Origin: an uncultured Candidatus Saccharibacteria bacterium
GTDB lineage: Bacteria > Patescibacteriota > Minisyncoccia > Phycocordibacterales > Zambryskibacteraceae
Reading direction: 5' to 3'
Assembly: GCA_964504255.1 (NCBI GenBank)
Contig: CAZDDU010000002.1
Location: forward strand, 60,385 to 124,384
Length of the DNA stretch: 64,000 bases
The stretch's first letter is position 1, and each line of letters begins with the position of its first letter. This document shows, piece after piece, positions 1 through 64,000 of this stretch. The notes below the pieces were generated by a model. The model worked only from the letters and a program-made list of their open reading frames with translations, did no database searches and had not been told where the DNA came from. A program made the translations under genes and the position numbers.

Positions 1-119
1 GGCACGGCTGGCGTTGAGCCCTTGGGACCAAGAGCCAGAATCATGAACGCCACGAGGACCCCGATGATCACCAGAACGATCATGACCTCAACGAGGGCAT
101 AGCCTTTGCTGTTCTGCAC
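1..119 (-). CDS. Type IV pilin / pseudopilin N-terminal region. Partial: the gene runs off the window start.
   Basis: The reverse-strand translation from a GTG at 117-119 reads (M)QNSKG|YALVEVMIVLVIIGVLVAF... This is a class III (prepilin) signal: KG followed by an aromatic residue, Glu at +5 and a hydrophobic helix. A GGAG sits 5 nt upstream of the GTG. Confidence 0.6.
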   Translation of the reverse strand, partial: MQNSKGYALVEVMIVLVIIGVLVAFMILALGPKGSTPAV

Positions 120-159
120 CTGTACTCCGTTGTTAGTGTGTTTGGGAACTTCCCTACTT

Positions 160-188
160 ATAATAGCACAATAGACACCTAGTGTCAA
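160..188 (-). promoter_or_regulatory. Sigma70-like promoter for the pilin gene (TTGACA-17-TATTAT on the minus strand).
   Basis: The reverse complement of 183-188 is TTGACA. A 17-nt spacer follows. The reverse complement of 160-165 is TATTAT. It lies about 40 nt upstream of the GTG start. Confidence 0.4.
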
Positions 189-191
189 GTT

Positions 192-797
192 TTATTTTGT
201 TCTATGGAGAAGAGCATTCTTGAGAGTATCTGGGTCGAGATATTCGAGCTCACTTCCTGTAGAGAGGCCTCTACCCAACTCAGAGAATTTGAGGCCTAAG
301 TCCTTGAAGTGATCTTTGATAAATATCGCAGTGTTCTCTCCCTCTGCATTGGCATTCATAGCGAGTATTACTTCTTTCAATACTTCTTTATTGTTAATTA
401 TTCTCTTTTTCAATTCATCGAGTCTAATTCTCTTCTCTGGCTCTTTCTCTAGTATTGGTACAGATCCACCGAGGATGAAGTAGTATCCCTTGTAGCTCCC
501 GCTCTTCTCTATCGCGTCGAAGTCCGCATCACGAGGGACTATCAAGATAAGCGATTTGTCACGATGAGTGTCGCTACACACATTGCATACAGGTTTGTCA
601 GAACCGTTACGAGCAAAGTAGCGTTTGCACTCTGTGCATTGAAGGGTCTCCTGCTTCAACTTCTCCACAGCGCGGACGAAAGACTCAACGGTACTTTTGT
701 CCCGAGAAAGTAGGTAGTAGACGAATCTCTTGGCCTGTCTAGGACCAATACCGGGGAAGTGGGCAAATATCTCTGCTAGAGTGTCTATCGAATTCAT
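192..797 (-). CDS. recR: Recombination protein RecR.
   Basis: 201 aa. It has a C4 zinc finger (CTECKRY...CNVC), a Toprim segment (LILIVPRDADFDAIEKSG) and a RecR-type helix-hairpin-helix N-terminus. Confidence 0.9.
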   Translation of the reverse strand: MNSIDTLAEIFAHFPGIGPRQAKRFVYYLLSRDKSTVESFVRAVEKLKQETLQCTECKRYFARNGSDKPVCNVCSDTHRDKSLILIVPRDADFDAIEKSGSYKGYYFILGGSVPILEKEPEKRIRLDELKKRIINNKEVLKEVILAMNANAEGENTAIFIKDHFKDLGLKFSELGRGLSTGSELEYLDPDTLKNALLHRTK

Positions 798-812
798 TCG
801 GCTATTCTAGCA

Positions 813-2228
813 TTAGAAACTTTTGAATTCTTCTTCGGCTTTGCCGTAGTTAGAGTAGTCAATCTCAACGAAGGTGTTGTTACGAGTGTGGTAGTCGAGA
901 ACAACCTCGCCTAGAGGGCCGTTTCTGTGCTTCGCGATAATTAGGCTCTTCCTCTGCACTTCCTTCATCTTGCCGGATTCGTCTCGGATACCGTCTTCGT
1001 CGGCGTGGATAAACATCACTAAGTCGGCGTCTTGCTCGATAGAACCTGAGTCACGGAGGTCAGAGAGCTTAGGTTTGCCACCACGAGTTTCGACTGCGCG
1101 CGAGAGCTGGGATAGTGCGAGGACAGGAATCTGGAGCTCACGAGCCATGTGCTTCAAGCCTCTCGAGATCTCGGTAATCTGCTGGACCATGTTGTCACCG
1201 GCACGAGCGTTCGTAGGTGCCATGAGTTGGAGGTAGTCAACGACTAGTAGTTGGAGACCCTTCTCAATCTTTAGCTTCCTTGCTGCAGAGCGCATCTTCA
1301 TAATGGTGTTACCAGACTGATCATCGATGTATATAGGGGTACGAGAGAGGTCATCTAGAGCAGTAGAAATGTTTTTGAATATGTCGTCGCGCCAAGAGCC
1401 TTGTTGTGTGCGCACTCCCTTTCGAATAACAGATGCATCAACCTTAGACTGTGCAGACACAATACGGTCAACGAGCTGGTCGGCACTCATTTCGAGAGAG
1501 AAGATTCCAATAGGGGTCTGGTGGAGACTCGCTGTTCTTCTCGCGACATCGAGGGCGAAGGCCGTCTTACCCACAGATGGGCGAGCCGCGAGGATGATGA
1601 GGTCCGACTTCTGGAAGCCACCAAGAATATCGTCTAGGGACTTGAATCCCGTAGGTACTCCGCGAAGCTCGTGCTCGGCGGAAGAAAGTTTGTCGAATCT
1701 CTCGAATGCTTCTTGAAGGAGGGGAGTAAGGTCTTTGAAGTTCTCGGTAGAGGAGAAGTGCTGAGTGATGTCGAAGATTTTCTTCTCTGCTTGGTCAAGA
1801 ATATTCTCTAGCTCACCAGCTTCGTTGAAGCCGAGGTGCGAGATGTACTCAGACGCATCAATGAGCTCGCGCATCATGAACTTCTTCCTCACTATCTCTG
1901 CATAATGCTTGATGTTTGCAGAAGAGGGTACGGTGGTGGTGAGTTCAGTCAGGAAGCTTGCACCTCCGACTCTCTCGAGTAGCCCCTTCTCCTTAAGCTT
2001 CGAAGAAAGAGAGAGTATGTCTATTGGCTCACGCTTCGCGAAGAGCTCGAGCATGGCCTCGAATATGGTGCGGTGCTTCTCGAAGTAGAAGGATGCAGGA
2101 CTCGAGATATCCATGATCTCGTAGATGGCGTCAGGCCTGAGCATGACAGAACCGAGGAGAGCCATCTCAGCTTCTAGGTTGTGTGGAGGGACGCGAATCT
2201 TCAAACTCGCTAACGGTGATTCTTGCAT
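813..2228 (-). CDS. dnaB: Replicative DNA helicase DnaB.
   Basis: 471 aa. The N-terminus reads PHNLEAEMALLGS. Walker A is GKT. The RecA-like C-terminus reads LSDLRDSGSIEQDADLVMFIH. Confidence 0.9.
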   Translation of the reverse strand: MQESPLASLKIRVPPHNLEAEMALLGSVMLRPDAIYEIMDISSPASFYFEKHRTIFEAMLELFAKREPIDILSLSSKLKEKGLLERVGGASFLTELTTTVPSSANIKHYAEIVRKKFMMRELIDASEYISHLGFNEAGELENILDQAEKKIFDITQHFSSTENFKDLTPLLQEAFERFDKLSSAEHELRGVPTGFKSLDDILGGFQKSDLIILAARPSVGKTAFALDVARRTASLHQTPIGIFSLEMSADQLVDRIVSAQSKVDASVIRKGVRTQQGSWRDDIFKNISTALDDLSRTPIYIDDQSGNTIMKMRSAARKLKIEKGLQLLVVDYLQLMAPTNARAGDNMVQQITEISRGLKHMARELQIPVLALSQLSRAVETRGGKPKLSDLRDSGSIEQDADLVMFIHADEDGIRDESGKMKEVQRKSLIIAKHRNGPLGEVVLDYHTRNNTFVEIDYSNYGKAEEEFKSF

Positions 2229-2296
2229 GTGTGTATTCTACCCCTTCTACTATCTCTAGGTAAACGCCTCAAAAGTGGAGAAGCGGTGCGTAAGAT

Positions 2297-2776
2297 GTGT
2301 ATAATTATGAGATGACAGGAATCCATGAAAATATGTTAAATAGCATTACATCAGAATACCCAACAGAGGTAGAAAAGATGAAGGGATACGAGAAGCTAAA
2401 GCCAGAGATATCGAAGGCAGAACTACAGGCTCTTTGCGAGGGGGACGAAGGACTAACTGAACTCTTCGACGACATGATTGAGTATTTCTACAGATATACA
2501 GCAGATGTTTGTGCTCAAGAGAGTTTAAAGCAGGAAAAAGATGGAATTCAAAAGAATATGGAGGAGATACGTGCCCTTGAGGCGCCAAGAGGTGCCCTAC
2601 ATGACGCAATGATTGATTCGGTAAAGATACTGGTCAGAAATATGGTTAGAAAAGGAAAGGATGTGAGTTGGTATCAAAATATTGACAAAAAGGGTCGTAT
2701 AGGTTATGGTAATTGGGCTCTTTTGATCACTTTCTCAGATATTCTCGAACGAAACCAGAGCCAGGAGTCCCAGTGA
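2297..2776 (+). CDS. Hypothetical protein, the first gene of a coupled three-gene operon. The start may be the ATG at 2312.
   Basis: An ORF of 159 aa. A TATAAT sits at 2300-2305 inside the annotated N-terminus, which suggests the real start is at 2312 (MTGIHENML). Its stop, TGA, overlaps the GTG of the next ORF as GTGA. Confidence 0.5.
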   Translation: MYNYEMTGIHENMLNSITSEYPTEVEKMKGYEKLKPEISKAELQALCEGDEGLTELFDDMIEYFYRYTADVCAQESLKQEKDGIQKNMEEIRALEAPRGALHDAMIDSVKILVRNMVRKGKDVSWYQNIDKKGRIGYGNWALLITFSDILERNQSQESQ

Positions 2777-2961
2777 CGCAGGAGAAGCTCGATCGTAGGG
2801 CTGTGATCCTGCATTATGCAGGGATTGCGGCCAAGGAGATGCTTGAGAAGAATCTGGTGAAGCGCGCAGACATCAAATCTGAAAGGAAGGAGATAGAGGA
2901 GTCGCTCAAGATGACTCCTGAAGAAATCCTTTTCGAGGCGACGAACCTGACGCAAAGGTGA
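2773..2961 (+). CDS. Small acidic/helical hypothetical protein. The ORF track shows it as 2713-2961 with a TTG start; a GTG at 2773 overlapping the upstream stop is more likely.
   Basis: A GTGA overlap with the upstream stop. Its own TGA stop overlaps the GTG/ATG start of the 901-aa gene, again as GTGA. That is translational coupling on both sides. Confidence 0.4.
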   Translation: MTQEKLDRRAVILHYAGIAAKEMLEKNLVKRADIKSERKEIEESLKMTPEEILFEATNLTQR

Positions 2962-5663
2962 TGTATGGGCTCTCCGATATTCGGGGAGCCTATTTCTTTG
3001 ATATAATTTTGAACATGTCAGAAACAATTCGTTTTAATACTGTAGAGGAAGAGCTTTCCTACCTTCGCTCGAAGGTAGAGTCGTATAAGGAGAATCCACT
3101 TGAGGTTAAGCGTACTATTTTAAACACTCACCAAGAGCTCCCAGTGCAAGCGAGGAACACCCAAGATGTTAAACAGAGCTTAGATACTTTCTCAAACAAG
3201 CCCGCAGACTCGCAGCTGGACCACATGATGGATGTAAGCCGGACTAAGGGTGTGATGCATGCACTCTCTGTAGCGGAGAAGCTCGAGGATTGGAAGCATG
3301 AAGACGACTTCCATGACTACCTAGTCGAGCTGGTTCGTGGCGGCTTCAGGCCAAGAGATGTGAAGGAGAGTGGGCCTATGTATCGCGCACTCAATATGAC
3401 CCTCTTTGAGATACAAATGCCGGACACAGGTACCGACGGCACGAAGGATAGAGACTTGAAGTCGGTCATCTCCTCGATGGAGCAGTTCTATGCTGGGATG
3501 ATCTCGGTGTCCGAGGAGGCTACAAGAGGTAAGAACTATTTTGTACTTGAAGTGGCCAATAGCGAGGGGAGTGAGGAAGCCAACTTTTTCGTCTCGGTAC
3601 CGAATGAGAAGAGGGACTTATTCGAGAAGCATCTTAGATCCGTATTTCCTAATGTGAGACTAGTAGAGAGGAGTAGGGATTACAACATCTTCTCCGAGCA
3701 CGCTGTCACCGCCGGAGCTGTAGCAGAGCTGAATCAACCTAGTGCGTACCCGCTCAAAACCTATGAGGAGTTTGACCATGACCCACTGAGCTCGCTCCTA
3801 CAATCTTTTTCGAAGATTCCTAGAGACGGCTCAGGTGCAGCGCTGCAAATAATATTTAACCCACAAGGAGATGCTTATACCAAGAAGTATACCTTCGCGA
3901 AGAAGCGAATAGAGAAGGGTCATAGAGCAGGGGACATCTTGGCCGAAAGGTCTTTAATGGGCGAGTTTGTGCACGGACTGTCAGAACTCTTCGGTGGTAG
4001 GAAAATTGACGCGACCAAGGTAGATGCAGAGGCGCTCAAGAATATTGATAAGAAGCTCATGAGCCCTATTGTGGCGACAAGTATTCGCATCGCTGTCTCG
4101 GCACAAAATGAGAAGGAGGCTAAAAGTATTGTGTCGAGCATTGCGTCCTCCTTCAACCAGTTTGAATTGCCAAATGTAAATAGGCTTAATTGGCGCGAGG
4201 CCAAGGGCAAGAAGTTCTACAGGAACTTCACCTTCCGACTTTGGGATGATACGGAGATAATGCCACTTAACCTGAAGGAGCTCACAGGACTACTCCACTT
4301 CCATACCACCTCACTCTCATCTAGTGCTCAACTCAAAACCTCTAAGTCTTCAGAAGCTCAGGCACCCCTCTCAATGTCCTCAGGTGGTACAGTGCTCGGT
4401 ACAAACCACTTCCAAGGACACGATAGAACTGTACACATCAGTTACGAAGATAGGCTGCGTCACATATACACTATTGGTCAGACAGGCACCGGTAAGTCGA
4501 CTCTGCTTAAGAATATTATTATCCAAGACATCAAGGCAGGGAATGGCGTATGTATGATCGATCCGCACGGTCAAGATGTGCAGGATGTCCTTGCTAGCAT
4601 CCCTAGAGAGAGGATGGACGATGTGATCTACTTCGACCCAGCATCGACAGATAGACCAATGGCCCTAAACATGCTCGAGTACGATAATGACAAGCCAGAG
4701 CAGAAGACCTTCGTGGTGAACGAACTTTTCAGCATCTTCCAGAAGCTCTATGGCAAGGTGCCAGAGAGTATGGGACCAATGTTCGAACAGTACTTCAGGA
4801 ATGCGACTATGCTAGTTATCGACGACCCATCTAGTGGCTCGACCTTGCTCGATGTATCAAGAGTACTCTCTAATAAGGAGTTTCGAACTATGAAGCTAGA
4901 GAAGTGTACTAACCCAGTAGTTCTACAATTCTGGCGTGAAGTAGCGGATAAGGCTGGTGGAGAAGCGGCGCTAGCTAATATCGTGCCTTACATCACCTCG
5001 AAGTTTGACGTCTTCCTAGCGAACGACATCATGCGTCCGATCATTGCTCAGGAAAAATCCTCAATAAACTTCCGAGAGATAATGGATAGTAGGAAGATCT
5101 TGCTTGTTAACTTGTCGAAGGGGAGACTTGGTGATGTGAATGCTAATTTGATTGGTCTCATCCTCGTTGGAAAGATTCTTATGGCGGCACTTTCAAGGTC
5201 TGGTTCTACGGGCTTCCCACCCTTCTACCTACACATAGACGAGTTCCAGAATATTACTACCGACTCTATCGCGACCATTCTCTCTGAGGCTCGCAAATAT
5301 AAGCTCTCTCTCACTGTTGCGCACCAGTTCATCGCTCAGCTGGAGGAGAATATTAAGAACGCAGTCTTCGGCAACGTTGGATCTATCATTGCCTTCCGAG
5401 TAGGAGCAGACGATGCAGAGTACTTAGAGAAACAGTTTACCCCAGTCTTCTCCGCCAAGGACCTTATGAATATTGATAACAGAAATGCGTTCTTGAAGTT
5501 ACTCGTTGATGGCAGACCAGAGAAGCCATTCTCCATGGAGACTCTTGCTCCTAGTGAGGGCAACAGAGAATTGATAGATATCTTGAGTGAAAGGACCAAG
5601 CTGAAGTACGGCAGAAATAGGGAAGAGGTGGAGAAAGAAATCCTTGCCAAATACGGCGCTTAA
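2958..5663 (+). CDS. Large soluble P-loop NTPase. The C-terminal half is VirD4/TraG/TrwB-like (FtsK-HerA superfamily, coupling-protein-like). The N-terminal 450 aa have no recognisable domain.
   Basis: 901 aa. Walker A is GQTGTGKST. A CMIDPHGQD motif follows, resembling the DPKGE motif of VirD4/TraG. Walker B and the region that follows read YLHIDEFQNIT...LTVAHQ, like the TraG-D_C DEF.N region. No TM helices are predicted. Confidence 0.6.
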   Translation: MMYGLSDIRGAYFFDIILNMSETIRFNTVEEELSYLRSKVESYKENPLEVKRTILNTHQELPVQARNTQDVKQSLDTFSNKPADSQLDHMMDVSRTKGVMHALSVAEKLEDWKHEDDFHDYLVELVRGGFRPRDVKESGPMYRALNMTLFEIQMPDTGTDGTKDRDLKSVISSMEQFYAGMISVSEEATRGKNYFVLEVANSEGSEEANFFVSVPNEKRDLFEKHLRSVFPNVRLVERSRDYNIFSEHAVTAGAVAELNQPSAYPLKTYEEFDHDPLSSLLQSFSKIPRDGSGAALQIIFNPQGDAYTKKYTFAKKRIEKGHRAGDILAERSLMGEFVHGLSELFGGRKIDATKVDAEALKNIDKKLMSPIVATSIRIAVSAQNEKEAKSIVSSIASSFNQFELPNVNRLNWREAKGKKFYRNFTFRLWDDTEIMPLNLKELTGLLHFHTTSLSSSAQLKTSKSSEAQAPLSMSSGGTVLGTNHFQGHDRTVHISYEDRLRHIYTIGQTGTGKSTLLKNIIIQDIKAGNGVCMIDPHGQDVQDVLASIPRERMDDVIYFDPASTDRPMALNMLEYDNDKPEQKTFVVNELFSIFQKLYGKVPESMGPMFEQYFRNATMLVIDDPSSGSTLLDVSRVLSNKEFRTMKLEKCTNPVVLQFWREVADKAGGEAALANIVPYITSKFDVFLANDIMRPIIAQEKSSINFREIMDSRKILLVNLSKGRLGDVNANLIGLILVGKILMAALSRSGSTGFPPFYLHIDEFQNITTDSIATILSEARKYKLSLTVAHQFIAQLEENIKNAVFGNVGSIIAFRVGADDAEYLEKQFTPVFSAKDLMNIDNRNAFLKLLVDGRPEKPFSMETLAPSEGNRELIDILSERTKLKYGRNREEVEKEILAKYGA

Positions 5664-5757
5664 ACTTAGCTCCCTTTGTGCTTGACAAACAAAGTATTCT
5701 ATGCTACCTTGAAAAAAGATAGCACCTCACTCGCGTACTCGTCTCGGAGTCAATCGT

Positions 5758-5961
5758 ATGTCCAAGACCACCCAAATTGTCACCTGTTCGATCCTGCTTG
5801 GTCTCAGTCTTGTTCTGGTAGGTGTCGTAGCTTTCTCGGATACGTTGGACCACTATCGACACATTGGGCTGATTTTCTTCGGCAGTATCTGCGCGGGAGC
5901 GATCTCCGCGGTTCAACTCAGAATCCTCATCGAGGATCCAAACGATAACTGTGTCGAGTAG
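5758..5961 (+). CDS. Small two-TM membrane protein.
   Basis: 67 aa with two hydrophobic helices. A GGAG lies 8 nt upstream of the ATG. It sits 95 nt downstream of the large ATPase. Confidence 0.45.
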   Translation: MSKTTQIVTCSILLGLSLVLVGVVAFSDTLDHYRHIGLIFFGSICAGAISAVQLRILIEDPNDNCVE

Positions 5962-5974
5962 TCAAGAAGTAACG

Positions 5975-6020
5975 CCCCGTGGGTGCACGACGAAAGTCTT
6001 GCATTCGCGGGGCTTTCTAT
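5975..6020. terminator. GC stem with a long loop and a T-run, between convergent genes.
   Basis: GCCCCG...CGGGGC followed by TTTCTATTT. It lies between the 67-aa gene (plus strand) and the cysS end (minus strand). Confidence 0.3.
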
Positions 6021-7409
6021 TTACACCTTTGAAATTTTTGTACCCATAACTGTGTCCTCAATTTTATATCCCAAGTTGTTTATTTTTGAGCGAAGTTCAT
6101 CAGATTCTGCAAAATTTTTGGTATTTTTTGCTTCAATGTATTGGTTGAGTAGTTGATTTATCTCGTCAGATAGATATTCTGATACTTTCATGTCATCTGC
6201 AAGGTTTAAGCCAAGTACTTTATCAAAATTTAAAATAGTGTTTTGCTTAACGTCATCATTCATTGATTCTTCTTTGACAAGTTGCCACAAAACCGATAAT
6301 GCTTCTGGGGTATTTAGGTCATTTTCAATAGCAATTGTGAATTCATCCATATAACTATTTGATATTTCATTAGATCTGATTTGACCACCATTTATAAAAA
6401 CTTTTCTACTCATGAAACTTCTTAGTTTTGAGTAAGCATTTTCGGCAGCTTCTAGTGCCTCCCAAGAGAAGTTAGTTGGAGTGCGGTAGTGGGAGAGAAG
6501 GAGGAAGTAGCGATAGGCGAGAGGAGAGAAGCCTTTCTCTACAATGTCTTTAAGCTTGATGATGTTACCATCACTCTTGGCCATCTTGGAGCCGTCGAGT
6601 ATGACGAACTCGTTGTGGAGCCAAACGCGAGCAAACTCACATCCACATGCTGCCTCGCTCTGTGCTATCTCGTTGTTGTGATGTATTGGAGCGAGGTCGG
6701 TGCCACCAGTGTGGATGTCGAAGGTTTTGCCTAAATACTTTTGACTCATAGCAGAGCACTCTATATGCCAACCGGGGAAGCCGTGACCCCAAGGAGCTTC
6801 GTACCCAAGTTCGGTATTAAATTTCCAAAGAGAGAAGTCTCTTTGATTTCTTTTCTCACTTTTCTCTCCGATTCTCGACTCAGTAGTGCCGCCGATACCA
6901 CCAAGCTTCCCATAATGTGGATCCTTAGATGTATCAAAGTAAAGTCCATCAGAAGTTGCGTAAACAAAACCCTTCTCGTCCAAAGTCTTAATAAGCTCAA
7001 CGTCCTCCTTGATGTGCTCTGACGCCTTGGGTAAGTGGTGTGGCGGGAGGATGTTTAAACTGAGTGTATCCCCCTTGAACCTCTCTGTGTAAAAGTCTGC
7101 AAGCTCTTGCATGGCCTCCATGGTCAAGGATTTGCCCTCTCGCTTAAGAGCCTTGGTCATCTTGTCTTCACCATCATCACCGTCGCCTGAGAGATGACCA
7201 ATGTCGGTGATGTTTATCACCTGGGTCACTTTGAGGTTAGTGTACTCGAAGTATCGCCTCACTAGGTCGGCTAGGATAAATGAGCGGAGGTTACCAATGT
7301 GCACAAAGTCGTATACTGTGGGGCCACAATGATACATCTTAACCTCACCATCATTAAGAGGTACGAATGGCTCGACCTTGTTGGTAAGCGAATTATGGAA
7401 GGAAATCAT
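6021..7409 (-). CDS. cysS: Cysteine--tRNA ligase.
   Basis: A HIGH-type motif (HIGNLRSF) and a KMSKS-type motif (KMAKSDGN). The N-terminus ISFHNSLTNKVEPFVPLNDGEVKMYHCG aligns with the CysS N-terminus. The start is chosen at M18 of the ORF (ATG at 7409); the ORF itself extends to 7460. Confidence 0.88.
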   Translation of the reverse strand: MISFHNSLTNKVEPFVPLNDGEVKMYHCGPTVYDFVHIGNLRSFILADLVRRYFEYTNLKVTQVINITDIGHLSGDGDDGEDKMTKALKREGKSLTMEAMQELADFYTERFKGDTLSLNILPPHHLPKASEHIKEDVELIKTLDEKGFVYATSDGLYFDTSKDPHYGKLGGIGGTTESRIGEKSEKRNQRDFSLWKFNTELGYEAPWGHGFPGWHIECSAMSQKYLGKTFDIHTGGTDLAPIHHNNEIAQSEAACGCEFARVWLHNEFVILDGSKMAKSDGNIIKLKDIVEKGFSPLAYRYFLLLSHYRTPTNFSWEALEAAENAYSKLRSFMSRKVFINGGQIRSNEISNSYMDEFTIAIENDLNTPEALSVLWQLVKEESMNDDVKQNTILNFDKVLGLNLADDMKVSEYLSDEINQLLNQYIEAKNTKNFAESDELRSKINNLGYKIEDTVMGTKISKV

Positions 7410-7446
7410 TATTGCTAGTATAATAGTCAGAATGGATTTAGGAAAG

Positions 7447-8664
7447 ATGTCACGACCCACTATAGTAGCTTTCGTATTAGTTGCCTTGCTCTCCTTTCAA
7501 GTTGGTTACAAGCGGGGAGAGAGCGTAACTCTCATTAGTAATGTAAAGAGTGGACTAGCTAATATTGAAGATGGTCAGCCAACGACTGTAGACTTCGCGC
7601 CCTTCTGGAAGGCGTGGTCGATAGTTAATAAGGACTTCGTGCCCACAGGCACCTCTACGAAGATTGCGACAGATCAAGATAAGGTATGGGGCGCTATAGA
7701 GGGCATGGTCGCATCACTCGACGATCCTTATACAGTCTTCTTCCCACCAGTGGAGTCGAAGCAATTTGCGTCGGACATCAAAGGTAGCTTCAGTGGTGTG
7801 GGTATGGAGGTTGGCCAGGAAGATGGGATCATCACTGTTATCTCACCACTCAAGGGCTCTCCTGCAGAGGCTGCAGGACTTCGACCTGGGGATAAGATTC
7901 TTAAGGTTGATGACAAGGATGTGACCAAACTGACTGTTGAGGAAGCAGTAACTTACATCAGAGGTCCTGAAGGTACGACTGTAACTATCAATGTCTTTAG
8001 ACAGGGCAAGACTGCGCCGTTCGATATCAAGGTGGTAAGACAGATCATCAATGTCCCAGTTATTAATACTGAAGAGCTTGATGGGGGGATATTTAGAATC
8101 TCACTATACAGCTTCACTGAAAACTCTGCGGTGCTCTTCCGCTCAGCACTCCGCGAATTCATCGAGTCTGACAGTGACAAACTACTTCTGGATCTACGAG
8201 GTAACCCAGGTGGGTACCTAGAGACCGCAGTTGATATGGCATCTTGGTTCCTGCCATCTGGAACTCCAGTTATTCGTGAGGATAAGGGAGAGGGCAAGGA
8301 GGAGAATGTCTATCGCTCTAAGGGTTATGACATATTCAACAATGGTCTCAAGATGGCGATATTGGTCGACGCTGGTTCTGCATCTGCGTCAGAGATCCTT
8401 GCTGGCGCACTCTCTGAACACGGCATAGCGACTCTCATAGGCGACACCACCTTCGGTAAGGGGTCAGTACAAGAGCTCTTGCCAGTAACCAAGGACACAT
8501 CTATCAAGGTCACTATCGCTCGTTGGCTTACTCCAAACGGTAACTCAATATCAAAGCAGGGTATAACACCAAAGATCATTATCAAGAGAACTGAGGAGGA
8601 TATTAAGTCTGGTCGAGATAGGCAACTCGAGCGCGCAGTTGAATTCCTAAAGACTGGGAAGTGA
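7447..8664 (+). CDS. Carboxyl-terminal processing (S41, tail-specific) protease with a PDZ domain.
   Basis: A signal/anchor sequence (MSRPTIVAFVLVALLSF). A PDZ segment reads GIITVISPLKGSPAEAAGL. The S41 catalytic region reads DLRGNPGGYL...SASASEILAGA. The ORF track starts at 7378; the ATG at 7447 has an AGGAAAG upstream. Confidence 0.85.
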   Translation: MSRPTIVAFVLVALLSFQVGYKRGESVTLISNVKSGLANIEDGQPTTVDFAPFWKAWSIVNKDFVPTGTSTKIATDQDKVWGAIEGMVASLDDPYTVFFPPVESKQFASDIKGSFSGVGMEVGQEDGIITVISPLKGSPAEAAGLRPGDKILKVDDKDVTKLTVEEAVTYIRGPEGTTVTINVFRQGKTAPFDIKVVRQIINVPVINTEELDGGIFRISLYSFTENSAVLFRSALREFIESDSDKLLLDLRGNPGGYLETAVDMASWFLPSGTPVIREDKGEGKEENVYRSKGYDIFNNGLKMAILVDAGSASASEILAGALSEHGIATLIGDTTFGKGSVQELLPVTKDTSIKVTIARWLTPNGNSISKQGITPKIIIKRTEEDIKSGRDRQLERAVEFLKTGK

Positions 8665-8693
8665 TTCGACAAGCTCATCATAAATAGAACAAA

Positions 8694-9134
8694 ATGAAAG
8701 TAATCTTACTCAAAGATATTAAGGGGGTGGGGAAGAGGTATGAGGAGAAGAATGTTAGTGACGGCTACGCCGAGAACTTCTTAATACCCAAGAAGTTGGC
8801 CATACCAGCTACAGGTAGTGCAGCAGCTAATATCAAGAATTTGAAAGAGAATGATACCAAGCACCGAGAGGCTGATGAGAAGAAGTTAGAGGCAGAGATT
8901 CAGAAGCTCACCAACACTACAGTCGAGGTGAAGGCTAGAGCTAACGAGAAGAACAGCCTCTTCGCAGCACTCACAGCTCCGAGGATCTCAAAACTACTTA
9001 TGGAGAAGGGGATAGAGGTAAGTGCACAAAGTATCTTGGTTGATAGTGGTATTAAGGAGTTAGGTACTCACAATATAAAGGTGAAAGTAGGATCCAAAGA
9101 AACTCACTTCGTGCTTGTTGTTAAGGGAGAATAA
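8694..9134 (+). CDS. rplI: Ribosomal protein L9.
   Basis: [36 protein letters not shown] matches the bL9 N-domain. 146 aa. Confidence 0.9.
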
Positions 9135-9142
9135 AAGAAAAT

Positions 9143-9172
9143 AGCCACCCAATCGAACTGGTGTGGCTATCA
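9143..9172 (-). terminator. Rho-independent terminator for the minus-strand 77-aa gene.
   Basis: ATAGCCAC...GTGGCTAT is an 8-bp stem. On the minus strand it is followed by TTTTCTTTTATTC. Confidence 0.5.
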
Positions 9173-9403
9173 GATGAGGCGCTGGCTCGAAGTCCTTTTT
9201 CCCTTTTTCGGACAGGTCGGGCAACTGAGCCAGAACATCCCCAGGGCATGAAGCTCGTCATTCATGTCCTCGATCACCATCACGCTTCTGCAGCACTTGC
9301 AGAGAGCCGGCTTCCGTTTGATCTCCTCACGCGAGGTGTTGACCGAGACATTCGGTACTCCACAAAGACCGCGAGAGTGATCGACCTTCGTTTTTGTGCT
9401 CAT
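9170..9403 (-). CDS. Small Cys-rich hypothetical protein (8 Cys; CKCC...CPTC).
   Basis: 77 aa. GAGGAG lies 6 nt upstream of the ATG. A TTGACT-17-TATTTT promoter lies upstream, and a terminator lies immediately downstream. The opposite-strand ORF 9161-9463 is low-complexity and I rejected it. Confidence 0.5.
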   Translation of the reverse strand: MSTKTKVDHSRGLCGVPNVSVNTSREEIKRKPALCKCCRSVMVIEDMNDELHALGMFWLSCPTCPKKGKRTSSQRLI

Positions 9404-9483
9404 TTGGAACTCCTCACTGTGGATGGAGAACTGCTTGATTCTGCCAGCAAAATACTACACTAAACACATTAAGTCAAATGAAA

Positions 9484-9505
9484 ATCCCGCCTTGCGAGCG
9501 GGACT
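9484..9505 (-). terminator. Terminator after rpmA (bidirectional hairpin).
   Basis: CCCGC-cttgcga-GCGGG. On the minus strand it is followed by ATTTTCATTT. Confidence 0.5.
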
Positions 9506-9509
9506 TCCT

Positions 9510-9782
9510 TTACATTACATTCATTACCTTTTTCTTCAGCACAGTGTTGTCGAAATGGGTCTTCCTCTTGTAGGTGAGAGTGACCTTACCATCCTTAAGT
9601 GCAAAGAGAGTGTGATCCTTGCCTATACCAACATTCTTACCAGGGAGGACATCTGTACCTCTCTGACGCACGAGGATCTGGCCCAACTTGGTAGTGGTGC
9701 CGTGGTTAACCTTAATACCTAGGTATTTTGGATTACTATCTCGCCCGTTTTTCGTTGTTCCACCAGACTTTTTTGTTGCCAT
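9510..9782 (-). CDS. rpmA: Ribosomal protein L27.
   Basis: [24 protein letters not shown]...VRQRGT matches the bL27 consensus. Confidence 0.9.
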
Positions 9783-9800
9783 AGACTATAATTTAACTCA

Positions 9801-10181
9801 GTGAGTATACCCGAAGTCTTCCATTTTGACAATAGGGGAGAGGTAGTAGAAAAAAGCCCTATAAAGCCCTATTTTCTGGCTATAGTTATCATCCTGGTCT
9901 CCATCTTGTCCTTTGGGGTAGGTAGGCTGACCACCACTCAAAGAGAGGGAGTTAAGATCAATTTTGACCAGAGTTTGCTACAAAGCCCTGCCTCTACTGC
10001 AAATGTAGCAAGTGCTGTATCGGTACAGCCAGGTAAGATAAGCGCGTCGGTTAATGGCACTAGATACTACTACCCACACTGCAAGAGCACCGTCTCCGAG
10101 AAGAATAAAATATATTTCGACACTGCTGCCGAGGCTGAGGCCTCTGGTTACACCTTGGCACTCAGCTGCAAACCCAAATAG
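9801..10181 (+). CDS. Membrane-anchored small protein with an Ada-N-terminal-like (metal-binding-domain-like) C-terminal module.
   Basis: 126 aa. One TM helix (YFLAIVIILVSILSFGV). The C-terminus YYYPHCKSTVSEKNKIYFDTAAEAEASGY...SC follows the Ada N-terminal domain pattern C-x9-N-x2-FF-x-S-x2-EA-x-AAG(F/Y)RPC, but only 2 Cys are retained. The start is GTG, 8 nt after a TATAAT (9787-9792), so the transcript is effectively leaderless. The protein contains no internal Met. Confidence 0.5.
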   Translation: MSIPEVFHFDNRGEVVEKSPIKPYFLAIVIILVSILSFGVGRLTTTQREGVKINFDQSLLQSPASTANVASAVSVQPGKISASVNGTRYYYPHCKSTVSEKNKIYFDTAAEAEASGYTLALSCKPK

Positions 10182-10218
10182 GCTCGACTTTAAGCCAAAA
10201 AATGAGACAATAGAGTAA

Positions 10219-11499
10219 ATGAAGACCTTTGGGGAAAGAGTTGAGCACTTTGGGCGATCCATTTCTCTTGGATGGTTCTTGGCATATAGGCAAGTAAGAC
10301 GATCGAGCTTTGCTACTACGGCACTTATAGTCTTTGTGATGACTCTGACATTCCTCAACCTTGTTGTGGTGAGAGGGGTACTTGTGGGGTTGATACAGGG
10401 TTCTACGAATATCTATAAAGATAATTACGCTGGTGACATTATTATCACTAAATTACCAAAGAAGAATTATATAGAGCACAGTCAGGGTATTATCAGCAAT
10501 TTGGAGAGCCTTCCAGGTATAAGGGCATATACCTATCGCTATGCAGAGGGAGGGGAGATTGAAGCAAAGTACAAGGAGAAGGTTCGTCAGACAGATGATG
10601 CTAATTCTGCTGGGACCACTATTGTCGGTCTCGATCCGGATCGGGAGAATTCGGTCACACAAATTTCAAAGTTTATTATCGAAGGACGTTTTCTGAACTC
10701 AGATGATGTGGACGGTATAGTTCTTGGGTCAAGCTTACTCAAGAAGTATTTAAATATTGAGTCTCCAAATATTTCCTTGCTTGAAGACGTGGAGATCGGT
10801 GACAAGATCAGGGTTAGCATAGGAGGATTCCGTAAGGAATTTATTGTTCTTGGATTCTTGAAGAGCAAGACTGATGAAATAGATTTCAAGGCATTTATTG
10901 TAGAGTCTACAATGCGAGCTCTTGTGGGTCGCGGAGATTACAATGTTGATGAAATATCGGTAGTTCTCGAGCCGGGCTTGGATATGAATTTGATGAAAGA
11001 GAGTATCTTGCGTACTGGAGCAGGGGATTATGCAAGAGTGCTTACATGGGAGGAGTCATTGCCGAAATTTTTGTTAGATATTCAAAACACCTTTAGCATT
11101 CTAGGTAATGCCATAGGTTCAATCGGTTTGGTTGTTGCATCTATAACCATTTTTATCGTTATCTTCATCAATGCCATTACAAGAAGGAAGTACATTGGGA
11201 TACTTAAAGGTATTGGTGTTGATTCGAGTGCTATAGAGATGGCATATGTAATGCAGGCGATATTCTATGCCTTATTCGGCATAGCAGCTGGTCTCACTAT
11301 ACTTTATGGATTCCTGGTTCCATTCATTGATGCACATCCAATCAAATTCCCATTCTCTGATGGTATCTTGGTGGCAGAACTTGGTTCAACAATGATTCGA
11401 GCGCTGTTGCTTCTCATCGCGACGATTATTGCCGGATTCATCCCAGCCCGCTTGGTTGTTAAACAAAATACATTAGACGCTATTTTAGGCAAAACATAA
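10219..11499 (+). CDS. ABC transporter permease, FtsX/MacB-like.
   Basis: 426 aa. An N-terminal TM helix, a large extracytoplasmic domain and a C-terminal 3-TM FtsX-like bundle. Confidence 0.85.
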   Translation: MKTFGERVEHFGRSISLGWFLAYRQVRRSSFATTALIVFVMTLTFLNLVVVRGVLVGLIQGSTNIYKDNYAGDIIITKLPKKNYIEHSQGIISNLESLPGIRAYTYRYAEGGEIEAKYKEKVRQTDDANSAGTTIVGLDPDRENSVTQISKFIIEGRFLNSDDVDGIVLGSSLLKKYLNIESPNISLLEDVEIGDKIRVSIGGFRKEFIVLGFLKSKTDEIDFKAFIVESTMRALVGRGDYNVDEISVVLEPGLDMNLMKESILRTGAGDYARVLTWEESLPKFLLDIQNTFSILGNAIGSIGLVVASITIFIVIFINAITRRKYIGILKGIGVDSSAIEMAYVMQAIFYALFGIAAGLTILYGFLVPFIDAHPIKFPFSDGILVAELGSTMIRALLLLIATIIAGFIPARLVVKQNTLDAILGKT

Positions 11500-12194
11500 T
11501 GATCGAAGCAAAGTCATTAATTAAAAAGTTTAAGAGCGGAGATGATTTTATCTATGCTATTAGGGATGTCTCATTTAAGGTAGAGAGTGGGGAGTTCGTG
11601 GCTATTACAGGCAGATCTGGCTCGGGCAAAAGTACTCTTATGTACCAACTAGGTCTCCTCGATCACCCTAGTGATGGGCGGATCATTATAGATGGCCAGG
11701 ATATCACCGACCTCTCGGAGAAGGCTCGAACATCTCTGAGGTTGAACTCCTTGGGTTACATCTTTCAAGATTACGCCCTAATACCTGAACTTACTGCGTT
11801 TGAGAATGTTCTTATACCACTTATGATGCAGGGTCTCACAAACGAACAAGCAAAGAAGAAGGCTATTAAGTCTCTGGAAAGAATTGGACTAGGAGATAGA
11901 CTAGATCACTTGCCATCAATGCTCTCGGGTGGCCAACAACAAAGAGTCTCTATTGCGAGAGCTATAGCACATGAGCCAAAAATTATATTTGCTGATGAGC
12001 CAACAGCGAACCTAGATTCAGAGTCATCAAAATTAGTTTTAGAGAACTTTAAGGAGTTAAATAAAGAAGGACAAACAATTTTGATGGTGACTCATGAACC
12101 AGAATATGCGAAAATGACTGACAGAGTCATCACACTCTCCGACGGTAAGATCTTAAGCGATGAAAAACACAGACACCATCATGCAAAAAATTAA
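11499..12194 (+). CDS. ABC transporter ATP-binding protein (MacB/LolD-like).
   Basis: Walker A is GRSGSGKST. The ABC signature is LSGGQQQRVSIARA. Walker B is IIFADEPT. An ATAATG start/stop overlap links it to the permease. Confidence 0.9.
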   Translation: MIEAKSLIKKFKSGDDFIYAIRDVSFKVESGEFVAITGRSGSGKSTLMYQLGLLDHPSDGRIIIDGQDITDLSEKARTSLRLNSLGYIFQDYALIPELTAFENVLIPLMMQGLTNEQAKKKAIKSLERIGLGDRLDHLPSMLSGGQQQRVSIARAIAHEPKIIFADEPTANLDSESSKLVLENFKELNKEGQTILMVTHEPEYAKMTDRVITLSDGKILSDEKHRHHHAKN

Positions 12195-13692
12195 ATCATT
12201 TATAAAAACAAGAACTAAACTTCAAATAAGCATCTTTGTTCTTGTAATCATTATCGGATTCTTCTTGTTTACAGGAGGTGACAAGCCAAAGACCGAGTCT
12301 ATGGTCGAGAGGGGGGTGGTGGAGCAAGAAGTGGTAGCTACAGGTAAGGTGCGCTCTGCGAGCGAGGTAGACCTAGGCTTCGAGAGAAGTGGCAAGGTGG
12401 TAAGAGTAAACGCCAAGGTGGGTGACATGGTAGAAGAGGGTGCAACTCTCGTTGTACTCGACCAGAGTGACCTCTTAGCCGACATCAAGAAGGCTAATGC
12501 CTCCCTCAGCGAGGCACTTATCAATCTCGAGAAGGCTAAAAGAACGTCTTCCTCTGACTACTCCAATGCCTACAACAAGCTCTATATAGCTCTAACTGAC
12601 GCATATACGGACGCTAGAGACTCAGTGCTAAACACCGCTGACCGCTTCTTCTGGTCTCCTAAGAGTTCGTCCCCCAAACTCGAGATCAGTCATGTATCAA
12701 ATGGTAATGACATAAAGTTTTATATTGATGACACATTGGCAAGGAACATTAGTGTCGAGAGAGGTGCTTTAAACGATGTGTTTGCTGCATGGGACTTGTC
12801 TATAAGCGGCGCGAAGACTAGCACAAACGGGTTGGATGACGAACTTGCACTAACAGAGAAGAATATTGATAGAGTGAAGAATTTCTTGGCGGACCTTTCT
12901 TACATTCTCAACACAATCAAAGGTTATGATCAGTCGTATGAAAGTATTATTGCAGGCTATAAGTCCTCGATGACTACTGCACGCACTGCGCTCAACACCT
13001 CGCTCTCCGAACTCTTAACAGCTAAGTCGAGCTACTTGGATGCGCCAAACGAAGTATCGTCTGGATCTGGCTTTGATGATGTGCTCCAAGAGGAGTCAAG
13101 AGTGGAGGCGACTAGGGCTGATGTAGAATCCTTGCAGTCTGAGCTAAGCAAGACAGTGCTCAAGTCTCCAATTTCTGGTGTAATAACCAAGCAGGATGCT
13201 AAGGTGGGGGAGATAGTGACATCGGGCATGCAGACCACCTCAGTTGTGGCCGACAAGAACCTAGAAATAGTTGCCGATATATCGGAGGTGAACATTGGCA
13301 AGATAGAAGCAAGTAACACTGTGAAGATCTCTCTAGATGCCTTTCCTGGCGAGACAATACTAGGTAGGGTGCTTTATGTTGAACCAGGAGACAAGTTGGT
13401 AGATGGCGTGGTGAACTATGAGGTTCGAGTAGTCTTCGTTGGTGCTACACCAGAGAACATAAAGACAGGTTTAACATCTAGTTTGGCTATCAGCACCGAG
13501 AGGAAGGAGGATGTGCTCCGTATCCCTTCCTTCGCTGTTGAAAGGAGATCTGGTAAGAGGTTTGTGATCGTTAAGGGCAATGAGGGCGAGGAAGAGAGAG
13601 AAATACAGGTCGGAATCCTGGGTAAGGACGGCTTCGTAGAGGTCATAGAAGGACTTTCGGATGGTGAGATAGTACTCAGTGCCCAAAAGTAA
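12160..13692 (+). CDS. Periplasmic adaptor (HlyD/MacA-like membrane fusion protein).
   Basis: 510 aa. An N-terminal TM helix, a long coiled-coil/hairpin, a beta-barrel and a C-terminal MP domain. It overlaps the end of the ATPase gene. Confidence 0.75.
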   Translation: MKNTDTIMQKIKSFIKTRTKLQISIFVLVIIIGFFLFTGGDKPKTESMVERGVVEQEVVATGKVRSASEVDLGFERSGKVVRVNAKVGDMVEEGATLVVLDQSDLLADIKKANASLSEALINLEKAKRTSSSDYSNAYNKLYIALTDAYTDARDSVLNTADRFFWSPKSSSPKLEISHVSNGNDIKFYIDDTLARNISVERGALNDVFAAWDLSISGAKTSTNGLDDELALTEKNIDRVKNFLADLSYILNTIKGYDQSYESIIAGYKSSMTTARTALNTSLSELLTAKSSYLDAPNEVSSGSGFDDVLQEESRVEATRADVESLQSELSKTVLKSPISGVITKQDAKVGEIVTSGMQTTSVVADKNLEIVADISEVNIGKIEASNTVKISLDAFPGETILGRVLYVEPGDKLVDGVVNYEVRVVFVGATPENIKTGLTSSLAISTERKEDVLRIPSFAVERRSGKRFVIVKGNEGEEEREIQVGILGKDGFVEVIEGLSDGEIVLSAQK

Positions 13693-13810
13693 GGTAGAGG
13701 TGGGGGACAGACTCTCCTGTTTGACGAAATGCTACTAAACTAGCCTAGTACTTAGAACCAAAATATGGCTTTATTGTGCCACGATATACCAAATTACACC
13801 ATAAAAACCA

Positions 13811-13839
13811 TTGACAAGCGAGTCAAAAGGTGCTAGTAT
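13811..13839 (+). promoter_or_regulatory. Consensus sigma70 promoter (TTGACA-17-TAGTAT).
   Basis: TTGACA at 13811-13816, a 17-nt spacer, then TAGTAT at 13834-13839. It is followed by a structured leader of about 140 nt before the ATG at 13987. Confidence 0.55.
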
Positions 13840-13986
13840 ATACCCAATCAGCCAGTGCGCTGATTTTCGTTTCTAAAGGGCAATGGTAAGTCACAGACCC
13901 TTTACTTAACAGTTTAACCTTCAGTTATTTTACAGCTCGCATCGCTTAGTCTCGCCCTTGCTCTATCGGGTCAGCCTACTCCTACT

Positions 13987-14430
13987 ATGCTCCACAAGGT
14001 CAGTCCGATCTCGGAGATACACAGAGTGGCCTCAACAGACCCCAAAGAGATAAAGTCCGAAGACTATATGCCGATTACGGATCCTGCCAATGTGGAGCGA
14101 TTCATCGAAGATTATTTCTCCGATATTCCTGAACTCAAGAAGATTGCCTTCTGTGAGTCATCCTTCCGCCACTTCGAAAAGAATGGTGAGCCAAGGAGAG
14201 GAAGAGTAAATCGTTACGACGTTGGTGTGATGCAGATCAATGAGATGTATCATGCCAAGGAGGCAAGCGCACTTGGTCTCGACCTAGAGACTATCGACGG
14301 TAACGTGGCCTTCGCCCGACACCTCTATGAGAGGGAGGGGAGTAGACCATGGAACTCGTCATCCCCTTGTTGGGACAAGTCCGAGGATCTCGCAATCAAC
14401 ACTACTTCAAAGAACTTAGCTAAAAACTAA
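13987..14430 (+). CDS. Lysozyme-like / lytic transglycosylase (SLT-type) domain protein.
   Basis: AFCESSFRHF...YDVGVMQIN carries the catalytic-Glu ES motif and the G.MQ.N motif of goose-type/SLT lysozyme-like folds. The in-frame upstream 23 codons (…LQLASLSLALALSGQPTPT) look signal-like but have no canonical start codon. Confidence 0.6.
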   Translation: MLHKVSPISEIHRVASTDPKEIKSEDYMPITDPANVERFIEDYFSDIPELKKIAFCESSFRHFEKNGEPRRGRVNRYDVGVMQINEMYHAKEASALGLDLETIDGNVAFARHLYEREGSRPWNSSSPCWDKSEDLAINTTSKNLAKN

Positions 14431-14443
14431 TCTCTAAGAAGTC

Positions 14444-14473
14444 ACAAACCCCCACAGCAATGTGGGGGTTTGT
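14444..14473. terminator. Bidirectional rho-independent terminator.
   Basis: ACAAACCCCCACA-gcaa-TGTGGGGGTTTGT, a perfect 13-bp stem. It is flanked by TTTTTT (minus-strand sense) and TGTT (plus-strand sense). Confidence 0.55.
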
Positions 14474-14504
14474 TGTTATAAAAAACTGCACATAATTAGT
14501 GCAG

Positions 14505-14765
14505 TCATTCATTCACTAGAGCACTTATTTCATCGCAGGCACTCTTCCAGATTGCTTCCGACGATGGGTCCAGAAGAGTATCATCAGGGAGATTACGCCT
14601 CTTCGCATCAGTCATTCCCTTCATTTGGTTTTCACTGTTCATAGTATCGATTACGGCTTTGAGAAAAAGTTCGGCCGCAGTGCCCCTATTTTTACCCTTG
14701 TGGCAGTATAGGGAAGAGGCCACATCTCTAAGTTCCTTAGTGAACTCCTTGTAGGTCATCGGCAT
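14505..14765 (-). CDS. Hypothetical protein.
   Basis: 86 aa. A TTATAAT -10-like element lies upstream. No recognisable domain. Confidence 0.4.
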   Translation of the reverse strand: MPMTYKEFTKELRDVASSLYCHKGKNRGTAAELFLKAVIDTMNSENQMKGMTDAKRRNLPDDTLLDPSSEAIWKSACDEISALVNE

Positions 14766-14939
14766 TTTGATCTCCAGAGATGCGAGGTGTGTAGTGACTA
14801 GAATAAAGAGCTTGTATAAAACTATTATAACTTAATCCATGTGTTCGAATACATTCTTCATAGGGGAGTAGGCTTTATTAAGGTTTGTTCCTAGGCTATA
14901 TGCGTCGCACAATGTATCTTTTGCGACACTACTATAGGG

Positions 14940-16172
14940 CTAGAGGGTCTCCCCCATGGATGGAATATTTAAAAGCCGTCTTGGTCTTATGTCCCTCACT
15001 CTCATTGATCCTAGGCTCGACGCCAAGGCCATGGTTCTGCTCCCGTATCTCCTATCGAGGCCGTCTGTAATTTCAAAAATATTTTTCCAAATACTTTTCT
15101 TCTCGCTTTCTCCAAACAAATCCTCTTGGATTAGATCCTCAGGTACCAAATTGGCCAAAGTGACCCCAGTTGCCCTATATAGGGTCTCTTCGTCATATAT
15201 AGTGTCAAAGACCTTAAGAACCTCGTTCATTATGAGCGTTGGTGAGCTTGTGGCTTGTGCTAGTTGCATATCGATTCGTTTGTATCTAAATTCCTTGGTT
15301 TTGAGGAAGATATAGATGTGTTTGCTTGTAAGACTTAGTTGTCTTGCATGTGCAGAAGCTCTTTCTGCATTTCTAGAGAGTTCAGAGAGCAAGAACTTCT
15401 TATCTCTTGATGCTTTGCCGAAGGACTTAGTAGATTGAACACTCTTCTGATCATTTGTAGAAGTGTCGCTCGAGTGTAGTTGATGTACCTGAGTACCACG
15501 GAGTTCGTGCCAAGTCTCGAGAATCGGTCTAGAGAAATTTGATGATATATAACTCATAGGCCTTGATACAAAGTCGTGTGCAGTCCTTATGTTGTGGCGG
15601 TTAAGTTCTATAGTGCTCGACGGACCGATACCCCAGACACTGCCTATTTGGAGCTTCTGCAAGATCGTCTCAATGTTGTTCTTATCTATAATTGTTAGAC
15701 CATCAGGCTTCTCCCACTTGCTAGCTACTTTGGCCAAGACCTTCGTCTCTCCAAGTCCGATGCTAAATGTCATGCCGAGTTCTTTCCTTAAATCTTTCCT
15801 TATGGACTCTGCGATGCTTTTGTAGGTCGTGCCAGGCTTCTCAAGATGAGTGATATCAGCGAAGCATTCGTCTATAGAGTATTCCTCGACTATATCGGTG
15901 TAACGTCGCACAATATTGTACATCCTTTGAGCGAACATGCCATATATGTGATAGTGCGACTCGACTATAAGAGCTGTCGGATATAGCTTCCTAATCATGA
16001 ATACGGGCATACCCCGACTAACTCCTAAAGCCTTCGCCTCCTTGCTCATGGCAGTGGCTATCCCCCGCTCGTGGCCTGTCACCACTGGTTTGCCTTTAAG
16101 TTTGGGGTTCAGTGCTACCTCACACGAGGCGAAGAAGGAGTCCCCATCTATGTGTAGTATCGCTCTTCTCAT
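14940..16172 (-). CDS. Y-family (DinB/UmuC-type) translesion DNA polymerase.
   Basis: MRRAILHIDGDSFFASCE is the catalytic-Asp motif. SIDECFADIT follows. 410 aa. It lies 6 bp downstream of lexA. Confidence 0.85.
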   Translation of the reverse strand: MRRAILHIDGDSFFASCEVALNPKLKGKPVVTGHERGIATAMSKEAKALGVSRGMPVFMIRKLYPTALIVESHYHIYGMFAQRMYNIVRRYTDIVEEYSIDECFADITHLEKPGTTYKSIAESIRKDLRKELGMTFSIGLGETKVLAKVASKWEKPDGLTIIDKNNIETILQKLQIGSVWGIGPSSTIELNRHNIRTAHDFVSRPMSYISSNFSRPILETWHELRGTQVHQLHSSDTSTNDQKSVQSTKSFGKASRDKKFLLSELSRNAERASAHARQLSLTSKHIYIFLKTKEFRYKRIDMQLAQATSSPTLIMNEVLKVFDTIYDEETLYRATGVTLANLVPEDLIQEDLFGESEKKSIWKNIFEITDGLDRRYGSRTMALASSLGSMRVRDIRPRRLLNIPSMGETL

Positions 16173-16178
16173 TATTAA

Positions 16179-16745
16179 TTATTTCTTATATTTTCTTATC
16201 ACAGCTCTTACGACTGCGGGTATAGATAGAGACTCTTCGGGGTATATGTCATCAAACTTTTCGTTAGCGGCTTCTAAATAAACTTTTTTGTTTTTCATTC
16301 GGTAGTACTTCATGGTGTACTCGCCATCGACTTCGGCTATCACTATGTCGCCAATCTTAGGTGTCACCCCTCGCTCTACTAACACCGTGTCTCCTGGGAG
16401 TATTCCCGCATTGATCATGCTCTCACCCTTCACGGTGAGCATATATGTCGCCTCTTTTTTTTCTACGAGCCATTCATCTAGACTCATGGTGTCTAAGAGT
16501 TCTTCGGATGCCGATGTGGGGAACCCAGCTTCCACCACTCCTAGGACCATGATCTCCCCCAAGTTCTTTGGTAAGAGTCTGCCCGTATCATCTCTGTCGA
16601 TGAAGCCCTTCTTAATAAGTTTGTCTGCGAAGTAGTGCACAGCAGATTTACTCTTGTAGCCCAATAGTCTCTGAAGTTCCGAGTAACTCGGCATCCTCTT
16701 CTCCTCTCTATAAAAGTCTGCAATCTTAGCTACTTCTAATTCCAT
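16179..16745 (-). CDS. lexA: LexA-like repressor (N-terminal wHTH plus S24 peptidase).
   Basis: The N-terminus has a LexA-type wHTH. An Ala-Gly cleavage-site region reads VVEAGFP. The S24 Ser is in VKGESMINAGI, and the Lys is in KYYRMKNKK. Confidence 0.8.
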   Translation of the reverse strand: MELEVAKIADFYREEKRMPSYSELQRLLGYKSKSAVHYFADKLIKKGFIDRDDTGRLLPKNLGEIMVLGVVEAGFPTSASEELLDTMSLDEWLVEKKEATYMLTVKGESMINAGILPGDTVLVERGVTPKIGDIVIAEVDGEYTMKYYRMKNKKVYLEAANEKFDDIYPEESLSIPAVVRAVIRKYKK

Positions 16746-16768
16746 ATCATTAGTATATCATCCAATTA

Positions 16769-16780
16769 GAACAATCGTTC
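16769..16780. promoter_or_regulatory. Cheo-type LexA box GAACAATCGTTC.
   Basis: A perfect GAAC-N4-GTTC palindrome 24 bp upstream of the lexA start codon. Confidence 0.6.
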
Positions 16781-16817
16781 TAAACCAGTGGATAAGAAAA
16801 AGACCCATAAAAATGGG

Positions 16818-17162
16818 TCATGTCTGTACTACAAGCTCACAATACGAAACTGGAGCCAGTACTATGCGGAGATGAACTCCACCAGTCTGCATCCCAGCTT
16901 CTTCCATGATACCCTTCAGCCATTCAGCGATCATATCTCGCCTTTCGTTCAGATTGACTGCACGGGTCTCACGGTGGTTGCAGGTGATATCGATGAATAT
17001 CGTAGAAAGATGTGAGACAGAGATCTGTTGCACCACGACCGTGTCCACATCCAGACTCTTCTTAACTACTGCTTCGATCTCCCGATGAACTCTTAAGGTG
17101 AGGGCCATCTTCACGTCAGGTTCAAGGAATTGATCGTTCACATAGATAGTCACGAGTGGCAT
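16818..17162 (-). CDS. Possible tautomerase-superfamily (4-OT/MIF-like) protein. Weak call.
   Basis: If translation starts at M25 of the ORF, the protein begins MPLVTIYVND.., i.e. Pro-1 after Met removal. Two beta-alpha-beta-like repeats follow. The ORF track extends to 17234 with a TTG start. Confidence 0.3.
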   Translation of the reverse strand: MPLVTIYVNDQFLEPDVKMALTLRVHREIEAVVKKSLDVDTVVVQQISVSHLSTIFIDITCNHRETRAVNLNERRDMIAEWLKGIMEEAGMQTGGVHLRIVLAPVSYCELVVQT

Positions 17163-17281
17163 TGGGAGCCTCATAGGAGGGTGAAGGTTCAAAATGACTA
17201 TCCCCACCCTATCGACAAGGAGACTCATTGTCAAAGCACTTCTTTTCCTAGCCCTCCCCTAGGTAAAAAACTTAGGATAAG

Positions 17282-17305
17282 AAAAACCACCCTATCTACG
17301 GGTGG
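17282..17305 (-). terminator. Terminator of P1.
   Basis: CCACCC-tatctac-GGGTGG followed by TTTTT on the minus strand, immediately after the P1 stop. Confidence 0.55.
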
Positions 17306-17306
17306 C

Positions 17307-17795
17307 CTAAGTATCTGGATGAAGTCTATGGAAGTTTTGCTTCGCAATCTCTCGCTTGAGAAGACTCATATGTGGCTGGAATACGAGAGTCGAGTCACTC
17401 AGTCCTTTGGTGCTACAAATTGTACATGTCAGTCGGCTGAGACCACTCGAAGTCGTATCGTCGACCACTCGGTGACCATCGTCCTCTCGAACTCTTGTGA
17501 TATCAACTTCAAGTGCTCCTTGGAGGATGAGTGGGAGTCCACCAAGATTGTGTCTGATCATCGTATCTGCCTCACCAGCAAGGACCTTGAAGTCCGCTTC
17601 CTCCTCGTCGGTGACAATCTTCACGCTGATAGAGAGCATTCTCGATTCATCGGTGGTCCTTGGGGGCCTGATGCTCGCAAGAACTCTCTCCGTTTTGAAG
17701 ACTGTCTTGATGATTATTGGCAGGCTGATGATAAGTTGCCCCAACTCTCTGTCGCTAACGAAGCGCTGGTCTCGGAAGATCTCGATCGTATTCAA
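17307..17795 (-). CDS. P1: the Cys/His small-domain family member that carries a 105-aa N-terminal extension.
   Basis: 162 aa with a TTG start. GAGGTGA lies upstream. A promoter reads TTGACA-17-TAAAGT. The C-terminal 55 aa are paralogous to P2 and P3. Confidence 0.6.
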   Translation of the reverse strand: MNTIEIFRDQRFVSDRELGQLIISLPIIIKTVFKTERVLASIRPPRTTDESRMLSISVKIVTDEEEADFKVLAGEADTMIRHNLGGLPLILQGALEVDITRVREDDGHRVVDDTTSSGLSRLTCTICSTKGLSDSTLVFQPHMSLLKREIAKQNFHRLHPDT

Positions 17796-17842
17796 AGGTC
17801 ACCTCGCGAAGGATTGTCTGGTATGACTTTACTAGTTTACAT

Positions 17843-18073
17843 TTATGTTGTCAAAAAAAGAAAAACCACCCAAGAGTCTGGGTGGGTCCTACACTCTGAT
17901 TGCCTAGAAGCGTGAGCCTCAAAGAAACCAGAGACAACCTCGTGCCATCTGTTGCTCGGCATGGCGGGTTCTCGAACAACTTCTGCGCAGTCGCAATGAC
18001 TACCTCTACAGGTGAATCTCTCGAGGCCGCTTGTTCCAGCGGAGTCTCTCACAATATCGTGCACGTTGGTCAT
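17843..18073 (-). CDS. P2: small Cys/His domain protein, paralog of P1 and P3.
   Basis: 76 aa. The shared pattern is H-D-(I/V)-V-x-D-S...E-R-(F/Y)-T-C-x3-4-C...(E/Q)-P-x-M-(S/P)...F(F)-x2-H-x-P-D. The last 12 codons read through the terminator hairpin. Confidence 0.55.
   Translation of the reverse strand: MTNVHDIVRDSAGTSGLERFTCRGSHCDCAEVVREPAMPSNRWHEVVSGFFEAHASRQSECRTHPDSWVVFLFLTT
17853..17886 (-). terminator. Terminator of P2. The hairpin has the same stem sequence as the P1 terminator.
   Basis: CCACCC-aagagtct-GGGTGG followed by TTTTTCTTTTTTT on the minus strand. Confidence 0.5.
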
Positions 18074-18100
18074 TAGCCTATCTCATTGAGGAGCGGTCTG

Positions 18101-18118
18101 TGTACGAGTTTACACAAG
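18101..18118. promoter_or_regulatory. Inverted repeat TGTGTA-N6-TACACA upstream of P2. Candidate operator.
   Basis: A perfect 6-bp inverted repeat about 30 bp upstream of the P2 start codon. Confidence 0.3.
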
Positions 18119-18144
18119 AGAAATGAAAAATTTATGAATGAAAA

Positions 18145-18165
18145 AAGTCACCGCTTGGGTGACTT
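18145..18165 (-). terminator. Terminator after the YefM-like gene.
   Basis: AAGTCACC-gcttg-GGTGACTT followed by TTTTTTCAT on the minus strand. It overlaps the TGA stop. Confidence 0.5.
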
Positions 18166-18324
18166 GTTTGTCTTTGGCTTTTCCTTATAGGGTCCAAGGA
18201 TAGCCAATGGTCTGCCGTGGTTCGTGATCACGTAACTCTCACCGAGAAGCTTGACCCTATTCAGGATCATGGACATCTCGTCTCGAAGTGTGGTGACGCT
18301 GATGATGGTTGTCTTATCTTTCAT
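18148..18324 (-). CDS. Phd/YefM-family antitoxin-like protein, truncated (58 aa). Not in the ORF track.
   Basis: MKDKTTIISVTTLRDEMSMILNRVKLLGESYVITNHGRPLAILGPYKEK matches the YefM/Phd N-terminal fold signature (..ISvtEaR..ls..l..v....viIT..G.P.AvL...). No toxin gene lies downstream. It sits 23 bp downstream of P3. Confidence 0.55.
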   Translation of the reverse strand: MKDKTTIISVTTLRDEMSMILNRVKLLGESYVITNHGRPLAILGPYKEKPKTNKSPKR

Positions 18325-18347
18325 CCGCTCTCCTGATGAAGATTGGG

Positions 18348-18536
18348 TTACTTGATATTTGGATCAGCGGGAGGATGTCGGTTGAAGAACGTTTTCTTGA
18401 TCTTCTCCCAGAAGGCATTGCTCATGTGGGGCTGCCGGGTTATCCCGTTTTGTCCACACCCAGGGCTGTTGCAGGTATATCTTTCGGCTTGGGCGAATCC
18501 ACCACTGTCCTTCACCACATCGTGGCCGTGTGCCAT
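18348..18536 (-). CDS. P3: small Cys/His domain protein, paralog of P1 and P2.
   Basis: 62 aa. AAGAGGA lies 5 nt upstream of the ATG. A TTGACA-16-TATTGT promoter lies upstream. Confidence 0.55.
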   Translation of the reverse strand: MAHGHDVVKDSGGFAQAERYTCNSPGCGQNGITRQPHMSNAFWEKIKKTFFNRHPPADPNIK

Positions 18537-18581
18537 TGAGTCCTCTTGAAAGTGTCTTTCTAGAACAATACTGCAAAAATA

Positions 18582-18755
18582 CTAAATGTCAAAGTTATCA
18601 GACGCCTCTATATAGTAGCTGTACATCCCCTCCTGCTCTAGTTGGAACTTGACCACCTTAGGGACCCAAAGACCCTTGGTAAAGATAAGAATAAGTCCAA
18701 TACAAATAAGTATCGCAAGCACTATCTGGATAAATTTTAAAGTGTTTGTACTCAT
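18582..18755 (-). CDS. 57-aa single-TM mini membrane protein. Not in the ORF track.
   Basis: MSTNTLKFIQIVLAILICIGLILIF... Its ATG lies 1 nt after the stop of the upstream 34-aa ORF. Confidence 0.35.
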   Translation of the reverse strand: MSTNTLKFIQIVLAILICIGLILIFTKGLWVPKVVKFQLEQEGMYSYYIEASDNFDI

Positions 18756-18756
18756 G

Positions 18757-18861
18757 CTAGTCGAGCAGACCCTCCCACCACTTCATGGTGTTGTTTAGGA
18801 AAAAAATAGCAGGTGCATAGAGTGGTAAAAGCAGGAAGAATAAAAATTTTTTTGCATTCAT
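18757..18861 (-). CDS. 34-aa hydrophobic peptide.
   Basis: MNAKKFLFFLLLPLYAPAIFFLNNTMKWWEGLLD. It is packed 1 nt after the stop of the 93-aa gene (TAAcATG). Confidence 0.25.
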   Translation of the reverse strand: MNAKKFLFFLLLPLYAPAIFFLNNTMKWWEGLLD

Positions 18862-18862
18862 G

Positions 18863-19144
18863 TTAGTTGTTTGGTGTGTAGTTACCTCTTCCCCAGTCAA
18901 TAAAGTTGTTGAAGTTGTTCCAGGCTATGTCGAGTATTGGCCAGACTATCCTATGCCAGATAAACACAACTGGTGCAGATATATATGACCATACTAGGTT
19001 CACAACATCTCTAATGTAGAGGATAGTCGACTTACCTTGCTCTGTAGAGGCAGCATCGAATATATCCCAGTTTAGGAAGTACTTCAAGAGAGTTAAGGCG
19101 ATGATGACTATAACGATGATCATGACGAAGCCTTTGCTTTTCAT
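18863..19144 (-). CDS. Small membrane protein.
   Basis: 93 aa with 2 TM helices. It lies 13 bp downstream of the M23 peptidase gene. Confidence 0.45.
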   Translation of the reverse strand: MKSKGFVMIIVIVIIALTLLKYFLNWDIFDAASTEQGKSTILYIRDVVNLVWSYISAPVVFIWHRIVWPILDIAWNNFNNFIDWGRGNYTPNN

Positions 19145-19156
19145 AACTTAATGCTA

Positions 19157-20434
19157 CTAGAGGTTGGGTAGATAGCCAAGTGGGTCAAGATAGTCTCTTG
19201 GGTTAGCAAGCGGGATGCTAACATTCTGACAATTCTTGCTCGATGAGTAAGGAAGGATCTGTACTCCAGCTGTAACGAAGAGGCCGAAATGGAGGTGTGG
19301 ACCGGTCGAGAAGCCAGAACCATTTTGCCTTGGCTGGCCTCCAGTGTAGCCTATAACCTGCCCCTCACTCACATCCTGTCCAGTTGTTACTATGGACCCT
19401 GATAGGTGTGCGTAGAGGGAAGAGAGCCCGTTGTTATGTCTTATTAGTATCCACCTTCCGTACGAGTAGCACCCCCTTTGGTCGTCGGTGTTACCAGTGC
19501 CTGACACCACTCCCCCTCTCACACTTTTTACCGGTGTACCAACGGTGGCTCTGAAGTCTATACCATTGTGAGTGCCCGAGACATAAAGTCTAGTAGATGC
19601 ACTGGTCCTACCGAATTGTTGAGTGATAAATACATTCTCGAGAGGCCAGGCAAGAGCACCTCGACCCGCTGTTGGTCTCTCTGATGCATCAGATGCAGTA
19701 AGAGCAGACTCGAACTGGAAGAGTAGTCGCTCGAACTCTTCCTCGCGAGCCTTATTTTCTTTAAGCATTTTTTGGTACTCGGCTTCTTTGTTCTTGGTGG
19801 CGGCTAGCAATAGGGCTTGAGCGGTACGGGTCTCGTCTACAACTCTCTTTTGCCCACTGAGTTGAGAGGAAAGACTGACGAGTTGTTTCTTTTGCGACTC
19901 CTTGGCAACCTTGTTCTCAATCAATTTTACCTGTGTCTTCTCGAGAGTGTTTATGCGGTCATTGATCTTGTCCTGGAGGTCCCAGATATTCACTGTGTCA
20001 GACCACACTTCGTCTAGTGACTCATAACTCAAAAGACCGAAGACGAAACTCTGTTTATCATAAGATGCTATCCGTTGCAGAGATTCTTTAATAGCGCTTT
20101 TATGAGTTTCTATCTCAGACTCATTTGTGCCTATGTCACCCTCGAGTTTCTTGATAGTAAGATTCGATGTGTTGATGTTTGCCTGAGTAAGCTTGAGGTC
20201 ATTAGCAAGCTTGCTCCTGGTAGTGTCGAGTGTCTTAACGTTTGTTTGTAGAGTCTGACCCTCTTTAGAAACTTCGTTTAAGGCAGTTTGCAACTTCTTC
20301 TGCTCCTCAAGTAGCTTGTCTCGCTCTCTCTTGGTCTCCTCGATTTTCTGCTGTATATCTGAATTAGTCTGTGCCGAGCTTATAGTGGGGAAGAATGAGA
20401 AAGTTACTATTAGTATGAGTAAGAGTTTTTTCAT
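19157..20434 (-). CDS. M23 (LytM) metallopeptidase with an N-terminal coiled coil (EnvC-like).
   Basis: HNGIDF...GPHLHFGL carry the M23 zinc ligands. The N-terminal 230 aa are coiled coil, preceded by a signal peptide. Confidence 0.85.
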   Translation of the reverse strand: MKKLLLILIVTFSFFPTISSAQTNSDIQQKIEETKRERDKLLEEQKKLQTALNEVSKEGQTLQTNVKTLDTTRSKLANDLKLTQANINTSNLTIKKLEGDIGTNESEIETHKSAIKESLQRIASYDKQSFVFGLLSYESLDEVWSDTVNIWDLQDKINDRINTLEKTQVKLIENKVAKESQKKQLVSLSSQLSGQKRVVDETRTAQALLLAATKNKEAEYQKMLKENKAREEEFERLLFQFESALTASDASERPTAGRGALAWPLENVFITQQFGRTSASTRLYVSGTHNGIDFRATVGTPVKSVRGGVVSGTGNTDDQRGCYSYGRWILIRHNNGLSSLYAHLSGSIVTTGQDVSEGQVIGYTGGQPRQNGSGFSTGPHLHFGLFVTAGVQILPYSSSKNCQNVSIPLANPRDYLDPLGYLPNL

Positions 20435-21654
20435 TTCAAGAGTTTGATAGCGTTTTCGACCCTACTCCTTGATTCGTCTGGTCCCAATATTTTTATTAGA
20501 GTAAATGGATCAGGAGATTTGTCTTTGCCGGATAGTGCGAAGCGTAGTGGCCAAAGGACGTTACCCTTTCCCATCTCCTCTGCATACTTCATAATCTCGT
20601 CATTGTTATTCAGCATACTGAGCACCTTCTCTAAGTGTTTCCTAGTCTCTTCGACTGGGACTGTCTTCCAATTTATTTTGGCTAAATCTAGGTTTGGTGC
20701 TCTGTGCACATAATCTTCATGCTCGATAGATTTGAGCAAGATCTTGAATTGCTCTTCCTCGGGTAAGAGCTTGATGTGCTCTTTGTTGAACCACTCAAGC
20801 TTCTTCTCGTTAAATATAGCTCCACCTCTTTGGACCTTCTTAATATCGAAAGCTTTTTCCAATTCCTTGAGGGTAAAAACCTCTTGCTCGGTACCTGGGT
20901 TCCAACCAATAAGCGCTAGGAAGTTTAGTAGTGCCTCGGGCAAGATACCTGATTTCCTATAGAAATCGACTGACACCGCCTCACCATGCTTTCTCTTAGA
21001 GAGCTTCTGCCTATCTGCATCGAGCATGAGTGGTAGGTGGGCGTATACAGGTCTCTTAGCTCCTATGGCCTCTTGGATGAGTATCTGGCGAGGGGTGTTA
21101 GAGATGTGGTCCTCACCCCTAATTACATGAGTAATACCCATCTCATGGTCATCTACGACAACCGCAAGATGGTAGAGAGGCTCCTCAGGAGACTTGGCAA
21201 TGACGAAATCACCAAGCTCAGTAGTATCAAACTCAACCTTGTCACGAATAAGATCCTCGAAGACAACTCTTTTGTTAGGGTTTTTAAATCTCACCACTTC
21301 TGCTCGATCCCCTTCTTCCTTAGGAGTCTCCTTGGATATATAAGCAGTACCGTTTGCAATCATCTTCTTTACATATGACACATACACATCTGTCCTCTCA
21401 GACTGTCTGTAGAAGGCATCATGCTTAAGTCCTAACCACTCAAGTCCGTCCAGAATGTTCTGCTCAAACTCTTTGGTCGAGCGCTCCTTGTCGGTGTCCT
21501 CAATACGCATAATGAACTTACCTCCCATCTTTTTGGCAAAGAGGTAGTTAAAGAGTGTCGTGCGAGCAGTGCCTACATGCAGTACTCCTGTAGGCGATGG
21601 AGCCATGCGCACTACTACCTTATCGCTGCCAAATAATTTGCTAAAGATATTCAT
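20431..21654 (-). CDS. gltX: Glutamate--tRNA ligase (compact, 407 aa).
   Basis: The N-terminus reads SPTGVLHVGTARTTLFNYLFAKK. A KMSKS-type motif reads KLSKRK. It overlaps the downstream gene as ATGA. Confidence 0.88.
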   Translation of the reverse strand: MNIFSKLFGSDKVVVRMAPSPTGVLHVGTARTTLFNYLFAKKMGGKFIMRIEDTDKERSTKEFEQNILDGLEWLGLKHDAFYRQSERTDVYVSYVKKMIANGTAYISKETPKEEGDRAEVVRFKNPNKRVVFEDLIRDKVEFDTTELGDFVIAKSPEEPLYHLAVVVDDHEMGITHVIRGEDHISNTPRQILIQEAIGAKRPVYAHLPLMLDADRQKLSKRKHGEAVSVDFYRKSGILPEALLNFLALIGWNPGTEQEVFTLKELEKAFDIKKVQRGGAIFNEKKLEWFNKEHIKLLPEEEQFKILLKSIEHEDYVHRAPNLDLAKINWKTVPVEETRKHLEKVLSMLNNNDEIMKYAEEMGKGNVLWPLRFALSGKDKSPDPFTLIKILGPDESRSRVENAIKLLK

Positions 21655-21657
21655 ATT

Positions 21658-22785
21658 TTAAAATTCATGCGAGAGTCCGATCTTGAGGATTTCCTCGGCT
21701 ACCTTCTTAGCGGCATCAGCCCGGTCGAAGGTCTTGGCACTTGCCTTCATCTTGTCTCGTAACTCACTAGTACTTAAGATTCTCCTCACTTCCGCAATGA
21801 GGATGTTCGCAGTTAGATTATCCTCCTCCACTACTTCACATGCACCAGCTCTTGCGTAGGAGAAGGCGTTCGCTCTCTGGTGATCTCCATTAGAGTCCTT
21901 GATGGGGATGATGATGCTTGGCACTCCCCAAGATGCTATTTCGAAAATAGTTGAACCTGCACGAGAGACGACAATATCCGCTGCACCAGCTGCCATACGA
22001 AGCTCTAGGCCGTTTAGGTAATCAACTGGCTTGTATCTATCTTTGTTTGTGGACTTACTCAAAATAACATCGGCAGTAGTCTTCGATGAAGTAATGTTTT
22101 TCTTACCTGTTTGATGTATGACAGAGTAATCTTTGATAAGTTCTGGGAGCGCTTCTACGACTACTTCGTTGATAGCCTCTGCGCCTTGTGAGCCTCCTAG
22201 GACAAGCACTGTAGGGATACCTTCCTCTACTTTCATAAACTCCTTACCACCGTCAGTCTTCCTTTGTCTGATATCCTCCCTCACTGGGTTACCAGTGTGA
22301 GCCACCTTATCTGAAGGAAAATACTTGGCAGCCTCAGCCCAGGAGACTGCAATTTTGCTAGCAAATTTGCTAGCCCAGAGGTTTGCTCTTCCAGGCACAG
22401 AGTCTGACTCGTGTATAACGACAGGGATGTGTAGTAGTCTTGCTGCAAAAAGTACAGGGAAACTAGCGTACCCACCCTTGCCGAAAATGACATCCGGGTA
22501 GAGTCTGTACACTTTGTATATAGCACTAAGCACTCCCCAGGCTGTTCTCCATAGATCGAAGAAGTTGAGGAGAGAGAAGTATCTACGCATCTTGCCAGCT
22601 TGAACTTTCTTATAAGTGATACTTTGCTCGAATAGGATGCTTTCGTTGTATGGAGTTGGCGCGAAGTAGTAGAGCTCTGGAGGTAGAAGCTTCTTTTCCT
22701 TAGCTACTTCTCGAATAGCCTCTGCCACAGCAATAATAGGATAGAAGTGTCCACCAGTTCCGCCGCCTGTAAATAGGATTCTCAT
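21658..22785 (-). CDS. murG: MurG glycosyltransferase.
   Basis: MRILFTGGGTGGHFYPIIAV. GT28 N- and C-terminal domains. Confidence 0.9.
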   Translation of the reverse strand: MRILFTGGGTGGHFYPIIAVAEAIREVAKEKKLLPPELYYFAPTPYNESILFEQSITYKKVQAGKMRRYFSLLNFFDLWRTAWGVLSAIYKVYRLYPDVIFGKGGYASFPVLFAARLLHIPVVIHESDSVPGRANLWASKFASKIAVSWAEAAKYFPSDKVAHTGNPVREDIRQRKTDGGKEFMKVEEGIPTVLVLGGSQGAEAINEVVVEALPELIKDYSVIHQTGKKNITSSKTTADVILSKSTNKDRYKPVDYLNGLELRMAAGAADIVVSRAGSTIFEIASWGVPSIIIPIKDSNGDHQRANAFSYARAGACEVVEEDNLTANILIAEVRRILSTSELRDKMKASAKTFDRADAAKKVAEEILKIGLSHEF

Positions 22786-22804
22786 GTTTATTTTGGAAGT
22801 TGTA

Positions 22805-23923
22805 CTACTTCCTCTTTGGGCTCAAAGTAGCTGATTTAGATATCGAGAGGATGATCCCCGCCTCAAGTAAGGTGAAGAATAGTGAGGTTCCCCCTTGGCT
22901 CACAAAAGGCAATGTAATACCAGAGAGAGGCAAAATACCTAGCATTGCCCCAATGTTTACAAACGCCTGAGCAGTAATCATTATAACAAGCCCAGTGACC
23001 ACCAGTCTACCGAAGGGATCAGTAGTGTTTGAAGCGATCTTGAGTCCCCTGACAGCAAAGAACACGAATAAGAGTATAAGCAGGCTCGCCCCAACGAAGC
23101 CGAATTCCTCCGCTTGGACCGCGAAGATAGAGTCCCCCATAGGCTCGGGTAAGAAAGCGAACTTCTGCACGCTCTGGCCAAACCCTTTACCGAAGAAGCC
23201 TCCAGAGCCAATAGCTATGAGTGATTGCTGTATTTGGTAGCCAGATCCTTGCGCCTCCGATTGAGGGTTGAGATATGTGTAGATTCTTTGTCTCACATAC
23301 GGTCTTGTGGCAATGAGTAGGCCCAGAGCTAGTCCACCAGCAAGAATAAGTAAGAGGAGATCTCGCCATCTGCCACCACCGACTATGTAGACTGCCACTC
23401 CAGCGGTGGCAAGCATGACGAAAGTGTCTGTATCGGGCTGCATGAGGAGAAGAGTGCCACAAAGCGCCAAGAGGACGACAAGTGGTATGAAGCCAGCCTT
23501 GTACTCACCCATCTTCTCCTTCACCTTTGAGGCCCAAGCAGCAAGGTATATAACGAAAGCAAGTTTGAGGATCTCAGAAGGTTGGAAGGTTAGTCCCCCG
23601 ATTTCAATCCAGCGCCTAGCACCATTGTGAGCAAAGCCAACTTGAGGAATGAGGACCAAGATATTCAAAATAACAGCGAAAACTAAAATATAAAATGCAT
23701 ATTTTTTCCACTTCTTGTAGTCAGACCTGATAGCAACGAGCATCGCAACTGACCCAAGACATAGCCCGAGGACAGTTTGAGAGAAAGTAACAGAAGAGTA
23801 TTGTGCACTCGACTTAGCAAGGAGTCCGAGTGAGGCTGAGTAGAAACTAACAAACCCCGCAATAGCCAAAATAACTACCGCGAAGAAAAAGGGTTTATCT
23901 ACTCTCCACTCTTTGAAGGACAT
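22805..23923 (-). CDS. ftsW: SEDS-family cell division protein FtsW/RodA.
   Basis: 372 aa with about 10 TM helices and a conserved SEDS periplasmic loop. Confidence 0.85.
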   Translation of the reverse strand: MSFKEWRVDKPFFFAVVILAIAGFVSFYSASLGLLAKSSAQYSSVTFSQTVLGLCLGSVAMLVAIRSDYKKWKKYAFYILVFAVILNILVLIPQVGFAHNGARRWIEIGGLTFQPSEILKLAFVIYLAAWASKVKEKMGEYKAGFIPLVVLLALCGTLLLMQPDTDTFVMLATAGVAVYIVGGGRWRDLLLLILAGGLALGLLIATRPYVRQRIYTYLNPQSEAQGSGYQIQQSLIAIGSGGFFGKGFGQSVQKFAFLPEPMGDSIFAVQAEEFGFVGASLLILLFVFFAVRGLKIASNTTDPFGRLVVTGLVIMITAQAFVNIGAMLGILPLSGITLPFVSQGGTSLFFTLLEAGIILSISKSATLSPKRK

Positions 23924-23952
23924 GGGGAGATTATATCAGATCAAAATAGGAT

Positions 23953-25005
23953 TTAACCCAAGAGTACAATAACGAGGCCGAGGAGACTGGTGAAGACACC
24001 AACTATCCAATATCGCATAACAACAGTTGATGCGGGCCAGCCAAGAGCTTGGAAGTGGTGATGTAGCGGAGCAACCAAGAAGACCTTCTTCCCTCCTCTA
24101 AATCTCTTTGACAATAGTTGTATTGAGCTTGATGCTGAGGAGACTACTAATGGGAAGGCGATGAGTGGGAGGATAAGCACTTGCTGTGTAAGGAAGGCAA
24201 CGACAGCGAGTGTCATGGTAAGTGCCATGATTCCAGTCTCTGACATGAAGAAGAGTGCAGGTGGTATGTTGTACCAGAGGAAGGCCAAGAGTCCGCCCAT
24301 AAGAACGAAGCAGAAGGCAGAGAGGTCTATCTGGTTACCCAAGAAGGCAATCACGCCGTAGGTACCGAAGATAATGGCGAAGACTCCCCCAGAGAGGCCG
24401 TCTAGTCCGTCTATCACTCCACCAGAGTATGTTCCAAGCATCACAAGAACGAAGAATGGTATAAAGAACCACCCAATATCAACTATCCCGAGGAAGGGCA
24501 CTATGATACTTGTCATCTCGAGTTTGTAGTAGAACCACCAAGCACCAATGAGAGCAACAATAGTAACCATGAGTATACGCTTCTTGAAGGAGAGTCCACC
24601 AGCCTTCTGGTCGTATATTTCGCTCACGGTCCAGTAGTCGTCTATAAGACCAATAATTGCTCCCATGATGAGGGTAAAGACGGGTAACCATGTTTGATTC
24701 CTCGATAAGAAGTCTAGTTTGTCCAAGGTGTCACTATCGAACTGTGAGCCAAACCAGAAGAGGAGGATTGTAAGTAGTGCACTCGCCCAGATGATGATAC
24801 CTCCCATTCTTGGTGTTTTTCTCTCCTCGTCGCCATGCAGAGCTTGGGTTATGGGTGCTCCAGAACCATCGGTCGATATAACGACACTCTTCTTTTTCCA
24901 AAACTTATGGGAGACAAGGAAGCGAGACACAGCAGGAGTCATAAGCAGTCCAAAAACGAAGGCGAAGAGTGCTGGCACAAAGATCTTTACTACATCTAGT
25001 ATCAT
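23953..25005 (-). CDS. mraY: Phospho-N-acetylmuramoyl-pentapeptide transferase MraY.
   Basis: The DD motif reads GLIDDY. The VIDGLDGLSGG motif is present. 350 aa, polytopic. Confidence 0.85.
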   Translation of the reverse strand: MILDVVKIFVPALFAFVFGLLMTPAVSRFLVSHKFWKKKSVVISTDGSGAPITQALHGDEERKTPRMGGIIIWASALLTILLFWFGSQFDSDTLDKLDFLSRNQTWLPVFTLIMGAIIGLIDDYWTVSEIYDQKAGGLSFKKRILMVTIVALIGAWWFYYKLEMTSIIVPFLGIVDIGWFFIPFFVLVMLGTYSGGVIDGLDGLSGGVFAIIFGTYGVIAFLGNQIDLSAFCFVLMGGLLAFLWYNIPPALFFMSETGIMALTMTLAVVAFLTQQVLILPLIAFPLVVSSASSSIQLLSKRFRGGKKVFLVAPLHHHFQALGWPASTVVMRYWIVGVFTSLLGLVIVLLG

Positions 25006-25970
25006 TATTCTTTAGATATTACACTATTTTGCACACTGGCTAAACTAGCATTAACTAAGACCATCATGTCTCTGAACCGCCCATTCTCGGATGAGCCAAG
25101 TAGCGAGATGATAATCGGCCGACCAAGCTCTGGGTCAAAAGCGATAACTAGGTTGCCTCCCGCTAGGTCCGTGAAGCCGGTTTTAGAAGCGATGATGCCG
25201 GGGATATTGTTCACTATAGAACTTGTGTTCCTGGCTGTGTGGACCATGCCCTCAATATTTTTAATTTTCAATGTAGATGACTTAGTGCTAGCAAGAAGAG
25301 TTGGATTATTCTTCAAAACATACTCGAGTAGTATGGCTTGGTCCTTGGCACTGCCGTAAGCACCTCCCTGCTCTTTGGACTCGTCTAATCCTGTGTCATT
25401 TAGATAATAAGTGTTCTTCATGCCAAGTGTGCTCGCAAGATCATTCATCTTGAGGACGAAGTCACTTATCAAGCTTTCATCGCTTGTCTTATCATCACCA
25501 AGAGATCCAACAGCAAGAGCAATAGCTCTTATTCCATCGTTTGCCGAACTAACCAGTGAGAAGTCGAGAAGGTCCTTGAGTGTCCAATGCTCTCCTGGGA
25601 CAAGACCTGCGTCACCATCAGTCTTAGTTGAGCTCTCTGATATAGCGATGGTGCGGTAGCTTGGTACTGCCTCGCTAGCTACGAGTGCACTCATAACCTT
25701 GGTGAGAGAGGCAAGAGGGAGGCGCTCATTTTCATTCTTGGCATAAAGCACTTCGCCGCTTAAGGTGTCATACACATACGCAGCCTTGGCTTCTATGTCT
25801 ACTCGGCCGATAGGAAGTGGGGTACTTACTTTTACTAACACCTCTTTCTCTTCAACACTTTTAGAACCCAAGATATAAGTAAAGGTAAGCAAAAGGATCA
25901 GGATAACTCCAAGCGCAGAGAAAAAAGTTATTTCTTGTTTATTCGTTAGCATCTTTTTCTTCCGTTGCAA
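25005..25970 (-). CDS. D-alanyl-D-alanine carboxypeptidase (S11, PBP5-like).
   Basis: SxxK reads ASLTK. SxN reads SANDG. A signal anchor is present. Confidence 0.8.
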   Translation of the reverse strand: MQRKKKMLTNKQEITFFSALGVILILLLTFTYILGSKSVEEKEVLVKVSTPLPIGRVDIEAKAAYVYDTLSGEVLYAKNENERLPLASLTKVMSALVASEAVPSYRTIAISESSTKTDGDAGLVPGEHWTLKDLLDFSLVSSANDGIRAIALAVGSLGDDKTSDESLISDFVLKMNDLASTLGMKNTYYLNDTGLDESKEQGGAYGSAKDQAILLEYVLKNNPTLLASTKSSTLKIKNIEGMVHTARNTSSIVNNIPGIIASKTGFTDLAGGNLVIAFDPELGRPIIISLLGSSENGRFRDMMVLVNASLASVQNSVISKE

Positions 25971-26493
25971 TAAAGGTATTCATTTTTTGTAGTGCAGTGC
26001 CGTACTCTGGCAGATCCTTCACACTTGTTACCCCCAAGTGCTTGAGTAGAGCAAGGGTTGGTCTATAAGAAAAACTTCGCCCTGCCCCGAGCGTAGTCGA
26101 GGGATCCACTCTCTCGATAAGTCCGCGGATAAGTAGGTTCCTTACAATGAAGCCAGAGTTCACTCCTCTTATGTGATCTATCTCACGACGAGCTACGGGT
26201 CCTTTGTATAGGATAATAGACAGAGTCTCAAGCCCTGCGCGGCCGAGCTCCCTACTTAACTCCTCCTTTTGCATCTTCTCGAACATTTCACTTAGATCTG
26301 GATGTGTGCCGAAAGCCACAGTGTCGCTAGTCTCTATGAGTACGATGCCTTTGTTCTGGTAAATTGCCTTGAGGTTGTTTAGCGCATTCCTCACCACGTC
26401 AATATCCACTTCAAGTATCTTTGCCAACTCCTTGTGGGTAAGTGGTTCGTTCTTATAAAACAGTATTGCCTCAATTTTTTGTTCGGTATTCAT
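25939..26493 (-). CDS. scpB: Segregation and condensation protein B.
   Basis: Tandem winged helices: IEAILFYKNEPLTHKELAKIL and RGLIE. Confidence 0.85.
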   Translation of the reverse strand: MNTEQKIEAILFYKNEPLTHKELAKILEVDIDVVRNALNNLKAIYQNKGIVLIETSDTVAFGTHPDLSEMFEKMQKEELSRELGRAGLETLSIILYKGPVARREIDHIRGVNSGFIVRNLLIRGLIERVDPSTTLGAGRSFSYRPTLALLKHLGVTSVKDLPEYGTALQKMNTFIATEEKDANE

Positions 26494-26506
26494 TATTCGT
26501 TATTCA

Positions 26507-27235
26507 TTATGCAAAATTTGGCACACCTATCTTGTCTGTCTCCATTTCAATTTCGCCATGCTTCACTTCCTGATTCACTCTGAGTACTCCCCTCTTAACG
26601 AGTTCAAGTACAGCAAGGAAGCCGACAATTGTGTTCACCTTCTCTTCCTTACTATACACTTCGCTGAACTTCATTCGCATGCCCTTGGCAATCCTTTCCG
26701 ACAGTTTCTCTATCATCTGCTCAAGGGTAATGATCTTTTTTATCGTAGTTTTCGGCAAGGCTTCCTTCTTGGGTAAGGTATTCAAGAGGTGCATCAAGAT
26801 ATTCGAGAGGTTCTCCACATCGGTCTTTGAGTCTGGAGAAAAGACAATTATCTCACTCCTTTTGGGTTCCTTCTCAAAAATAATTTTTTGTCCGTAAAGC
26901 TTCTTCAGTTCGACAGTCAGTTCTTTGACCTTCTGGTAGAGCTTCAAGCGGTCCTCGAGGTCCTCTATAGATGCAGTCTCTTCCTCCGTGAGAGGTAGCG
27001 AAGGTAACAGAGAACGACTCTTGATGAGCATTAGAGTCGAGGCCACAAGTATGAACTCTGCACTCTCGTTTATGGGGAATTCTTCATGCATCTCGATATA
27101 CTTAACGAAGTCGTCTGTCACTTGAGAGAGCGAAACATCGTTCACAAAGAGTTTCCTCTTTTCTATAAGATCCAAAAGCAAGTCGAGTGGTCCGGTGAAT
27201 ACCTCTGTCTTAACTGAGTAGCCGAACCCATTCAT
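26507..27235 (-). CDS. scpA: Segregation and condensation protein A.
   Basis: 242-aa kleisin-like protein immediately upstream of scpB. Confidence 0.8.
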   Translation of the reverse strand: MNGFGYSVKTEVFTGPLDLLLDLIEKRKLFVNDVSLSQVTDDFVKYIEMHEEFPINESAEFILVASTLMLIKSRSLLPSLPLTEEETASIEDLEDRLKLYQKVKELTVELKKLYGQKIIFEKEPKRSEIIVFSPDSKTDVENLSNILMHLLNTLPKKEALPKTTIKKIITLEQMIEKLSERIAKGMRMKFSEVYSKEEKVNTIVGFLAVLELVKRGVLRVNQEVKHGEIEMETDKIGVPNFA

Positions 27236-27236
27236 G

Positions 27237-28583
27237 TTAGTTAGATTCTGAAAGACGCTCGTCTATGCGGTCCATGTCTCTGGGAAACATAGATGCTTCG
27301 CGTACATTCTTGAGTCCTAGTAGTTGCATAGTCACACGCTCAGCACCAAGGGCGAAACCGCCTTCAGGAGGTACTCCGTACTTGAAGGCCTCGAGAAACA
27401 TCTTGATTTTATTTGGGTCCATCTTCCACTCCTTAACATGCTCAAGCAGTTGGTCGTATTTGTTGACTCTCCTACCACCTGACATCCATTCGAGTCCTCG
27501 GCAAAGTAGGTCCACACCTTCATTGAACTCTGGATTCTCTGGGTTTGGATACACATAGAAGGGCTTCTTCCTTGTTGGGTAGCCGTAGACGAAAACGAAG
27601 TCAGAGCCTGTCTCCTTCTTCACAATCTCACAAATTTCTCTTTCGTCTTGAGCATTGAGATCCTTCTCCCCTCTCACATCTCTGCCAAATTCTTTAAATA
27701 TTTTGTCCTGAGCTTCTGTGAGCGAGATGGTCGGAGTCTTCTCTATCATTATAGGTAGTTCAACCTTGAGTAACTTTAGATGTTCTGCATTGTCTTCCGA
27801 CACTCTCTTCAAGATGTGTCTCACTGTACTCTCGGCCATATCCTTCACATCCTCCCAACTTTCAATGAATCCCATCTCAGCATCAAGTGAGACTACTTCA
27901 GTCAGATGTCTAGTGGTCGCACTTGGTTCAGCACGGAAGATCTTGTTCACCGAGAAGACACGCTCGAAAGCCGACATCACAATTTGCTTGTAGAGTTGAG
28001 GTGATTGAGTGAGATAAGCTTTCTTGTCGAAGTAATCAACTTGGAAGACCTCGCTTCCTCCCTCCGCAACCGCAGGAGTAATTGCTGGTGCTTGGAATTC
28101 GAAGAACATGTTCTTCTTCAAATGTTCTCTAAAGGCATCGATTATGGTCTCTTGGACTTTGAACACTGCCTGAACTTTAGGATGCCTTAGTACTAGAGCT
28201 CTGTTGTCGAGTTCTGTCACTAAGTCTAGGTTGTAACCGTCTATAGACATGTCGAATGGTAGAGGCTCTGCCTTGGCAAGTACTTCGACACTAGTAACCT
28301 CAAGCTCTATGTCGCCGTTTGTAACCTCGGGGTTAACATTCTTCTCTGGGCGCGCGTTTACTTTACCAACGATCTTAACCACCCATTCTGAACGGAGTTG
28401 TTTGGCTACTTCTAGTGCCTCTGTGTGGTTTGGGAGTACTACAGACTGGACCTTGCCCGTCATGTCTCGAATATCGAGGAAGATCATCTTACCTTGGTCA
28501 CGACGCACATCTACCCAGCCAGAGATACTGACCTCCTCACCTTTCTTCGCACTTAAATCCTTGATGAATGTTCTTTTATGCAT
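27237..28583 (-). CDS. Class IIb Asp/Asn-tRNA ligase, probably an archaeal-type (non-discriminating) AspRS.
   Basis: An N-terminal OB anticodon-binding domain. Motif 2 reads FRAEPSATTRHLTE. Motif 3 reads GGFALGAERV. 448 aa. Confidence 0.85.
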   Translation of the reverse strand: MHKRTFIKDLSAKKGEEVSISGWVDVRRDQGKMIFLDIRDMTGKVQSVVLPNHTEALEVAKQLRSEWVVKIVGKVNARPEKNVNPEVTNGDIELEVTSVEVLAKAEPLPFDMSIDGYNLDLVTELDNRALVLRHPKVQAVFKVQETIIDAFREHLKKNMFFEFQAPAITPAVAEGGSEVFQVDYFDKKAYLTQSPQLYKQIVMSAFERVFSVNKIFRAEPSATTRHLTEVVSLDAEMGFIESWEDVKDMAESTVRHILKRVSEDNAEHLKLLKVELPIMIEKTPTISLTEAQDKIFKEFGRDVRGEKDLNAQDEREICEIVKKETGSDFVFVYGYPTRKKPFYVYPNPENPEFNEGVDLLCRGLEWMSGGRRVNKYDQLLEHVKEWKMDPNKIKMFLEAFKYGVPPEGGFALGAERVTMQLLGLKNVREASMFPRDMDRIDERLSESN

Positions 28584-29526
28584 TGTGTATGAGTCCTACC
28601 TTACTTCTAACTTCTACCATCTTGTCGTGAACAACCTTCCTCATCCTCTTGCCACCCTCGGCCACTATATTGTCTACCTCGTCCATCTTCCCTGCCCATT
28701 CAGCCCGACTCTCTCGCATTGGTCTTATGAAGTTCTTGATATCTTCGGCTAGTAACTCCTTTAACTTCTTGTACTGGCCTTTGTTCTCATTGTAAATTGT
28801 GTCTAGTTCATTGTTGGTTCTAAACAATTGGTGGATTTTGAATACATTCTCAGGATACTCGCCAGACGAATCAGTAACGATACCCATCACCGCTTTCTCT
28901 ATCTCAGCGTCTTCAGCAAAGAGAGGTATGGTGTTGCCGTAGCTCTTGCTCATCTTCTGTCCATCGGTCCCTGGTACAGTCTCTACGGCTTCTAGTACAA
29001 GCTCCTTAGGCTCTTTAAGAGTCTCACCATAGATGTTGTTGAAGTCACGAGCTACTTCGCGTGCGATTTCTATGTGTTGCTTCTGATCCTTGCCGACAGG
29101 CACTACGTCTGCATCATGTACAAGGATGTCTGCTGCCATGAGTAACGGATAGTTAAATGTCCCCACATTGATGTCGGCATTCTTTGCCTCCTTATCTTTG
29201 AAGACGTGCGCGCGCATGAGCTCAGACATAGTAGTAAGGCAAGAGAAGATCCAAGAGAGCTCTGTCACATGTGGTACATCCGATTGATAGTAGAGAGTAA
29301 CCTTCTTTGGGTCGAGTCCTATAGCAAGGAAGTCGAGTACCATCTCACGAGATATTTTCTTAAGCTCCTCTGGATTTTGTAGAGTGGTGAGGGCGTGGAG
29401 GTTCGCGATAAATATCCTTGTCTCGTACTCATCTTGTAGGTCGACAAATTGCTTAAGTGCACCAAAGTAATTACCTATGTGTAGCCGGCCCGAAGGCTGG
29501 ACCCCCGAGACAAGAATTTTCTTCAT
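28576..29526 (-). CDS. trpS: Tryptophan--tRNA ligase.
   Basis: VSGVQPSGRLHIGNYFG is the HIGH-type motif. KMSKSYGN is the KMSKS motif. Confidence 0.9.
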   Translation of the reverse strand: MKKILVSGVQPSGRLHIGNYFGALKQFVDLQDEYETRIFIANLHALTTLQNPEELKKISREMVLDFLAIGLDPKKVTLYYQSDVPHVTELSWIFSCLTTMSELMRAHVFKDKEAKNADINVGTFNYPLLMAADILVHDADVVPVGKDQKQHIEIAREVARDFNNIYGETLKEPKELVLEAVETVPGTDGQKMSKSYGNTIPLFAEDAEIEKAVMGIVTDSSGEYPENVFKIHQLFRTNNELDTIYNENKGQYKKLKELLAEDIKNFIRPMRESRAEWAGKMDEVDNIVAEGGKRMRKVVHDKMVEVRSKVGLIHNA

Positions 29527-29562
29527 AAGGCCTATTTTAACAGAAATTCAGGGTATAAAAAA

Positions 29563-29589
29563 GCCACTAAACCTCTACGGTTAGTGGCT
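29563..29589 (-). terminator. Terminator overlapping the 3' end of the 118-aa gene.
   Basis: AGCCACTAA-cctctacgg-TTAGTGGCT followed by TTTTTTAT on the minus strand. Confidence 0.5.
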
Positions 29590-29923
29590 CATTGAGCTTG
29601 ACCAATCCCATGTCGATGATTCTCTTCAGATGCTCCTTTTCAAACGAATGCAGCTGATCACTCGGTAGACCCCAAAAGTCGAAATGCTCGACTCCAGGAT
29701 TGTCTTCAAATGCGGGCTTCCAGCGTTCCCCATTCATTCGATGATTGATTGGGTAGAAGAACACCCTGTGCTCTTCGCAACCAGATCTGAATGAGATGAT
29801 AGGGATTAGTCTCCCGCCGTTGATGGTGAGAGCTCCTTCTCTCCATCCTCCCCAAAGTCCATTCTGCCAGAGTAGCCAGATAAACCCGGGTTCAATCGGG
29901 TAAACGACATTGATTATTTTCAC
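29567..29923 (-). CDS. Hypothetical Trp/Gly-rich protein.
   Basis: 118 aa, supported by the downstream terminator. No recognisable domain. Confidence 0.45.
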   Translation of the reverse strand: MKIINVVYPIEPGFIWLLWQNGLWGGWREGALTINGGRLIPIISFRSGCEEHRVFFYPINHRMNGERWKPAFEDNPGVEHFDFWGLPSDQLHSFEKEHLKRIIDMGLVKLNEPLTVEV

Positions 29924-29972
29924 AAAGACCTCGTGAGTAGTGTTCCGGATATATATTGTAGCACCAAATAAA

Positions 29973-31604
29973 CTACGCTAAAGGTAGTTCGATGTAGAAG
30001 GTTGAACCCTTACCTGCTCCATGAGTTTCTGCCCAGACACGACCTTTGTGAGCTTCTACCACTCCTTTAACGAAGGCTAGACCGTATCCTGTCGAATTAA
30101 CGTTGTATCTCAATGAATCCTTGCCTCTGCCTCCCTTGGTGAACAGTTTTGGCATATCATCCGATGTAATACCAATACCGGTGTCACTAACAGTGAGTAG
30201 AATTTTCTTAATTCTCTTTTCGAGATGGATGCTAACTCCACCAAGTTCAGTGTAAACAATCGAGTTATTGATCAAGTTCTTCACAGATTCTCGAAGTTGT
30301 ACTTCATCACCAGTAATATTGAAACTCTCACCACTAGGATTGAACTCGATACTTAAGTTTTTGTTCTTAGCAGCATCCTCTGACTCATTAATGGCAAGTT
30401 CAACAACTGTTTTGAAGTCAATCTGCTTCATTGTGAAGGGCAATTTTCCACTTTCTGCACTGGAACCTCTTAGGATTTGCTGTACGAAGTCTATTCCTTC
30501 TGTAAGCGATTTGAATCCTTCGTCGGCCATGGGCTTAGCACTTTCAGGCAGGCCATAGTCCTTCTCTTGTATGAGCTCAATGAAGATGTTTCGTCCTTTG
30601 GAGAGATACCCCTTGATCTGATGGTTAATGATGTGGATAAGGTTTTCTTGACCGTCATTAGCAATTTGTAGCAACTCCTTCTGCTCAACTTCTCTCTGGA
30701 CACTTCTAATAAGTAGGTATCCGAGTGCTGTAAATATGATTAAGGTGAAGACGACTACTTCTTTGAGTACTGTTATGTCGGTAATGAGCAGTGTAGCAAA
30801 TAGAAGTATCCATTGAGCTGTTACGAGTACTTGTGCAGAAATAAGTTTGACGCTAAACAGATGGTATTTGACTATAAGGTATGCAATAACAGCAATAAAC
30901 ACAGGGACGCCGAATAACCCGTACTGACCTATTTGCCAGTCAAAGGACAAACTACCGATAATGTTTCCAAGAGAGAAAGAGAGCAAGAAGAAGACCATTC
31001 CCGAGGTAACTAAAGCGATTTTCTTTCTTTCGGATGAATCTTTGAGATCGAGGAATTTTCTTAGTCCAATTATAAGAATCCATAGAGAGAAGATGACCTC
31101 GATAAAGTAACCATAGAATGGCAGCAACCCTTCCCCAACCTCTCTTTCGCAGTTGGTAAGATCAAAATAAGAAACATTAAGGCCAGTGGATGCAAAAAGG
31201 ATGGTCGGGAGAAGAAGTATTCCGACAGTAAGCTTCTCGTTGAAACTCTTGCTAGGACCATTAATGAATGATGTTATGAAGAACAAAGAACCTGCAAAGA
31301 TCATGGGTTCTATCATGTTGATCATCGACCAAAAGAACATGATGAAAGAAGGTTTTTCAGAAGCCCAAAGTATCAAGTCGAAGGTCAACCAAAGAGATAA
31401 AAGAAGTGTGGTGAACAAAAACCATCTAGATGCCTGTAGTTTGGGATTCTTGTAAAAAATAATTAGGGCCAGCGGTATAGAAACGACAATTGGCAAAAGA
31501 TGTGAGTAGTAAATAAGGTGATCAAAGACGTTGTTGGATATTATGAAAAATCTTGCTGGGTCCCATTCACATATTTGTGCATATTCTGAAATTGTTCTGA
31601 GCAT
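29973..31604 (-). CDS. Membrane sensor histidine kinase (orphan; no adjacent response regulator).
   Basis: An 8-TM N-terminal region. The H-box region and the HATPase_c G-boxes (DTGIGI, GYGLAF) are present. Confidence 0.85.
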   Translation of the reverse strand: MLRTISEYAQICEWDPARFFIISNNVFDHLIYYSHLLPIVVSIPLALIIFYKNPKLQASRWFLFTTLLLSLWLTFDLILWASEKPSFIMFFWSMINMIEPMIFAGSLFFITSFINGPSKSFNEKLTVGILLLPTILFASTGLNVSYFDLTNCEREVGEGLLPFYGYFIEVIFSLWILIIGLRKFLDLKDSSERKKIALVTSGMVFFLLSFSLGNIIGSLSFDWQIGQYGLFGVPVFIAVIAYLIVKYHLFSVKLISAQVLVTAQWILLFATLLITDITVLKEVVVFTLIIFTALGYLLIRSVQREVEQKELLQIANDGQENLIHIINHQIKGYLSKGRNIFIELIQEKDYGLPESAKPMADEGFKSLTEGIDFVQQILRGSSAESGKLPFTMKQIDFKTVVELAINESEDAAKNKNLSIEFNPSGESFNITGDEVQLRESVKNLINNSIVYTELGGVSIHLEKRIKKILLTVSDTGIGITSDDMPKLFTKGGRGKDSLRYNVNSTGYGLAFVKGVVEAHKGRVWAETHGAGKGSTFYIELPLA

Positions 31605-31831
31605 ACTATTCTTCTATTTCTAAAAGTGATTGTTGAAAAAGGGCTTCATCTTCAGCAAATTCAAAATTTTGCTCAACAATATATTTCTTATACATCAAAA
31701 AAGTTGATACCAAGACAATAACTAAAAATATTGATGAGAGTATCTTAGCTCTTTTCTCCATTAATATTATTGTACACCGAATTTAAACTGAAAATCGCAC
31801 ATAATGATTTTTTTGTTAGTAAAAAGGGCCG

Positions 31832-32437
31832 CTAGTTGTTACTAGCGACCCTTCTCGATCTTGCGATGAGCCATACGGTACCATGTTGAAGTACGTAGTT
31901 CATCGGTAGGACCAAGTCCCACCATTTATCCCAACGGAGTGCAACAACCATGACCATGAGTGCGTATGATATGGTCCACACACCCCACGCTCTCGGTATC
32001 TCTTCATTGGGATCGTTCCAAGTGCTGCGGAAGATCGGAATGAATGTGATCCAAATGTCGAGCTCGAGTATAATGCTCGTCGAGTACTTATCTCCGGAGA
32101 GAAAGAAGTACAAGAGCACACTTGCATCAAGCATGATGACCAACAGGTCTGTCCTGTCGGGCATGCGGAGCCTCTCGAGCTTCGCAGCTTCGAGGAATGT
32201 GATGACTGCACCTATGGCACAGACGTAGTACGGCAACACCTTCACCCAGTCCTCAGAGAGATCCTGATAAAGGAAGATTACCGGAATACTAGTCAGCGCC
32301 CAGATGCCCCACGATGTTGCATTGGCTCTCACCTGACGTCGAGCAATGGCTCGGCAATAGACGAGATATCCAGCAAGCATGAAGATGCTTGCGATGAGAC
32401 TCAAGCTCTGCGCAAGAATGTTCATGGATTGCTCCAA
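31832..32437 (-). CDS. Polytopic membrane hypothetical protein.
   Basis: 201 aa with about 6 TM helices. Confidence 0.5.
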   Translation of the reverse strand: MEQSMNILAQSLSLIASIFMLAGYLVYCRAIARRQVRANATSWGIWALTSIPVIFLYQDLSEDWVKVLPYYVCAIGAVITFLEAAKLERLRMPDRTDLLVIMLDASVLLYFFLSGDKYSTSIILELDIWITFIPIFRSTWNDPNEEIPRAWGVWTISYALMVMVVALRWDKWWDLVLPMNYVLQHGTVWLIARSRRVASNN

Positions 32438-32489
32438 TTAAGTGAAAGATCTAATAACCTGATAAAAGTATAGCATAAAATATGGGTAC

Positions 32490-32518
32490 TTGTCAACATT
32501 TGATTATAAGGCTATAAT
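32490..32518 (+). promoter_or_regulatory. Promoter TTGTCA-17-TATAAT giving an essentially leaderless SET-gene mRNA.
   Basis: The -10 element ends 11 nt before the ATG at 32530. There is no Shine-Dalgarno sequence. Confidence 0.5.
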
Positions 32519-32529
32519 AAGCCTACGTT

Positions 32530-32949
32530 ATGTTGATGGTAAAAACAAAGCTTGGTAGAAGTGAAATTCATGGAATTGGACTCTTTGCCGATCAGTTTAT
32601 ACCTAAGGGTACTACTACCTGGGTTTTTGCTCCAGGATTTGATCTCAGAGTTGAGCATGATGATTTATTGAAACTCTCAGAACATGCTAGAAAAATGTTT
32701 TGGACTTATGCATATGTGGATAAGTTTAATAGTCATTACATACTTTGTTTTGACGATGAGCGCTTTATAAACCACTCTGAAGAGCCGAATGTTATCCAAA
32801 TGAGAAAGGATGGTGAGGCAGAAGGTATTGAGGTAGCAGCTCGTGACATCCAACCAGGTGAAGAGCTATTGGTAAACTATTACGACTTCGATAAAGATGC
32901 AGATAGAAAACTTAAAGGCCTTGGTATCTACGGCGGAAAGTACGATTAG
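32530..32949 (+). CDS. SET-domain protein (putative lysine methyltransferase).
   Basis: GIGLFADQFIPKG matches the GxG motif. RFINHSEEPN matches the NHSC-type motif. EELLVNYYD matches the ELxxDY motif. 139 aa. Confidence 0.75.
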   Translation: MLMVKTKLGRSEIHGIGLFADQFIPKGTTTWVFAPGFDLRVEHDDLLKLSEHARKMFWTYAYVDKFNSHYILCFDDERFINHSEEPNVIQMRKDGEAEGIEVAARDIQPGEELLVNYYDFDKDADRKLKGLGIYGGKYD

Positions 32950-32995
32950 TGCTTATTTGTATCTATTGTAGCATATTTACAATTAGCTTACGATA

Positions 32996-33023
32996 TTGCC
33001 AAATTTTTAGAAAAGCCTAGTAT
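32996..33023 (+). promoter_or_regulatory. Promoter TTGCCA-16-TAGTAT. Leaderless start for the M16 peptidase gene.
   Basis: The -10 element ends 7 nt before the ATG at 33031. Confidence 0.45.
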
Positions 33024-33030
33024 TTAGGCC

Positions 33031-34299
33031 ATGCATATCAAAAATTTTGATCCATACGATTTTAGTAAAAAAGAGATTGATGGAGTGACTATCTATTATA
33101 AAAATATTCCTTGGGCTCCGTGCATAAACATTAGAGTCGTATTTAACACCGGTGCTTTTAATGACCCTGTTGGCAAGGAAGGCCTCTCTCATTTTCTAGA
33201 GCATATGATCTTAGCCGGTTCCCCAATGTTTGAGAATAAGAAAGCTCTTAAAGAGTGGTCTAAGAAGAATGCTTTGAACTCATTTAATGCTTGGACAAGT
33301 TTCTACAACACTACTTTTTGGCTTAGATGCCTACCAGAAAAGTTTGATGTAGCTCTAAGTGGAATGAAAGATGCTGTGTTCGGAGCTTTTATCAGACCTG
33401 AGGATGTTGAGAAGGAAAGAAAGGTTATAACTCAAGAGGCTTGGGGTAGGTTTCAGAATGAGAAGTTCCTAAAATATATTAAGGAGATTAATGCCATACT
33501 TCACCCTGACAATAAATTATCGAGATTTTTTTCCGCACTTGGTTGGCCAGAAACAATAGAGAAGATAAGTAGAGAGGACTTGGCAAGTTGGCACAAAGAG
33601 AACTATGGGTTGAATAATTTTTTTATTGTTGTCACTGGTAATTTTGAGGAAAGTGATTTGGATAAGTTTAATAGTTTCTTAAAGGACTTGCCTAAGGTAT
33701 CCCCTACTGAACTAAGGGTTGATGAAATCAAAGAGCCTACTAAGAATGAAATCATTAAGGAAGCTGATGAAATTGGAGAGATAAAGGAGCAGGTAGAAGT
33801 AAGCTATATGAGGTTTATGGATAAGCTGCCAGACGACTCTATACAGGCCTCATCTCTCTTTAGATTCTTTATTAATGACTTATTAAATGACAAATTAAGA
33901 TATGATCACAGCTTGTGCTATGGAGTTTCTGTAAGATTGTTTACTGATAATACTTACAGTCAATTTCTGGTTAATGTTAAGACTGACCAAAAAAACATTG
34001 ACTTAGTTGATAGCGAATTTAAAAAGCTTATAGAGGAAATTCAGGCCTCAAAGTTTGAGGAGAGATTCGGTGTTGTAAAAAGCACTGCATTAGAGCAAAT
34101 AAGATCAGAAGAGTTAATGTCTGATGATGTTGCAGACACTACTGTTAGACAGGTCTCATCCTTCAAAAGGAATATTACTTTGAAAGAAATTCTTGAAAAT
34201 ATGCAAAATGTGACCTATGCAGACATGATCCGCTTATCAAAACTCACTACTGATCCAAAGTTTCTCTTTAGAGAAATTATTCTCCCCTCTAAGAAATAG
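33031..34299 (+). CDS. M16 (pitrilysin/insulinase-family) zinc peptidase.
   Basis: The inverted zincin motif HxxEH is present as HFLEHMIL. A downstream Glu is present. 422 aa. Confidence 0.8.
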   Translation: MHIKNFDPYDFSKKEIDGVTIYYKNIPWAPCINIRVVFNTGAFNDPVGKEGLSHFLEHMILAGSPMFENKKALKEWSKKNALNSFNAWTSFYNTTFWLRCLPEKFDVALSGMKDAVFGAFIRPEDVEKERKVITQEAWGRFQNEKFLKYIKEINAILHPDNKLSRFFSALGWPETIEKISREDLASWHKENYGLNNFFIVVTGNFEESDLDKFNSFLKDLPKVSPTELRVDEIKEPTKNEIIKEADEIGEIKEQVEVSYMRFMDKLPDDSIQASSLFRFFINDLLNDKLRYDHSLCYGVSVRLFTDNTYSQFLVNVKTDQKNIDLVDSEFKKLIEEIQASKFEERFGVVKSTALEQIRSEELMSDDVADTTVRQVSSFKRNITLKEILENMQNVTYADMIRLSKLTTDPKFLFREIILPSKK

Positions 34300-34336
34300 T
34301 TCAATACAAGTTTACCCTTCGTTTCCTTGCAGATGG

Positions 34337-34822
34337 TTACAAATGCTTGGCGATTTCCTTCAAATACTCCTTAGAAATTACATGTTCGGTGTTCGGTATG
34401 TACTTAGTAATTTTCATATTCCTTGGTACATACTTCTTCACATCTTCTCTTTCGAATTCACCATAAAAGCACATATAGTTCTTTAGATAAATGTTCTTGG
34501 TATTTGTGATGTCTTTTATCATTACCTTTGGCAAAAATCCTTTTAGCTCATTGTCACATAAGTGAGTTGTTGTAGAGGCAAGGATAAGTTTTGACTTCTT
34601 GCGTTTATCCCAACTAATCATTGCGATAATACCACCAAGAGAAAAGCCAAAGATTACTGAATTGTCCTCTACGTCTATTGCTTGCTTAGAAAGTGATTTA
34701 TTCCAGTCAGGGTTAATTTTAATCACCTTATAACCTTTTTGTTCTGCTAATTTAGCAAGATCTTGGTACTGCTTCCTTCTAGTAGTGTCTGTATAGCCGG
34801 GAATGATGTAGAAAGTTTTCAT
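34337..34822 (-). CDS. Small alpha/beta hydrolase (serine esterase-like).
   Basis: The GxSxG motif is present as GFSLGG. 161 aa. Confidence 0.6.
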   Translation of the reverse strand: MKTFYIIPGYTDTTRRKQYQDLAKLAEQKGYKVIKINPDWNKSLSKQAIDVEDNSVIFGFSLGGIIAMISWDKRKKSKLILASTTTHLCDNELKGFLPKVMIKDITNTKNIYLKNYMCFYGEFEREDVKKYVPRNMKITKYIPNTEHVISKEYLKEIAKHL

Positions 34823-34833
34823 TACTTATATAT

Positions 34834-36591
34834 CTACCTAACAAGCTTCTCTAGCTTTTTAATATCCCCTTCTATCCCCTTAAGGCCCGCGAGGAAGAAT
34901 TCTGGTTTTGAGGTATCTATACCAATACTTTTGAATATTGCTTCTGGTGAGGCTGATCTACCCGCTCTTAGGAATTGTTCTATTTTCTTGGAATAGGTCG
35001 GGTCTTCCTTCCATCTTTCGAATAGGGCACGACTAATTATCTGACCGTAGGCATAGGAGTACACATAGAAGAACCTACGCATGTGAGAAAGTTTAACGAA
35101 GAAGTATCCGTCTTCATCTGTAATGTTGAACACATCACCCATATATGACTTGAGGTGTTTGGAGAATAGTTTAGCAATCTTGTCCTTGGATACTTGCCCT
35201 TCCTCTCTTATCCTTTCATGTAGTTCAAGTTCGAAGTTGTAGAAGGCTATTTGTCTGAAGATGGTGGACATGTCACCCATTATTTTGTTGTGTAGAAGAA
35301 TCGTTCTTTCTTCTTTTGACAACTCATTCTCGAGTTCTGAGGACACTAATTGCTCGAAGAAGGTGCTCGCGACTTCGGCTGTAGCTGTTGAATACTTTCT
35401 GTATCTTGCTGGTTGTTGCTTGCTTAGTTCAGTATGGAAGGCATGACCCATCTCATGAGCAAATATCTCTACAGAGCCAACATTATCTGTGTGATTAAGG
35501 AGAACAAAGGTTGGTCTAAGTCCCATGCCCCAACAATATGCTCCACCTCTCTTGCCCTTCCTTGGATAGACATCAATTTGTCCATTCTCTAGAAATCCCT
35601 TGAGTATCTCCAGATATTTAGAATCAACTTTGGCAAAGGCTCTCTTTAGTACTTCAGTTGAAGTTTCAAAGTCAAACTTCTTTTTGATCTCTCCCATCGG
35701 TACTGCTCTATCTCCAACCGATAGTGTTTTTTGTTTTAATAATTTTGCGTGTAGTTTGTAGAATCTTTGGCTAATTTTGAAATTCTTAGTTACCAAGCCA
35801 ACAAGATTATCAATAGACTTTTCGTCATTTTCACAACCAAGAATGGTAGCACTCTGTGGTCTCTTATATCCACGACGCTCGTCCATAATTTTCTTGTAAT
35901 TATATATAGCGTTTATTTCAGCTTCAGCGAAATCGCTTATCTTGAATAACACCTTGTTTATCTCATTGTTTAGATGATCTCTATCTTCTTTGGACTGGTC
36001 GGAAATTATATAAACTGCCTTTGATATAGGAACTTTTTCACCCTTGAAGTTTATAGTCTCTTTGTTCAACACTCTCTCTTGTCCATCTATCCACATTGTG
36101 TAGCTTGTTTGTGACAGCAAGTCTTCTAACTGCTCTTCCTTCTCTGTGAGCATGTATTGCCCAGCTTTAAACGCTTTTTCCAAACCATATCTAAATGGAG
36201 CAAGATTCTTGTCCTTCAAATATACTTTTTGTTTAGCTTTAGGAGTATTGCAAATTGCTAGATGAAAAAAAGTAATTCTTCCTGCCGCCTTAGTGATTCT
36301 TTGTTCAATCTTTGTAGCCAAAGCTCCTGCTACACTGTCGTCTGAATTGAGATCTGTTCTTAGAGCAAAGTACCAGTGTGGGACATTGCCATCAAGATCG
36401 GAGAATAGCTCCTCTCTGTACTTAAGAGCTTCCAGAAGTTTTGAAGCTGATGAGGTAAAATCCTTGCTCTTATATCTCTTCTCCAATTTGCCATAAGCGC
36501 TTTCGTACTTCTTCAAGTATTTTTCTATCTCTGGATCGTTCTCATTCTTGTAGAGAAGTGAGAGATCCCAATTTGTTTTGTATTTTTGCAT
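34834..36591 (-). CDS. pepF: Oligoendopeptidase F (M3B).
   Basis: HEMGH zinc motif. 585 aa. Confidence 0.85.
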   Translation of the reverse strand: MQKYKTNWDLSLLYKNENDPEIEKYLKKYESAYGKLEKRYKSKDFTSSASKLLEALKYREELFSDLDGNVPHWYFALRTDLNSDDSVAGALATKIEQRITKAAGRITFFHLAICNTPKAKQKVYLKDKNLAPFRYGLEKAFKAGQYMLTEKEEQLEDLLSQTSYTMWIDGQERVLNKETINFKGEKVPISKAVYIISDQSKEDRDHLNNEINKVLFKISDFAEAEINAIYNYKKIMDERRGYKRPQSATILGCENDEKSIDNLVGLVTKNFKISQRFYKLHAKLLKQKTLSVGDRAVPMGEIKKKFDFETSTEVLKRAFAKVDSKYLEILKGFLENGQIDVYPRKGKRGGAYCWGMGLRPTFVLLNHTDNVGSVEIFAHEMGHAFHTELSKQQPARYRKYSTATAEVASTFFEQLVSSELENELSKEERTILLHNKIMGDMSTIFRQIAFYNFELELHERIREEGQVSKDKIAKLFSKHLKSYMGDVFNITDEDGYFFVKLSHMRRFFYVYSYAYGQIISRALFERWKEDPTYSKKIEQFLRAGRSASPEAIFKSIGIDTSKPEFFLAGLKGIEGDIKKLEKLVR

Positions 36592-36593
36592 AT

Positions 36594-37451
36594 TTATATC
36601 CCTTCTTTTTTGAGTTCCTCGATGAGTTTCTTGGCGTCCTTAGAGAGCTTTTCGGGCATGTTCACCTTGATCCTGACATAGAGGTCACCACGCTTGTCCT
36701 TGCTCATAGGTACCCCCTTACCCTTCACCCTTAAGATTGTGCCAGTATTCGTGCCTTGAGGGACCTTGAGTACTATGTCGCCGTCTAGAGTCGCAATGCG
36801 GTGCTCGGCGCCTAGTAGAGCCTCAGAGAGCTTGATAGTGAGGTCCATGAGGAGGTTGTAACCCTCTTTCTTTAGGGTTGGGTGGCGACGCACATGTACC
36901 TTCACATATAGGTCTCCTGGCACCCCACCCTCTACAGTCTCACCCATAGCAGACATTCGGATCATCTGACCATCATCAATGCCTGGGGGTACGCTGATAG
37001 CCACCTCCTTCTGCTTCACCAGTTTGGAGTTGATAACCACCTTCCTGTCAGCACCAAAAACCGACTCGTGGAACGAGAGCTCGATGTCCACTGCAATGTC
37101 TCTACCCCTCCTTACTCGCCTACCGCCAAAGATTGATGAGAGTATGTCACCCAAGTCCCCTCCTTCGAATCCCGCCTGCGAGAAGTTGGAGAAGTCGAAG
37201 CCGAAGTCGTTTGGATTGAACCCTTGTCCTCCACCACCCATGCCACCAGTACTACCGAAGTTGTCGTACTGTGCGCGCTTCTGCTTGTCAGAGAGCACTG
37301 TGTAAGCCTCATTCAATTCTTTGAACTTGGCTTCGTCACCTGACTTCTTGTCTGGATGGTATTGATGTGCAAGTTTGCGAAAGGCCTTTTTGATTTCGTC
37401 CTCTGAAGCACCTCTCTCTATTCCTAATATTTTGTAATAGTCTTTAGACAT
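36594..37451 (-). CDS. dnaJ: DnaJ-class chaperone lacking the zinc-finger domain (type II / CbpA-like).
   Basis: J domain with HPD. A G/F region. C-terminal CTD I/II. No Cys residues at all. Confidence 0.8.
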
Positions 37452-39337
37452 TATTTAGCTTCTGATGTGTCTGCGTCCTTAATGTCTGGATTTTCAGTAT
37501 TCTCAGTTGGTTTTGCTTCCTCTGCATTCGGTGTTGCTTGGTTCTTATTTAAGTACTCACCAATTTTCTGCATCTCGGTTGATAGAGCTTCGCTCGCTGA
37601 CTTTATAGCATCTAGGTCTGTACCGTCCTTAACTTTCCTTAGGTCTTCAATCTTAGCGTTCACACCAGTCTTGATGTCTTCAGGTAGAGTTGGTGCGTCC
37701 TTGAGACCCTTCTCAGCGGTGTAGATAAGTTGCTCTGAGAGATTCTTGGCGTCGACGAGACTCTTCTTCTTCTCGTCCTCTGCTGCATTCATCTCTGCGT
37801 CCTTCTGCATCTTCTCAATCTCCTCTTTGGATAGTCCACTTGATGCCTCGATGCGGATAGACTGCTCCTTGCCTGTAGACTTGTCCTTGGCCTTCACTTG
37901 TAGAATACCGTTTGCATCTATATCGAAGGTGACCTCGATTTGTGGGAGACCACGAGGACTTGGTGGTATGCCGTCTAGTACGAACCTGCCAATAGACTTG
38001 TTGTCAGAAGCCATTGCTCTCTCTCCTTGCACGATGTGGATCTCAACCGATGGTTGGTTGTCTGCAGCAGTAGAGAATACTTGTGACTTAGCAGCTGGGA
38101 TGGTGGTGTTCTTCTCAATCAACTTAGTAGCGACTCCACCCATGGTCTCAATGCCGAAAGAAAGTGGAATGACATCCAAAAGTAGTATGTCTTTAACATC
38201 TCCAGTAATGATACCTCCTTGTACTGCAGCACCGAGCGCCACTACCTCGTCTGGGTTGATGCTTTTGTTAGGCTCTTTGCCGAAGAAGTTCTTCACACTC
38301 TCGGCGATCTTTGGCATCCTGGTCTGACCTCCGACTAGTAGCACCTCGTTGATCTCTCCGACTTTAAATGGAGAGGACTCTACTGCACGCTTGGTGATGG
38401 TCATTGCACGATCGACGAACTCTTGTGCGAGCTCTTCTAACTTCGCTCTATTCATCTTGAGGAGTAGGTGCTTTGGACCTGATGCGTCTGAGGTGATGAA
38501 TGGGATATTGATCTCGGTCTCTACTGCACTTGAGAGCTCGATCTTCGCCTTCTCTGCTGCTTCGTCTAGTCGCTGGAGTGCAAGCGCGTCTCCACGCACA
38601 TCAATGCCTGACTCCTTCTTGTACTCGTCTGCAATCCAGTTAAGGATCTTCTGGTCGATGTCCTTACCTCCAAGGTGCGAGTCTCCATCTGTGGACTTAA
38701 CCTCAACCACATCGTCACCAACCTCTAATATAGAAATATCAAATGTTCCTCCTCCGAAGTCGAAGACTGCGATCTTCTCATTCTTCTTCTTGTTCAAACC
38801 ATAGGCGAGTGCCGCTGCTGTAGGCTCGTTGATGATGCGCTTCACATCCAAGCCTGCGATCTGACCAGCGTCCTTGGTAGCCTGTCTCTGAGCATCGTTG
38901 AAGTATGCAGGAACGGTGATAACCGCTTCTGTGACCTTCTCTCCCAACCTCGCCTCTACATCTGCCTTGATCTTTTGCAAGATCATTGCCGAGATCTCCT
39001 CTGGGCGGTAGTCCTTGTCGTTCATCTTGACCACTACCCCTCCTTGAGGACCTTCCTTAACCTCATATGGCACAACAGCCTTATCCTTCTGAGTAGAAGG
39101 TTCTGCGAAGGTGTGTCCGATGAAGCGTTTGATACCAAAGACTGTGTTCTTAGGGTTTGTTACCGCCTGCCTCTTCGCAAGTAGACCGACGAGTCTCTCT
39201 CCAGTCTTAGACACTGCGACAATAGAGGGTGTAGTACGAGCACCCTCGCTGTTCTCCATTATTTTTGGACTCCCAGCTTCCATAACTGCGACTGCTGAGA
39301 AAGTTGTACCCAAGTCGATGCCGATTATTTTAGCCAT
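37451..39337 (-). CDS. dnaK: Chaperone DnaK (Hsp70).
   Basis: [14 protein letters not shown] and DLGGGTFD. 628 aa. Confidence 0.95.
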
Positions 39338-39347
39338 GGTTGTGTTG

Positions 39348-39899
39348 TTAGTATCTATTAATCTTGTACTCCCCTGTCTTTACAATAGCAGCGCGGAGAG
39401 TTTTGCCTGATAGTATATAACCTTTCTGCACTACTTCAAGAATCTGATTATCTTCCTCTGGATTCTCTGTCTCTACTACCCCTATCGCCTCATGGTGCTT
39501 GGGGTCAAACATCTCGTGGAGCGGATTCACCTCTTCCAGCCCGTGTGTTTTAAGAATCTTTAGGAGCTGCTTGTGTATTGGTTTGGATCCTTCGTCTCCG
39601 TGAGTCTCAGCGAGGGTGAAGCTGTCGAGTACCGGTATGAGCTCGCTCACTACATCGCTCTTAGCAAACTTTATAAACTCCACCCTATCGTCCTCGTCTC
39701 TCTTACGCAGGTTGACGAAGTCGGCCTTGGCTCTCTGCAATTCATTTAAGTATTCCTTGGCTTTCTCCTCGGCTGCCTTGAGCTTCTCCTTCAGTTTCTT
39801 AATAGTATCGCCCTGATGCTCTTCGGCTAGCACGGAGTCGTCCAAGTCTGACTCAGAATCTATCTGAATATCATCGTTTTCCTGCATAATTGCCCGCAT
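39348..39899 (-). CDS. grpE: Nucleotide exchange factor GrpE.
   Basis: 183 aa. A coiled-coil tail plus a GrpE beta-domain. It is the first gene of the dnaK operon. Confidence 0.9.
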
Positions 39900-39944
39900 T
39901 ATAACCGGTTTTTACCTCTAAATCAAGAGGTGATTTAGAAACAA

Positions 39945-41036
39945 TTAGTTTCTTTTAAACGAATTAAGAACCTTATTGTATGCATCAATATCTACTCTAG
40001 CCTCGTTCCCATACACATAAACAGGTTCTTTCAAATCAAACTCTTTTCGTTCTATGTACCTATTTAATTGCACGCTTACTACTGAGGTACCAGATAAAAA
40101 CTCAAAACCTTCTCCATTTTCTCCTGCATCATAAGCCCAGCTAAAACCATAGCCATCGATATTACCAAGCTTTCTTGGTTCATAGAAATAAACTGACTTA
40201 TTAGCCACCCTGTAAGGATAAACACTTTGTTTTTGGACATCCAGGAATCTATTCAAAGTTGAAGAGCTGTATGTGGTGTCATTGATTCTTATTTCCAACA
40301 CTTTTATATCCTCTCCAAATCCATTAATACTGCCAGGATGGATAACTTCAATTGTTGAGAATGCCCACTTGTATTTTGGGTCATTTTGGGTAGTTTCCTT
40401 CAATGTGTAATCAGAGGGATACTCAAAACTGAACTTATATTTATCGTTTCTGTATGTCTTTTCTTTCGAAGTATCAATTGATTTTATTGTACGTAATATT
40501 CTCTCATAGGTATTAAATGGTTCTCCGGTTATTTGAGCTCTCCAGTTAGAGTCATTCAAATTAAAATAATAGTAATGCAATCTCCATTCATCATCACCCA
40601 TTTGTCCTGTATATGTTTGATACTTAACTTTTATTAATGAATTCATTAGTTCAGATTCTGATTCAAGCCTCTTAAAGTCAGGTATCTTACAAACATCATT
40701 TTGTATTTCAAGGTTATAACCAATTGAAACCCTCGCGTATGGTAGCACACAGTCATTATATGAAGACTCGGAAACATAAGTGTCTACTATTTCATAAGTA
40801 ACTTCCATATCTTTAGGGTACTTAAACTCAAAGCCCAACTCCTCGCTTCTATAAGTCAGCCAATCAGATAAATTATCCGTAGACGTCTGAGGGGTCTCCT
40901 TTAATAGTTCTGATGCATGAGGAATTACTTGTGGTTGGTTTATTTCAAATGTATCTGCGGTTTTATAGAAACTATAAAGACTCCAGGTGGTAATCAAAAG
41001 AAATACCAATATTAATCCAATCAATATTCTTCTCAT
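39945..41036 (-). CDS. Secreted/anchored hypothetical protein with two internal repeats.
   Basis: An N-terminal TM helix. The repeats read GFEFKYPKDMEVTYE and KFSFEYPSDYTLKE. Rich in Tyr, Asn and Trp. Confidence 0.5.
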   Translation of the reverse strand: MRRILIGLILVFLLITTWSLYSFYKTADTFEINQPQVIPHASELLKETPQTSTDNLSDWLTYRSEELGFEFKYPKDMEVTYEIVDTYVSESSYNDCVLPYARVSIGYNLEIQNDVCKIPDFKRLESESELMNSLIKVKYQTYTGQMGDDEWRLHYYYFNLNDSNWRAQITGEPFNTYERILRTIKSIDTSKEKTYRNDKYKFSFEYPSDYTLKETTQNDPKYKWAFSTIEVIHPGSINGFGEDIKVLEIRINDTTYSSSTLNRFLDVQKQSVYPYRVANKSVYFYEPRKLGNIDGYGFSWAYDAGENGEGFEFLSGTSVVSVQLNRYIERKEFDLKEPVYVYGNEARVDIDAYNKVLNSFKRN

Positions 41037-41051
41037 GAATTAATTTTATCA

Positions 41052-41076
41052 CAAACAAAAACCCGCCTTTCGGCGG
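41052..41076 (-). terminator. Terminator after rpsI.
   Basis: CCGCC-gaaa-GGCGG followed by GTTTTTGTTTG on the minus strand. Confidence 0.5.
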
Positions 41077-41086
41077 ATTGTTGTAA

Positions 41087-41491
41087 CTATCTCTTACTCC
41101 ACTGTGGAGACTTACGGGCCTTTTTGAGACCGAACTTCTTGCGCTCGACGGCTCGAGGATCTCGCTTGAGGAAGCCTTTAACCTTCAATTTACCTCTTAG
41201 GTTTTTATCATAAATCTCTAGTGCTCTAGCAATACCGTGTGAGACTGCTACAGATTGTGAGGAGATACCACCACCAACGACCTTTACTGTTACCTTGAAC
41301 TTCTGAGTTACCTCTGCGGCATCAAAGGTTGATGTAACATTCCTTCTAAGCTCAGCAACTGGGAAGTAGTCCTCGAAAGGTCTCTCGTTAACCTCGATAT
41401 GAGTCTTGGCTGCAGGTGTAATGCGAACACGAGCAATAGAGGTCTTCCTGCGTCCTGTTGCACCTATGTATCTCTCTGCTTTTTCTGCCAT
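41087..41491 (-). CDS. rpsI: Ribosomal protein S9.
   Basis: C-terminus ...GLKKARKSPQWSKR. Confidence 0.9.
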   Translation of the reverse strand: MAEKAERYIGATGRRKTSIARVRITPAAKTHIEVNERPFEDYFPVAELRRNVTSTFDAAEVTQKFKVTVKVVGGGISSQSVAVSHGIARALEIYDKNLRGKLKVKGFLKRDPRAVERKKFGLKKARKSPQWSKR

Positions 41492-41495
41492 ATAT

Positions 41496-41840
41496 TTAGT
41501 CGGTGATTTTTAAATTCTTGATCATACGAGGTCGGAGCTTGTTCTTAGGAAGCATGCCAAGGACAGCGCGGCGAAGCACTTCCTTACCACCCTTCTTGTC
41601 GATCATCTGCTTCATAGAAGGAAGCTTGAGAGAACCTGGGTAACCAGAGTGTGAGGCGTACTTCTTATCAATAAGCTTCTTAGCGTCGAAAGACATTGAG
41701 TTAGCATTGGTCACCTCGATCTCCACCTCAGGCATTGTGTTCTTGGCGAAGTCAGCTCGGTTCTTACCCATGAGAAGTACCGCTAGCTCTGCTGCTAGTC
41801 GTCCTGGCTTCTTGTCTGTAGCATCGAATGTGTACTTCAT
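41496..41840 (-). CDS. rplM: Ribosomal protein L13.
   Basis: The N-terminus reads MKYTFDATDKKPGRLAAELAVLL, a uL13-like sequence. 114 aa. Confidence 0.85.
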   Translation of the reverse strand: MKYTFDATDKKPGRLAAELAVLLMGKNRADFAKNTMPEVEIEVTNANSMSFDAKKLIDKKYASHSGYPGSLKLPSMKQMIDKKGGKEVLRRAVLGMLPKNKLRPRMIKNLKITD

Positions 41841-41848
41841 ATATTTAT

Positions 41849-42196
41849 TTAAACGAATTCTATTACAGCCATCTTTGCACCATCAGAGTCTCTGCGCACA
41901 AGCTTGGTGATACGAGTGTATCCACCCTCACGCTTCTTGTAGGTAGTAGCAAGAGAACTAGCGATCTTCTCTGCGGCCATCTTGCCTACACGAGAGGTCA
42001 AAAGTCTCTTAGAAGCTGGAGTCTCCTTCTTCCCCATGGTTACCAGCTTCTCAACATAAGGCCTGAGCTCCTTGGCCTTAGCCTCGGTAGTCTTGATCTT
42101 GCCCTCGAGCACCAAGTTGTGCGCCAAAGACTTCATCAAGGCCTTTCTTTGGCCTGCTACTCTTCCGAATTTTCTGTTGGCGTTATGATGTCTCAT
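41849..42196 (-). CDS. rplQ: Ribosomal protein L17.
   Basis: MRHHNANRKFGRVAGQRKALMKSLA. Confidence 0.9.
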   Translation of the reverse strand: MRHHNANRKFGRVAGQRKALMKSLAHNLVLEGKIKTTEAKAKELRPYVEKLVTMGKKETPASKRLLTSRVGKMAAEKIASSLATTYKKREGGYTRITKLVRRDSDGAKMAVIEFV

Positions 42197-42215
42197 GGGA
42201 GCACTAATTTATACA

Positions 42216-43172
42216 CTATTTGAGCGTAATTCCAAACTCGCCCAAAGCTTTCTTGATCTCTTGGATGCCCTTTGAGCCTAGACCCTCGATCTCTAGGAGA
42301 TCCTTCTCCTTCTTCCTTGCGAGGCCACCTAGGGTACGAATGTTGCCGTTGTTTAGAGCATTCTGAGTTCTAGAAGAGAGGTCTAGAGACTCAACTCTGG
42401 TCTTTAGGATCTCAGGGTCGAGTTCCGACTTAATGCCGTCATGATCTGCAGTAGGCATCGTCGACATAGGCACCTCCTCCTCCTTGAATCCAATGATAGC
42501 CTTCAACTGGTTGATCATGATCTCGATAGACTTGGTAAGCGCATCGTTAGATGAGATAGTACCGTCGGTCTCGATAGAGAGTTTTAGCTTGTTGAAGTCA
42601 GTTCTGTCACCAACGCGCATGTTCTCTACCTCGTAGCTCACTCGTCTAATAGGGGTGAAGATTGCGTCCAGTGCGATGAAGCCAATGTCCACTCTCTCCT
42701 TCTGTAATACATCCTTCTGGATGAATCCAAGACCCTTCTCTGCTCTCATCTCGATTTCAAGAGTTGTAGACTTGTCAGTGATAGTAGCGATGTGCTGGTC
42801 TGGGTTAAGGATCTCAACTTGGCCAGGAAGTTCGATGTCAGCGGCTGTAACCTCTTTGTCACCCTTGATCTTAAGAGTTAGTGTCTGAGCTTCGTCTGTA
42901 GAGAAGCGCATACGAACCTTCTTTAGGTTAAGAAGGATAGTGATTACATCTTCTTTAACACCGTCGATAACTGAGAACTCGTGTGAGACACCAGAAATTT
43001 TAACTGAGGTAATAGCGACACCAGGAAGAGATGAGAGAATAATCCTTCTCAAGCTATTGCCTAGGGTGTGACCGTATCCAGGGTAAAGACCCTCGATCTC
43101 ATAAACGCCAGAGAGTCCCTCCTCAGAGACGATCTTTGGCTTCGAAGGTAGAAGAATTGTGTGATCTGCCAT
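42216..43172 (-). CDS. rpoA: RNA polymerase alpha subunit.
   Basis: An NTD dimerisation domain plus a C-terminal domain (…SRTQNALNNGNIRTLGGL). Confidence 0.9.
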   Translation of the reverse strand: MADHTILLPSKPKIVSEEGLSGVYEIEGLYPGYGHTLGNSLRRIILSSLPGVAITSVKISGVSHEFSVIDGVKEDVITILLNLKKVRMRFSTDEAQTLTLKIKGDKEVTAADIELPGQVEILNPDQHIATITDKSTTLEIEMRAEKGLGFIQKDVLQKERVDIGFIALDAIFTPIRRVSYEVENMRVGDRTDFNKLKLSIETDGTISSNDALTKSIEIMINQLKAIIGFKEEEVPMSTMPTADHDGIKSELDPEILKTRVESLDLSSRTQNALNNGNIRTLGGLARKKEKDLLEIEGLGSKGIQEIKKALGEFGITLK

Positions 43173-43196
43173 ATGTTTGTTAAATAAATATTAAAA

Positions 43197-43802
43197 TTAT
43201 CGGCTATAAAATTCGATAACCGCACCAAGGTCAAAAACTGATGCACTCTTCTCATATACTGGCTTACCCATGACCTTCGACTCGGCCTTCTCTGGATTTA
43301 CAGTGAGCCAAGCTGGCACAGGGGCCTGCTTGAGGCGCTCGTCGACGCCTAAGAAGAGAGCGCTCTTTTGGCTCCCCTCACGCACACTAACCACATCGCC
43401 CTCACGAAGCTCGATCGAAGGCACAGTCACACGACCACCATTAACAGTGGTGTGACCGTGAGAAGCCATTTGTCTTGCTTGGAGTCTGGTCTTAGCAAAG
43501 CCAGAGCGATAAAGAACGTTATCGAGTCTAGACTCTAGAGCCTGGAAGAGCTTCTGAGTTGGCTCTGGAGCGTGTAGAGATTTCTTCACATACTTGGCGA
43601 ACTGCTTCTCAGTCACACCGTAGGAGAAGCGGGCTTTCTGCTTCTCTATAAGTTGCTTGCCGAACTCTGACTTTGGTCTAGTTGGCATTTGGTCGTTCTT
43701 CTCCTTCTTTGAGAGTGAGAGTGCGTACTTAGGGCCTTGAGTCTTCTCAAATATAGGGGCACCGAGTCTTCTAGCTAGCTTGTATTTTGGTCCAATTTTC
43801 AT
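43197..43802 (-). CDS. rpsD: Ribosomal protein S4.
   Basis: MKIGPKYKLARRLGAPIF plus an S4 domain. Confidence 0.9.
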   Translation of the reverse strand: MKIGPKYKLARRLGAPIFEKTQGPKYALSLSKKEKNDQMPTRPKSEFGKQLIEKQKARFSYGVTEKQFAKYVKKSLHAPEPTQKLFQALESRLDNVLYRSGFAKTRLQARQMASHGHTTVNGGRVTVPSIELREGDVVSVREGSQKSALFLGVDERLKQAPVPAWLTVNPEKAESKVMGKPVYEKSASVFDLGAVIEFYSR

Positions 43803-43832
43803 AAAATTTTTATTTATAGTGAGCTTGTCGAA

Positions 43833-44267
43833 CTATGCTCTTCGAGGCTTAGGTGGTTTAGGACCGTTATGAGGCACAGGTGTCCTGTCTGTAATAGTAG
43901 TGAGGTTAATACCCTTAGAGATAAAGCCTCTGATAGCTGACTCGCGGCCAGAGCCAACGCCACGGACGTTCACACTGACTTCCTTAACGCCGAGGAGGAG
44001 TGCCTTGTCGCCGATAACCTCGCCAATCTTGGCCGCTGCGAAAGGAGTTCCCTTCTTAGCACCTTTGAAGCCTAGGGCTCCAGAAGTCGACCAAGCTACT
44101 ACGTTACCCTTCTCATCAGCAAGAACAACCTTAGTGTTGTTATAAGTTGACTCGACATTGAGGATGCCTGTTTCTAGGCGCTTTTTGCCACTAGTCTTAG
44201 GCTGAGCCGCTACTGCTGGCTTTGCATCCTCCTTGCCCTCTGTTTCTATGATTCTTTTTTTACCCAT
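43833..44267 (-). CDS. rpsK: Ribosomal protein S11.
   Basis: …GILNVESTYNNTKVVLADEKGNVVAWSTSG…. Confidence 0.9.
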   Translation of the reverse strand: MGKKRIIETEGKEDAKPAVAAQPKTSGKKRLETGILNVESTYNNTKVVLADEKGNVVAWSTSGALGFKGAKKGTPFAAAKIGEVIGDKALLLGVKEVSVNVRGVGSGRESAIRGFISKGINLTTITDRTPVPHNGPKPPKPRRA

Positions 44268-44272
44268 ATATT

Positions 44273-44653
44273 TTATGTCTTTTCTACTGCACGGCGACCA
44301 GTACCCATGGTCTTTCGGACGTTACCTCTTCTTGTACGAGAGTTGGTCTTGGTCCTCTGACCACGGACTGGCATACCTCTCTGATGTCTGACACCTCTGT
44401 AGGCCTTGATATCCTTAAGTCTCTTGATGTTTGCCTGAACTTCGCGCTTTAGGTCACCTTCGAGAGTAATCTTTTCTATAATAGATCTGATCTTGTTCTC
44501 CTCCTCAATATTTATATCCTTTGGTCTCTTAGACCTTTCTACCTTGGCCTCAGAGAGGATGGCTGCTGCACGGGATCTACCGATGCCAAAAAGGACAGTT
44601 AGTCCAATATCAATGCGTTTATCTTCTGGTATGGTAATTCCGAGTAATCTCAT
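44273..44653 (-). CDS. rpsM: Ribosomal protein S13.
   Basis: MRLLGITIPEDKRIDIGLT and a basic C-terminal tail. Confidence 0.88.
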   Translation of the reverse strand: MRLLGITIPEDKRIDIGLTVLFGIGRSRAAAILSEAKVERSKRPKDINIEEENKIRSIIEKITLEGDLKREVQANIKRLKDIKAYRGVRHQRGMPVRGQRTKTNSRTRRGNVRKTMGTGRRAVEKT

Positions 44654-44770
44654 TTAACCTTGTCGCTGCTTGTGTCTAGCGTTAGCTTTGCAAATAACAT
44701 ACACGTATCCCTTGCGCCTAACAATCTGGCACTGACCGCACATTTTCTTGACAGATGCCTTTACTTTCAT
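44654..44770 (-). CDS. rpmJ: Ribosomal protein L36. Not in the ORF track.
   Basis: [38 protein letters not shown]. Confidence 0.85.
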
Positions 44771-44818
44771 AGAGAAAACACATTGTAACCGAGTGCTAGT
44801 TTTCTGTCAACTAGGGCT

Positions 44819-45034
44819 CTACAGACGCTTAATAATGCGAGGCTTGCCTCCGTATGGCTCTAACTCAAGTATTACTCTGTCGCCTACAAGGACCCTGATT
44901 CTATGCAGTCTCATCTTGCCAGATAGGTAGGTCAAAATCTCTTCATCTGACCCATCAATCTTCACCTTAAACATGATGTTTGGTAGGGCCTCGGTGACTG
45001 TGCCTGTTCTTTCTAGCTCTTGGTTATGTGCCAT
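44819..45034 (-). CDS. infA: Translation initiation factor IF-1.
   Basis: An S1-like OB fold: GTVTEALPNIMFKVKIDG... Confidence 0.9.
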   Translation of the reverse strand: MAHNQELERTGTVTEALPNIMFKVKIDGSDEEILTYLSGKMRLHRIRVLVGDRVILELEPYGGKPRIIKRL

Positions 45035-46362
45035 TATTCCTGAACCTCTATCTTAATCTTTGTTTCGTCAGATGGGAAGCTCGACTTCCAGAAGGGTCTA
45101 ATGACAGCAGATGCCTCTATGATAGATGGATACCCCTTAAGGATCTCAAATAGATCTGATTCTTCCTTGCCTTTGATGTCAGCGAGTAGAGAGGCTTCGT
45201 CGGTGATTGAGATAATGGTAGCTGATCCGATGAAAGAGAGCTTGATGGCTTGTGTACTAGTAGCTTCGGTATTAACTAGTGATGCGCTCAGCTTTGATGT
45301 ATCAACGAAGTCGACTGGTGCGCCGACCTTATCAGCCCCAAGCTTCTGGACTGCCAAGTACTGAGCAAGATCAGTCTTCTTAAAGATCCAGGCGCTTAGG
45401 TCACCCCTTAAGGCCACCTTAGCCTTACCTTGACCTCCCGCCTCTGTTGGTAATAGTTCATAAGCAACTTTGTTAAGTCCTGGAAAGAGTATGTAGCCCT
45501 CTGGAGTCTGACCAAGAATCTGAGTATCTAAATCAGTCTTAACCTGTGTTTCAAGTGAGGTTCTTGCTCCGGCTAGAGCCTCTGCACTCACTTTCTTTCT
45601 CAAGCCAATGAATCCTCCAGACATATTAGTCTTAGATCTACCGTATACCTTACTAAAGCGTGGGGTTCCCTTAAGTCCAGGTAAAGTGAAGTCGGAGAGT
45701 GTGATGTTGTACTCCTGACCAGGCTGATCAGCTACAACCTCAACTTCCAAGTTGCTTTTAGCCTTAACCGTTACATCGGCCTCTAATCTAAACACCTTAC
45801 CATCAGAGGATTCGAAGCGAGTACTCTTAACCAATTGCTGATCTGTAGATTGCTCGTTATAAATAGCGATGCGACCCTTAGCCTTCTCAGAAACAGTTTC
45901 GTCACCAGTAGCTTCCACCTCGATGCTCTTAGTGCTGGAGAGCTTTATGGTGCTATAGACCAAAGCACTCGTACTTGCATTTGGGTAAGCAGAGTATGTG
46001 TCATTTGCGAAGGCAACTGATGTTACCTTGGGCTTGTAGGTTAGCACTGCACCATTCCTTAGTGTAATAAACATAAGAACGATAAGAACGGTTACAAGTA
46101 TGCCACCAACTATTTTCTTTGTGCTCTTGTGCCTTGCTGGCTCTACATCACCATAACTGAGTCTGGGCTCAGACCTGAAAACATTTGATGCACTAATAGG
46201 AGTGCTGACAGGTGCCCTTTCTGGCACAACCGCTTCTCTAGGTATTTCTCTTGCCTCTCGTACAAACGAAGGCCTTACATCATCAGTTTTCCTGATTGGT
46301 ATTGGGATGTCTCGGATACTCTTTCTACTTGAATGAACTACATCTTCTATTTTCTTTGGCAT
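45034..46362 (-). CDS. Bitopic hypothetical protein. The cytoplasmic tail is Pro/Arg-rich and the extracytoplasmic domain is large.
   Basis: One TM helix (ILVTVLIVLMFITL). 442 aa. It lies downstream of the actin-fold gene. Confidence 0.45.
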   Translation of the reverse strand: MPKKIEDVVHSSRKSIRDIPIPIRKTDDVRPSFVREAREIPREAVVPERAPVSTPISASNVFRSEPRLSYGDVEPARHKSTKKIVGGILVTVLIVLMFITLRNGAVLTYKPKVTSVAFANDTYSAYPNASTSALVYSTIKLSSTKSIEVEATGDETVSEKAKGRIAIYNEQSTDQQLVKSTRFESSDGKVFRLEADVTVKAKSNLEVEVVADQPGQEYNITLSDFTLPGLKGTPRFSKVYGRSKTNMSGGFIGLRKKVSAEALAGARTSLETQVKTDLDTQILGQTPEGYILFPGLNKVAYELLPTEAGGQGKAKVALRGDLSAWIFKKTDLAQYLAVQKLGADKVGAPVDFVDTSKLSASLVNTEATSTQAIKLSFIGSATIISITDEASLLADIKGKEESDLFEILKGYPSIIEASAVIRPFWKSSFPSDETKIKIEVQE

Positions 46363-46378
46363 TTGAGTAAATTGTATA

Positions 46379-47536
46379 TTAGCTAATCAAGTTTGCAAAG
46401 GAGGACAAGAGTAAAATTCTTTCGTCCTTAGACTCTTTGGCACTATTCTCCACCAACTCACGTGTAAAGGTGTTTGTGTCCCCAATAAGAATAATATTCT
46501 TGTCTGGGAAAACACTTTCCAAAAAAGTTTTCATCAGCTTTCCGAATTTTGGGTCAGTAACTAAGAAGATCGAGTAGGGTACCTCAGCGCTCTGCATGAT
46601 CTTTTGGCTGACGTCTGACCACATGTCTCTCCAGACTGTCTCATTCTCTGTAAGGATCCTGTCTATTGACTCAGTAGTGGTCTTGTCTAGAGCTCCTTCG
46701 GCGAAGAGAGTCAGGTAGGAGCTTGCTACCTCTCTTGGAATATTTAACTTCCCGGCTACGGCCTCAATAATTGACGCTGGACCGAATGGCAAGTTCGCAT
46801 TAAGAGCCAGGTTATTGTGTCTGAGGAACAAAACATCAGTTATATGAGTGGTCATGTTGATCAGAAGAGCCGAGTGTAGATTGTTGAAGGAGTGAGAAAG
46901 CACTTTATAGAAGACATACATGAAACTATGCATCACGACACCCTTCTTTAAAGCCAGAGTCCTAATTATCTGATCCTCAATTTTTGTTAGTAGGTCCTTG
47001 GTGGATGCACTAAGAATGAAGCTGATCTCAACCTCACTCACTTTCTCCGACTTCGGCTCTGATGCGGGGTAGCCGTTCATGTATAGGTCCATGACTGCAG
47101 ATTCGAAAATCTCGCTCTCCTCTGCAAAGCTCTCCTTCAAACTATTTTGGAAGATACTCTTCTCCTCGTTGATTACACCGAGCATAAACTTTTTATCAAA
47201 GACAAACTCTTCTTCCTTCTTGATCTCAACAGTCTTCAAATATGAGTCGACCCATGGTGAAGAGAAGGTAATGACAGCCTTGTCCACCCTAACCTTCTTC
47301 ATCAAAGAAACCTTCTTCACTATAAAGTCGAGAACTCCGCCAAGCGAAGTGAGCACAGCCTTGTCAGGTGAGAAGGACGCGTCCTTAACCTTGAAATTGT
47401 ACTCAGACTCGAAGGCCGTGAGCACTCGAGGCACCTTACCCTCGCTTGTAGCAACAAGTGCTCCGGAGGTAGAACCAGAGGAAATGTCGACGACTAGAAT
47501 ATTAAAGTCCTTTTTCCCACTAAACCAAGGTGACAT
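46379..47536 (-). CDS. Actin-fold ATPase (FtsA/PilM-like).
   Basis: The N-terminal phosphate-1 motif reads ILVVDISSGSTSG. A second ASKHA half reads LLINMTTHITDVLFL. Confidence 0.4.
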   Translation of the reverse strand: MSPWFSGKKDFNILVVDISSGSTSGALVATSEGKVPRVLTAFESEYNFKVKDASFSPDKAVLTSLGGVLDFIVKKVSLMKKVRVDKAVITFSSPWVDSYLKTVEIKKEEEFVFDKKFMLGVINEEKSIFQNSLKESFAEESEIFESAVMDLYMNGYPASEPKSEKVSEVEISFILSASTKDLLTKIEDQIIRTLALKKGVVMHSFMYVFYKVLSHSFNNLHSALLINMTTHITDVLFLRHNNLALNANLPFGPASIIEAVAGKLNIPREVASSYLTLFAEGALDKTTTESIDRILTENETVWRDMWSDVSQKIMQSAEVPYSIFLVTDPKFGKLMKTFLESVFPDKNIILIGDTNTFTRELVENSAKESKDERILLLSSFANLIS

Positions 47537-47559
47537 AACTCTATTGTAGCAAAGCTACA

Positions 47560-49275
47560 TTATAAAAGCGTTGCTTTGATGCGTCTAACTCCTGCTGACA
47601 CTGCTTCCTCTTTATCAATCTTGAACTTACCGAGTTCGCCAGTGTTCTTAACATGTGGCCCACCACAAAACTCTTTGGAGTAATCCCCTATCTTGTATAC
47701 CGAGACTTGGTCTGGATACTTCTGGTCGAAGAAGTGTAATGCACCCATCTTAACCGCATCATCTTTACTCATAACCAAGTTCTCCACCTGAATAGACTCC
47801 TCTATTTTACTATTTACTATTTCTTGGACTTTTTGTTTTTCCTCGTCTGTCATCTTTCGAGAGAAGGAGAAGTCGAACCGCAGTCTCTCTGGAGTAATGT
47901 TTGAACCCTTTTGACTTACATCATTACCCAAGACATCTCGAAGTGCTTGATGTAGTAAGTGTGTGGCAGTGTGGTACCTCACCTCAATCTCTGAGTGACC
48001 AGCAAGCCCACCCTTGAACTTCTCTACTGCTCCTGCGCGTGAGAGCTCTTGATGCTTCAAGAACTTTTGCTTGAAATCCTCTTCGTCTATTTCCATTCCC
48101 TTATCTTTCGCAAGTTCTTTAGTTAGCTCAAATGGGAATCCGTATGTTGTAAAGAGATCAAAAGGATCTGCACCTTTCTCAAACTGCTTGAGACCTTCTT
48201 TTAGAGTTTCCTTAAACTTGTTTATCTCAGTTTCAATAACATTTTTAGTAAGATCTCTATTCAAAACATAGGAACCATAAACAGGATGGTCAATTATAGT
48301 TTCTGATACCCTAATCAAATCAATCAAGTCCAAACCTAGTTTCTGTGCATGCACAAATGATCTTCTAAGCAACCTTCTCAAAATATAGCCTTGGTCAGTG
48401 TTTGAAGGTACAACTCCATCAGAAATTATAAAGACTGAAGCTCTTATATGATCAGCAATAATCCTTGATGACACATCGTTTGTTGTTTTGCCAAGCGTCT
48501 TAAATATAGGTCCAAATATATCTGTGTCATATGCAGTCTTCTTGCCTTGCATAACAGCAGTCATGCGCTCTAGGCCTGCACCTGTGTCGACATTCTTGCT
48601 CTTTAGCTTCTCTACAACCTTGCCATTCTCCTTCCTAAACTCCATGAAGACATCGTTCCATATCTCTACCAGTTCCTCTTTCTTCACTGCTTCTAAAAAC
48701 TTTTCTTTACTCAAATCACCTAAGCCGTCAGTAAGGTCGTAGAACATCTCTGTGTCTGGCCCACATGGACCATTCTCTCCAGCACTCCACCAATTATCTT
48801 CTGCACCTAATGCATAGATGCGATGCTCGGGTACACCTAAACTCATCCAAATTTTCTTTGATTCATCATCAAATGGTGCATCCTCATTACCCTCAAAGAC
48901 TGTGACATAGAGTTTATTCGGATCTAAGCCAAGACCTTCTTCTTTGGAAGTGAGGAACTCATAGCTCCACTTAATAGCATCTTCCTTGAAATAATCTCCG
49001 AGAGACCAGTTACCAAGCATTTCGAAGAAGGTGAAGTGTCTGTTGTCCCCCACATCGTCTAGGTCTCCTGTGCGAACACACTTCTGTACATCGACAAGAC
49101 GCTTGCCCTTAGGGTGTTCCTCACCAAGTAGGTAAGGCACTAGAGGATGCATACCAGCTGTAGTGAAGAGCACTGACGCATCATTCTCAGGTACAAGAGA
49201 TGCACTAGGGATCACAGCATGCCCCCGCTTCTCAAAAAAAGATAGAAACCGTCTCCTGATCTCGGTTGATTCCAT
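47560..49275 (-). CDS. alaS: Alanine--tRNA ligase, compact form (571 aa).
   Basis: The N-terminus reads EIRRRFLSFFEKRGHAVIPSASLVPENDASVLFTTAGM. The editing-site motifs HTATHLLH and CGGPHV are present despite the short length. Confidence 0.85.
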   Translation of the reverse strand: MESTEIRRRFLSFFEKRGHAVIPSASLVPENDASVLFTTAGMHPLVPYLLGEEHPKGKRLVDVQKCVRTGDLDDVGDNRHFTFFEMLGNWSLGDYFKEDAIKWSYEFLTSKEEGLGLDPNKLYVTVFEGNEDAPFDDESKKIWMSLGVPEHRIYALGAEDNWWSAGENGPCGPDTEMFYDLTDGLGDLSKEKFLEAVKKEELVEIWNDVFMEFRKENGKVVEKLKSKNVDTGAGLERMTAVMQGKKTAYDTDIFGPIFKTLGKTTNDVSSRIIADHIRASVFIISDGVVPSNTDQGYILRRLLRRSFVHAQKLGLDLIDLIRVSETIIDHPVYGSYVLNRDLTKNVIETEINKFKETLKEGLKQFEKGADPFDLFTTYGFPFELTKELAKDKGMEIDEEDFKQKFLKHQELSRAGAVEKFKGGLAGHSEIEVRYHTATHLLHQALRDVLGNDVSQKGSNITPERLRFDFSFSRKMTDEEKQKVQEIVNSKIEESIQVENLVMSKDDAVKMGALHFFDQKYPDQVSVYKIGDYSKEFCGGPHVKNTGELGKFKIDKEEAVSAGVRRIKATLL

Positions 49276-49290
49276 GGCGCTAATATAGCA

Positions 49291-49938
49291 CTAAATCAGT
49301 GTTTTCAGAACTTTGAAGTCCTCAAAAAGAGTGGGTTTAAGACTCTGGTTATATATAGCCGCAGCTGGATGGAAGAGAGGTACAAATCTGAAGCCTTTTG
49401 AGGAAATTAGCACTTTACCGTGTAGATCAGATATCGCCTGTATCTTCTCATCTAGTCCATAACGCCTCATCACATACTCCATAGAGAATCTGCCGAGTGT
49501 GGCGATCACCTTGGGCTTCATGCTCTCTATTTGTTCGTCTAAAAGTGGTCCGTAGAGCTCGATCTCCTCTGGCTTGGGGTCTCTATTTTTGGGAGGTCGA
49601 TCCTTAACAATGTTTGTTACATAAACACTATCTCTGTCCAAGCCAATAGACGAAAGTAGTTCGTTTAGCACTTGTCCTGCTCGGCCAACGAATGGACGAC
49701 CTGACTTTGCTTCCTTCTCACCAGGTGCCTCGCCAATAAACATTATTTTTGCAGCATTACTTCCCTCACCTATTACAGGGAAGTAACCTCCGACTCTTCG
49801 TAGGTCCGCCAACTCACCCCTCAAGTTCTGAAGCCTTTCTTCGATATTCACAGTGTTCACATTGTACTCCGGGCTTAGGTAACTTGTCTGTATCAATAGT
49901 TTTTCTAATTTTCTCCAATATTTCAGGTATCCAGTCAT
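49291..49938 (-). CDS. Family 4 uracil-DNA glycosylase.
   Basis: The GEAPGEKEAKSGRPFVGRAGQ motif is present. The start is probably downstream of the annotated Met. Confidence 0.8.
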   Translation of the reverse strand: MTGYLKYWRKLEKLLIQTSYLSPEYNVNTVNIEERLQNLRGELADLRRVGGYFPVIGEGSNAAKIMFIGEAPGEKEAKSGRPFVGRAGQVLNELLSSIGLDRDSVYVTNIVKDRPPKNRDPKPEEIELYGPLLDEQIESMKPKVIATLGRFSMEYVMRRYGLDEKIQAISDLHGKVLISSKGFRFVPLFHPAAAIYNQSLKPTLFEDFKVLKTLI

Positions 49939-50521
49939 CCTTACCTTTATAAGGGATTAAGGAGATTGCGAATTCAAGTTTACCGTCAAAGGACTTCTTG
50001 TCTCTCTTGCCATTCACATACACAAAGTAGCCAGTGTCAGACACCTTGAAGCCGTTCTGGCGAAGTAGCCACTGATAAATCTCCATCTGTCTTCTGTACT
50101 GATCATGCCATATGGAATCATCTAGGTCTCTGATCTCTTTATCTTTAGAAGTGGCCTTGTAGTCGACAACAATGAGTTCGTCGTCATCATTCTTCCAGAT
50201 ATCATCCACTGCACCGAAAACAAATAAGTTACTTTCCTTGTGTAAATGTTGTACACCGGTGAAGTTGTGTCTCCAGGTCTCCATTTTCTCGTGTTGGAAC
50301 GGTATTGCCTTAACCTTATAGTGCTTGAGAAGTGGATGGATACTTTGTGCCTCTCTATGAATATCAAATTCTTTTTTTAGCAGGTGATCAACTGCGTTGT
50401 TTAGAGTAAAGGAAGGCATAGAGGGTCGCTTAACACCCTTTACCACGTCGAGATAAAAGCACCTCGGGCACATGGTGAAGAGATCGATCTTGGAACGGGA
50501 GACCTTCTTTACCTCACTCAT
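49814..50521 (-). CDS. Cas4-like PD-(D/E)xK nuclease with an N-/C-terminal Cys staple (Fe-S).
   Basis: CPRC at the N-terminus and CEHC at the C-terminus. Motif II is GAVDD. Motif III is VVDYK. The QhxxY motif reads QMEIYQW. Confidence 0.7.
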   Translation of the reverse strand: MSEVKKVSRSKIDLFTMCPRCFYLDVVKGVKRPSMPSFTLNNAVDHLLKKEFDIHREAQSIHPLLKHYKVKAIPFQHEKMETWRHNFTGVQHLHKESNLFVFGAVDDIWKNDDDELIVVDYKATSKDKEIRDLDDSIWHDQYRRQMEIYQWLLRQNGFKVSDTGYFVYVNGKRDKKSFDGKLEFAISLIPYKGKDDWIPEILEKIRKTIDTDKLPKPGVQCEHCEYRRKASELEG

Positions 50522-50952
50522 TTTTTCCTAGTAATGAAATGCTCAAGTGTCCATAGGAGGGTGAAGACAATAAGAGTAATAAAGGTGGTGAAGATGGCGA
50601 GCCCAACTTGGCCGAAGCCGACTGCCATACCTATACCAGCTGAGACCCAGAGGCCGGCTGCTGTAGTGAGTCCAGTAAGTTCGTGATTTTGGAAAATAAT
50701 TACCCCTCCACAAAGGAAGCCTATTCCCATGATGATACCTGCTGCAGTACGCATAGGGTCTAGGTTGACCATACCACTGTCTGCCAAGACGAGTTGAGAG
50801 AGGATAACAAAGAGGCACGAGCCCATAGAGACGAGACCATATGTACGCATCCCAGCTGTCTTGTGGGCAATGGTTCTCTCAAGTCCGATGATTACCCCAA
50901 GGGCGAGTGCTATCAAAAGATGCCAGTACTGTGGAGCTAGTGCTTCTGTCAT
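50518..50952 (-). CDS. MgtC/SapB-family membrane protein.
   Basis: 144 aa, 4 TM helices, an MgtC N-domain pattern. Confidence 0.75.
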   Translation of the reverse strand: MTEALAPQYWHLLIALALGVIIGLERTIAHKTAGMRTYGLVSMGSCLFVILSQLVLADSGMVNLDPMRTAAGIIMGIGFLCGGVIIFQNHELTGLTTAAGLWVSAGIGMAVGFGQVGLAIFTTFITLIVFTLLWTLEHFITRKK

Positions 50953-51647
50953 TGTAATTGTTCTATATGTTTTTTAAATATTAAATCAAGCAATTCGGGA
51001 TTCTCTTCTATCATATCTTGCAAGTTGCCTTGCTCGGGATAGTTCCATCCTATCATGGTGAGCTTCTGACAAAGACCGTAGTGAAGTGCTGTTGAGGAAA
51101 ACTTGGTGTTAGTAATAAGCCACCCTTCATCTAACTTTCTATCCCTGCCGCCATAATGATGCATGTTGTCCTTCAAATCGTCGAAGCGAGCCTTAACATA
51201 CAGAGCTACCTTGAGATCAGACTTGATACCAAGACCGTTGTGGAACTTGGCCTCAACCATGACGAGCTTCTCGTCGTTCCAAGCTACGACGTCCATCTCG
51301 TGAGGTACACAACCTCCAAGTACTGTCTGTCTAGTGAGAGTTTCAAAACCCTTAGTTTTAAGCACCTCTGCTACGAAATCTTCGAAGGGGAACCCTGTCG
51401 GTCCCATATCAAGGAGTGCTCGCCTTACAGAATATCTCTGTGCCACTGGCCTCTGCATCTCTACAAGATGCTTGAAGGCGCTCTTGTATATCTCTCGAGT
51501 TGTCATGCCCTCGCGAAGCTCGTTCATCACGAGAGCTATCACTGCGTCTGCTGCCTCCTCACTAGCCCTCGCTCTAATTAGCGAGGTTCTGAGTTTGGAT
51601 GGGTTGAAGGTCTCTCTTGTCCCATCTGCCTTAATAATGTCTGTCAT
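50949..51647 (-). CDS. ATP-cone domain fused to an Mrr-like restriction endonuclease (PD-(D/E)xK) domain.
   Basis: The N-terminus IIKADGTRETFNPSKLRTSLIRA is an ATP-cone. The C-terminus EMDVVAWNDEKLVMVEAKF has the E-x-D...E-x-K pattern. Confidence 0.65.
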   Translation of the reverse strand: MTDIIKADGTRETFNPSKLRTSLIRARASEEAADAVIALVMNELREGMTTREIYKSAFKHLVEMQRPVAQRYSVRRALLDMGPTGFPFEDFVAEVLKTKGFETLTRQTVLGGCVPHEMDVVAWNDEKLVMVEAKFHNGLGIKSDLKVALYVKARFDDLKDNMHHYGGRDRKLDEGWLITNTKFSSTALHYGLCQKLTMIGWNYPEQGNLQDMIEENPELLDLIFKKHIEQLQ

Positions 51648-52706
51648 TTAGGCAATTATAGCACCCCCAAGGCATCTCTCTCCAGAGTAAAATACTATGG
51701 ACTGGCCCGAATCAACTGTCTGAGGCTCTAGGAACTTCACAGTGTTTTTTTCTAGACTTATTTTGAATCTTGATTGTCGGTACCTGATTCTTGCCTCTAC
51801 ATTTGTAGATAGATTGTTGGAAACTAGATTTTGTCTCTCTACACTTACCTCTCCTGACTTGCTCTTGAGTATATCCTCATCATTGTTTGACACAGTAATA
51901 GTGTTTTCCTTTATGTTCTTACTTACAACATAATATGGTTTAGAATCAGAACTCTTCTCGTTTATATCGAAGCCATGCCTCTCGCCCAGAGTATAGTAGA
52001 GCGCCCCAGTATGGGAGCCAATAATATTGCCCTTAGTATCAAGCACACTCCCAGGCTTCGTCTCAATGTAGTGTGAGAGGAACTCTTCAATGTCCACATC
52101 TCCAATAAAACATATTCCCTGACTGTCCTTCTTCTCTGCGGTATGAAGGCCGTACTTCTTAGCAATCCTTCTCACTTCATCCTTCTTAAGATGCCCTATG
52201 GGGAAAAGCACATGCTCTAAGTCACTCTTGGTCAACGTCCAAAGGAAGTAACTCTGATCCTTCTCCTTATCCACTCCTTCATATAATTCGTTGTCAATAT
52301 TCCGAGCATAGTGGCCAGTGGCTATGTAGTCAGCACGCATGGCCTTAGCCTTGTCCCAAAAGGCACCAAACTTCACCTCACGATTGCACATGACATCTGG
52401 GTTTGGAGTTTTACCCTTTCTGTACTCTTCTATCATGTAATCAGCAACACCTTTCTTGTACTCATCTTCAAAGTCGAAGAACAGGAATGGGATGTTGAGC
52501 TTTGCTGCCACTCTCATAGCATCTCTCCTTTCATCTCTCCAAGTGCATGGCAAAAAGTCCGGTTGCCAAACCTTTATAAATACTCCAGTGACGTCGTACC
52601 CCTGCTCCATAAGTAGTGCGGCCGAAACAGCTGAGTCCACTCCGCCAGAGAGTCCTGCAAAGACTCTACCCTTAGAGGTATTTCTTGATATTTTGGATGT
52701 GTTCAT
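51648..52706 (-). CDS. mnmA: tRNA-specific 2-thiouridylase MnmA.
   Basis: The PP-loop reads GLSGGVDSAV. Catalytic Cys residues are present. The start is taken at M14 of the ORF. Confidence 0.88.
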   Translation of the reverse strand: MNTSKISRNTSKGRVFAGLSGGVDSAVSAALLMEQGYDVTGVFIKVWQPDFLPCTWRDERRDAMRVAAKLNIPFLFFDFEDEYKKGVADYMIEEYRKGKTPNPDVMCNREVKFGAFWDKAKAMRADYIATGHYARNIDNELYEGVDKEKDQSYFLWTLTKSDLEHVLFPIGHLKKDEVRRIAKKYGLHTAEKKDSQGICFIGDVDIEEFLSHYIETKPGSVLDTKGNIIGSHTGALYYTLGERHGFDINEKSSDSKPYYVVSKNIKENTITVSNNDEDILKSKSGEVSVERQNLVSNNLSTNVEARIRYRQSRFKISLEKNTVKFLEPQTVDSGQSIVFYSGERCLGGAIIA

Positions 52707-53553
52707 CAAGGGTCCTAGCATAATGCGTCTTGCCTTCTTTGTCACTGATGAAGTAGAGATATGGTGAGGTCTTAGGATTGAGAGCTGCTTCTATCGAAAC
52801 AAGTCCTGGGTTATTAATAGATCTCTCGGGCAAACCAGGTTCTTCGTAAGTAATGGGGGCTGAATCCACTTGGAGTGCCATACCTATTGAGAGCCTCTTC
52901 CAGAGAATGCCCGAAACAATCTCTTTATCCTCTTTGGTTTGCACTTCGCCCTCGATAAGTGAGGCCATAATAATAATTTCTTCCATTGTATGTTTCGAAG
53001 AATCTAACTGTTCTTGTACTGAATGAATTTTGTCTTCGAAATTTCTATTCAATATTTCTATTACATCTTCTGCTCTTGCACTAACTTTCACAAAGTAAGT
53101 ATCAGGAAAAAGATATTGATCTAATGAAAGAGTCAAAAACTTTTTATCATCAAATAATGGGAACTCCTCGTCAAATAGATCTGCAATTTCTTGGTTACTG
53201 AAGCCTTCTGGTATTGTAACCTTCACCTCATCTATGTTGTGCTTGCCCTGCACCACTCGCCGAGCAAGACTCAAGCTACTCTCCCTGTAGTGTAGATAAT
53301 AATCCCCCGCCTTAACTCCAGACTGTGTTCCCAGAAGAGCAACAAATACTTTGAACAGTGACTTTGATCTAATGACTTCAGTAGATTCCAGTGATTCGCT
53401 TACTTGATTTAGAGTGAACCCTTTCTCAACACTTATAATACTGTGTTCAGGAAAATTACTAGGTGCGGAGATAATGTGAGCGGAGAAAATTACAAACAAA
53501 AAAAGACCCACGATCAAATATATTTCTCTGTCTCGAAGAATTTCTTTCATCAA
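52672..53553 (-). CDS. mltG: Endolytic transglycosylase MltG (YceG-like).
   Basis: An N-terminal TM helix and a YceG domain. 293 aa. Confidence 0.8.
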   Translation of the reverse strand: MMKEILRDREIYLIVGLFLFVIFSAHIISAPSNFPEHSIISVEKGFTLNQVSESLESTEVIRSKSLFKVFVALLGTQSGVKAGDYYLHYRESSLSLARRVVQGKHNIDEVKVTIPEGFSNQEIADLFDEEFPLFDDKKFLTLSLDQYLFPDTYFVKVSARAEDVIEILNRNFEDKIHSVQEQLDSSKHTMEEIIIMASLIEGEVQTKEDKEIVSGILWKRLSIGMALQVDSAPITYEEPGLPERSINNPGLVSIEAALNPKTSPYLYFISDKEGKTHYARTLDEHIQNIKKYL

Positions 53554-54791
53554 ATAGGTAGGTTCGCTGGAGCCTCGGCCTTCTTCGAAGGAATACGGGT
53601 AAGGGTTGGAGTACCAGCTACTTCGCCTGGGAAGTGGAATACGGTAGCGATCTCCTCTGTAGTGAGAATGAATGGCTTGCCTCCAATGTGCTTGAATGGT
53701 AATTCGAAGTAAGAGCGCCTCTTGTAGGCTTCGAGGAGTTCTCTTTCGTTATTGGCCTTTTTCTTGCCGAATGGATCTTGCCAAGGATAGTCGTAACCTG
53801 CACCGAAGCTTGGCCTAAATCCGTTCAAAGCATTTGACCCAAATTGGGTAATAGATCCAATGACTCCGCCAATGTTCGCTGGGTTGAAGGCGTCCTTCTC
53901 AGCAATATAAGCGGCTCTAATGGCGGTGTCGAAGGCAAGCTTCCCAGTTGTTCTCTCGATAGCCTTAACCAAATCCTTCTGACCCTCAGACATGTGTTGA
54001 CCACTAACGTTCTTCTCTTCCGCTGACTTGAAGCGTCCTTCTTTGAGAATTTTAGCAATCTCCTTCTCTACATCCTTCTTCCAATCTGGTTTAACCACTA
54101 TGCGACCGAGTTTTAATCCTTCCTTGGCATGTCCGCGAATCAAAATTTGTATCCACGCTTGCTCACCCTTCTTAAGTGAGCCTAAGTACTCTATGACTGA
54201 AACCATTGGATCTATTTTAAATTCTTCCTTAGGATCCTTGTCTAAACCATAATCAACATATGTCTTTATAGGATAAGCGTCTGGCTTAGTCAGAGTAAAC
54301 TGGCCAAAGTAACCGATACTCAACTTTTCTGGATTTCTCTTTACAGACATCGAGTAATCCTCCGCCTCATGTATCTCAATGTTTGGGAACTGAGCGTAAA
54401 GCTGTGCCTCGACTCGTGCCCTAAAGCCTTTATGCATCCAAATGAAGAACTTCACTGCACCACCAATAGATACAAGTTCCAACGAAAACCACGGTCTCAC
54501 CCTACCCTTCATATACACATCTATAAGAGTGCCGGCACTTGTCTGGTGCAAGTGGTTCAAGAAGAGTTCCATCGCTAATGGCGACTTCATTTGTTCTCTA
54601 GGTAGCTTAACTTCAAGAAGCACGCTGCCTTGTGACGCTATCCATTCGCGCCTCTTCAGATTCATCCAAATATCAAATGCAATTGTTATCAAAACAATAG
54701 GTATCCACACTGGTGCGGAGACATAAAGCACGTCTAGTATCTTAAGATAAAAACTTGGGTTCCTGAGTAAGTCGAAGAACTCTTCTAGCAT
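53550..54791 (-). CDS. Membrane-anchored hypothetical protein (413 aa).
   Basis: One N-terminal TM helix. No recognisable domain. An ATGA overlap links it to mltG. Confidence 0.5.
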   Translation of the reverse strand: MLEEFFDLLRNPSFYLKILDVLYVSAPVWIPIVLITIAFDIWMNLKRREWIASQGSVLLEVKLPREQMKSPLAMELFLNHLHQTSAGTLIDVYMKGRVRPWFSLELVSIGGAVKFFIWMHKGFRARVEAQLYAQFPNIEIHEAEDYSMSVKRNPEKLSIGYFGQFTLTKPDAYPIKTYVDYGLDKDPKEEFKIDPMVSVIEYLGSLKKGEQAWIQILIRGHAKEGLKLGRIVVKPDWKKDVEKEIAKILKEGRFKSAEEKNVSGQHMSEGQKDLVKAIERTTGKLAFDTAIRAAYIAEKDAFNPANIGGVIGSITQFGSNALNGFRPSFGAGYDYPWQDPFGKKKANNERELLEAYKRRSYFELPFKHIGGKPFILTTEEIATVFHFPGEVAGTPTLTRIPSKKAEAPANLPI

Positions 54792-54810
54792 CCCTTTATT
54801 TTACCTCAAA

Positions 54811-55848
54811 TTAGGCAATGTTGTAACGACCTTCTTTGTCCTTCTTGAAATACTTTGGGTTTTGAAGATTAACCATAATAGTATTTTCCTTCACGTATCG
54901 TTCTTTGAGAACTTTCTTGATTATGTCTTCCTTAGTTAGAGGTCCGTTCTTATCAATGATCTTCTTGATCACATCCTTTACAACACCAGACATATAACCC
55001 CACTCAGCAAGTGCATAGAGACCTCGACCTACAAGGACGAATCGTGGATCCTTGATAAGTTCGTTATGAGTAGTAGCTACATGTGCCTTCTTGTTGAAAT
55101 ATTGCGAAATTGCCTTAGCCACCTCCTTGAAGTGGATCGGTGAGCCATGCTTCCTGATAACGAGGAAAGCGTAGTCACGCATGCCCTTAGCATTAACATT
55201 TGGAGAGTCGGTACGACCCCACTCACCAAGAGGATTCTTGCCGATCTTGTTTGATATTGAGAGCCAACGCTTGATGACTTCATCGTTCTTGTACTTGTCG
55301 TTCATGTCCTTAACCTCCTCCAAGAAATCATCAATAAGGTCAGCCTCAAGAACCAGCTCGTCATCTGAGAGCTTTGAATAAAGCTTCCTTAGTGATGCAT
55401 GAATACGCTTGGATAAATCTGAGTCCACATGCCAGCGATGCTTGAACTCCTCGTCCTCCTTCTCACGCATAAATTCCTCACCAGCAACGAGTAGAAAGTG
55501 AATGTGGTTCTGACCAGACTCATCCTTCGCAAGATGCTTTAGGAGATCCTTCTCAGACACAAGACCTCCAAGTTCTACTACTACAGCCTTAAGCTCATCA
55601 AACACAACCTGCTCCGACTTGTACTCCTTAGACTTCCTTATAAGCGAGAGAGAGTGGTTCTCGATCTGTCTAACTCTTTCGCGAGTAATACCGTATTTCT
55701 TGCCTATCGCATCGAGAGTCATGCGAATAGATTTTGCCCCAAGACCGTAACGATTTTCGACCACATCAGCTCCTCTTTTATTGAGGACAGAAAGGAGGCG
55801 TTTGGTAACCGCCTTTGGTTTAAAGCTTAATGTGATCTTTTCGCTCAT
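54811..55848 (-). CDS. Protein with an N-terminal sigma-70 region-4 HTH and a C-terminal HARE-HTH (RpoE-delta-like).
   Basis: The N-terminus reads ENRYGLG...MTLDAIGKKYGITRERVRQIENHSL. The C-terminus reads HFKEVAKAI...RFVLVGRGLYALAEWGY. Confidence 0.7.
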   Translation of the reverse strand: MSEKITLSFKPKAVTKRLLSVLNKRGADVVENRYGLGAKSIRMTLDAIGKKYGITRERVRQIENHSLSLIRKSKEYKSEQVVFDELKAVVVELGGLVSEKDLLKHLAKDESGQNHIHFLLVAGEEFMREKEDEEFKHRWHVDSDLSKRIHASLRKLYSKLSDDELVLEADLIDDFLEEVKDMNDKYKNDEVIKRWLSISNKIGKNPLGEWGRTDSPNVNAKGMRDYAFLVIRKHGSPIHFKEVAKAISQYFNKKAHVATTHNELIKDPRFVLVGRGLYALAEWGYMSGVVKDVIKKIIDKNGPLTKEDIIKKVLKERYVKENTIMVNLQNPKYFKKDKEGRYNIA

Positions 55849-55876
55849 ATAGCTTCACCTATTTGTATCACCCCCT

Positions 55877-55893
55877 TGACATAGTGTCAAGCC
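55877..55893. promoter_or_regulatory. Palindrome CTTGACAtagTGTCAAG overlapping the -35 of the sigma4-HARE gene promoter.
   Basis: A perfect 7-bp inverted repeat. On the minus strand it reads TTGACA-17-TACAAA, then AGGTGA, then ATG. Confidence 0.35.
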
Positions 55894-58043
55894 ACCACAA
55901 TATTCACAACTTTTCCCGGGATTACAATCACCTTTTTGACCTCCACTCCCTCTAACCACTTTGATACATCAGTGTTAGATAGAGCTAATTTCTCAATTTC
56001 ATCTTGATTTTGATCTTTGGAGACGACTATTTGGGCTCTTACCTTACCATTTACTTGGACTACCATGGTTATCTCACTTTTTATCAATTTGGACTCATCA
56101 TGTGCAGGCCAAGGTGTTGCGTGAACAGATTCACTGTGGCCGAGAGTACCCCAGAGTTCTTCTGTCATATGTGGGGCAAAAGGTGCTAGAAGTTTGAGCA
56201 ATGCTTCATACTCGTCTTTGGTAACACCTCCACGCTTCTCTAGTGTGTTCGTGTATATCATCAGTGAAGAGACTGCCGTGTTGAAACTCATGTTCTCTAT
56301 ATCCTCACTAACCTTCTTGATCACACTATTCATCTCAAAATTGTCATCCACTGATAGATCAGACCAAGCAGAACTATTGAGTCTCCATACTTTCTCTAAA
56401 AATCTTCTTGGTCCCACAAGACTTGCCTCACTCCACGCTATTGCTTGCTCGAAGGGGCCCATAAACATCTCATAAACACGAAGAGTATCTGCGCCGAATT
56501 GTTCTATAACCATGTCGGGGTTCACCACATTACCTCTAGACTTACTCATCTTCTCTCCACCTTCACCGAGGATGAAACCGTGTGAGGTGCGCTTCTTGTA
56601 TGGCTCGCTAGTCGGCACGAGTCCGATGTCGAACAAGAATTTGTTCCAAAAGCGCGAATAGAGAAGGTGGAGAGTGGTGTGTTCCATACCACCGTTGTAC
56701 CAATCGACTGGTGCGAAGTACTTGAGAGCGTCTTTAGATGCAAATGCCTCATCATTCTCTGGGTCCATATAGCGGAGGAAGTACCATGAGGATCCTGCCC
56801 AGTTAGGCATGGTATCTGTTTCTCTCTTGGCCTCGCCTCCGCACTTTGGACACTTGGTGTTAACCCACGAATCAATCGATGCAAGTGGTGACTCTCCGGA
56901 ATCAGTTGGTTGGTAATTTTCTACCTCAGGCAGGAGCACTGGCAGGTCGCTCTCTGGTACTGGCACTACTCCACACTTAGCACAGTGTATTACTGGTATT
57001 GGCTCTCCCCAGTATCTCTGACGACTAAAGACCCAGTCACGAAGTTTGTACTTAACCACCCTCTTGCCAAAGTCCTCGAACCCCGCCTTCTTATAATCTG
57101 TAACGATTGGCAAATTATGCTTCTTGGCAAAAACCATATCTCTCTCGTCGTCCGCTGGCACACCCATAATGGCGCCTGTGCCGTAGTCGGAGAGCACATA
57201 CTCTGCCTCCCATACTGGGATCTTCTCCTTTGTCGCAGGGTTTGTAACGTATCTACCTGTAAATTTATCTTCCTTGCCCGAGACAACAAGAAAGGTTGCG
57301 CCATATATAGTGTCGGGACGAGTAGTATAGATCTCGATATCGTCAAACTTTATGAGTGCCCCCTCACTCTTACCTATCCAGTTTCTTTGTTGAGCCTTAA
57401 CTCTCTCTGGGTAATCCACAGTATCGAGGTCTTGAAGCAGCTTTTCTGCATAATCAGTAATCTTGAGCATCCACTGCTCCTTATCTCTCATCTCCACCTC
57501 TGTGCCACACCTCTCACACTTGCCGTCTACGACCTCCTCATTAGCGAGACCGATCTTGTCCTTCGGGCACCAGTTGATAGGCATCTTCGTCTTGTAAGCC
57601 AAACCATGCTCCAAGAATTTAAGGAAGATCCATTGAGTCCACTTGTAGTACTTAGGATCAGTAGTATCGACCTCTCTAGACCAGTCGAAGGATATACCAA
57701 GCGCCTTTAATTGGCGTCTATAATTTTCTATATTTTTTTTCGTTGTGACGGAGGGATGGATACCTGTCTTCAATGCATAATTTTCTGCTGGTAGACCGAA
57801 CGCGTCCCAACCAATTGGATAGAGTACATTAAGATTCTCTCGCCTACGCTTGCGAGAGACTATATCCATAGCGGTGTAGCTCCTTACATGTCCAGTATGA
57901 AGACCCTCGCCAGATGGGTAAGGGAATTCTATAAGCGAGTACCACTTAGGCTTGGCGGAATCCTTAGTTGCATTGTTCTGACCAGTTTCGTCCCACTTGT
58001 CCTGCCACTTCTTCTCTATTTCTTTTGGATCGTACTCCTTCAT
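55887..58043 (-). CDS. leuS: Leucine--tRNA ligase (compact, 718 aa).
   Basis: HTGHVRSY is the HIGH motif. KMSKSRGN is the KMSKS motif. A CP1 editing domain is present. Confidence 0.9.
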   Translation of the reverse strand: MKEYDPKEIEKKWQDKWDETGQNNATKDSAKPKWYSLIEFPYPSGEGLHTGHVRSYTAMDIVSRKRRRENLNVLYPIGWDAFGLPAENYALKTGIHPSVTTKKNIENYRRQLKALGISFDWSREVDTTDPKYYKWTQWIFLKFLEHGLAYKTKMPINWCPKDKIGLANEEVVDGKCERCGTEVEMRDKEQWMLKITDYAEKLLQDLDTVDYPERVKAQQRNWIGKSEGALIKFDDIEIYTTRPDTIYGATFLVVSGKEDKFTGRYVTNPATKEKIPVWEAEYVLSDYGTGAIMGVPADDERDMVFAKKHNLPIVTDYKKAGFEDFGKRVVKYKLRDWVFSRQRYWGEPIPVIHCAKCGVVPVPESDLPVLLPEVENYQPTDSGESPLASIDSWVNTKCPKCGGEAKRETDTMPNWAGSSWYFLRYMDPENDEAFASKDALKYFAPVDWYNGGMEHTTLHLLYSRFWNKFLFDIGLVPTSEPYKKRTSHGFILGEGGEKMSKSRGNVVNPDMVIEQFGADTLRVYEMFMGPFEQAIAWSEASLVGPRRFLEKVWRLNSSAWSDLSVDDNFEMNSVIKKVSEDIENMSFNTAVSSLMIYTNTLEKRGGVTKDEYEALLKLLAPFAPHMTEELWGTLGHSESVHATPWPAHDESKLIKSEITMVVQVNGKVRAQIVVSKDQNQDEIEKLALSNTDVSKWLEGVEVKKVIVIPGKVVNIVVA

Positions 58044-58049
58044 CCGTAA

Positions 58050-58994
58050 TTACTTCTTAACTACTGGGTAAAGCACAGGATCAATAGTACGAGAGAAACA
58101 TTCTTGCCCGGACTTGTGGTCCCAATTCTCCCCAACACCACCATTGTAGTACACAGGTTTTGCCGAGATAGAAGCTATATCTATTCCACTATTCACTGGT
58201 ATACCCTTCCTTGTCTCTCTGTTAAAGTCCGCACAAAGTTCGAAAGTTAGAGTGCCGGTACTCTTGTAGTCATACGCCTTACCTGTTTGAGAATCCACTG
58301 GCAACTTTTGGTAGCTTAGAGAGTCCTCTAAGTCTGCGAGTGCTCCTGGTAACACACCCTTCATTTGGAAATGGTTAATAACCTGCCACTGAATACCCTG
58401 TAGGTCAGTTATCTTCTTCGCATCGTAACGATATGCTCTCTGGTCCGCTGGCGATCCAATGACCATGAAGCCAACAACTATGGATGCAACAGTAACGATT
58501 AGTGCGCCAACTCTCCAAACATTTCTTTCCGTACTTTGTATAAGATTCTTTATTTCGCGGAGATAATATGCGAAGACTCCTCCAGAAATTACAATAAGAG
58601 TAAGGATCTTCAACATGAATCCTGTTGTTAGTTCCTGACCATCGAGGTACATATAGATCACTGTGATGAGATCTCCAGCAACAATGGCTCCTGCGAGGAA
58701 GATAGTGATGTATCCGAGCAATCTTCTTAGTGTTGCCTCGCGCAAACTTGGGTCAGTTATATACATCTTCTCCAATACTCGGGAAATTAGAAGAAAAATT
58801 GGCAAAGCCACGATAAGAGTAGCTACTTGGAAGCTAATAGATGGGAATGCGTACATGTACGCGTCAGTAACTCTAGGATAGGCAAAGTTGATTACCTCAA
58901 ATAACAAAGTAATAAGTGCTACTACACTGGCATAGAAGCTAACCATAGCACCCAAATGCAAGAAAAAGTCCCTTGCGGTTGTTTTTGTGTTCAT
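58050..58994 (-). CDS. Polytopic membrane protein (DUF-type; common in CPR).
   Basis: 314 aa with 5 TM helices and a C-terminal soluble domain. Confidence 0.5.
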   Translation of the reverse strand: MNTKTTARDFFLHLGAMVSFYASVVALITLLFEVINFAYPRVTDAYMYAFPSISFQVATLIVALPIFLLISRVLEKMYITDPSLREATLRRLLGYITIFLAGAIVAGDLITVIYMYLDGQELTTGFMLKILTLIVISGGVFAYYLREIKNLIQSTERNVWRVGALIVTVASIVVGFMVIGSPADQRAYRYDAKKITDLQGIQWQVINHFQMKGVLPGALADLEDSLSYQKLPVDSQTGKAYDYKSTGTLTFELCADFNRETRKGIPVNSGIDIASISAKPVYYNGGVGENWDHKSGQECFSRTIDPVLYPVVKK

Positions 58995-59050
58995 AAGGCT
59001 ATTATACCAAAATTGAGTTATAATTTCCCTGTCCCCAACCAGGAGTCTTA

Positions 59051-59152
59051 GTGGCTGCTAAGAAGCGTCGTTCCAAGAACTATCGCTACCACGAGCCCCG
59101 CCAGACCCACTGCCACTGCTGTGGAAGATCGCTCAAGAAGCGTCGTCGTTGA
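59051..59152 (+). CDS. 33-aa highly basic Cys4/His peptide. Not in the ORF track.
   Basis: (GTG)AAKKRRSKNYRYHEPRQTHCHCCGRSLKKRRR. AGGAG lies 7 nt upstream. A TATAAT lies at 59019-59024. A strong terminator lies immediately downstream. Confidence 0.45.
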   Translation: MAAKKRRSKNYRYHEPRQTHCHCCGRSLKKRRR

Positions 59153-59164
59153 AAGACACCCCAA

Positions 59165-59187
59165 TCGGAGCCCGCTCCGATTTTTTT
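59165..59187 (+). terminator. Rho-independent terminator.
   Basis: TCGGAG-cccg-CTCCGA followed by TTTTTTT. Confidence 0.6.
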
Positions 59188-60001
59188 ATACCAAAAATTC
59201 GATGACGTCTCCGTCCTGTACCACATATTCCTTACCTTCTATTCTTACCCAACCCTTGGCCCGAGCGGCAGCATACGAACCAGCTTCTATGAGTTTGTCA
59301 TAAGCTACAACCTCAGCACGGATAAACTTCTCCATAAAATCAGTATGTATAGATTTCCCTGCCTCCGGCGCAGTTGCATTCCTCTTGGTGGTCCAGGCAC
59401 GAGACTCCTTCTCGCCGGTAGTTAAGAAAGTGATGAGATTCAAAAGGTCGTAACTTGCTTTGATAAGTTGGTCGAGTCCGGTGCCGAAGATAGCATCTAC
59501 TTCTATATATGGTCCTGGGATCTTATCCAGAACGTCTCTCTTGTTCTCTGCAACTTCTGAAGTGTTTACCACATAGAGTACCGGTTTCTTGATACCTGCT
59601 GCCTCGAGCTCCATGTTGATAACCTCAATATCGAAGAGTGGATCAACCTTGTCGTGCACGTGGATGATATCCTTATCTTCAAAGATACGTACAACCTGAA
59701 TAATAGCATCCACCTCACGGATGTTTTGGAGAAATTTGTTGCCGAGCCCTGCACCTTCTGATGCACCCTTAACAAGTCCTGCAATGTCGACAAACTCAAC
59801 AACTGCGGGGATAATCTTCTTCGACTTACTCATCTCACCTAGTCTATCTAGTCTCTCGTCTGGTACAGGCACAATACCAACAGATGGGTCTATGGTACAG
59901 AAGGGGTAGTTCTCCGCCGGCACACTCTTCTTTGTAAGTGCGTTGAAGAGGGTCGACTTCCCCACATTTGGCAAACCAACGATACCGATTGACAGACTCA
60001 T
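59186..60001 (-). CDS. ychF: Ribosome-binding ATPase YchF/Ola1 (short form).
   Basis: The G1 motif reads GIVGLPNVGKST. NYPFCTIDP is present. The C-terminal TGS region reads GKEYVVQDGDVIEF. Confidence 0.85.
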   Translation of the reverse strand: MSLSIGIVGLPNVGKSTLFNALTKKSVPAENYPFCTIDPSVGIVPVPDERLDRLGEMSKSKKIIPAVVEFVDIAGLVKGASEGAGLGNKFLQNIREVDAIIQVVRIFEDKDIIHVHDKVDPLFDIEVINMELEAAGIKKPVLYVVNTSEVAENKRDVLDKIPGPYIEVDAIFGTGLDQLIKASYDLLNLITFLTTGEKESRAWTTKRNATAPEAGKSIHTDFMEKFIRAEVVAYDKLIEAGSYAAARAKGWVRIEGKEYVVQDGDVIEFLV

Positions 60002-60050
60002 ATTGAGTCAGTATTGTATCGAAAGATTCGAACTTTCACAAGGAGTAACG

Positions 60051-60401
60051 ATGTTCGTAGCGCAAATAATTATCCCGAGTATTGTTCTGACTCTATACCT
60101 CCTCCTAACTGCTTGGTTGCTTAATCAAGCCCATAAGTCTGGGGCAAGGATGGCGCAGATGCTCTATGAATCACGAAGGATCAACTCGACAGCAGATTGG
60201 ATTAGGTGGTATCTAAAGAAGTTGAGAAATCCGTATCTCATACTTCTCAAAATCGTGACGGTAGTCGCACTAGTGATGATCCCCCTTCACAGCGCATATG
60301 TCGTCACTTGTGTACTGATCATTTTCTGCTTTGACCTGATGAGGCTAGCGGGTGGAAAACAATACCTTCACGGGTCAGCTCATCAATCGCAGTCTAGCTA
60401 A
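60051..60401 (+). CDS. Small membrane protein.
   Basis: AAGGAG lies 5 nt before the ATG at 60051. Three TM helices. A terminator overlaps the stop. The ORF track starts at 59943. Confidence 0.5.
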   Translation: MFVAQIIIPSIVLTLYLLLTAWLLNQAHKSGARMAQMLYESRRINSTADWIRWYLKKLRNPYLILLKIVTVVALVMIPLHSAYVVTCVLIIFCFDLMRLAGGKQYLHGSAHQSQSS

Positions 60402-60424
60402 CTGCGATTTTATTTTGCTTTTTT
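60386..60424 (+). terminator. Rho-independent terminator.
   Basis: ATCGCAGT-ctagcta-ACTGCGAT followed by TTTATTTTGCTTTTTT. Confidence 0.55.
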
Positions 60425-60991
60425 ACCGAGGTTATTAACCTTTCTCTTCATCCTCTCACTCTGCCACATACCAAAATGTTTGAGGTAACCAAATTTGTAA
60501 ACACGCACAGGAGAGAAACCAGAGAATCCCAAGATGCCCTTTCTAAGCTCGTTTGTAGTATCGCCGAACATGATCCTCTGGATTATTGGCATTGTATCTG
60601 AGGTCACGACCATAGTAGCCGAGCGACCCTTGAGGAGCTTCTGCCACCAATTGCCGTTGTGGGTAAAGTGGTATGCAAAGCCGGGTAACCACACGCGGTC
60701 CATTAGACCCTTAAGTAAGGCGGGCATGGTAGACCACCAAGATGGATAAAATATGACGAAGTGATCAGCCCACTTAACATTTTCTTGGAAGATCTTGAGG
60801 TCTGGCTCTAGCTCTTGGATAGTCTTGTACCCCTTGTGGAGTATGGGGTCGAACTGCATATCACCAAGGTTCATCCTGCGAGTCTCATGTCCAGCCTCTT
60901 CTGCACCTCTTTCATATTCGCTTGCGAGAGTACCGTTCAGGGTATCCTTGTCTGGGTGACCAAGTAGTATAAATATTTTCTTTTTTTTCAT
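60410..60991 (-). CDS. Flavodoxin-like NAD(P)H dehydrogenase (quinone) / FMN reductase.
   Basis: KKIFILLGHPDKDTLNGTLA and a flavodoxin-like fold. 193 aa. Confidence 0.75.
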   Translation of the reverse strand: MKKKKIFILLGHPDKDTLNGTLASEYERGAEEAGHETRRMNLGDMQFDPILHKGYKTIQELEPDLKIFQENVKWADHFVIFYPSWWSTMPALLKGLMDRVWLPGFAYHFTHNGNWWQKLLKGRSATMVVTSDTMPIIQRIMFGDTTNELRKGILGFSGFSPVRVYKFGYLKHFGMWQSERMKRKVNNLGKKAK

Positions 60992-61010
60992 TGTTACCTA
61001 TTCGTTATTC

Positions 61011-61244
61011 CTAATTCATCATCAAACCCTGTAACTCCTTCTGATTTTCTCTCATGACAGCCATAGTGGCCTCGATCTCTGACTGACCACTCTTCTTCCT
61101 CTTTTCGATCTGGTCTCCAATCTTCTTGAAGAAGTCTGGGTTCTTCTCTACAGCACCAATAATGGCTTTCCTTTGTGCTTCGGGCAGGCTCTTTAGCTTA
61201 TGCTCAAGAACCTTCTTCATCATGAAGTTCTGTATTTTACCCAT
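61011..61244 (-). CDS. Small helical hypothetical protein.
   Basis: 77 aa, Lys/Glu-rich. Confidence 0.4.
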   Translation of the reverse strand: MGKIQNFMMKKVLEHKLKSLPEAQRKAIIGAVEKNPDFFKKIGDQIEKRKKSGQSEIEATMAVMRENQKELQGLMMN

Positions 61245-61256
61245 TTACTTTAGGAG

Positions 61257-61418
61257 TTAAGCTGCTGACTTAGGAAGAATCTTGTACATTCCTGTACCGC
61301 AAGTTGAGCAAGTACCCTTTGCTGCTGGGCGTCCAGGTTTGATCTCAACTTTCTGTACATCCTTCATCTCACGTTTCTCTTTGCACTTAACACAGTATCC
61401 AATGACTTTTTCGTCCAT
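61257..61418 (-). CDS. 53-aa zinc-ribbon protein (C-x2-C ... C-x2-C). Not in the ORF track.
   Basis: MDEKVIGYCVKCKEKREMKDVQKVEIKPGRPAAKGTCSTCGTGMYKILPKSAA. Confidence 0.45.
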   Translation of the reverse strand: MDEKVIGYCVKCKEKREMKDVQKVEIKPGRPAAKGTCSTCGTGMYKILPKSAA

Positions 61419-61495
61419 GTGGTTATATTATTCTATTACCCACTCATTATAGCACGTTTTGAGCTCAAATTGTGCTAGTCTAGGTATAGACTTAA

Positions 61496-61687
61496 CTTAC
61501 GGAGTTCCAAATAGCCCGTCCTATTGAAGCAAGTCCAGTTGTCACGGGTGAGGATGCAAAAAAGATTCTGAAGGAGATCAGAGAGGGCACCCCACTCACT
61601 CCTGAGCGCATAGAGCTCTTCAAGAGAGCCGATGAGATCTTCCGCAACTCTGGATCGATCTTCCGCATGAACCGCGAGACTTCCTGA
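61496..61687 (+). other. Small terminated plus-strand transcript. Either a 63-codon ORF with no canonical start or a small RNA.
   Basis: The open frame reads ...AKKILKEIREGTPLTPERIELFKRADEIFRNSG... It contains no in-frame ATG, GTG or TTG. It ends in a strong terminator. Confidence 0.3.
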
Positions 61688-61705
61688 GTCTCGTTTTTTC
61701 TTTTG
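61675..61705 (+). terminator. Rho-independent terminator.
   Basis: CGAGACT-tcctg-AGTCTCG followed by TTTTTTCTTTTG. Confidence 0.55.
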
Positions 61706-61796
61706 TGGTCACGGATATTTTGTTCGCCGTCGCTCACAAAATTCCTCGACCCCGGCTCGGTATCTCAAACTACTGTTTTCGATAAACCTCCGCCTT

Positions 61797-61830
61797 CCAC
61801 AAAAGCACAAAATCCTGCGCAGGCAGGATT
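61797..61830 (-). terminator. Terminator after tRNA-Ala.
   Basis: AATCCTGC-gcag-GCAGGATT followed by TTTGTGCTTTTGTG on the minus strand, 13 nt after the tRNA 3' end. Confidence 0.5.
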
Positions 61831-61843
61831 CTTGTGTCTTTTG

Positions 61844-61916
61844 TGGACCCTATCGGATTCGAACCGATGACCTCCTCATTGCAAATGAGGCGCTCTACCA
61901 ACTAAGCTAAGGGCCC
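61844..61916 (-). tRNA. tRNA-Ala(UGC).
   Basis: A cloverleaf: acceptor GGGCCCT/AGGGTCC with the G3:U70 Ala identity pair, an anticodon loop TTTGCAA (UGC), a T-arm GGTTCGAATCC, and no encoded CCA. Confidence 0.85.
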
Positions 61917-61951
61917 TTCGATGAACTCAGGACACTATCCTACAAGGCACA

Positions 61952-61980
61952 ATATTAACCAACAAAGGCATAAAAATCAA
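61952..61980 (-). promoter_or_regulatory. Promoter for tRNA-Ala (TTGATT-17-TAATAT on the minus strand).
   Basis: Hexamers at 61975-61980 and 61952-61957 (reverse complement), about 35 nt upstream of the tRNA. Confidence 0.4.
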
Positions 61981-61987
61981 CATATAC

Positions 61988-62016
61988 TTGACATTAGAAT
62001 AACTATGTGATAGTAT
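61988..62016 (+). promoter_or_regulatory. Promoter TTGACA-17-TAGTAT for the 86-aa membrane protein gene.
   Basis: It has the same hexamers as the promoter at 13811. It is divergent from the tRNA promoter. Confidence 0.5.
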
Positions 62017-62061
62017 GTTTAGTAGAGATTCAGATCTATAACTCTATTCATTGAGGCTCTG

Positions 62062-62322
62062 ATGCCATACATTCTGCTTTCGGTCCTACTCGGCTGGCTA
62101 GCAGGGTACTTCCTGACCGTGCCCCTCATGGTCTTGATCAGTGTAGTTTGCTTGATCATCGTGATCGGCATGTCCATCAGGCTCCAAGAGATGGCAGGAC
62201 TGGTGACGATAATCTTCGGTGCGTGCGCCATGATCGGGAACCTGATCATGTGGGCGACGTACTACATCGTCACTGACCAGACATTTCTTAGTGATTTCGT
62301 TCAGAAGTACATCACCAGGTAG
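62062..62322 (+). CDS. Small membrane protein (3 TM helices).
   Basis: 86 aa. A GAGG lies upstream. A promoter and a terminator flank it. Confidence 0.5.
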   Translation: MPYILLSVLLGWLAGYFLTVPLMVLISVVCLIIVIGMSIRLQEMAGLVTIIFGACAMIGNLIMWATYYIVTDQTFLSDFVQKYITR

Positions 62323-62324
62323 AT

Positions 62325-62376
62325 GCCGCGAGAAGTCGCGAGACGTAAGTCTCCCCGCTTCTCGCGGCTTTTTGTT
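62325..62376 (+). terminator. Composite rho-independent terminator.
   Basis: The outer stem is GCCGCGAGAAG...CTTCTCGCGGC. An inner GAGAC-gtaa-GTCTC stem sits inside it. TTTTTGTT follows. Confidence 0.55.
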
Positions 62377-62381
62377 CATTT

Positions 62382-62603
62382 TTATGCGACTTTTCTCTCT
62401 TTTTCAAACACTGCCTGTGCTTGTTTGTTCGTTATAGCTATTTCCTGTCTCTCGACCTCAGCTTCAGCCTCATCTTCTGTGAGACCCTTCTCCACCAACT
62501 TCCTAAGTATCTCTGGTCTCTCGGTGGTGAACTTGAACCTAGGCAAACTAGGATCTCCGTGATAATTATTCTCAGGACTGATATCGAATTTTTCTATACT
62601 CAT
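62382..62603 (-). CDS. Small acidic hypothetical protein.
   Basis: 73 aa. It overlaps the ddl start by 4 nt. Confidence 0.4.
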   Translation of the reverse strand: MSIEKFDISPENNYHGDPSLPRFKFTTERPEILRKLVEKGLTEDEAEAEVERQEIAITNKQAQAVFEKERKVA

Positions 62604-63478
62604 ATAGCCATATTTATAACATGGTTTACAAACTCTCTGGGTGTAATACCTACACCTTCTAAAGATCGGTGCATGTGTGATTCTGGTGTAATTACTGGAA
62701 GAGCAGTAGTCTCGAGTATATAAACCTTGCCTTTAGGGGTGACGACAAACTCCGAGGTAGAGTAATGACGGAGTCCAAGAGCCCGATGTGCCTCCGCTGA
62801 CATCCTTTCTATCTCCTTGTGTATATCTGATTTAAAGGTACTTGGAGTGGGTATAAGAGTGTACAAAGACTTGCCTCTGAAGTTCTCCACCACTCCACAC
62901 TTGGCACTGTCTCCTTTAATAAGTTCTTCAACTATTACCCTCTCTGCGTGCTTGAAGGCCTCCACCACAGAGTCCTTGAGCTCATTAAAGCTGTGTGCCA
63001 CTCTCTCGCCAATACTGCTCCTAGTCGAAACAGGTTTAATCATCACTGGATGCAAATAAGTTTGGAATATTCTAACCAAGTCATCATTGCTAATAGAGCC
63101 CAGGAGCACCTCGTGCTTGGGAGTAAGGAGACCATACTGGTCAAAGACTCTTTTAGCCAAATCTTTGTTTAAAGAAAATGCTAGGTGGAGTGAGGTCGAT
63201 CCCGTGTGGGGGACATTCATTTGTGAGAGCATTTGACCAAGTTCGCCGTCCTCACCGAACTCACCATGCATGGCATTCCACACCAAGTCCACATGTCGAA
63301 GAAGTTGGTGTGGCTCATACTTTCTGCCCATATGGTGCCACTCACCATCCTTTGATACGAAGATGTCTAAAGGCGTATACTTCGGCTCATCTCTAAGAAC
63401 CGAAAGAACTGTCTCCCCTGTTTTAAGAGAGTCATCATAATGATTGGAAGGTCCTCCGCGTAAAACAGCAATTCTCAT
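62600..63478 (-). CDS. ddl: D-alanine--D-alanine ligase (ATP-grasp).
   Basis: MRIAVLRGGPSNHYDDSL. An ATP-grasp fold. 292 aa. Confidence 0.8.
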   Translation of the reverse strand: MRIAVLRGGPSNHYDDSLKTGETVLSVLRDEPKYTPLDIFVSKDGEWHHMGRKYEPHQLLRHVDLVWNAMHGEFGEDGELGQMLSQMNVPHTGSTSLHLAFSLNKDLAKRVFDQYGLLTPKHEVLLGSISNDDLVRIFQTYLHPVMIKPVSTRSSIGERVAHSFNELKDSVVEAFKHAERVIVEELIKGDSAKCGVVENFRGKSLYTLIPTPSTFKSDIHKEIERMSAEAHRALGLRHYSTSEFVVTPKGKVYILETTALPVITPESHMHRSLEGVGITPREFVNHVINMAI

Positions 63479-63485
63479 GCTCTAA

Positions 63486-64000
63486 TTATATCCTAAATCC
63501 TTTGTTTCTGAGCTTCCTGTGGTAACCAATGGCAAATCTGTGTGCCTCGGCATTAGCTAAGAGTATAGACTTTTGCCATTTATTTACTATTTGCTTATTA
63601 CCTACTACTTCTCTGGCCTTATGTTTGTCATCCTTAACAACTGCCACTATTTCGACATTAGTATTCTTAAGAATTTCTTTTGCTGCATTTGCTTGACCCA
63701 CTCCGCCATCTATTACCACAATGTCTGGCATCTGCCACTCAGGATGATTGAGTCTTCTTGAGAGAACTTCTTTGAGATTGTTTACATCATCATTTTTATC
63801 TACCTTGATTTTGAATTTACGATACTGACTCTTGGAGACTTCGCCATCCTCCACAACCACCATTACACCAACTGTATTCGAGCCCGACAAATGAGCAATG
63901 TCATAAGCCTCTATGCGGTAAGCGCTTGTGGATTCTCCTCTTTCAATATCTCGCTTGATTAGGGCCATATCGTGGATATGCTCAAGAGCGAAAAGTGTTT
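63486..64000 (-). CDS. uvrC: UvrC-like excinuclease. This is the C-terminal part only; the ORF continues beyond the window end.
   Basis: IEAYDIAHLSG...VGVMVV...YRKF..K..DDV...EVLSRRL...PD..VIDGG.GQ matches the UvrC RNase H-like endonuclease region. No stop codon is reached before position 64000. Confidence 0.65.
   Translation of the reverse strand, partial: TLFALEHIHDMALIKRDIERGESTSAYRIEAYDIAHLSGSNTVGVMVVVEDGEVSKSQYRKFKIKVDKNDDVNNLKEVLSRRLNHPEWQMPDIVVIDGGVGQANAAKEILKNTNVEIVAVVKDDKHKAREVVGNKQIVNKWQKSILLANAEAHRFAIGYHRKLRNKGFRI

Follow-up and report, generated by a model that had tools for sequence, protein, structure and literature searches.

The ATPase encoded at positions 3015 to 5663 on the forward strand of the window (the whole stretch of 64,000 nucleotides analysed here) is most likely, as its sequence features suggest, a soluble translocation ATPase of the T4SS type, from the VirB4/VirD4 branch of the FtsK-HerA superfamily. 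For the locus as a whole, the best explanation is a soluble VirB4/VirD4-like coupling motor with an upstream gene pair that is accessory at most, a reading that we regard as somewhat probable rather than secure. Patescibacteria, which rely on host cells, account for much of bacterial diversity. A relaxase-less T4SS is essential to the one species tested, and neither what this apparatus transports nor which components energise and couple it is well understood. Because the gene is already annotated as VirD4-like and its N-terminal half is already a Pfam DUF, the window offers no novelty at the level of the family. What it does is give a clearer view of the CPR's orphan 'T4CP homologues', which appear to be soluble proteins with a VirB4-N-terminal-like domain in the anchor's place, unusually conserved, situated among core genes and with full-length relatives in Gram-positive conjugation clusters. 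It also makes a docking hypothesis concrete and testable for a protein found across several CPR lineages, and it cautions against taking lineage-specific neighbour genes for system components.

The longest ORF at the locus (2958-5663, +) specifies 901 aa when counted from a GTG at 2958, but this start is a longest-ORF artefact: a 96%-identical homologue and all others begin with MSE..RFN, which places the start at ATG 3015 and gives a product of 882 aa. The P-loop module described in the original prediction was confirmed in the translation, with GQTGTGKST, DPHGQD, HIDEFQN and LTVAHQ all present. Walker A (GQTGTGKS, aa 488-495; 4476..4499, +) aligns with the P-loop of TrwB, and its residues G488-K494 are invariant in 48 homologues. 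The Walker B region (FYLHIDEFQN, aa 737-746; 5223..5252, +), located by translation and alignment, is followed by SEARKYKLSLTVAHQ, and D742, E743, F744, Q745, N746, R760, K761, H770 and Q771 are invariant in the same 48-homologue alignment. The claimed absence of transmembrane segments also held, as a Kyte-Doolittle scan found no TM-like segment and no hydrophobic stretch within aa 1-700; the hydropathy maximum (KD 1.92, aa 708-726) coincides with a core helix of the ATPase domain.

The product, predicted to be soluble, combines DUF8128 with a T4CP-type ATPase domain (AF2 model pLDDT 79), and the structural models used throughout are of moderate confidence (pLDDT 78-79, pTM 0.53-0.64). They begin with an N-terminal helical extension (aa 1-110, helices 10-107; 3015..3344, +) bearing a near-invariant EDDFH motif, in which D97 and H100 are invariant and E96 and D98 near-invariant across the 48-sequence alignment; this extension is specific to the long (Paceibacteria) form and is absent from the ~800-840-aa forms and from PHROG 5156. 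An alpha/beta domain forming the DUF8128 core (aa ~121-430; 3375..4304, +) and a RecA-like nucleotide-binding domain (aa ~459-850; 4389..5564, +) follow, the latter with an all-alpha insert (aa 561-677; 4695-5045, +). The N-terminal half (~450 aa) had been thought to match nothing recognizable, a view that can be abandoned: its homologues carry PF26449 (DUF8128), through which we assigned the domain to the window ATPase, and structural comparison points to a fold of the VirB4 N-terminal-domain type. In the profile search that had been proposed, the ATPase half exceeded the Pfam cut-offs for T4SS-DNA_transf (32.3 bits; cut-off 20.1), TraG-D_C (27.1; 22) and DUF87 (24.7; 23.2), its best NCBIfam matches were TraD/VirD4-like, all far under the model cut-offs, and its best match in a PDB profile search was TrwB. 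Pfam CagE_TrbE_VirB did not match the protein, and TIGR00929 (VirB4_CagE) gave 23.4 bits, over the P-loop only, against a cut-off of 643.1. The modelled C-terminal domain resembles VirB4, DptH, TrwB and HerA about equally, with FtsK and EccC, like HerA, also strong matches, so that the fold leaves the subfamily unfixed.

Membership in the DUF8128-containing T4CP-like ATPases of Patescibacteria is clear from homology, and the window ATPase is, by the same token, an unexceptional representative of a large and already catalogued Patescibacteria (CPR) family with strong conservation. This family comprises more than 1,000 clusters or homologues at 54-96% identity, aligned over 97-99% of their length, and relatives within that range all come from Parcubacteria/Patescibacteria, in agreement with the CPR-like genome originally proposed. 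At least 120 full-length homologues among the matches listed cover 89-99% of the query at 54-96% identity, and every one of them carries PF26449, which is paired in the homologues with T4SS-DNA_transf, TraG-D_C or DUF87. At least 590 confirmed matching stretches occur among species-representative genomes, the N-terminal half alone as query retrieved 777 clusters, and a shorter form of ~825 aa is found in Peregrinibacteria, Gracilibacteria, Portnoybacteria and Pacebacteria. GenBank names members variously 'type IV secretory system conjugative DNA transfer family protein', 'DUF87 domain-containing protein' and 'TraM recognition domain-containing protein'. Mean column identity across an alignment of 48 family sequences is 64%, a conservation beyond that of usual conjugative coupling proteins and compatible with a housekeeping role as well.

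A survey of 2,918 Patescibacteria genomes reported 5,713 VirD4-type T4CP homologues, only 148 of them near virB4 (PMC12102498), and members of the DUF8128 family are probably among those counted. The window ATPase shares with these homologues end-to-end homology, domain order, length and motifs, together with a chromosomal location away from virB4. Nothing material distinguishes it from them; it falls within the Paceibacteria subfamily of long proteins (~880-930 aa), and what sets the window clade apart is the acquisition of 154-aa and 62-aa neighbour genes. In Southlakia the T4SS genes proved essential for epibiotic growth, whereas a t4cp homologue, which may or may not carry DUF8128, was dispensable (PMC12102498).

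The likenesses to better-characterized systems fall on both halves of the protein. With VirB4 (TrwK of R388; Thermoanaerobacter VirB4 C-terminal domain; PDB 7o42, 8rtd, 4ag5) the window ATPase shares the predicted fold of the N-domain, which in R388 is part of the T4SS inner-membrane complex; however, it lies outside VirB4 sequence profiles, bears the additional helical N-extension, and has no VirB3/VirB6/VirB8-type membrane-component genes beside it, within ~6-8 kb, in the loci examined. With the VirD4/TrwB/TraG/DotL coupling proteins it shares a nucleotide-binding domain of the TrwB type in which an all-alpha insert separates Walker A from Walker B, but it has no N-terminal TM anchor and carries the VirB4-like half instead; as modelled, the VirB4-N-like domain (DUF8128) replaces the transmembrane anchor of classical coupling proteins. 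Conjugative T4CPs further differ from it in being far less conserved and in having relaxase or transfer genes nearby. The closest full-length relatives outside the CPR are two Bacillus 'DUF87 domain-containing proteins', WP_213380696.1 (B. subtilis NRS6107_2) and WP_286015288.1 (B. arachidis plasmid), near-full-length homologues of the short CPR form (E 4e-44) at only ~21-25% identity. Among them, hhalign recognized a DUF8128-like N-domain (probability 97.5%); the B. subtilis protein shows no TM-like segment, like the window ATPase, whereas in the B. arachidis protein an N-terminal TM helix is present and the N-domain is not detectably similar. Unlike the window gene, the genes for these relatives belong to conjugation clusters and are followed immediately by a replication-relaxation (relaxase) gene and by transfer genes of TcpD/TcpE-like and VirB4-like type.

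Our data suggest a model whereby the ATPase would form a ring-shaped NTPase on the cytoplasmic face of the membrane, with its VirB4-like N-domain docking onto the chromosomal, monoderm-conjugation-derived T4SS apparatus that is widespread in Patescibacteria. By analogy with the coupling protein in conjugation, the docked ATPase would act as both substrate receptor and motor. The T4SS of Patescibacteria mostly lacks relaxases and is related to the monoderm MPF-FATA class (PMC12102498). Neither T4SS genes (virB4, virB6, virB3, trsD) nor a relaxase were found within ~6 kb of the ATPase gene, either in the window or at any of the Patescibacteria loci covered; thus, the link between ATPase and T4SS is one of homology only, and, as a relaxase is lacking, a conjugative plasmid is an improbable substrate.

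The gene neighbourhood bears on a different explanation, that the family was exapted in the CPR ancestor as a soluble FtsK/HerA-like motor unrelated to T4SS, a housekeeping nucleic-acid translocase serving, for example, chromosome segregation, DNA repair or processing, or the handling of imported DNA or RNA. The window locus is flanked by DnaB/RecR and CysS, and the neighbours of the ATPase gene are housekeeping genes (Map, Adk and SecY upstream, Ndk downstream, and also YqeY, DnaB, CysS, DnaE and AspS), with a core-gene setting in which it frequently has Map and Ndk on either side or lies close to DnaB/RecR, DnaE and RmuC. Such a role would also suit a broad and strongly conserved family, mostly with one copy per assembly among the loci examined, as well as the strong fold matches to HerA, FtsK and EccC; virB4 is not nearby in most genomes, and exaptation of the VirD4-like homologues was left possible by the authors who surveyed them (PMC12102498). 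We nevertheless consider this explanation rather unlikely, since the N-domain fold is specifically that of the VirB4 N-terminus, the Bacillus relatives sit in conjugation gene clusters, neither a HerA-type HAS-barrel nor an FtsK gamma domain was detected by Pfam profiles or structure comparison, and gene neighbourhood is weak functional evidence in reduced genomes.

The motor might instead be the core of a dedicated module of three or four proteins, with the products of two small upstream genes and of a 67-aa ORF as adaptors or partners translationally coupled to a TM-less ATPase. The first of these genes (2312..2776, +) encodes a soluble, helical protein; its longest ORF runs from GTG 2297 (2297-2776, 159 aa), but alignment with five orthologues makes ATG 2312 (the M of 'MTGIHENM') the more likely start, giving 154 aa. 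It shows a weak DUF3232-like signal (E 7e-5; 23.4 bits, under the cut-off of 27.4). The second (2773..2961, +; alternatively 2713-2961, 82 aa) encodes a 62-aa protein without a match in Pfam, PADLOC or PHROG, its GTG start overlapping the preceding stop, and gene callers give the same 62-aa gene with the 4-nt overlap on an identical contig. Three ORFs chained by GTGA overlaps had been proposed here. The ORFs are real, GTGA does occur at both junctions (2773-2776 and 2958-2961) and the first overlap is plausible; the second dissolves with the start at ATG 3015, which leaves a spacer of 53 nt (2962-3014) containing a 13-bp hairpin, a T-rich tail and TATAAT.

The hairpin is GC-rich (2965-2993) and together with its tail forms an intrinsic-terminator-like element (2965..3003, +) that would end the two-gene unit; its MFE is -22.7 kcal/mol (z -3.77), and none of 200 shuffles folded equally well. 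A -10-like box, TATAAT, was read from the sequence 8 nt 5' of ATG 3015 (3001..3006, +). An equivalent hairpin and T-run occur in loci L001, L005, L006, L010, L086 and L087, and in the first five of these related loci the complete hairpin/T-run/-10 arrangement is kept, with TATACT, TATAAT or TACAAT equally spaced before the ATPase start. This pattern suggests that the ATPase gene is transcribed from a promoter of its own into an mRNA with no leader or a very short one, and that the small genes form a separate terminator-bounded transcription unit of, at most, lineage-specific accessories.

The distribution of the pair points the same way. Both genes are real and conserved, they always share a contig with the ATPase gene at a distance of 1.2 kb or less, and the GTGA overlap stands at their own junction in the window; co-location inside one shallow clade may, however, be plain synteny. 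Besides the window, the pair was found in only 5 of 85 related loci, representing four distinct places as L001 and L002 are the same one, and its protein family counts only 21 clusters among 5.8 billion proteins; the ATPase, whose usual setting (Map upstream, Ndk downstream) does without the pair, has more than 1,000. In L087, the pair and the ATPase gene are parted by an oppositely oriented ClpP gene and a further small gene, and in the nearest relative from beyond the clade with the pair (78% identity) the upstream position is taken by an unrelated 301-aa gene. The 67-aa two-TM ORF downstream (5758..5961, +), a candidate gene that is strongly hydrophobic (KD 2.6), does exist as described and is called as a gene on an identical contig, but it has no homologue across the 85 related loci and was seen only in this strain. 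A dedicated module is thus improbable in our view: the triad does not co-occur across related genomes, the upstream ORFs are not conserved with the ATPase, which on the original prediction's own terms counts against ATPase-specific adaptors in a coupled operon, and the pair is, on this comparative evidence, a set of real, lineage-specific neighbours in a narrow clade rather than conserved ATPase partners.

A bolder extension of the coupling-motor explanation, which we likewise hold to be improbable, would make the DUF8128 ATPases a third CPR-wide branch beside VirB4 and VirD4, joining a VirB4-type docking domain to a coupling-protein-type motor and powering uptake or exchange of host DNA or RNA via a relaxase-less, pilus-bearing T4SS. 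On that view the 154-aa/62-aa pair would supply substrate adaptors particular to its lineage, as DUF5663 proteins would in other clades, and these ATPases, if so, would rank as a core engine behind the life of ultrasmall bacteria as epibiotic parasites.

An anti-phage role, as a HerA-, DptH- or MADS-like NTPase component, had also been raised. A PADLOC match to mad8 (E 1.6e-14), weak HerA matches and ATPase-only relatives on non-mobilizable plasmids near recombinases and transposases are in its favour, but the PADLOC and HerA matches are limited to the shared P-loop core, and the N-domain is VirB4-like rather than a HAS-barrel. Unlike the defence-associated ATPases HerA, DptH (DndH) and MADS mad8, the DUF8128 family is spread broadly across its lineage and is not patchy or island-like; it is highly conserved and found in housekeeping contexts, with loci that look like vertical descent without island-like variability. 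No defence partner (NurA, Sir2, Dnd/Dpt or mad genes, or a nuclease, methylase or other effector gene) was adjacent in any locus examined, and we regard this role as very unlikely. That the gene belongs to an integrated conjugative or mobilisable element and serves as its coupling protein is hardly credible: the T4CP Pfam families above threshold, the relaxase adjoining the Bacillus plasmid relatives and the PHROG 5156 match (E 2e-79) would fit, but relaxase, integrase, T4SS genes and repeats are absent from the flanks, attachment sites, integrase and relaxase are absent from the 85 loci examined, the flanks show housekeeping synteny with related genomes, GC content (0.47 over 2001-6000) is inside the range met elsewhere in the window, and the conservation is typical of vertical inheritance.

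A further neighbour, whose link to the ATPase locus would be putative at most, is a type IV (pre)pilin-like gene whose 5' end lies at the window edge and which leaves the window there (1..119, -). As first described, it has a prepilin-type N-terminus (KGYALVEVMIVLVIIGVL; translation ...SKGYALVEVMIVLVIIGVLVAF...), here on the minus strand, and it is parted from the ATPase locus by RecR and DnaB.

The large protein, encoded at 3015-5663 (+), is an ordinary member of an already annotated, functionally uncharacterised family, and its original identification as a VirD4/HerA-superfamily ATPase without a detectable membrane anchor is correct. More than 1,000 homologues were found at E<=1e-3, and the best 120 of these share 54-96% identity over essentially the whole length and all carry PF26449, named DUF8128 in another output; a pattern scan with one genome per species confirmed at least 590 matches. 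Where annotated, the homologues are labelled 'DUF87 domain-containing', 'type IV secretory system conjugative DNA transfer family protein', 'TraM recognition domain-containing' or 'putative VirD4 component'. In an alignment of 48 sequences, mean column identity was 64%, and the Walker A, Walker B and RKY…AHQ motifs were invariant. The N-terminal 431 residues alone yielded 777 clusters at 50% identity, some of which are forms of ~800-840 aa without the first ~110 residues; Peregrinibacteria, Gracilibacteria, Portnoybacteria and Pacebacteria commonly have this short form, and it occurs in housekeeping contexts there too.

The four plus-strand ORFs named in the original prediction are all present in an ORF listing of the window (2297-2776, 2713/2773-2961, 2958-5663 and 5758-5961, the last encoding a 67-aa protein that is strongly hydrophobic on the Kyte-Doolittle scale), with a GTGA tetranucleotide at both ORF junctions, and the quoted motifs GQTGTGKST, DPHGQD, HIDEFQN and LTVAHQ all occur in the translation of the large protein. 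The reported absence of transmembrane (TM) segments was upheld by a Kyte-Doolittle scan, which revealed no transmembrane-like segment and a sole peak of 1.92 at aa 708-726, a core helix of the ATPase domain in the structure model. A prepilin gene had also been placed at the window edge, and translation of 1-119 on the minus strand gave a prepilin-type N-terminus (…KGYALVEVMIVLVIIGVL…) that runs out of the window. Window translations and Pfam labels of syntenic genes identified RecR, DnaB and CysS (all minus strand), a Ctp-type PDZ protease and ribosomal protein L9 as flanks of the locus, and the close relatives of the large protein are all from Parcubacteria/Patescibacteria. Thus, the descriptive part of the prediction is largely correct. 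Pfam scans of ten large window ORFs detected only housekeeping genes, peptidases, a histidine-kinase-type ATPase and a MacB-type efflux system, and no component of a type IV secretion system (T4SS) or of T4P.

The coupling-protein-type P-loop module was borne out by profile searches, in which the C-terminal half exceeded the thresholds of three Pfam families: T4SS-DNA_transf (32.3 vs 20.1), TraG-D_C (27.1 vs 22) and DUF87 (24.7 vs 23.2). The top NCBIfam matches, all well short of their models' cut-offs, were TraD/VirD4-like, and the best PDB sequence match of the family profile was TrwB. A full-length AlphaFold model (pLDDT 79, pTM 0.53) comprised a helical N-extension (aa 10-107), an alpha/beta domain (aa ~121-430) that leads into a disordered linker, and a RecA-like domain with a helical insert between Walker A and Walker B (aa 561-677). 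In fold comparisons, the highest score was obtained with the C-terminal domain of Thermoanaerobacter VirB4 (28.2), followed by the DptH C-domain (27.8), TrwB (26.0, 362 of 420 residues aligned), HerA (24.3), DotL (24.0) and Cag-beta (20.7). The N-terminal half, which had been said to match nothing recognisable, corresponds to DUF8128 in the homologues and, in the predicted structure, has the fold of the VirB4 N-terminal domain. The large protein therefore resembles VirB4 in its soluble architecture of N-domain plus ATPase domain; however, profiles do not place it there (TIGR00929, 23 bits vs a cut-off of 643; no CagE_TrbE_VirB match), and by sequence its ATPase domain is like those of the coupling proteins.

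The ORFs had been proposed to form a translationally coupled operon in which the small upstream proteins serve as adaptors. The GTGA overlap of genes 1 and 2 is plausible and is used by gene callers on an identical contig, but the second is an artefact of the longest ORF, given the starts of the homologues and the content of the spacer. The closest homologue (96% identity) is 882 aa long, the MSETIRFN-equivalent start (ATG 3015) is common to every homologue, and in a relative at 78% identity a stop codon four codons 5' of this start makes an N-terminal extension impossible. The 53-nt spacer from the 62-aa gene's stop (2961) to ATG 3015 was found by scanning and folding to hold a 13-bp GC-rich hairpin (2965-2993, +; -22.7 kcal/mol, z -3.8, with 0 of 200 shuffles folding equally well), then a T-rich tail and TATAAT (3001-3006, +), 8 nt 5' of the ATG. 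The orthologous spacers of five related loci (L001, L005, L006, L010 and L086) preserve the identical order of hairpin, T-run and TATACT/TATAAT/TACAAT, with 6-9 nt between the -10-like box and the ATG. Hence the small-gene pair looks like a terminator-bounded unit of its own, and the ATPase gene is probably transcribed from a separate promoter into a leaderless or short-leader mRNA. Alignment with orthologues indicates that the first small gene most likely begins at ATG 2312 (154 aa), and another TATAAT lies just 5' of this codon. A -10-like box (TATAAT/TATACT/TACAAT) thus precedes the ATG of both the first small gene and the ATPase gene by 6-9 nt (window 2276-2314 and 2995-3017), and no obvious Shine-Dalgarno sequence was seen at either start; this combination suggests that mRNAs of this Parcubacteria clade have a very short leader or none.

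The 154-aa and 62-aa genes are, as judged from their alignments, real genes: six copies of the pair align well over the whole length, and four of the six are distinct orthologues of the window pair. We searched all six-frame ORFs of 85 related loci with the 159-, 62- and 67-aa proteins, using phmmer and then an HMM built from the matches; besides the window, the pair was present in five of the 85 (four distinct places), and neither phmmer nor the HMM recovered further copies. The 67-aa ORF had no homologue in any of these loci, and --max searches with the small proteins against upstream ORFs of other sizes in L003, L008, L011, L016, L020 and L047 were negative. The 154-aa protein forms 21 clusters among 5.8 billion proteins, and the pair lies near the ATPase gene wherever the context is readable. 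In one locus (L087), an oppositely oriented ClpP gene and a further small ORF lie between the pair and the ATPase gene, and in L003/L009, where the ATPase is 78% identical, an unrelated 301-aa gene stands upstream in place of the pair. The 159-aa protein gave no meaningful PDB match by sequence, the small proteins matched nothing in PADLOC or PHROGs, and full-text searches of the literature library used returned no papers on DUF8128 or DUF3232.

The other neighbours of the ATPase gene differ among clades. In Paceibacteria, methionine aminopeptidase is directly upstream in 21 loci, adenylate kinase (20) and SecY (14) are found beyond it, nucleoside-diphosphate kinase is downstream (26), and YqeY also recurs (17); in Gracilibacteria-type loci, DnaE and AspS precede the ATPase gene and a PG_binding_1 protein follows it. 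Among the small and giant upstream genes of other clades, only DUF5663 recurs (2 loci). No partner gene conserved family-wide was found among the loci examined; the proposed triad is thus not conserved as a unit, and on these comparisons the operon and adaptor interpretation fails for the family as a whole. Several Parcubacteria loci have a giant same-strand ORF (862-1,920 aa) directly upstream of the ATPase gene (L004 938-5779, L064 118-5880, L070 670-5607, L079 3084-5864 and L045 3327-5915); that of L004 (1,613 aa), the one looked up in Pfam, had no match. L004 and L095 also have a small DUF5663 protein upstream, and these giant ORFs and DUF5663 proteins could be cargo, partners or coincidence. 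The peptidoglycan-binding PG_binding_1 protein (419-500 aa) adjoins the ATPase gene in two Gracilibacteria-type loci (L094 10595-11854 and L096 10709-12190) and is near the small-gene pair in one Minisyncoccota locus (L086 3247-4749).

Outside Patescibacteria (CPR), PHROG 5156 (function unknown) matched aa 128-878 at E 2e-79, and GenBank phages, mostly Bacillus phages, contained only distant relatives (20-27% identity). Two longer plasmid-encoded 'DUF87' proteins, of 913 aa in B. subtilis and 937 aa in B. arachidis, are more informative: the gene of each lies directly upstream of a replication-relaxation (relaxase) gene, with genes for a conjugal transfer protein, membrane proteins of the TcpD/TcpE family and a large VirB4-like ATP-binding protein further downstream. 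The B. subtilis protein has no TM-like segment, can be aligned over almost its whole length with short-form CPR proteins (E 4e-44), and its N-terminus matches the CPR N-half (hhalign probability 97.5%, E 7.5e-12); a single TM helix is present in the B. arachidis protein, whose N-terminus has no detectable similarity to the N-half (hhalign probability 1.9%). With these relatives next to relaxase genes, the architecture also holds the coupling-protein position in some Gram-positive conjugation clusters. Plasmids of Sulfitobacter, Bradyrhizobium, haloarchaea and Streptomyces encode ATPase-only relatives of the 395-aa size (29-36% identity). One on a non-mobilizable Sulfitobacter plasmid (NZ_CP081110.1, 5977-7164) shares 36% identity with the CPR protein's C-terminal half, has neither N-domain nor TM-like segment, and neighbours a DUF3768 protein, a recombinase and transposases; 220 of 280 plasmid matches were on non-mobilizable plasmids, and these stand-alone ATPases may be an unstudied soluble 'T4CP-like' clade.

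The Patescibacteria T4SS is akin to the monoderm MPF-FATA class, usually without a relaxase, and only 148 of 5,713 VirD4-type T4CP homologues in 2,918 genomes are near virB4; in Southlakia the T4CP homologue is non-essential whereas the T4SS genes are essential, for which reason the authors write that exaptation "cannot be ruled out" (PMC12102498, Quiñonero-Coronel et al. 2025). The Southlakia T4SS was found to be essential and to have no recognisable coupling or relaxase proteins (Wang et al. 2023, PMC10633639), and a review draws the same picture (PMC12857230). We infer a mechanism whereby the large protein would form a ring-shaped NTPase whose VirB4-like N-domain docks onto a chromosomal T4SS, or possibly another envelope machine, and would serve as T4SS substrate receptor and motor; the absence of relaxases makes a conjugative plasmid an unlikely cargo. 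The leading alternative is that the protein is a housekeeping nucleic-acid translocase whose connection with the T4SS has been lost. The very high sequence conservation and the core-gene neighbourhoods favour this alternative; the VirB4-specific N-domain fold and the relatives in conjugation clusters count against it. An integrated conjugative element is poorly supported and was rejected, since neither relaxase nor integrase flanks the gene and synteny is housekeeping, and so was a defence island, along with the earlier suggestion of an anti-phage NTPase, given the lineage-wide conservation of the gene and the lack of an effector partner beside it in any locus examined. What this analysis usefully adds is the VirB4-like fold of DUF8128, the tie to Bacillus plasmid proteins encoded beside relaxase genes, and the conserved terminator/promoter layout.

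Elsewhere in the window, a three-gene MacB-type efflux module (10219-13692, +), syntenic in L003, encodes an FtsX-like permease (426 aa), a 231-aa ORF that by this synteny is probably the ABC ATPase, and an HlyD-type membrane-fusion protein (510 aa). The region 30001-36000 has a G+C of 0.375-0.396, compared with 0.40-0.49 in the remaining window, and may have been horizontally acquired; a histidine-kinase-type ATPase protein (29973-31604, -), an M16 peptidase (33031-34299) and an M3 oligopeptidase (34834-36591, -) lie there. A 442-aa ORF (45034-46362, -) matched no Pfam family at E<=1e-5. Finally, the longest ORFs of CysS (6021-7460, -; GTG start, 479 aa) and the Ctp-type protease (7378-8664, +; TTG start, 428 aa) share 83 nt in a head-to-head overlap, and because their orthologues are shorter (453-466 and 409-410 aa), the real starts of both are probably further in.

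Follow-up and report, generated by a model that had tools for sequence, protein, structure and literature searches.

A Phd/YefM-like gene confined to the N-terminal domain forms a strain-variable two-gene cassette with a P-family gene upstream of lexA in a CPR lineage

In the window, by which we mean the whole 64,000-nucleotide stretch of DNA that was analysed, a gene for a 58-residue Phd/YefM-like protein lies directly behind P3, a member of an uncharacterised family of small proteins, and the two constitute one bicistronic accessory cassette that is inherited and lost as a unit in this Parcubacteria (CPR) lineage. The Phd-like protein is best filed as a solo variant of its fold family that consists of the N-terminal domain only and is tied to a member of the uncharacterised family. 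As to its role, we tentatively propose that it serves the P3 cassette as a minimal autorepressor that binds DNA as a dimer; in this proposal, to which we give not quite an even chance, the binding of DNA, the choice of operator and the repression are inferred.

The cassette is a 435-bp block on the minus strand (18144..18578), which comprises a leader, P3, the Phd-like gene and the stem of a terminator, and which is present or absent as a unit. P3 (18348..18536, minus strand) encodes 62 amino acids and is supported by its ORF, a family profile, an alignment, an AlphaFold2 model and dN/dS. It is followed, after a 23-nt spacer (18325..18347, minus strand) with the Shine-Dalgarno-like sequence AGGAGAG 4-5 nt 5' of the ATG, by the Phd-like gene (18148..18324, minus strand). 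Two small, adjacent and co-oriented genes with a 23-nt spacer and one terminator have the features of a single transcription unit, and each of the two is preceded by its own Shine-Dalgarno-like site.

Four metagenome contigs (L003, L004, L005 and L008), whose LexA is identical to that of the window, are 98-99% identical to it over 19300..18579 and again over 18143..16101, with 7 bp replacing 18144..18578. The pair is present, directly after a gene for a 57-aa membrane protein, in L001 (87-91% nucleotide identity) and in L039/L040 (76%). Because it occupies the same position in these lineages, the pair is probably ancestral at this site and was deleted in the L003-type strains, and it is the joint presence and absence of P3 and the Phd-like gene that leads us to regard them as one accessory cassette. 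The initial annotation had named P3, 23 bp upstream, as the only partner of the Phd-like gene, and P3 is indeed its only constant neighbour. Adjacency of the two genes in relatives was recovered in part: they occur together in the window, L001 and L039 and are jointly missing from the four metagenome contigs, but eight other P-family loci carry no Phd-like gene.

The 58-aa ORF was confirmed on the minus strand where it had first been placed, and its translation is MKDKTTIISVTTLRDEMSMILNRVKLLGESYVITNHGRPLAILGPYKEKPKTNKSPKR. Its description as an unannotated gene needs amending: the NCBI and Logan gene calls already hold an identical 58-aa product, so gene callers did not miss the gene everywhere, though the product is unnamed there. 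Exact-product look-ups with the 58-aa and 62-aa proteins found no encoding contig, and word-index homology searches returned near-identical proteins only (7 matches in one search). The orthologues share 83% (L001) and 62% (L039/L040) amino-acid identity with the window protein, with length and frame unchanged. The core motif YVITNHGRP does not vary among the three lineages, whose nucleotide identity is 76-91%, and the GGAG of the ribosome-binding site is kept in L001 and L039. In the comparison with L039, dN/dS was 0.11-0.13 (with dS saturated), which argues that the ORF encodes a protein under purifying selection, and we take it to be a functional gene. Between the window and L001, dN/dS was 0.60 on 16 changes, a value indistinguishable from neutral.

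In the comparison of the window with L001 (495..671), dS was 0.14 for the Phd-like gene (0.07 for codons 1-45), 0.71 for P3 and 1.15 for the 57-aa gene. The low value for the Phd-like gene suggests that the cassette is a mosaic or has recently recombined internally, or else that constraint acts at the nucleotide level.

By its sequence, the 58-aa protein belongs to the Phd/YefM fold family. It scored 27.1 bits against TIGR01552 (phd_fam; cut-off 20.8, E = 1.9e-6), and the scores of the three orthologues (27.1, 25.7 and 29.1 bits) all exceed the cut-off. Its score against PF02604, 24.9 bits, is below the gathering score of 29.8 because the match covers only positions 2-44 of the 74 in the model. 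The closest PDB match by sequence was VapB46 (E = 1.3e-4, 43% identity); further top matches were RelB1, Phd and 3dbo_A, a chain labelled as an uncharacterised protein in the PDB table, which we take to be VapB5. An AlphaFold2 model (pLDDT 78.6) has beta strands at residues 5-9, 30-35 and 38-43 and a helix at 14-27, in keeping with an N-terminal beta-alpha-beta-beta dimerisation and DNA-binding domain over residues 5-43; the 15 residues after residue 43 (44-58) form a Lys/Pro-rich, disordered tail of low confidence. When this model was compared with the PDB by Foldseek, the best 15 matches were all Phd/YefM-fold antitoxins, with an rmsd of 1.8 Å over 42 residues for the N-terminal domain of VapB46, and a probability of 0.99 and an rmsd of about 2.1 Å over 39 residues for that of Phd. 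The TIGR01552 score, the VapB46 match and the AlphaFold2 and Foldseek results thus bear out the YefM/Phd N-terminal fold that had initially been claimed.

Two features that define these antitoxins, the neutralising tail and a cognate toxin, are lacking. The C-terminal neutralising segment of Phd/YefM antitoxins is intrinsically disordered and about 25-40 residues long. Here 15 residues follow the third strand and positions 45-74 of PF02604 are unmatched, so that the absence of a C-terminal toxin-binding tail, which the initial annotation had noted, was confirmed. The accompanying claim that no toxin follows also held: on its 3' side, 74 non-coding bp separate the Phd-like gene from P2, a P-family gene, and no Doc, YoeB/RelE/ParE or PIN gene lies directly downstream in the window, while L039 has a DUF1653 gene past the terminator. 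A custom Phd HMM found no second Phd-like gene in the 64-kb window. The tail motif KSPK is conserved among the orthologues, but its codons double as terminator stem; because the codons for K-S-P-K-R and the stop codon together form that stem, the conservation is not assignable to the protein. The KSPK tail may have some function.

The terminator at the end of the cassette (18139..18165, minus strand) is an intrinsic one, with an 8-bp stem, a 5-nt loop and a U6 tract. Its hairpin (18145..18165) reads AAGUCACC-CAAGC-GGUGACUU, followed by UUUUUU, and extends over the stop of the Phd-like gene, whose last five codons lie in the stem. The predicted folding energy is -10.7 kcal/mol (z = -3.9), none of 200 shuffled sequences folded as well, and a 7-bp stem with its T-tract is kept in L001, L039 and L038. 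The rho-independent hairpin that had been recognised over the stop codon is therefore well founded.

At the other end of the cassette, the leader (18541..18562, minus strand) contains the inverted repeat TAGAAAG-ACA-CTTTCAA, and then the P3 ribosome-binding site AAGAGGA. The core of the leader, AAAG(A)ACACTTTCAA, does not vary between the window, L001, L039 and L038 despite saturated synonymous sites; the arms of the repeat are 7 nt long, with one mismatch in two of the three lineages. As an RNA hairpin the leader folded no better than shuffled sequences (z = -0.2). We consider the inverted repeat a candidate operator, or possibly an RNA hairpin. Because the repeat overlaps the ribosome-binding region, its conservation could mirror translation signals.

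A sigma-70-like promoter match (18565..18592, minus strand; TTGACA, 16 nt, TATTGT), which agrees with the consensus at 10 of 12 positions and is a consensus match only, has its -35 hexamer inside the end of the upstream 57-aa membrane-protein gene, and the inverted repeat falls between its -10 match and the P3 ribosome-binding site. L001 has a comparable match, TAGACA-16-TATTAT. No terminator was found between P3 and the genes upstream, so read-through transcription of the cassette from these genes is possible. A search of Rfam with 16700..19200 returned nothing. Control of the cassette by LexA was considered and rejected: the P3 leader has a half-box only, which is not kept in L001 or L039.

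Dimerisation and operator binding are functions of the N-terminal domain of Phd, whose disordered C-terminus binds Doc (PMC4803016), and a DNA-binding N-terminus joined to a toxin-binding C-terminus is the general architecture of antitoxins (PMC7354431). YefM is described in PMC1802561 as a dimeric autorepressor that binds palindromes. We propose a minimal autorepressor because the part retained here corresponds to the domain with which Phd and YefM dimerise and repress their operons, and because the leader repeat is conserved. The Phd-like protein would dimerise through its N-terminal domain, the dimer would bind the inverted repeat in the cassette leader, and the bound dimer would repress transcription of P3 and of its own gene. 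The domain would thus keep the job that it has in Phd/YefM antitoxins in a protein without the toxin-neutralising half, and P3 would be regulated cargo rather than a toxin. For a regulator speak the absent tail, the purifying selection, the unit nature of the cassette, the conserved leader repeat, the P-family loci that have no Phd-like gene and a nonsense allele in L038, where codon 29 of the Phd-like gene reads TAA in place of GAA and P3 is intact (a single contig). The initial annotation had offered, as one of two readings, a stand-alone DNA-binding regulator of the P-gene array. A regulator is the better of these and looks more like the case than a toxin-antitoxin pair does; control of the array has to be given up, since the L039 pair occurs without P2 or P1. 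A partnership of the two proteins with each other would likewise be compatible with the strict co-occurrence of their genes in three lineages.

The other reading offered there, a non-canonical toxin-antitoxin-like pair in reversed order, now seems unlikely. P3 would inhibit growth and the Phd-fold protein would neutralise it through its folded domain or its basic tail, which would make the pair an addiction or defence cassette. Reversed gene order is found in the type II modules HigBA, MqsRA and HicAB, and the two small genes here are tightly linked, share one terminator and keep strict linkage in three lineages. They are gained and lost together, being both gone at once in the L003-type strains, and the module is strain-variable, as toxin-antitoxin and defence loci typically are. 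The Phd-like protein also evolves faster than P3 (dN 0.26 vs 0.10), and antitoxins often evolve faster than their partners. However, P3 shows no similarity to toxin or defence families: with P3 and 45 relatives, no toxin match was obtained in Pfam, NCBIfam or PADLOC, and no match to a PDB sequence or fold. In addition, P2, P1 and eight P-family loci elsewhere (L009, L010-12, L013, L015/27, L028, L034, L044 and L045) have no Phd-like ORF or other antitoxin-like neighbour, as judged with the custom Phd HMM, which detects the genes of the window, L001 and L039 as well as a canonical plasmid gene. Elsewhere, then, the P family is independent of Phd-like genes, and its members are kept without the would-be antitoxin at all of these places. 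To these may be added the premature stop in L038, again beside an intact P3 and on a single contig, and the missing canonical neutralising segment.

Also unlikely, and disfavoured by us, is that the gene is a decayed remnant of a canonical Phd-toxin module, from which recombination at a terminator removed the C-terminus and the toxin, so that a stump with hardly any function, or none, is now carried along by P3. In the nearest annotated relative a PIN toxin comes after a Phd of 79 aa, the ORF ends inside the terminator stem, other cassette junctions in the same hotspot also lie at terminator T-tracts, and degraded orphan antitoxins are common (PMC7354431). This reading is kept alive by the near-neutral dN/dS of 0.60 between the window and L001 (16 changes) and by the nonsense allele in L038. 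It is weakened by the value of 0.11-0.13 in the deeper comparison and by a length and frame kept in three lineages at 76-91% nucleotide identity, with YVITNHGRP invariant; a ribosome-binding site that is conserved and TIGR01552 scores above the cut-off in all three orthologues likewise count against a remnant.

A somewhat smaller chance falls to the possibility that P3 and the bare Phd/YefM N-terminal domain form a new two-component module, in which the Phd-fold protein would serve as a dedicated neutraliser or co-repressor. If true, this would be a new toxin-antitoxin-like or effector-regulator pairing, mobile as a cassette in CPR genomes, with a P3 family that may bind zinc. It is quite improbable that the gene is an orphan 'anti-addiction' antitoxin acting in trans to neutralise a toxin whose gene lies at another place in the genome or arrives with a mobile element or phage; such a role has been proposed for orphan antitoxins, which are widespread (PMC7354431), but the canonical toxin-binding segment is absent, the custom HMM detected no further Phd-like gene within the 64 kb of the window, and the constant linkage to P3 would be left without a reason. 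That the ORF arose by chance between P3 and the terminator and is not a gene is effectively refuted and hardly credible: with its 58 aa it is short, it stays under the Pfam gathering threshold and it gave no encoding contig in the exact-product look-up, but three orthologues pass the TIGR01552 cut-off, the PDB matches are specific in both sequence and fold, dN/dS against L039 is 0.11-0.13, and the ORF has its own Shine-Dalgarno site.

Among known systems, Phd of phage P1 and YefM of E. coli have the N-terminal beta-alpha-beta-beta fold in common with the 58-aa protein, and it passes TIGR01552, the family model. Phd has 73 residues in PDB chain 3k33_C and YefM about 83, against 58 here. The protein described here differs from both in having no C-terminal toxin-binding region and no doc or yoeB after its gene, and the gene stands second in its operon, behind an unrelated small gene. 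The best matches by sequence and structure together are VapB46 and VapB5 of Mycobacterium tuberculosis, which are antitoxins of PIN toxins; these have a C-terminal extension and a downstream VapC, whereas the Phd-like gene has neither. The 44-residue N-terminal domain of VapB46 was crystallised as an independent domain, and a domain of this size can therefore fold alone.

The nearest annotated relative comes from the plasmid collection and is the antitoxin of a Phd-PIN pair (AUC62563.1 / AUC62564.1) on plasmid pCHL69-2 of Cyanobacterium sp. HL-69, with 35% identity over residues 7-58. That pair is canonical: the antitoxin, of 79 aa, comes first, and the PIN toxin begins 3 bp later. It was the only hit when the plasmid collection was searched for relatives of P3 and the Phd-like protein, and the GenBank phage collection yielded none. 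Orphan type II antitoxins are widespread, degraded ones are common, and solitary antitoxin genes are frequent in genome surveys (PMC7354431). Like the gene described here, they are antitoxin-family genes with no recognisable toxin beside them (PMC7354431); here, however, the neutralising half is also gone, there is purifying selection, and there is a constant link to one member of a gene family that is not toxin-like.

If the autorepressor proposal is true, the gene would be a natural case of the DNA-binding domain of an antitoxin being reused as a plain transcription factor, and would provide a regulator in a streamlined CPR genome; to our knowledge, few regulators are known in CPR genomes. 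Antitoxin genes that are solitary or truncated are common, so the weight of the finding is modest. Its wider context perhaps matters more than the gene: upstream of lexA there is a hotspot in which self-contained small-gene cassettes are swapped between near-identical strains, and a widespread, unnamed family of small proteins has come to light, with a confident predicted fold that has no match in the PDB or BFVD. The hotspot and the P family answer no long-standing question.

The P-family profile was built from the three window paralogues (P1, P2 and P3) and run on 1.84 billion representatives, where it found 109 proteins at E <= 1e-3; most have 60-75 aa, and some have N-terminal extensions. 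The domain of about 55 residues has the motif H-x4-D ... R-x-T-C-x2-4-C ... M ... W ... F ... H-P, and the family HMM gives P3, P2 and the C-terminus of P1 scores of 94-130 bits. In P3 the conserved columns are H5, D10, R19, T21, C22, C27, M38, W43, F50 and H54, and its dN/dS is 0.08-0.11. The H/C/C/H set, together with a weak resemblance to the zinc knuckle of eL43, suggests metal binding in the family and a possible zinc knuckle in P3. The AlphaFold2 model of P3 (pLDDT 89.4) shows a beta-hairpin, a third strand and a helix, and nothing significant was found with this fold in the PDB and BFVD. P3 matched no family in Pfam, NCBIfam or PADLOC. The sole match in PHROGs was phrog_13348 (no known function), obtained with 5 of 46 aligned members of the family. 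Of 24 loci found with a degenerate DNA pattern for ATLVRQP[YHFL]M, only four (three independent) contain P-family genes. A contig scan with P3 returned a single match, in a Salinivirgaceae MAG; it was antisense and spurious. CPR, high-GC and phage-like contigs all contain members of the family, which may stand alone, lie in tandem or form a C-terminal domain; L045 (63..457) carries two P genes in tandem.

On the minus strand the genes around the cassette run in the order M23-peptidase gene (19157..20434), three small membrane-protein ORFs, P3, the Phd-like gene, P2, P1, a 138-aa ORF, lexA and a Y-family polymerase gene. The last of the three membrane-protein ORFs is the 57-aa gene (18582..18755, minus strand). 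Its dN/dS of 0.00-0.03 across three lineages indicates that this minus-strand ORF is the real gene at a site (L003 2432..2596) where the public calls for L003-L005 have a 54-aa gene running the opposite way.

Between the conserved 57-aa gene and lexA lies a hypervariable hotspot (16746..18581 in the window), with counterparts in L003 (2594..4000), L038 (1..1020), L039 (3041..4000) and L013 (1..374). In near-identical and related strains its contents vary among the P3/Phd-like pair, P2, P1, a 136-138-aa gene, a DUF1653 gene and a single P gene. The pair is followed in the window by P2, P1 and the 138-aa gene, in L039 by the DUF1653 gene and in L038 by a 138-aa-type gene; the more distant L013 has a single P gene directly before lexA. 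Several cassette ends consist of a hairpin and then TTTTT(T)CTTATCC (16790..16818 and 17275..17303 in the window; about 300..332 in L013; about 3470..3488 and 3930..3962 in L039). Since several ends share these elements, an exchange of cassettes by recombination at terminator-like ends is suggested, and TTTTT(T)CTTATCC may serve this exchange as a recombination site or as a duplicated target. In L039 and L038 the DNA beyond the Phd-like gene continues directly, at the junction, with the sequence found past the P1 terminator of the window.

The 138-aa ORF (16818..17234, minus strand; likely true start MRLPMPLVTIYV) lies just upstream of lexA. It is kept in L003 and L038, has the DUF1653 gene in its place in L039, and gave no match in Pfam, NCBIfam, PHROG or PADLOC. 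Then come lexA (16179..16745, minus strand) and dinB, the Y-family polymerase gene (14940..16172, minus strand). The LexA of the window is at least 90% identical to HRH25403.1, with which it shares a 90%-identity cluster. A LexA box of the Gram-positive (Cheo) type, a perfect GAAC-N4-GTTC with the sequence GAACAATCGTTC, is located 24 bp upstream of lexA (16769..16780, plus strand); only two perfect boxes occur in the 64 kb, and the one upstream of lexA is also present in L013 and L039. This box marks the fixed downstream border of the variable hotspot.

The 12-nt motif TGTAAACT[AC]GTA occurs exactly twice in the window, 5' of P1 (17830..17841, where it overlaps the -10 match) and 5' of P2 (18103..18114, where it belongs to the inverted repeat GTGTA-N6-TACAC). 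Control of P2 and P1 by the Phd-like protein through this motif was considered and rejected, the motif being missing from the P3 leader and the L039 pair occurring without P2 or P1. P1 (17307..17795, minus strand) is a 162-aa ORF in which the P-family domain is the C-terminal 57 residues; it has its own promoter-like site and its own terminator (17284..17308), and no Phd-like partner. P2 (17843..18073, minus strand), a P-family paralogue, likewise has its own terminator (17866..17885) and no Phd-like partner. Near the 3' end of P2 (about 17889..17899), L003 has GAGTTGTAG where the window has GAGTGTAG, a 1-bp deletion in the window near 17893; because of this deletion the window P2 runs through its terminator and has 76 aa (...ECRTHPDSWVVFLFLTT), compared with 61 aa (...ASRQSEL*) in L003. 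P2 is intact in the strains that are without the P3/Phd cassette.
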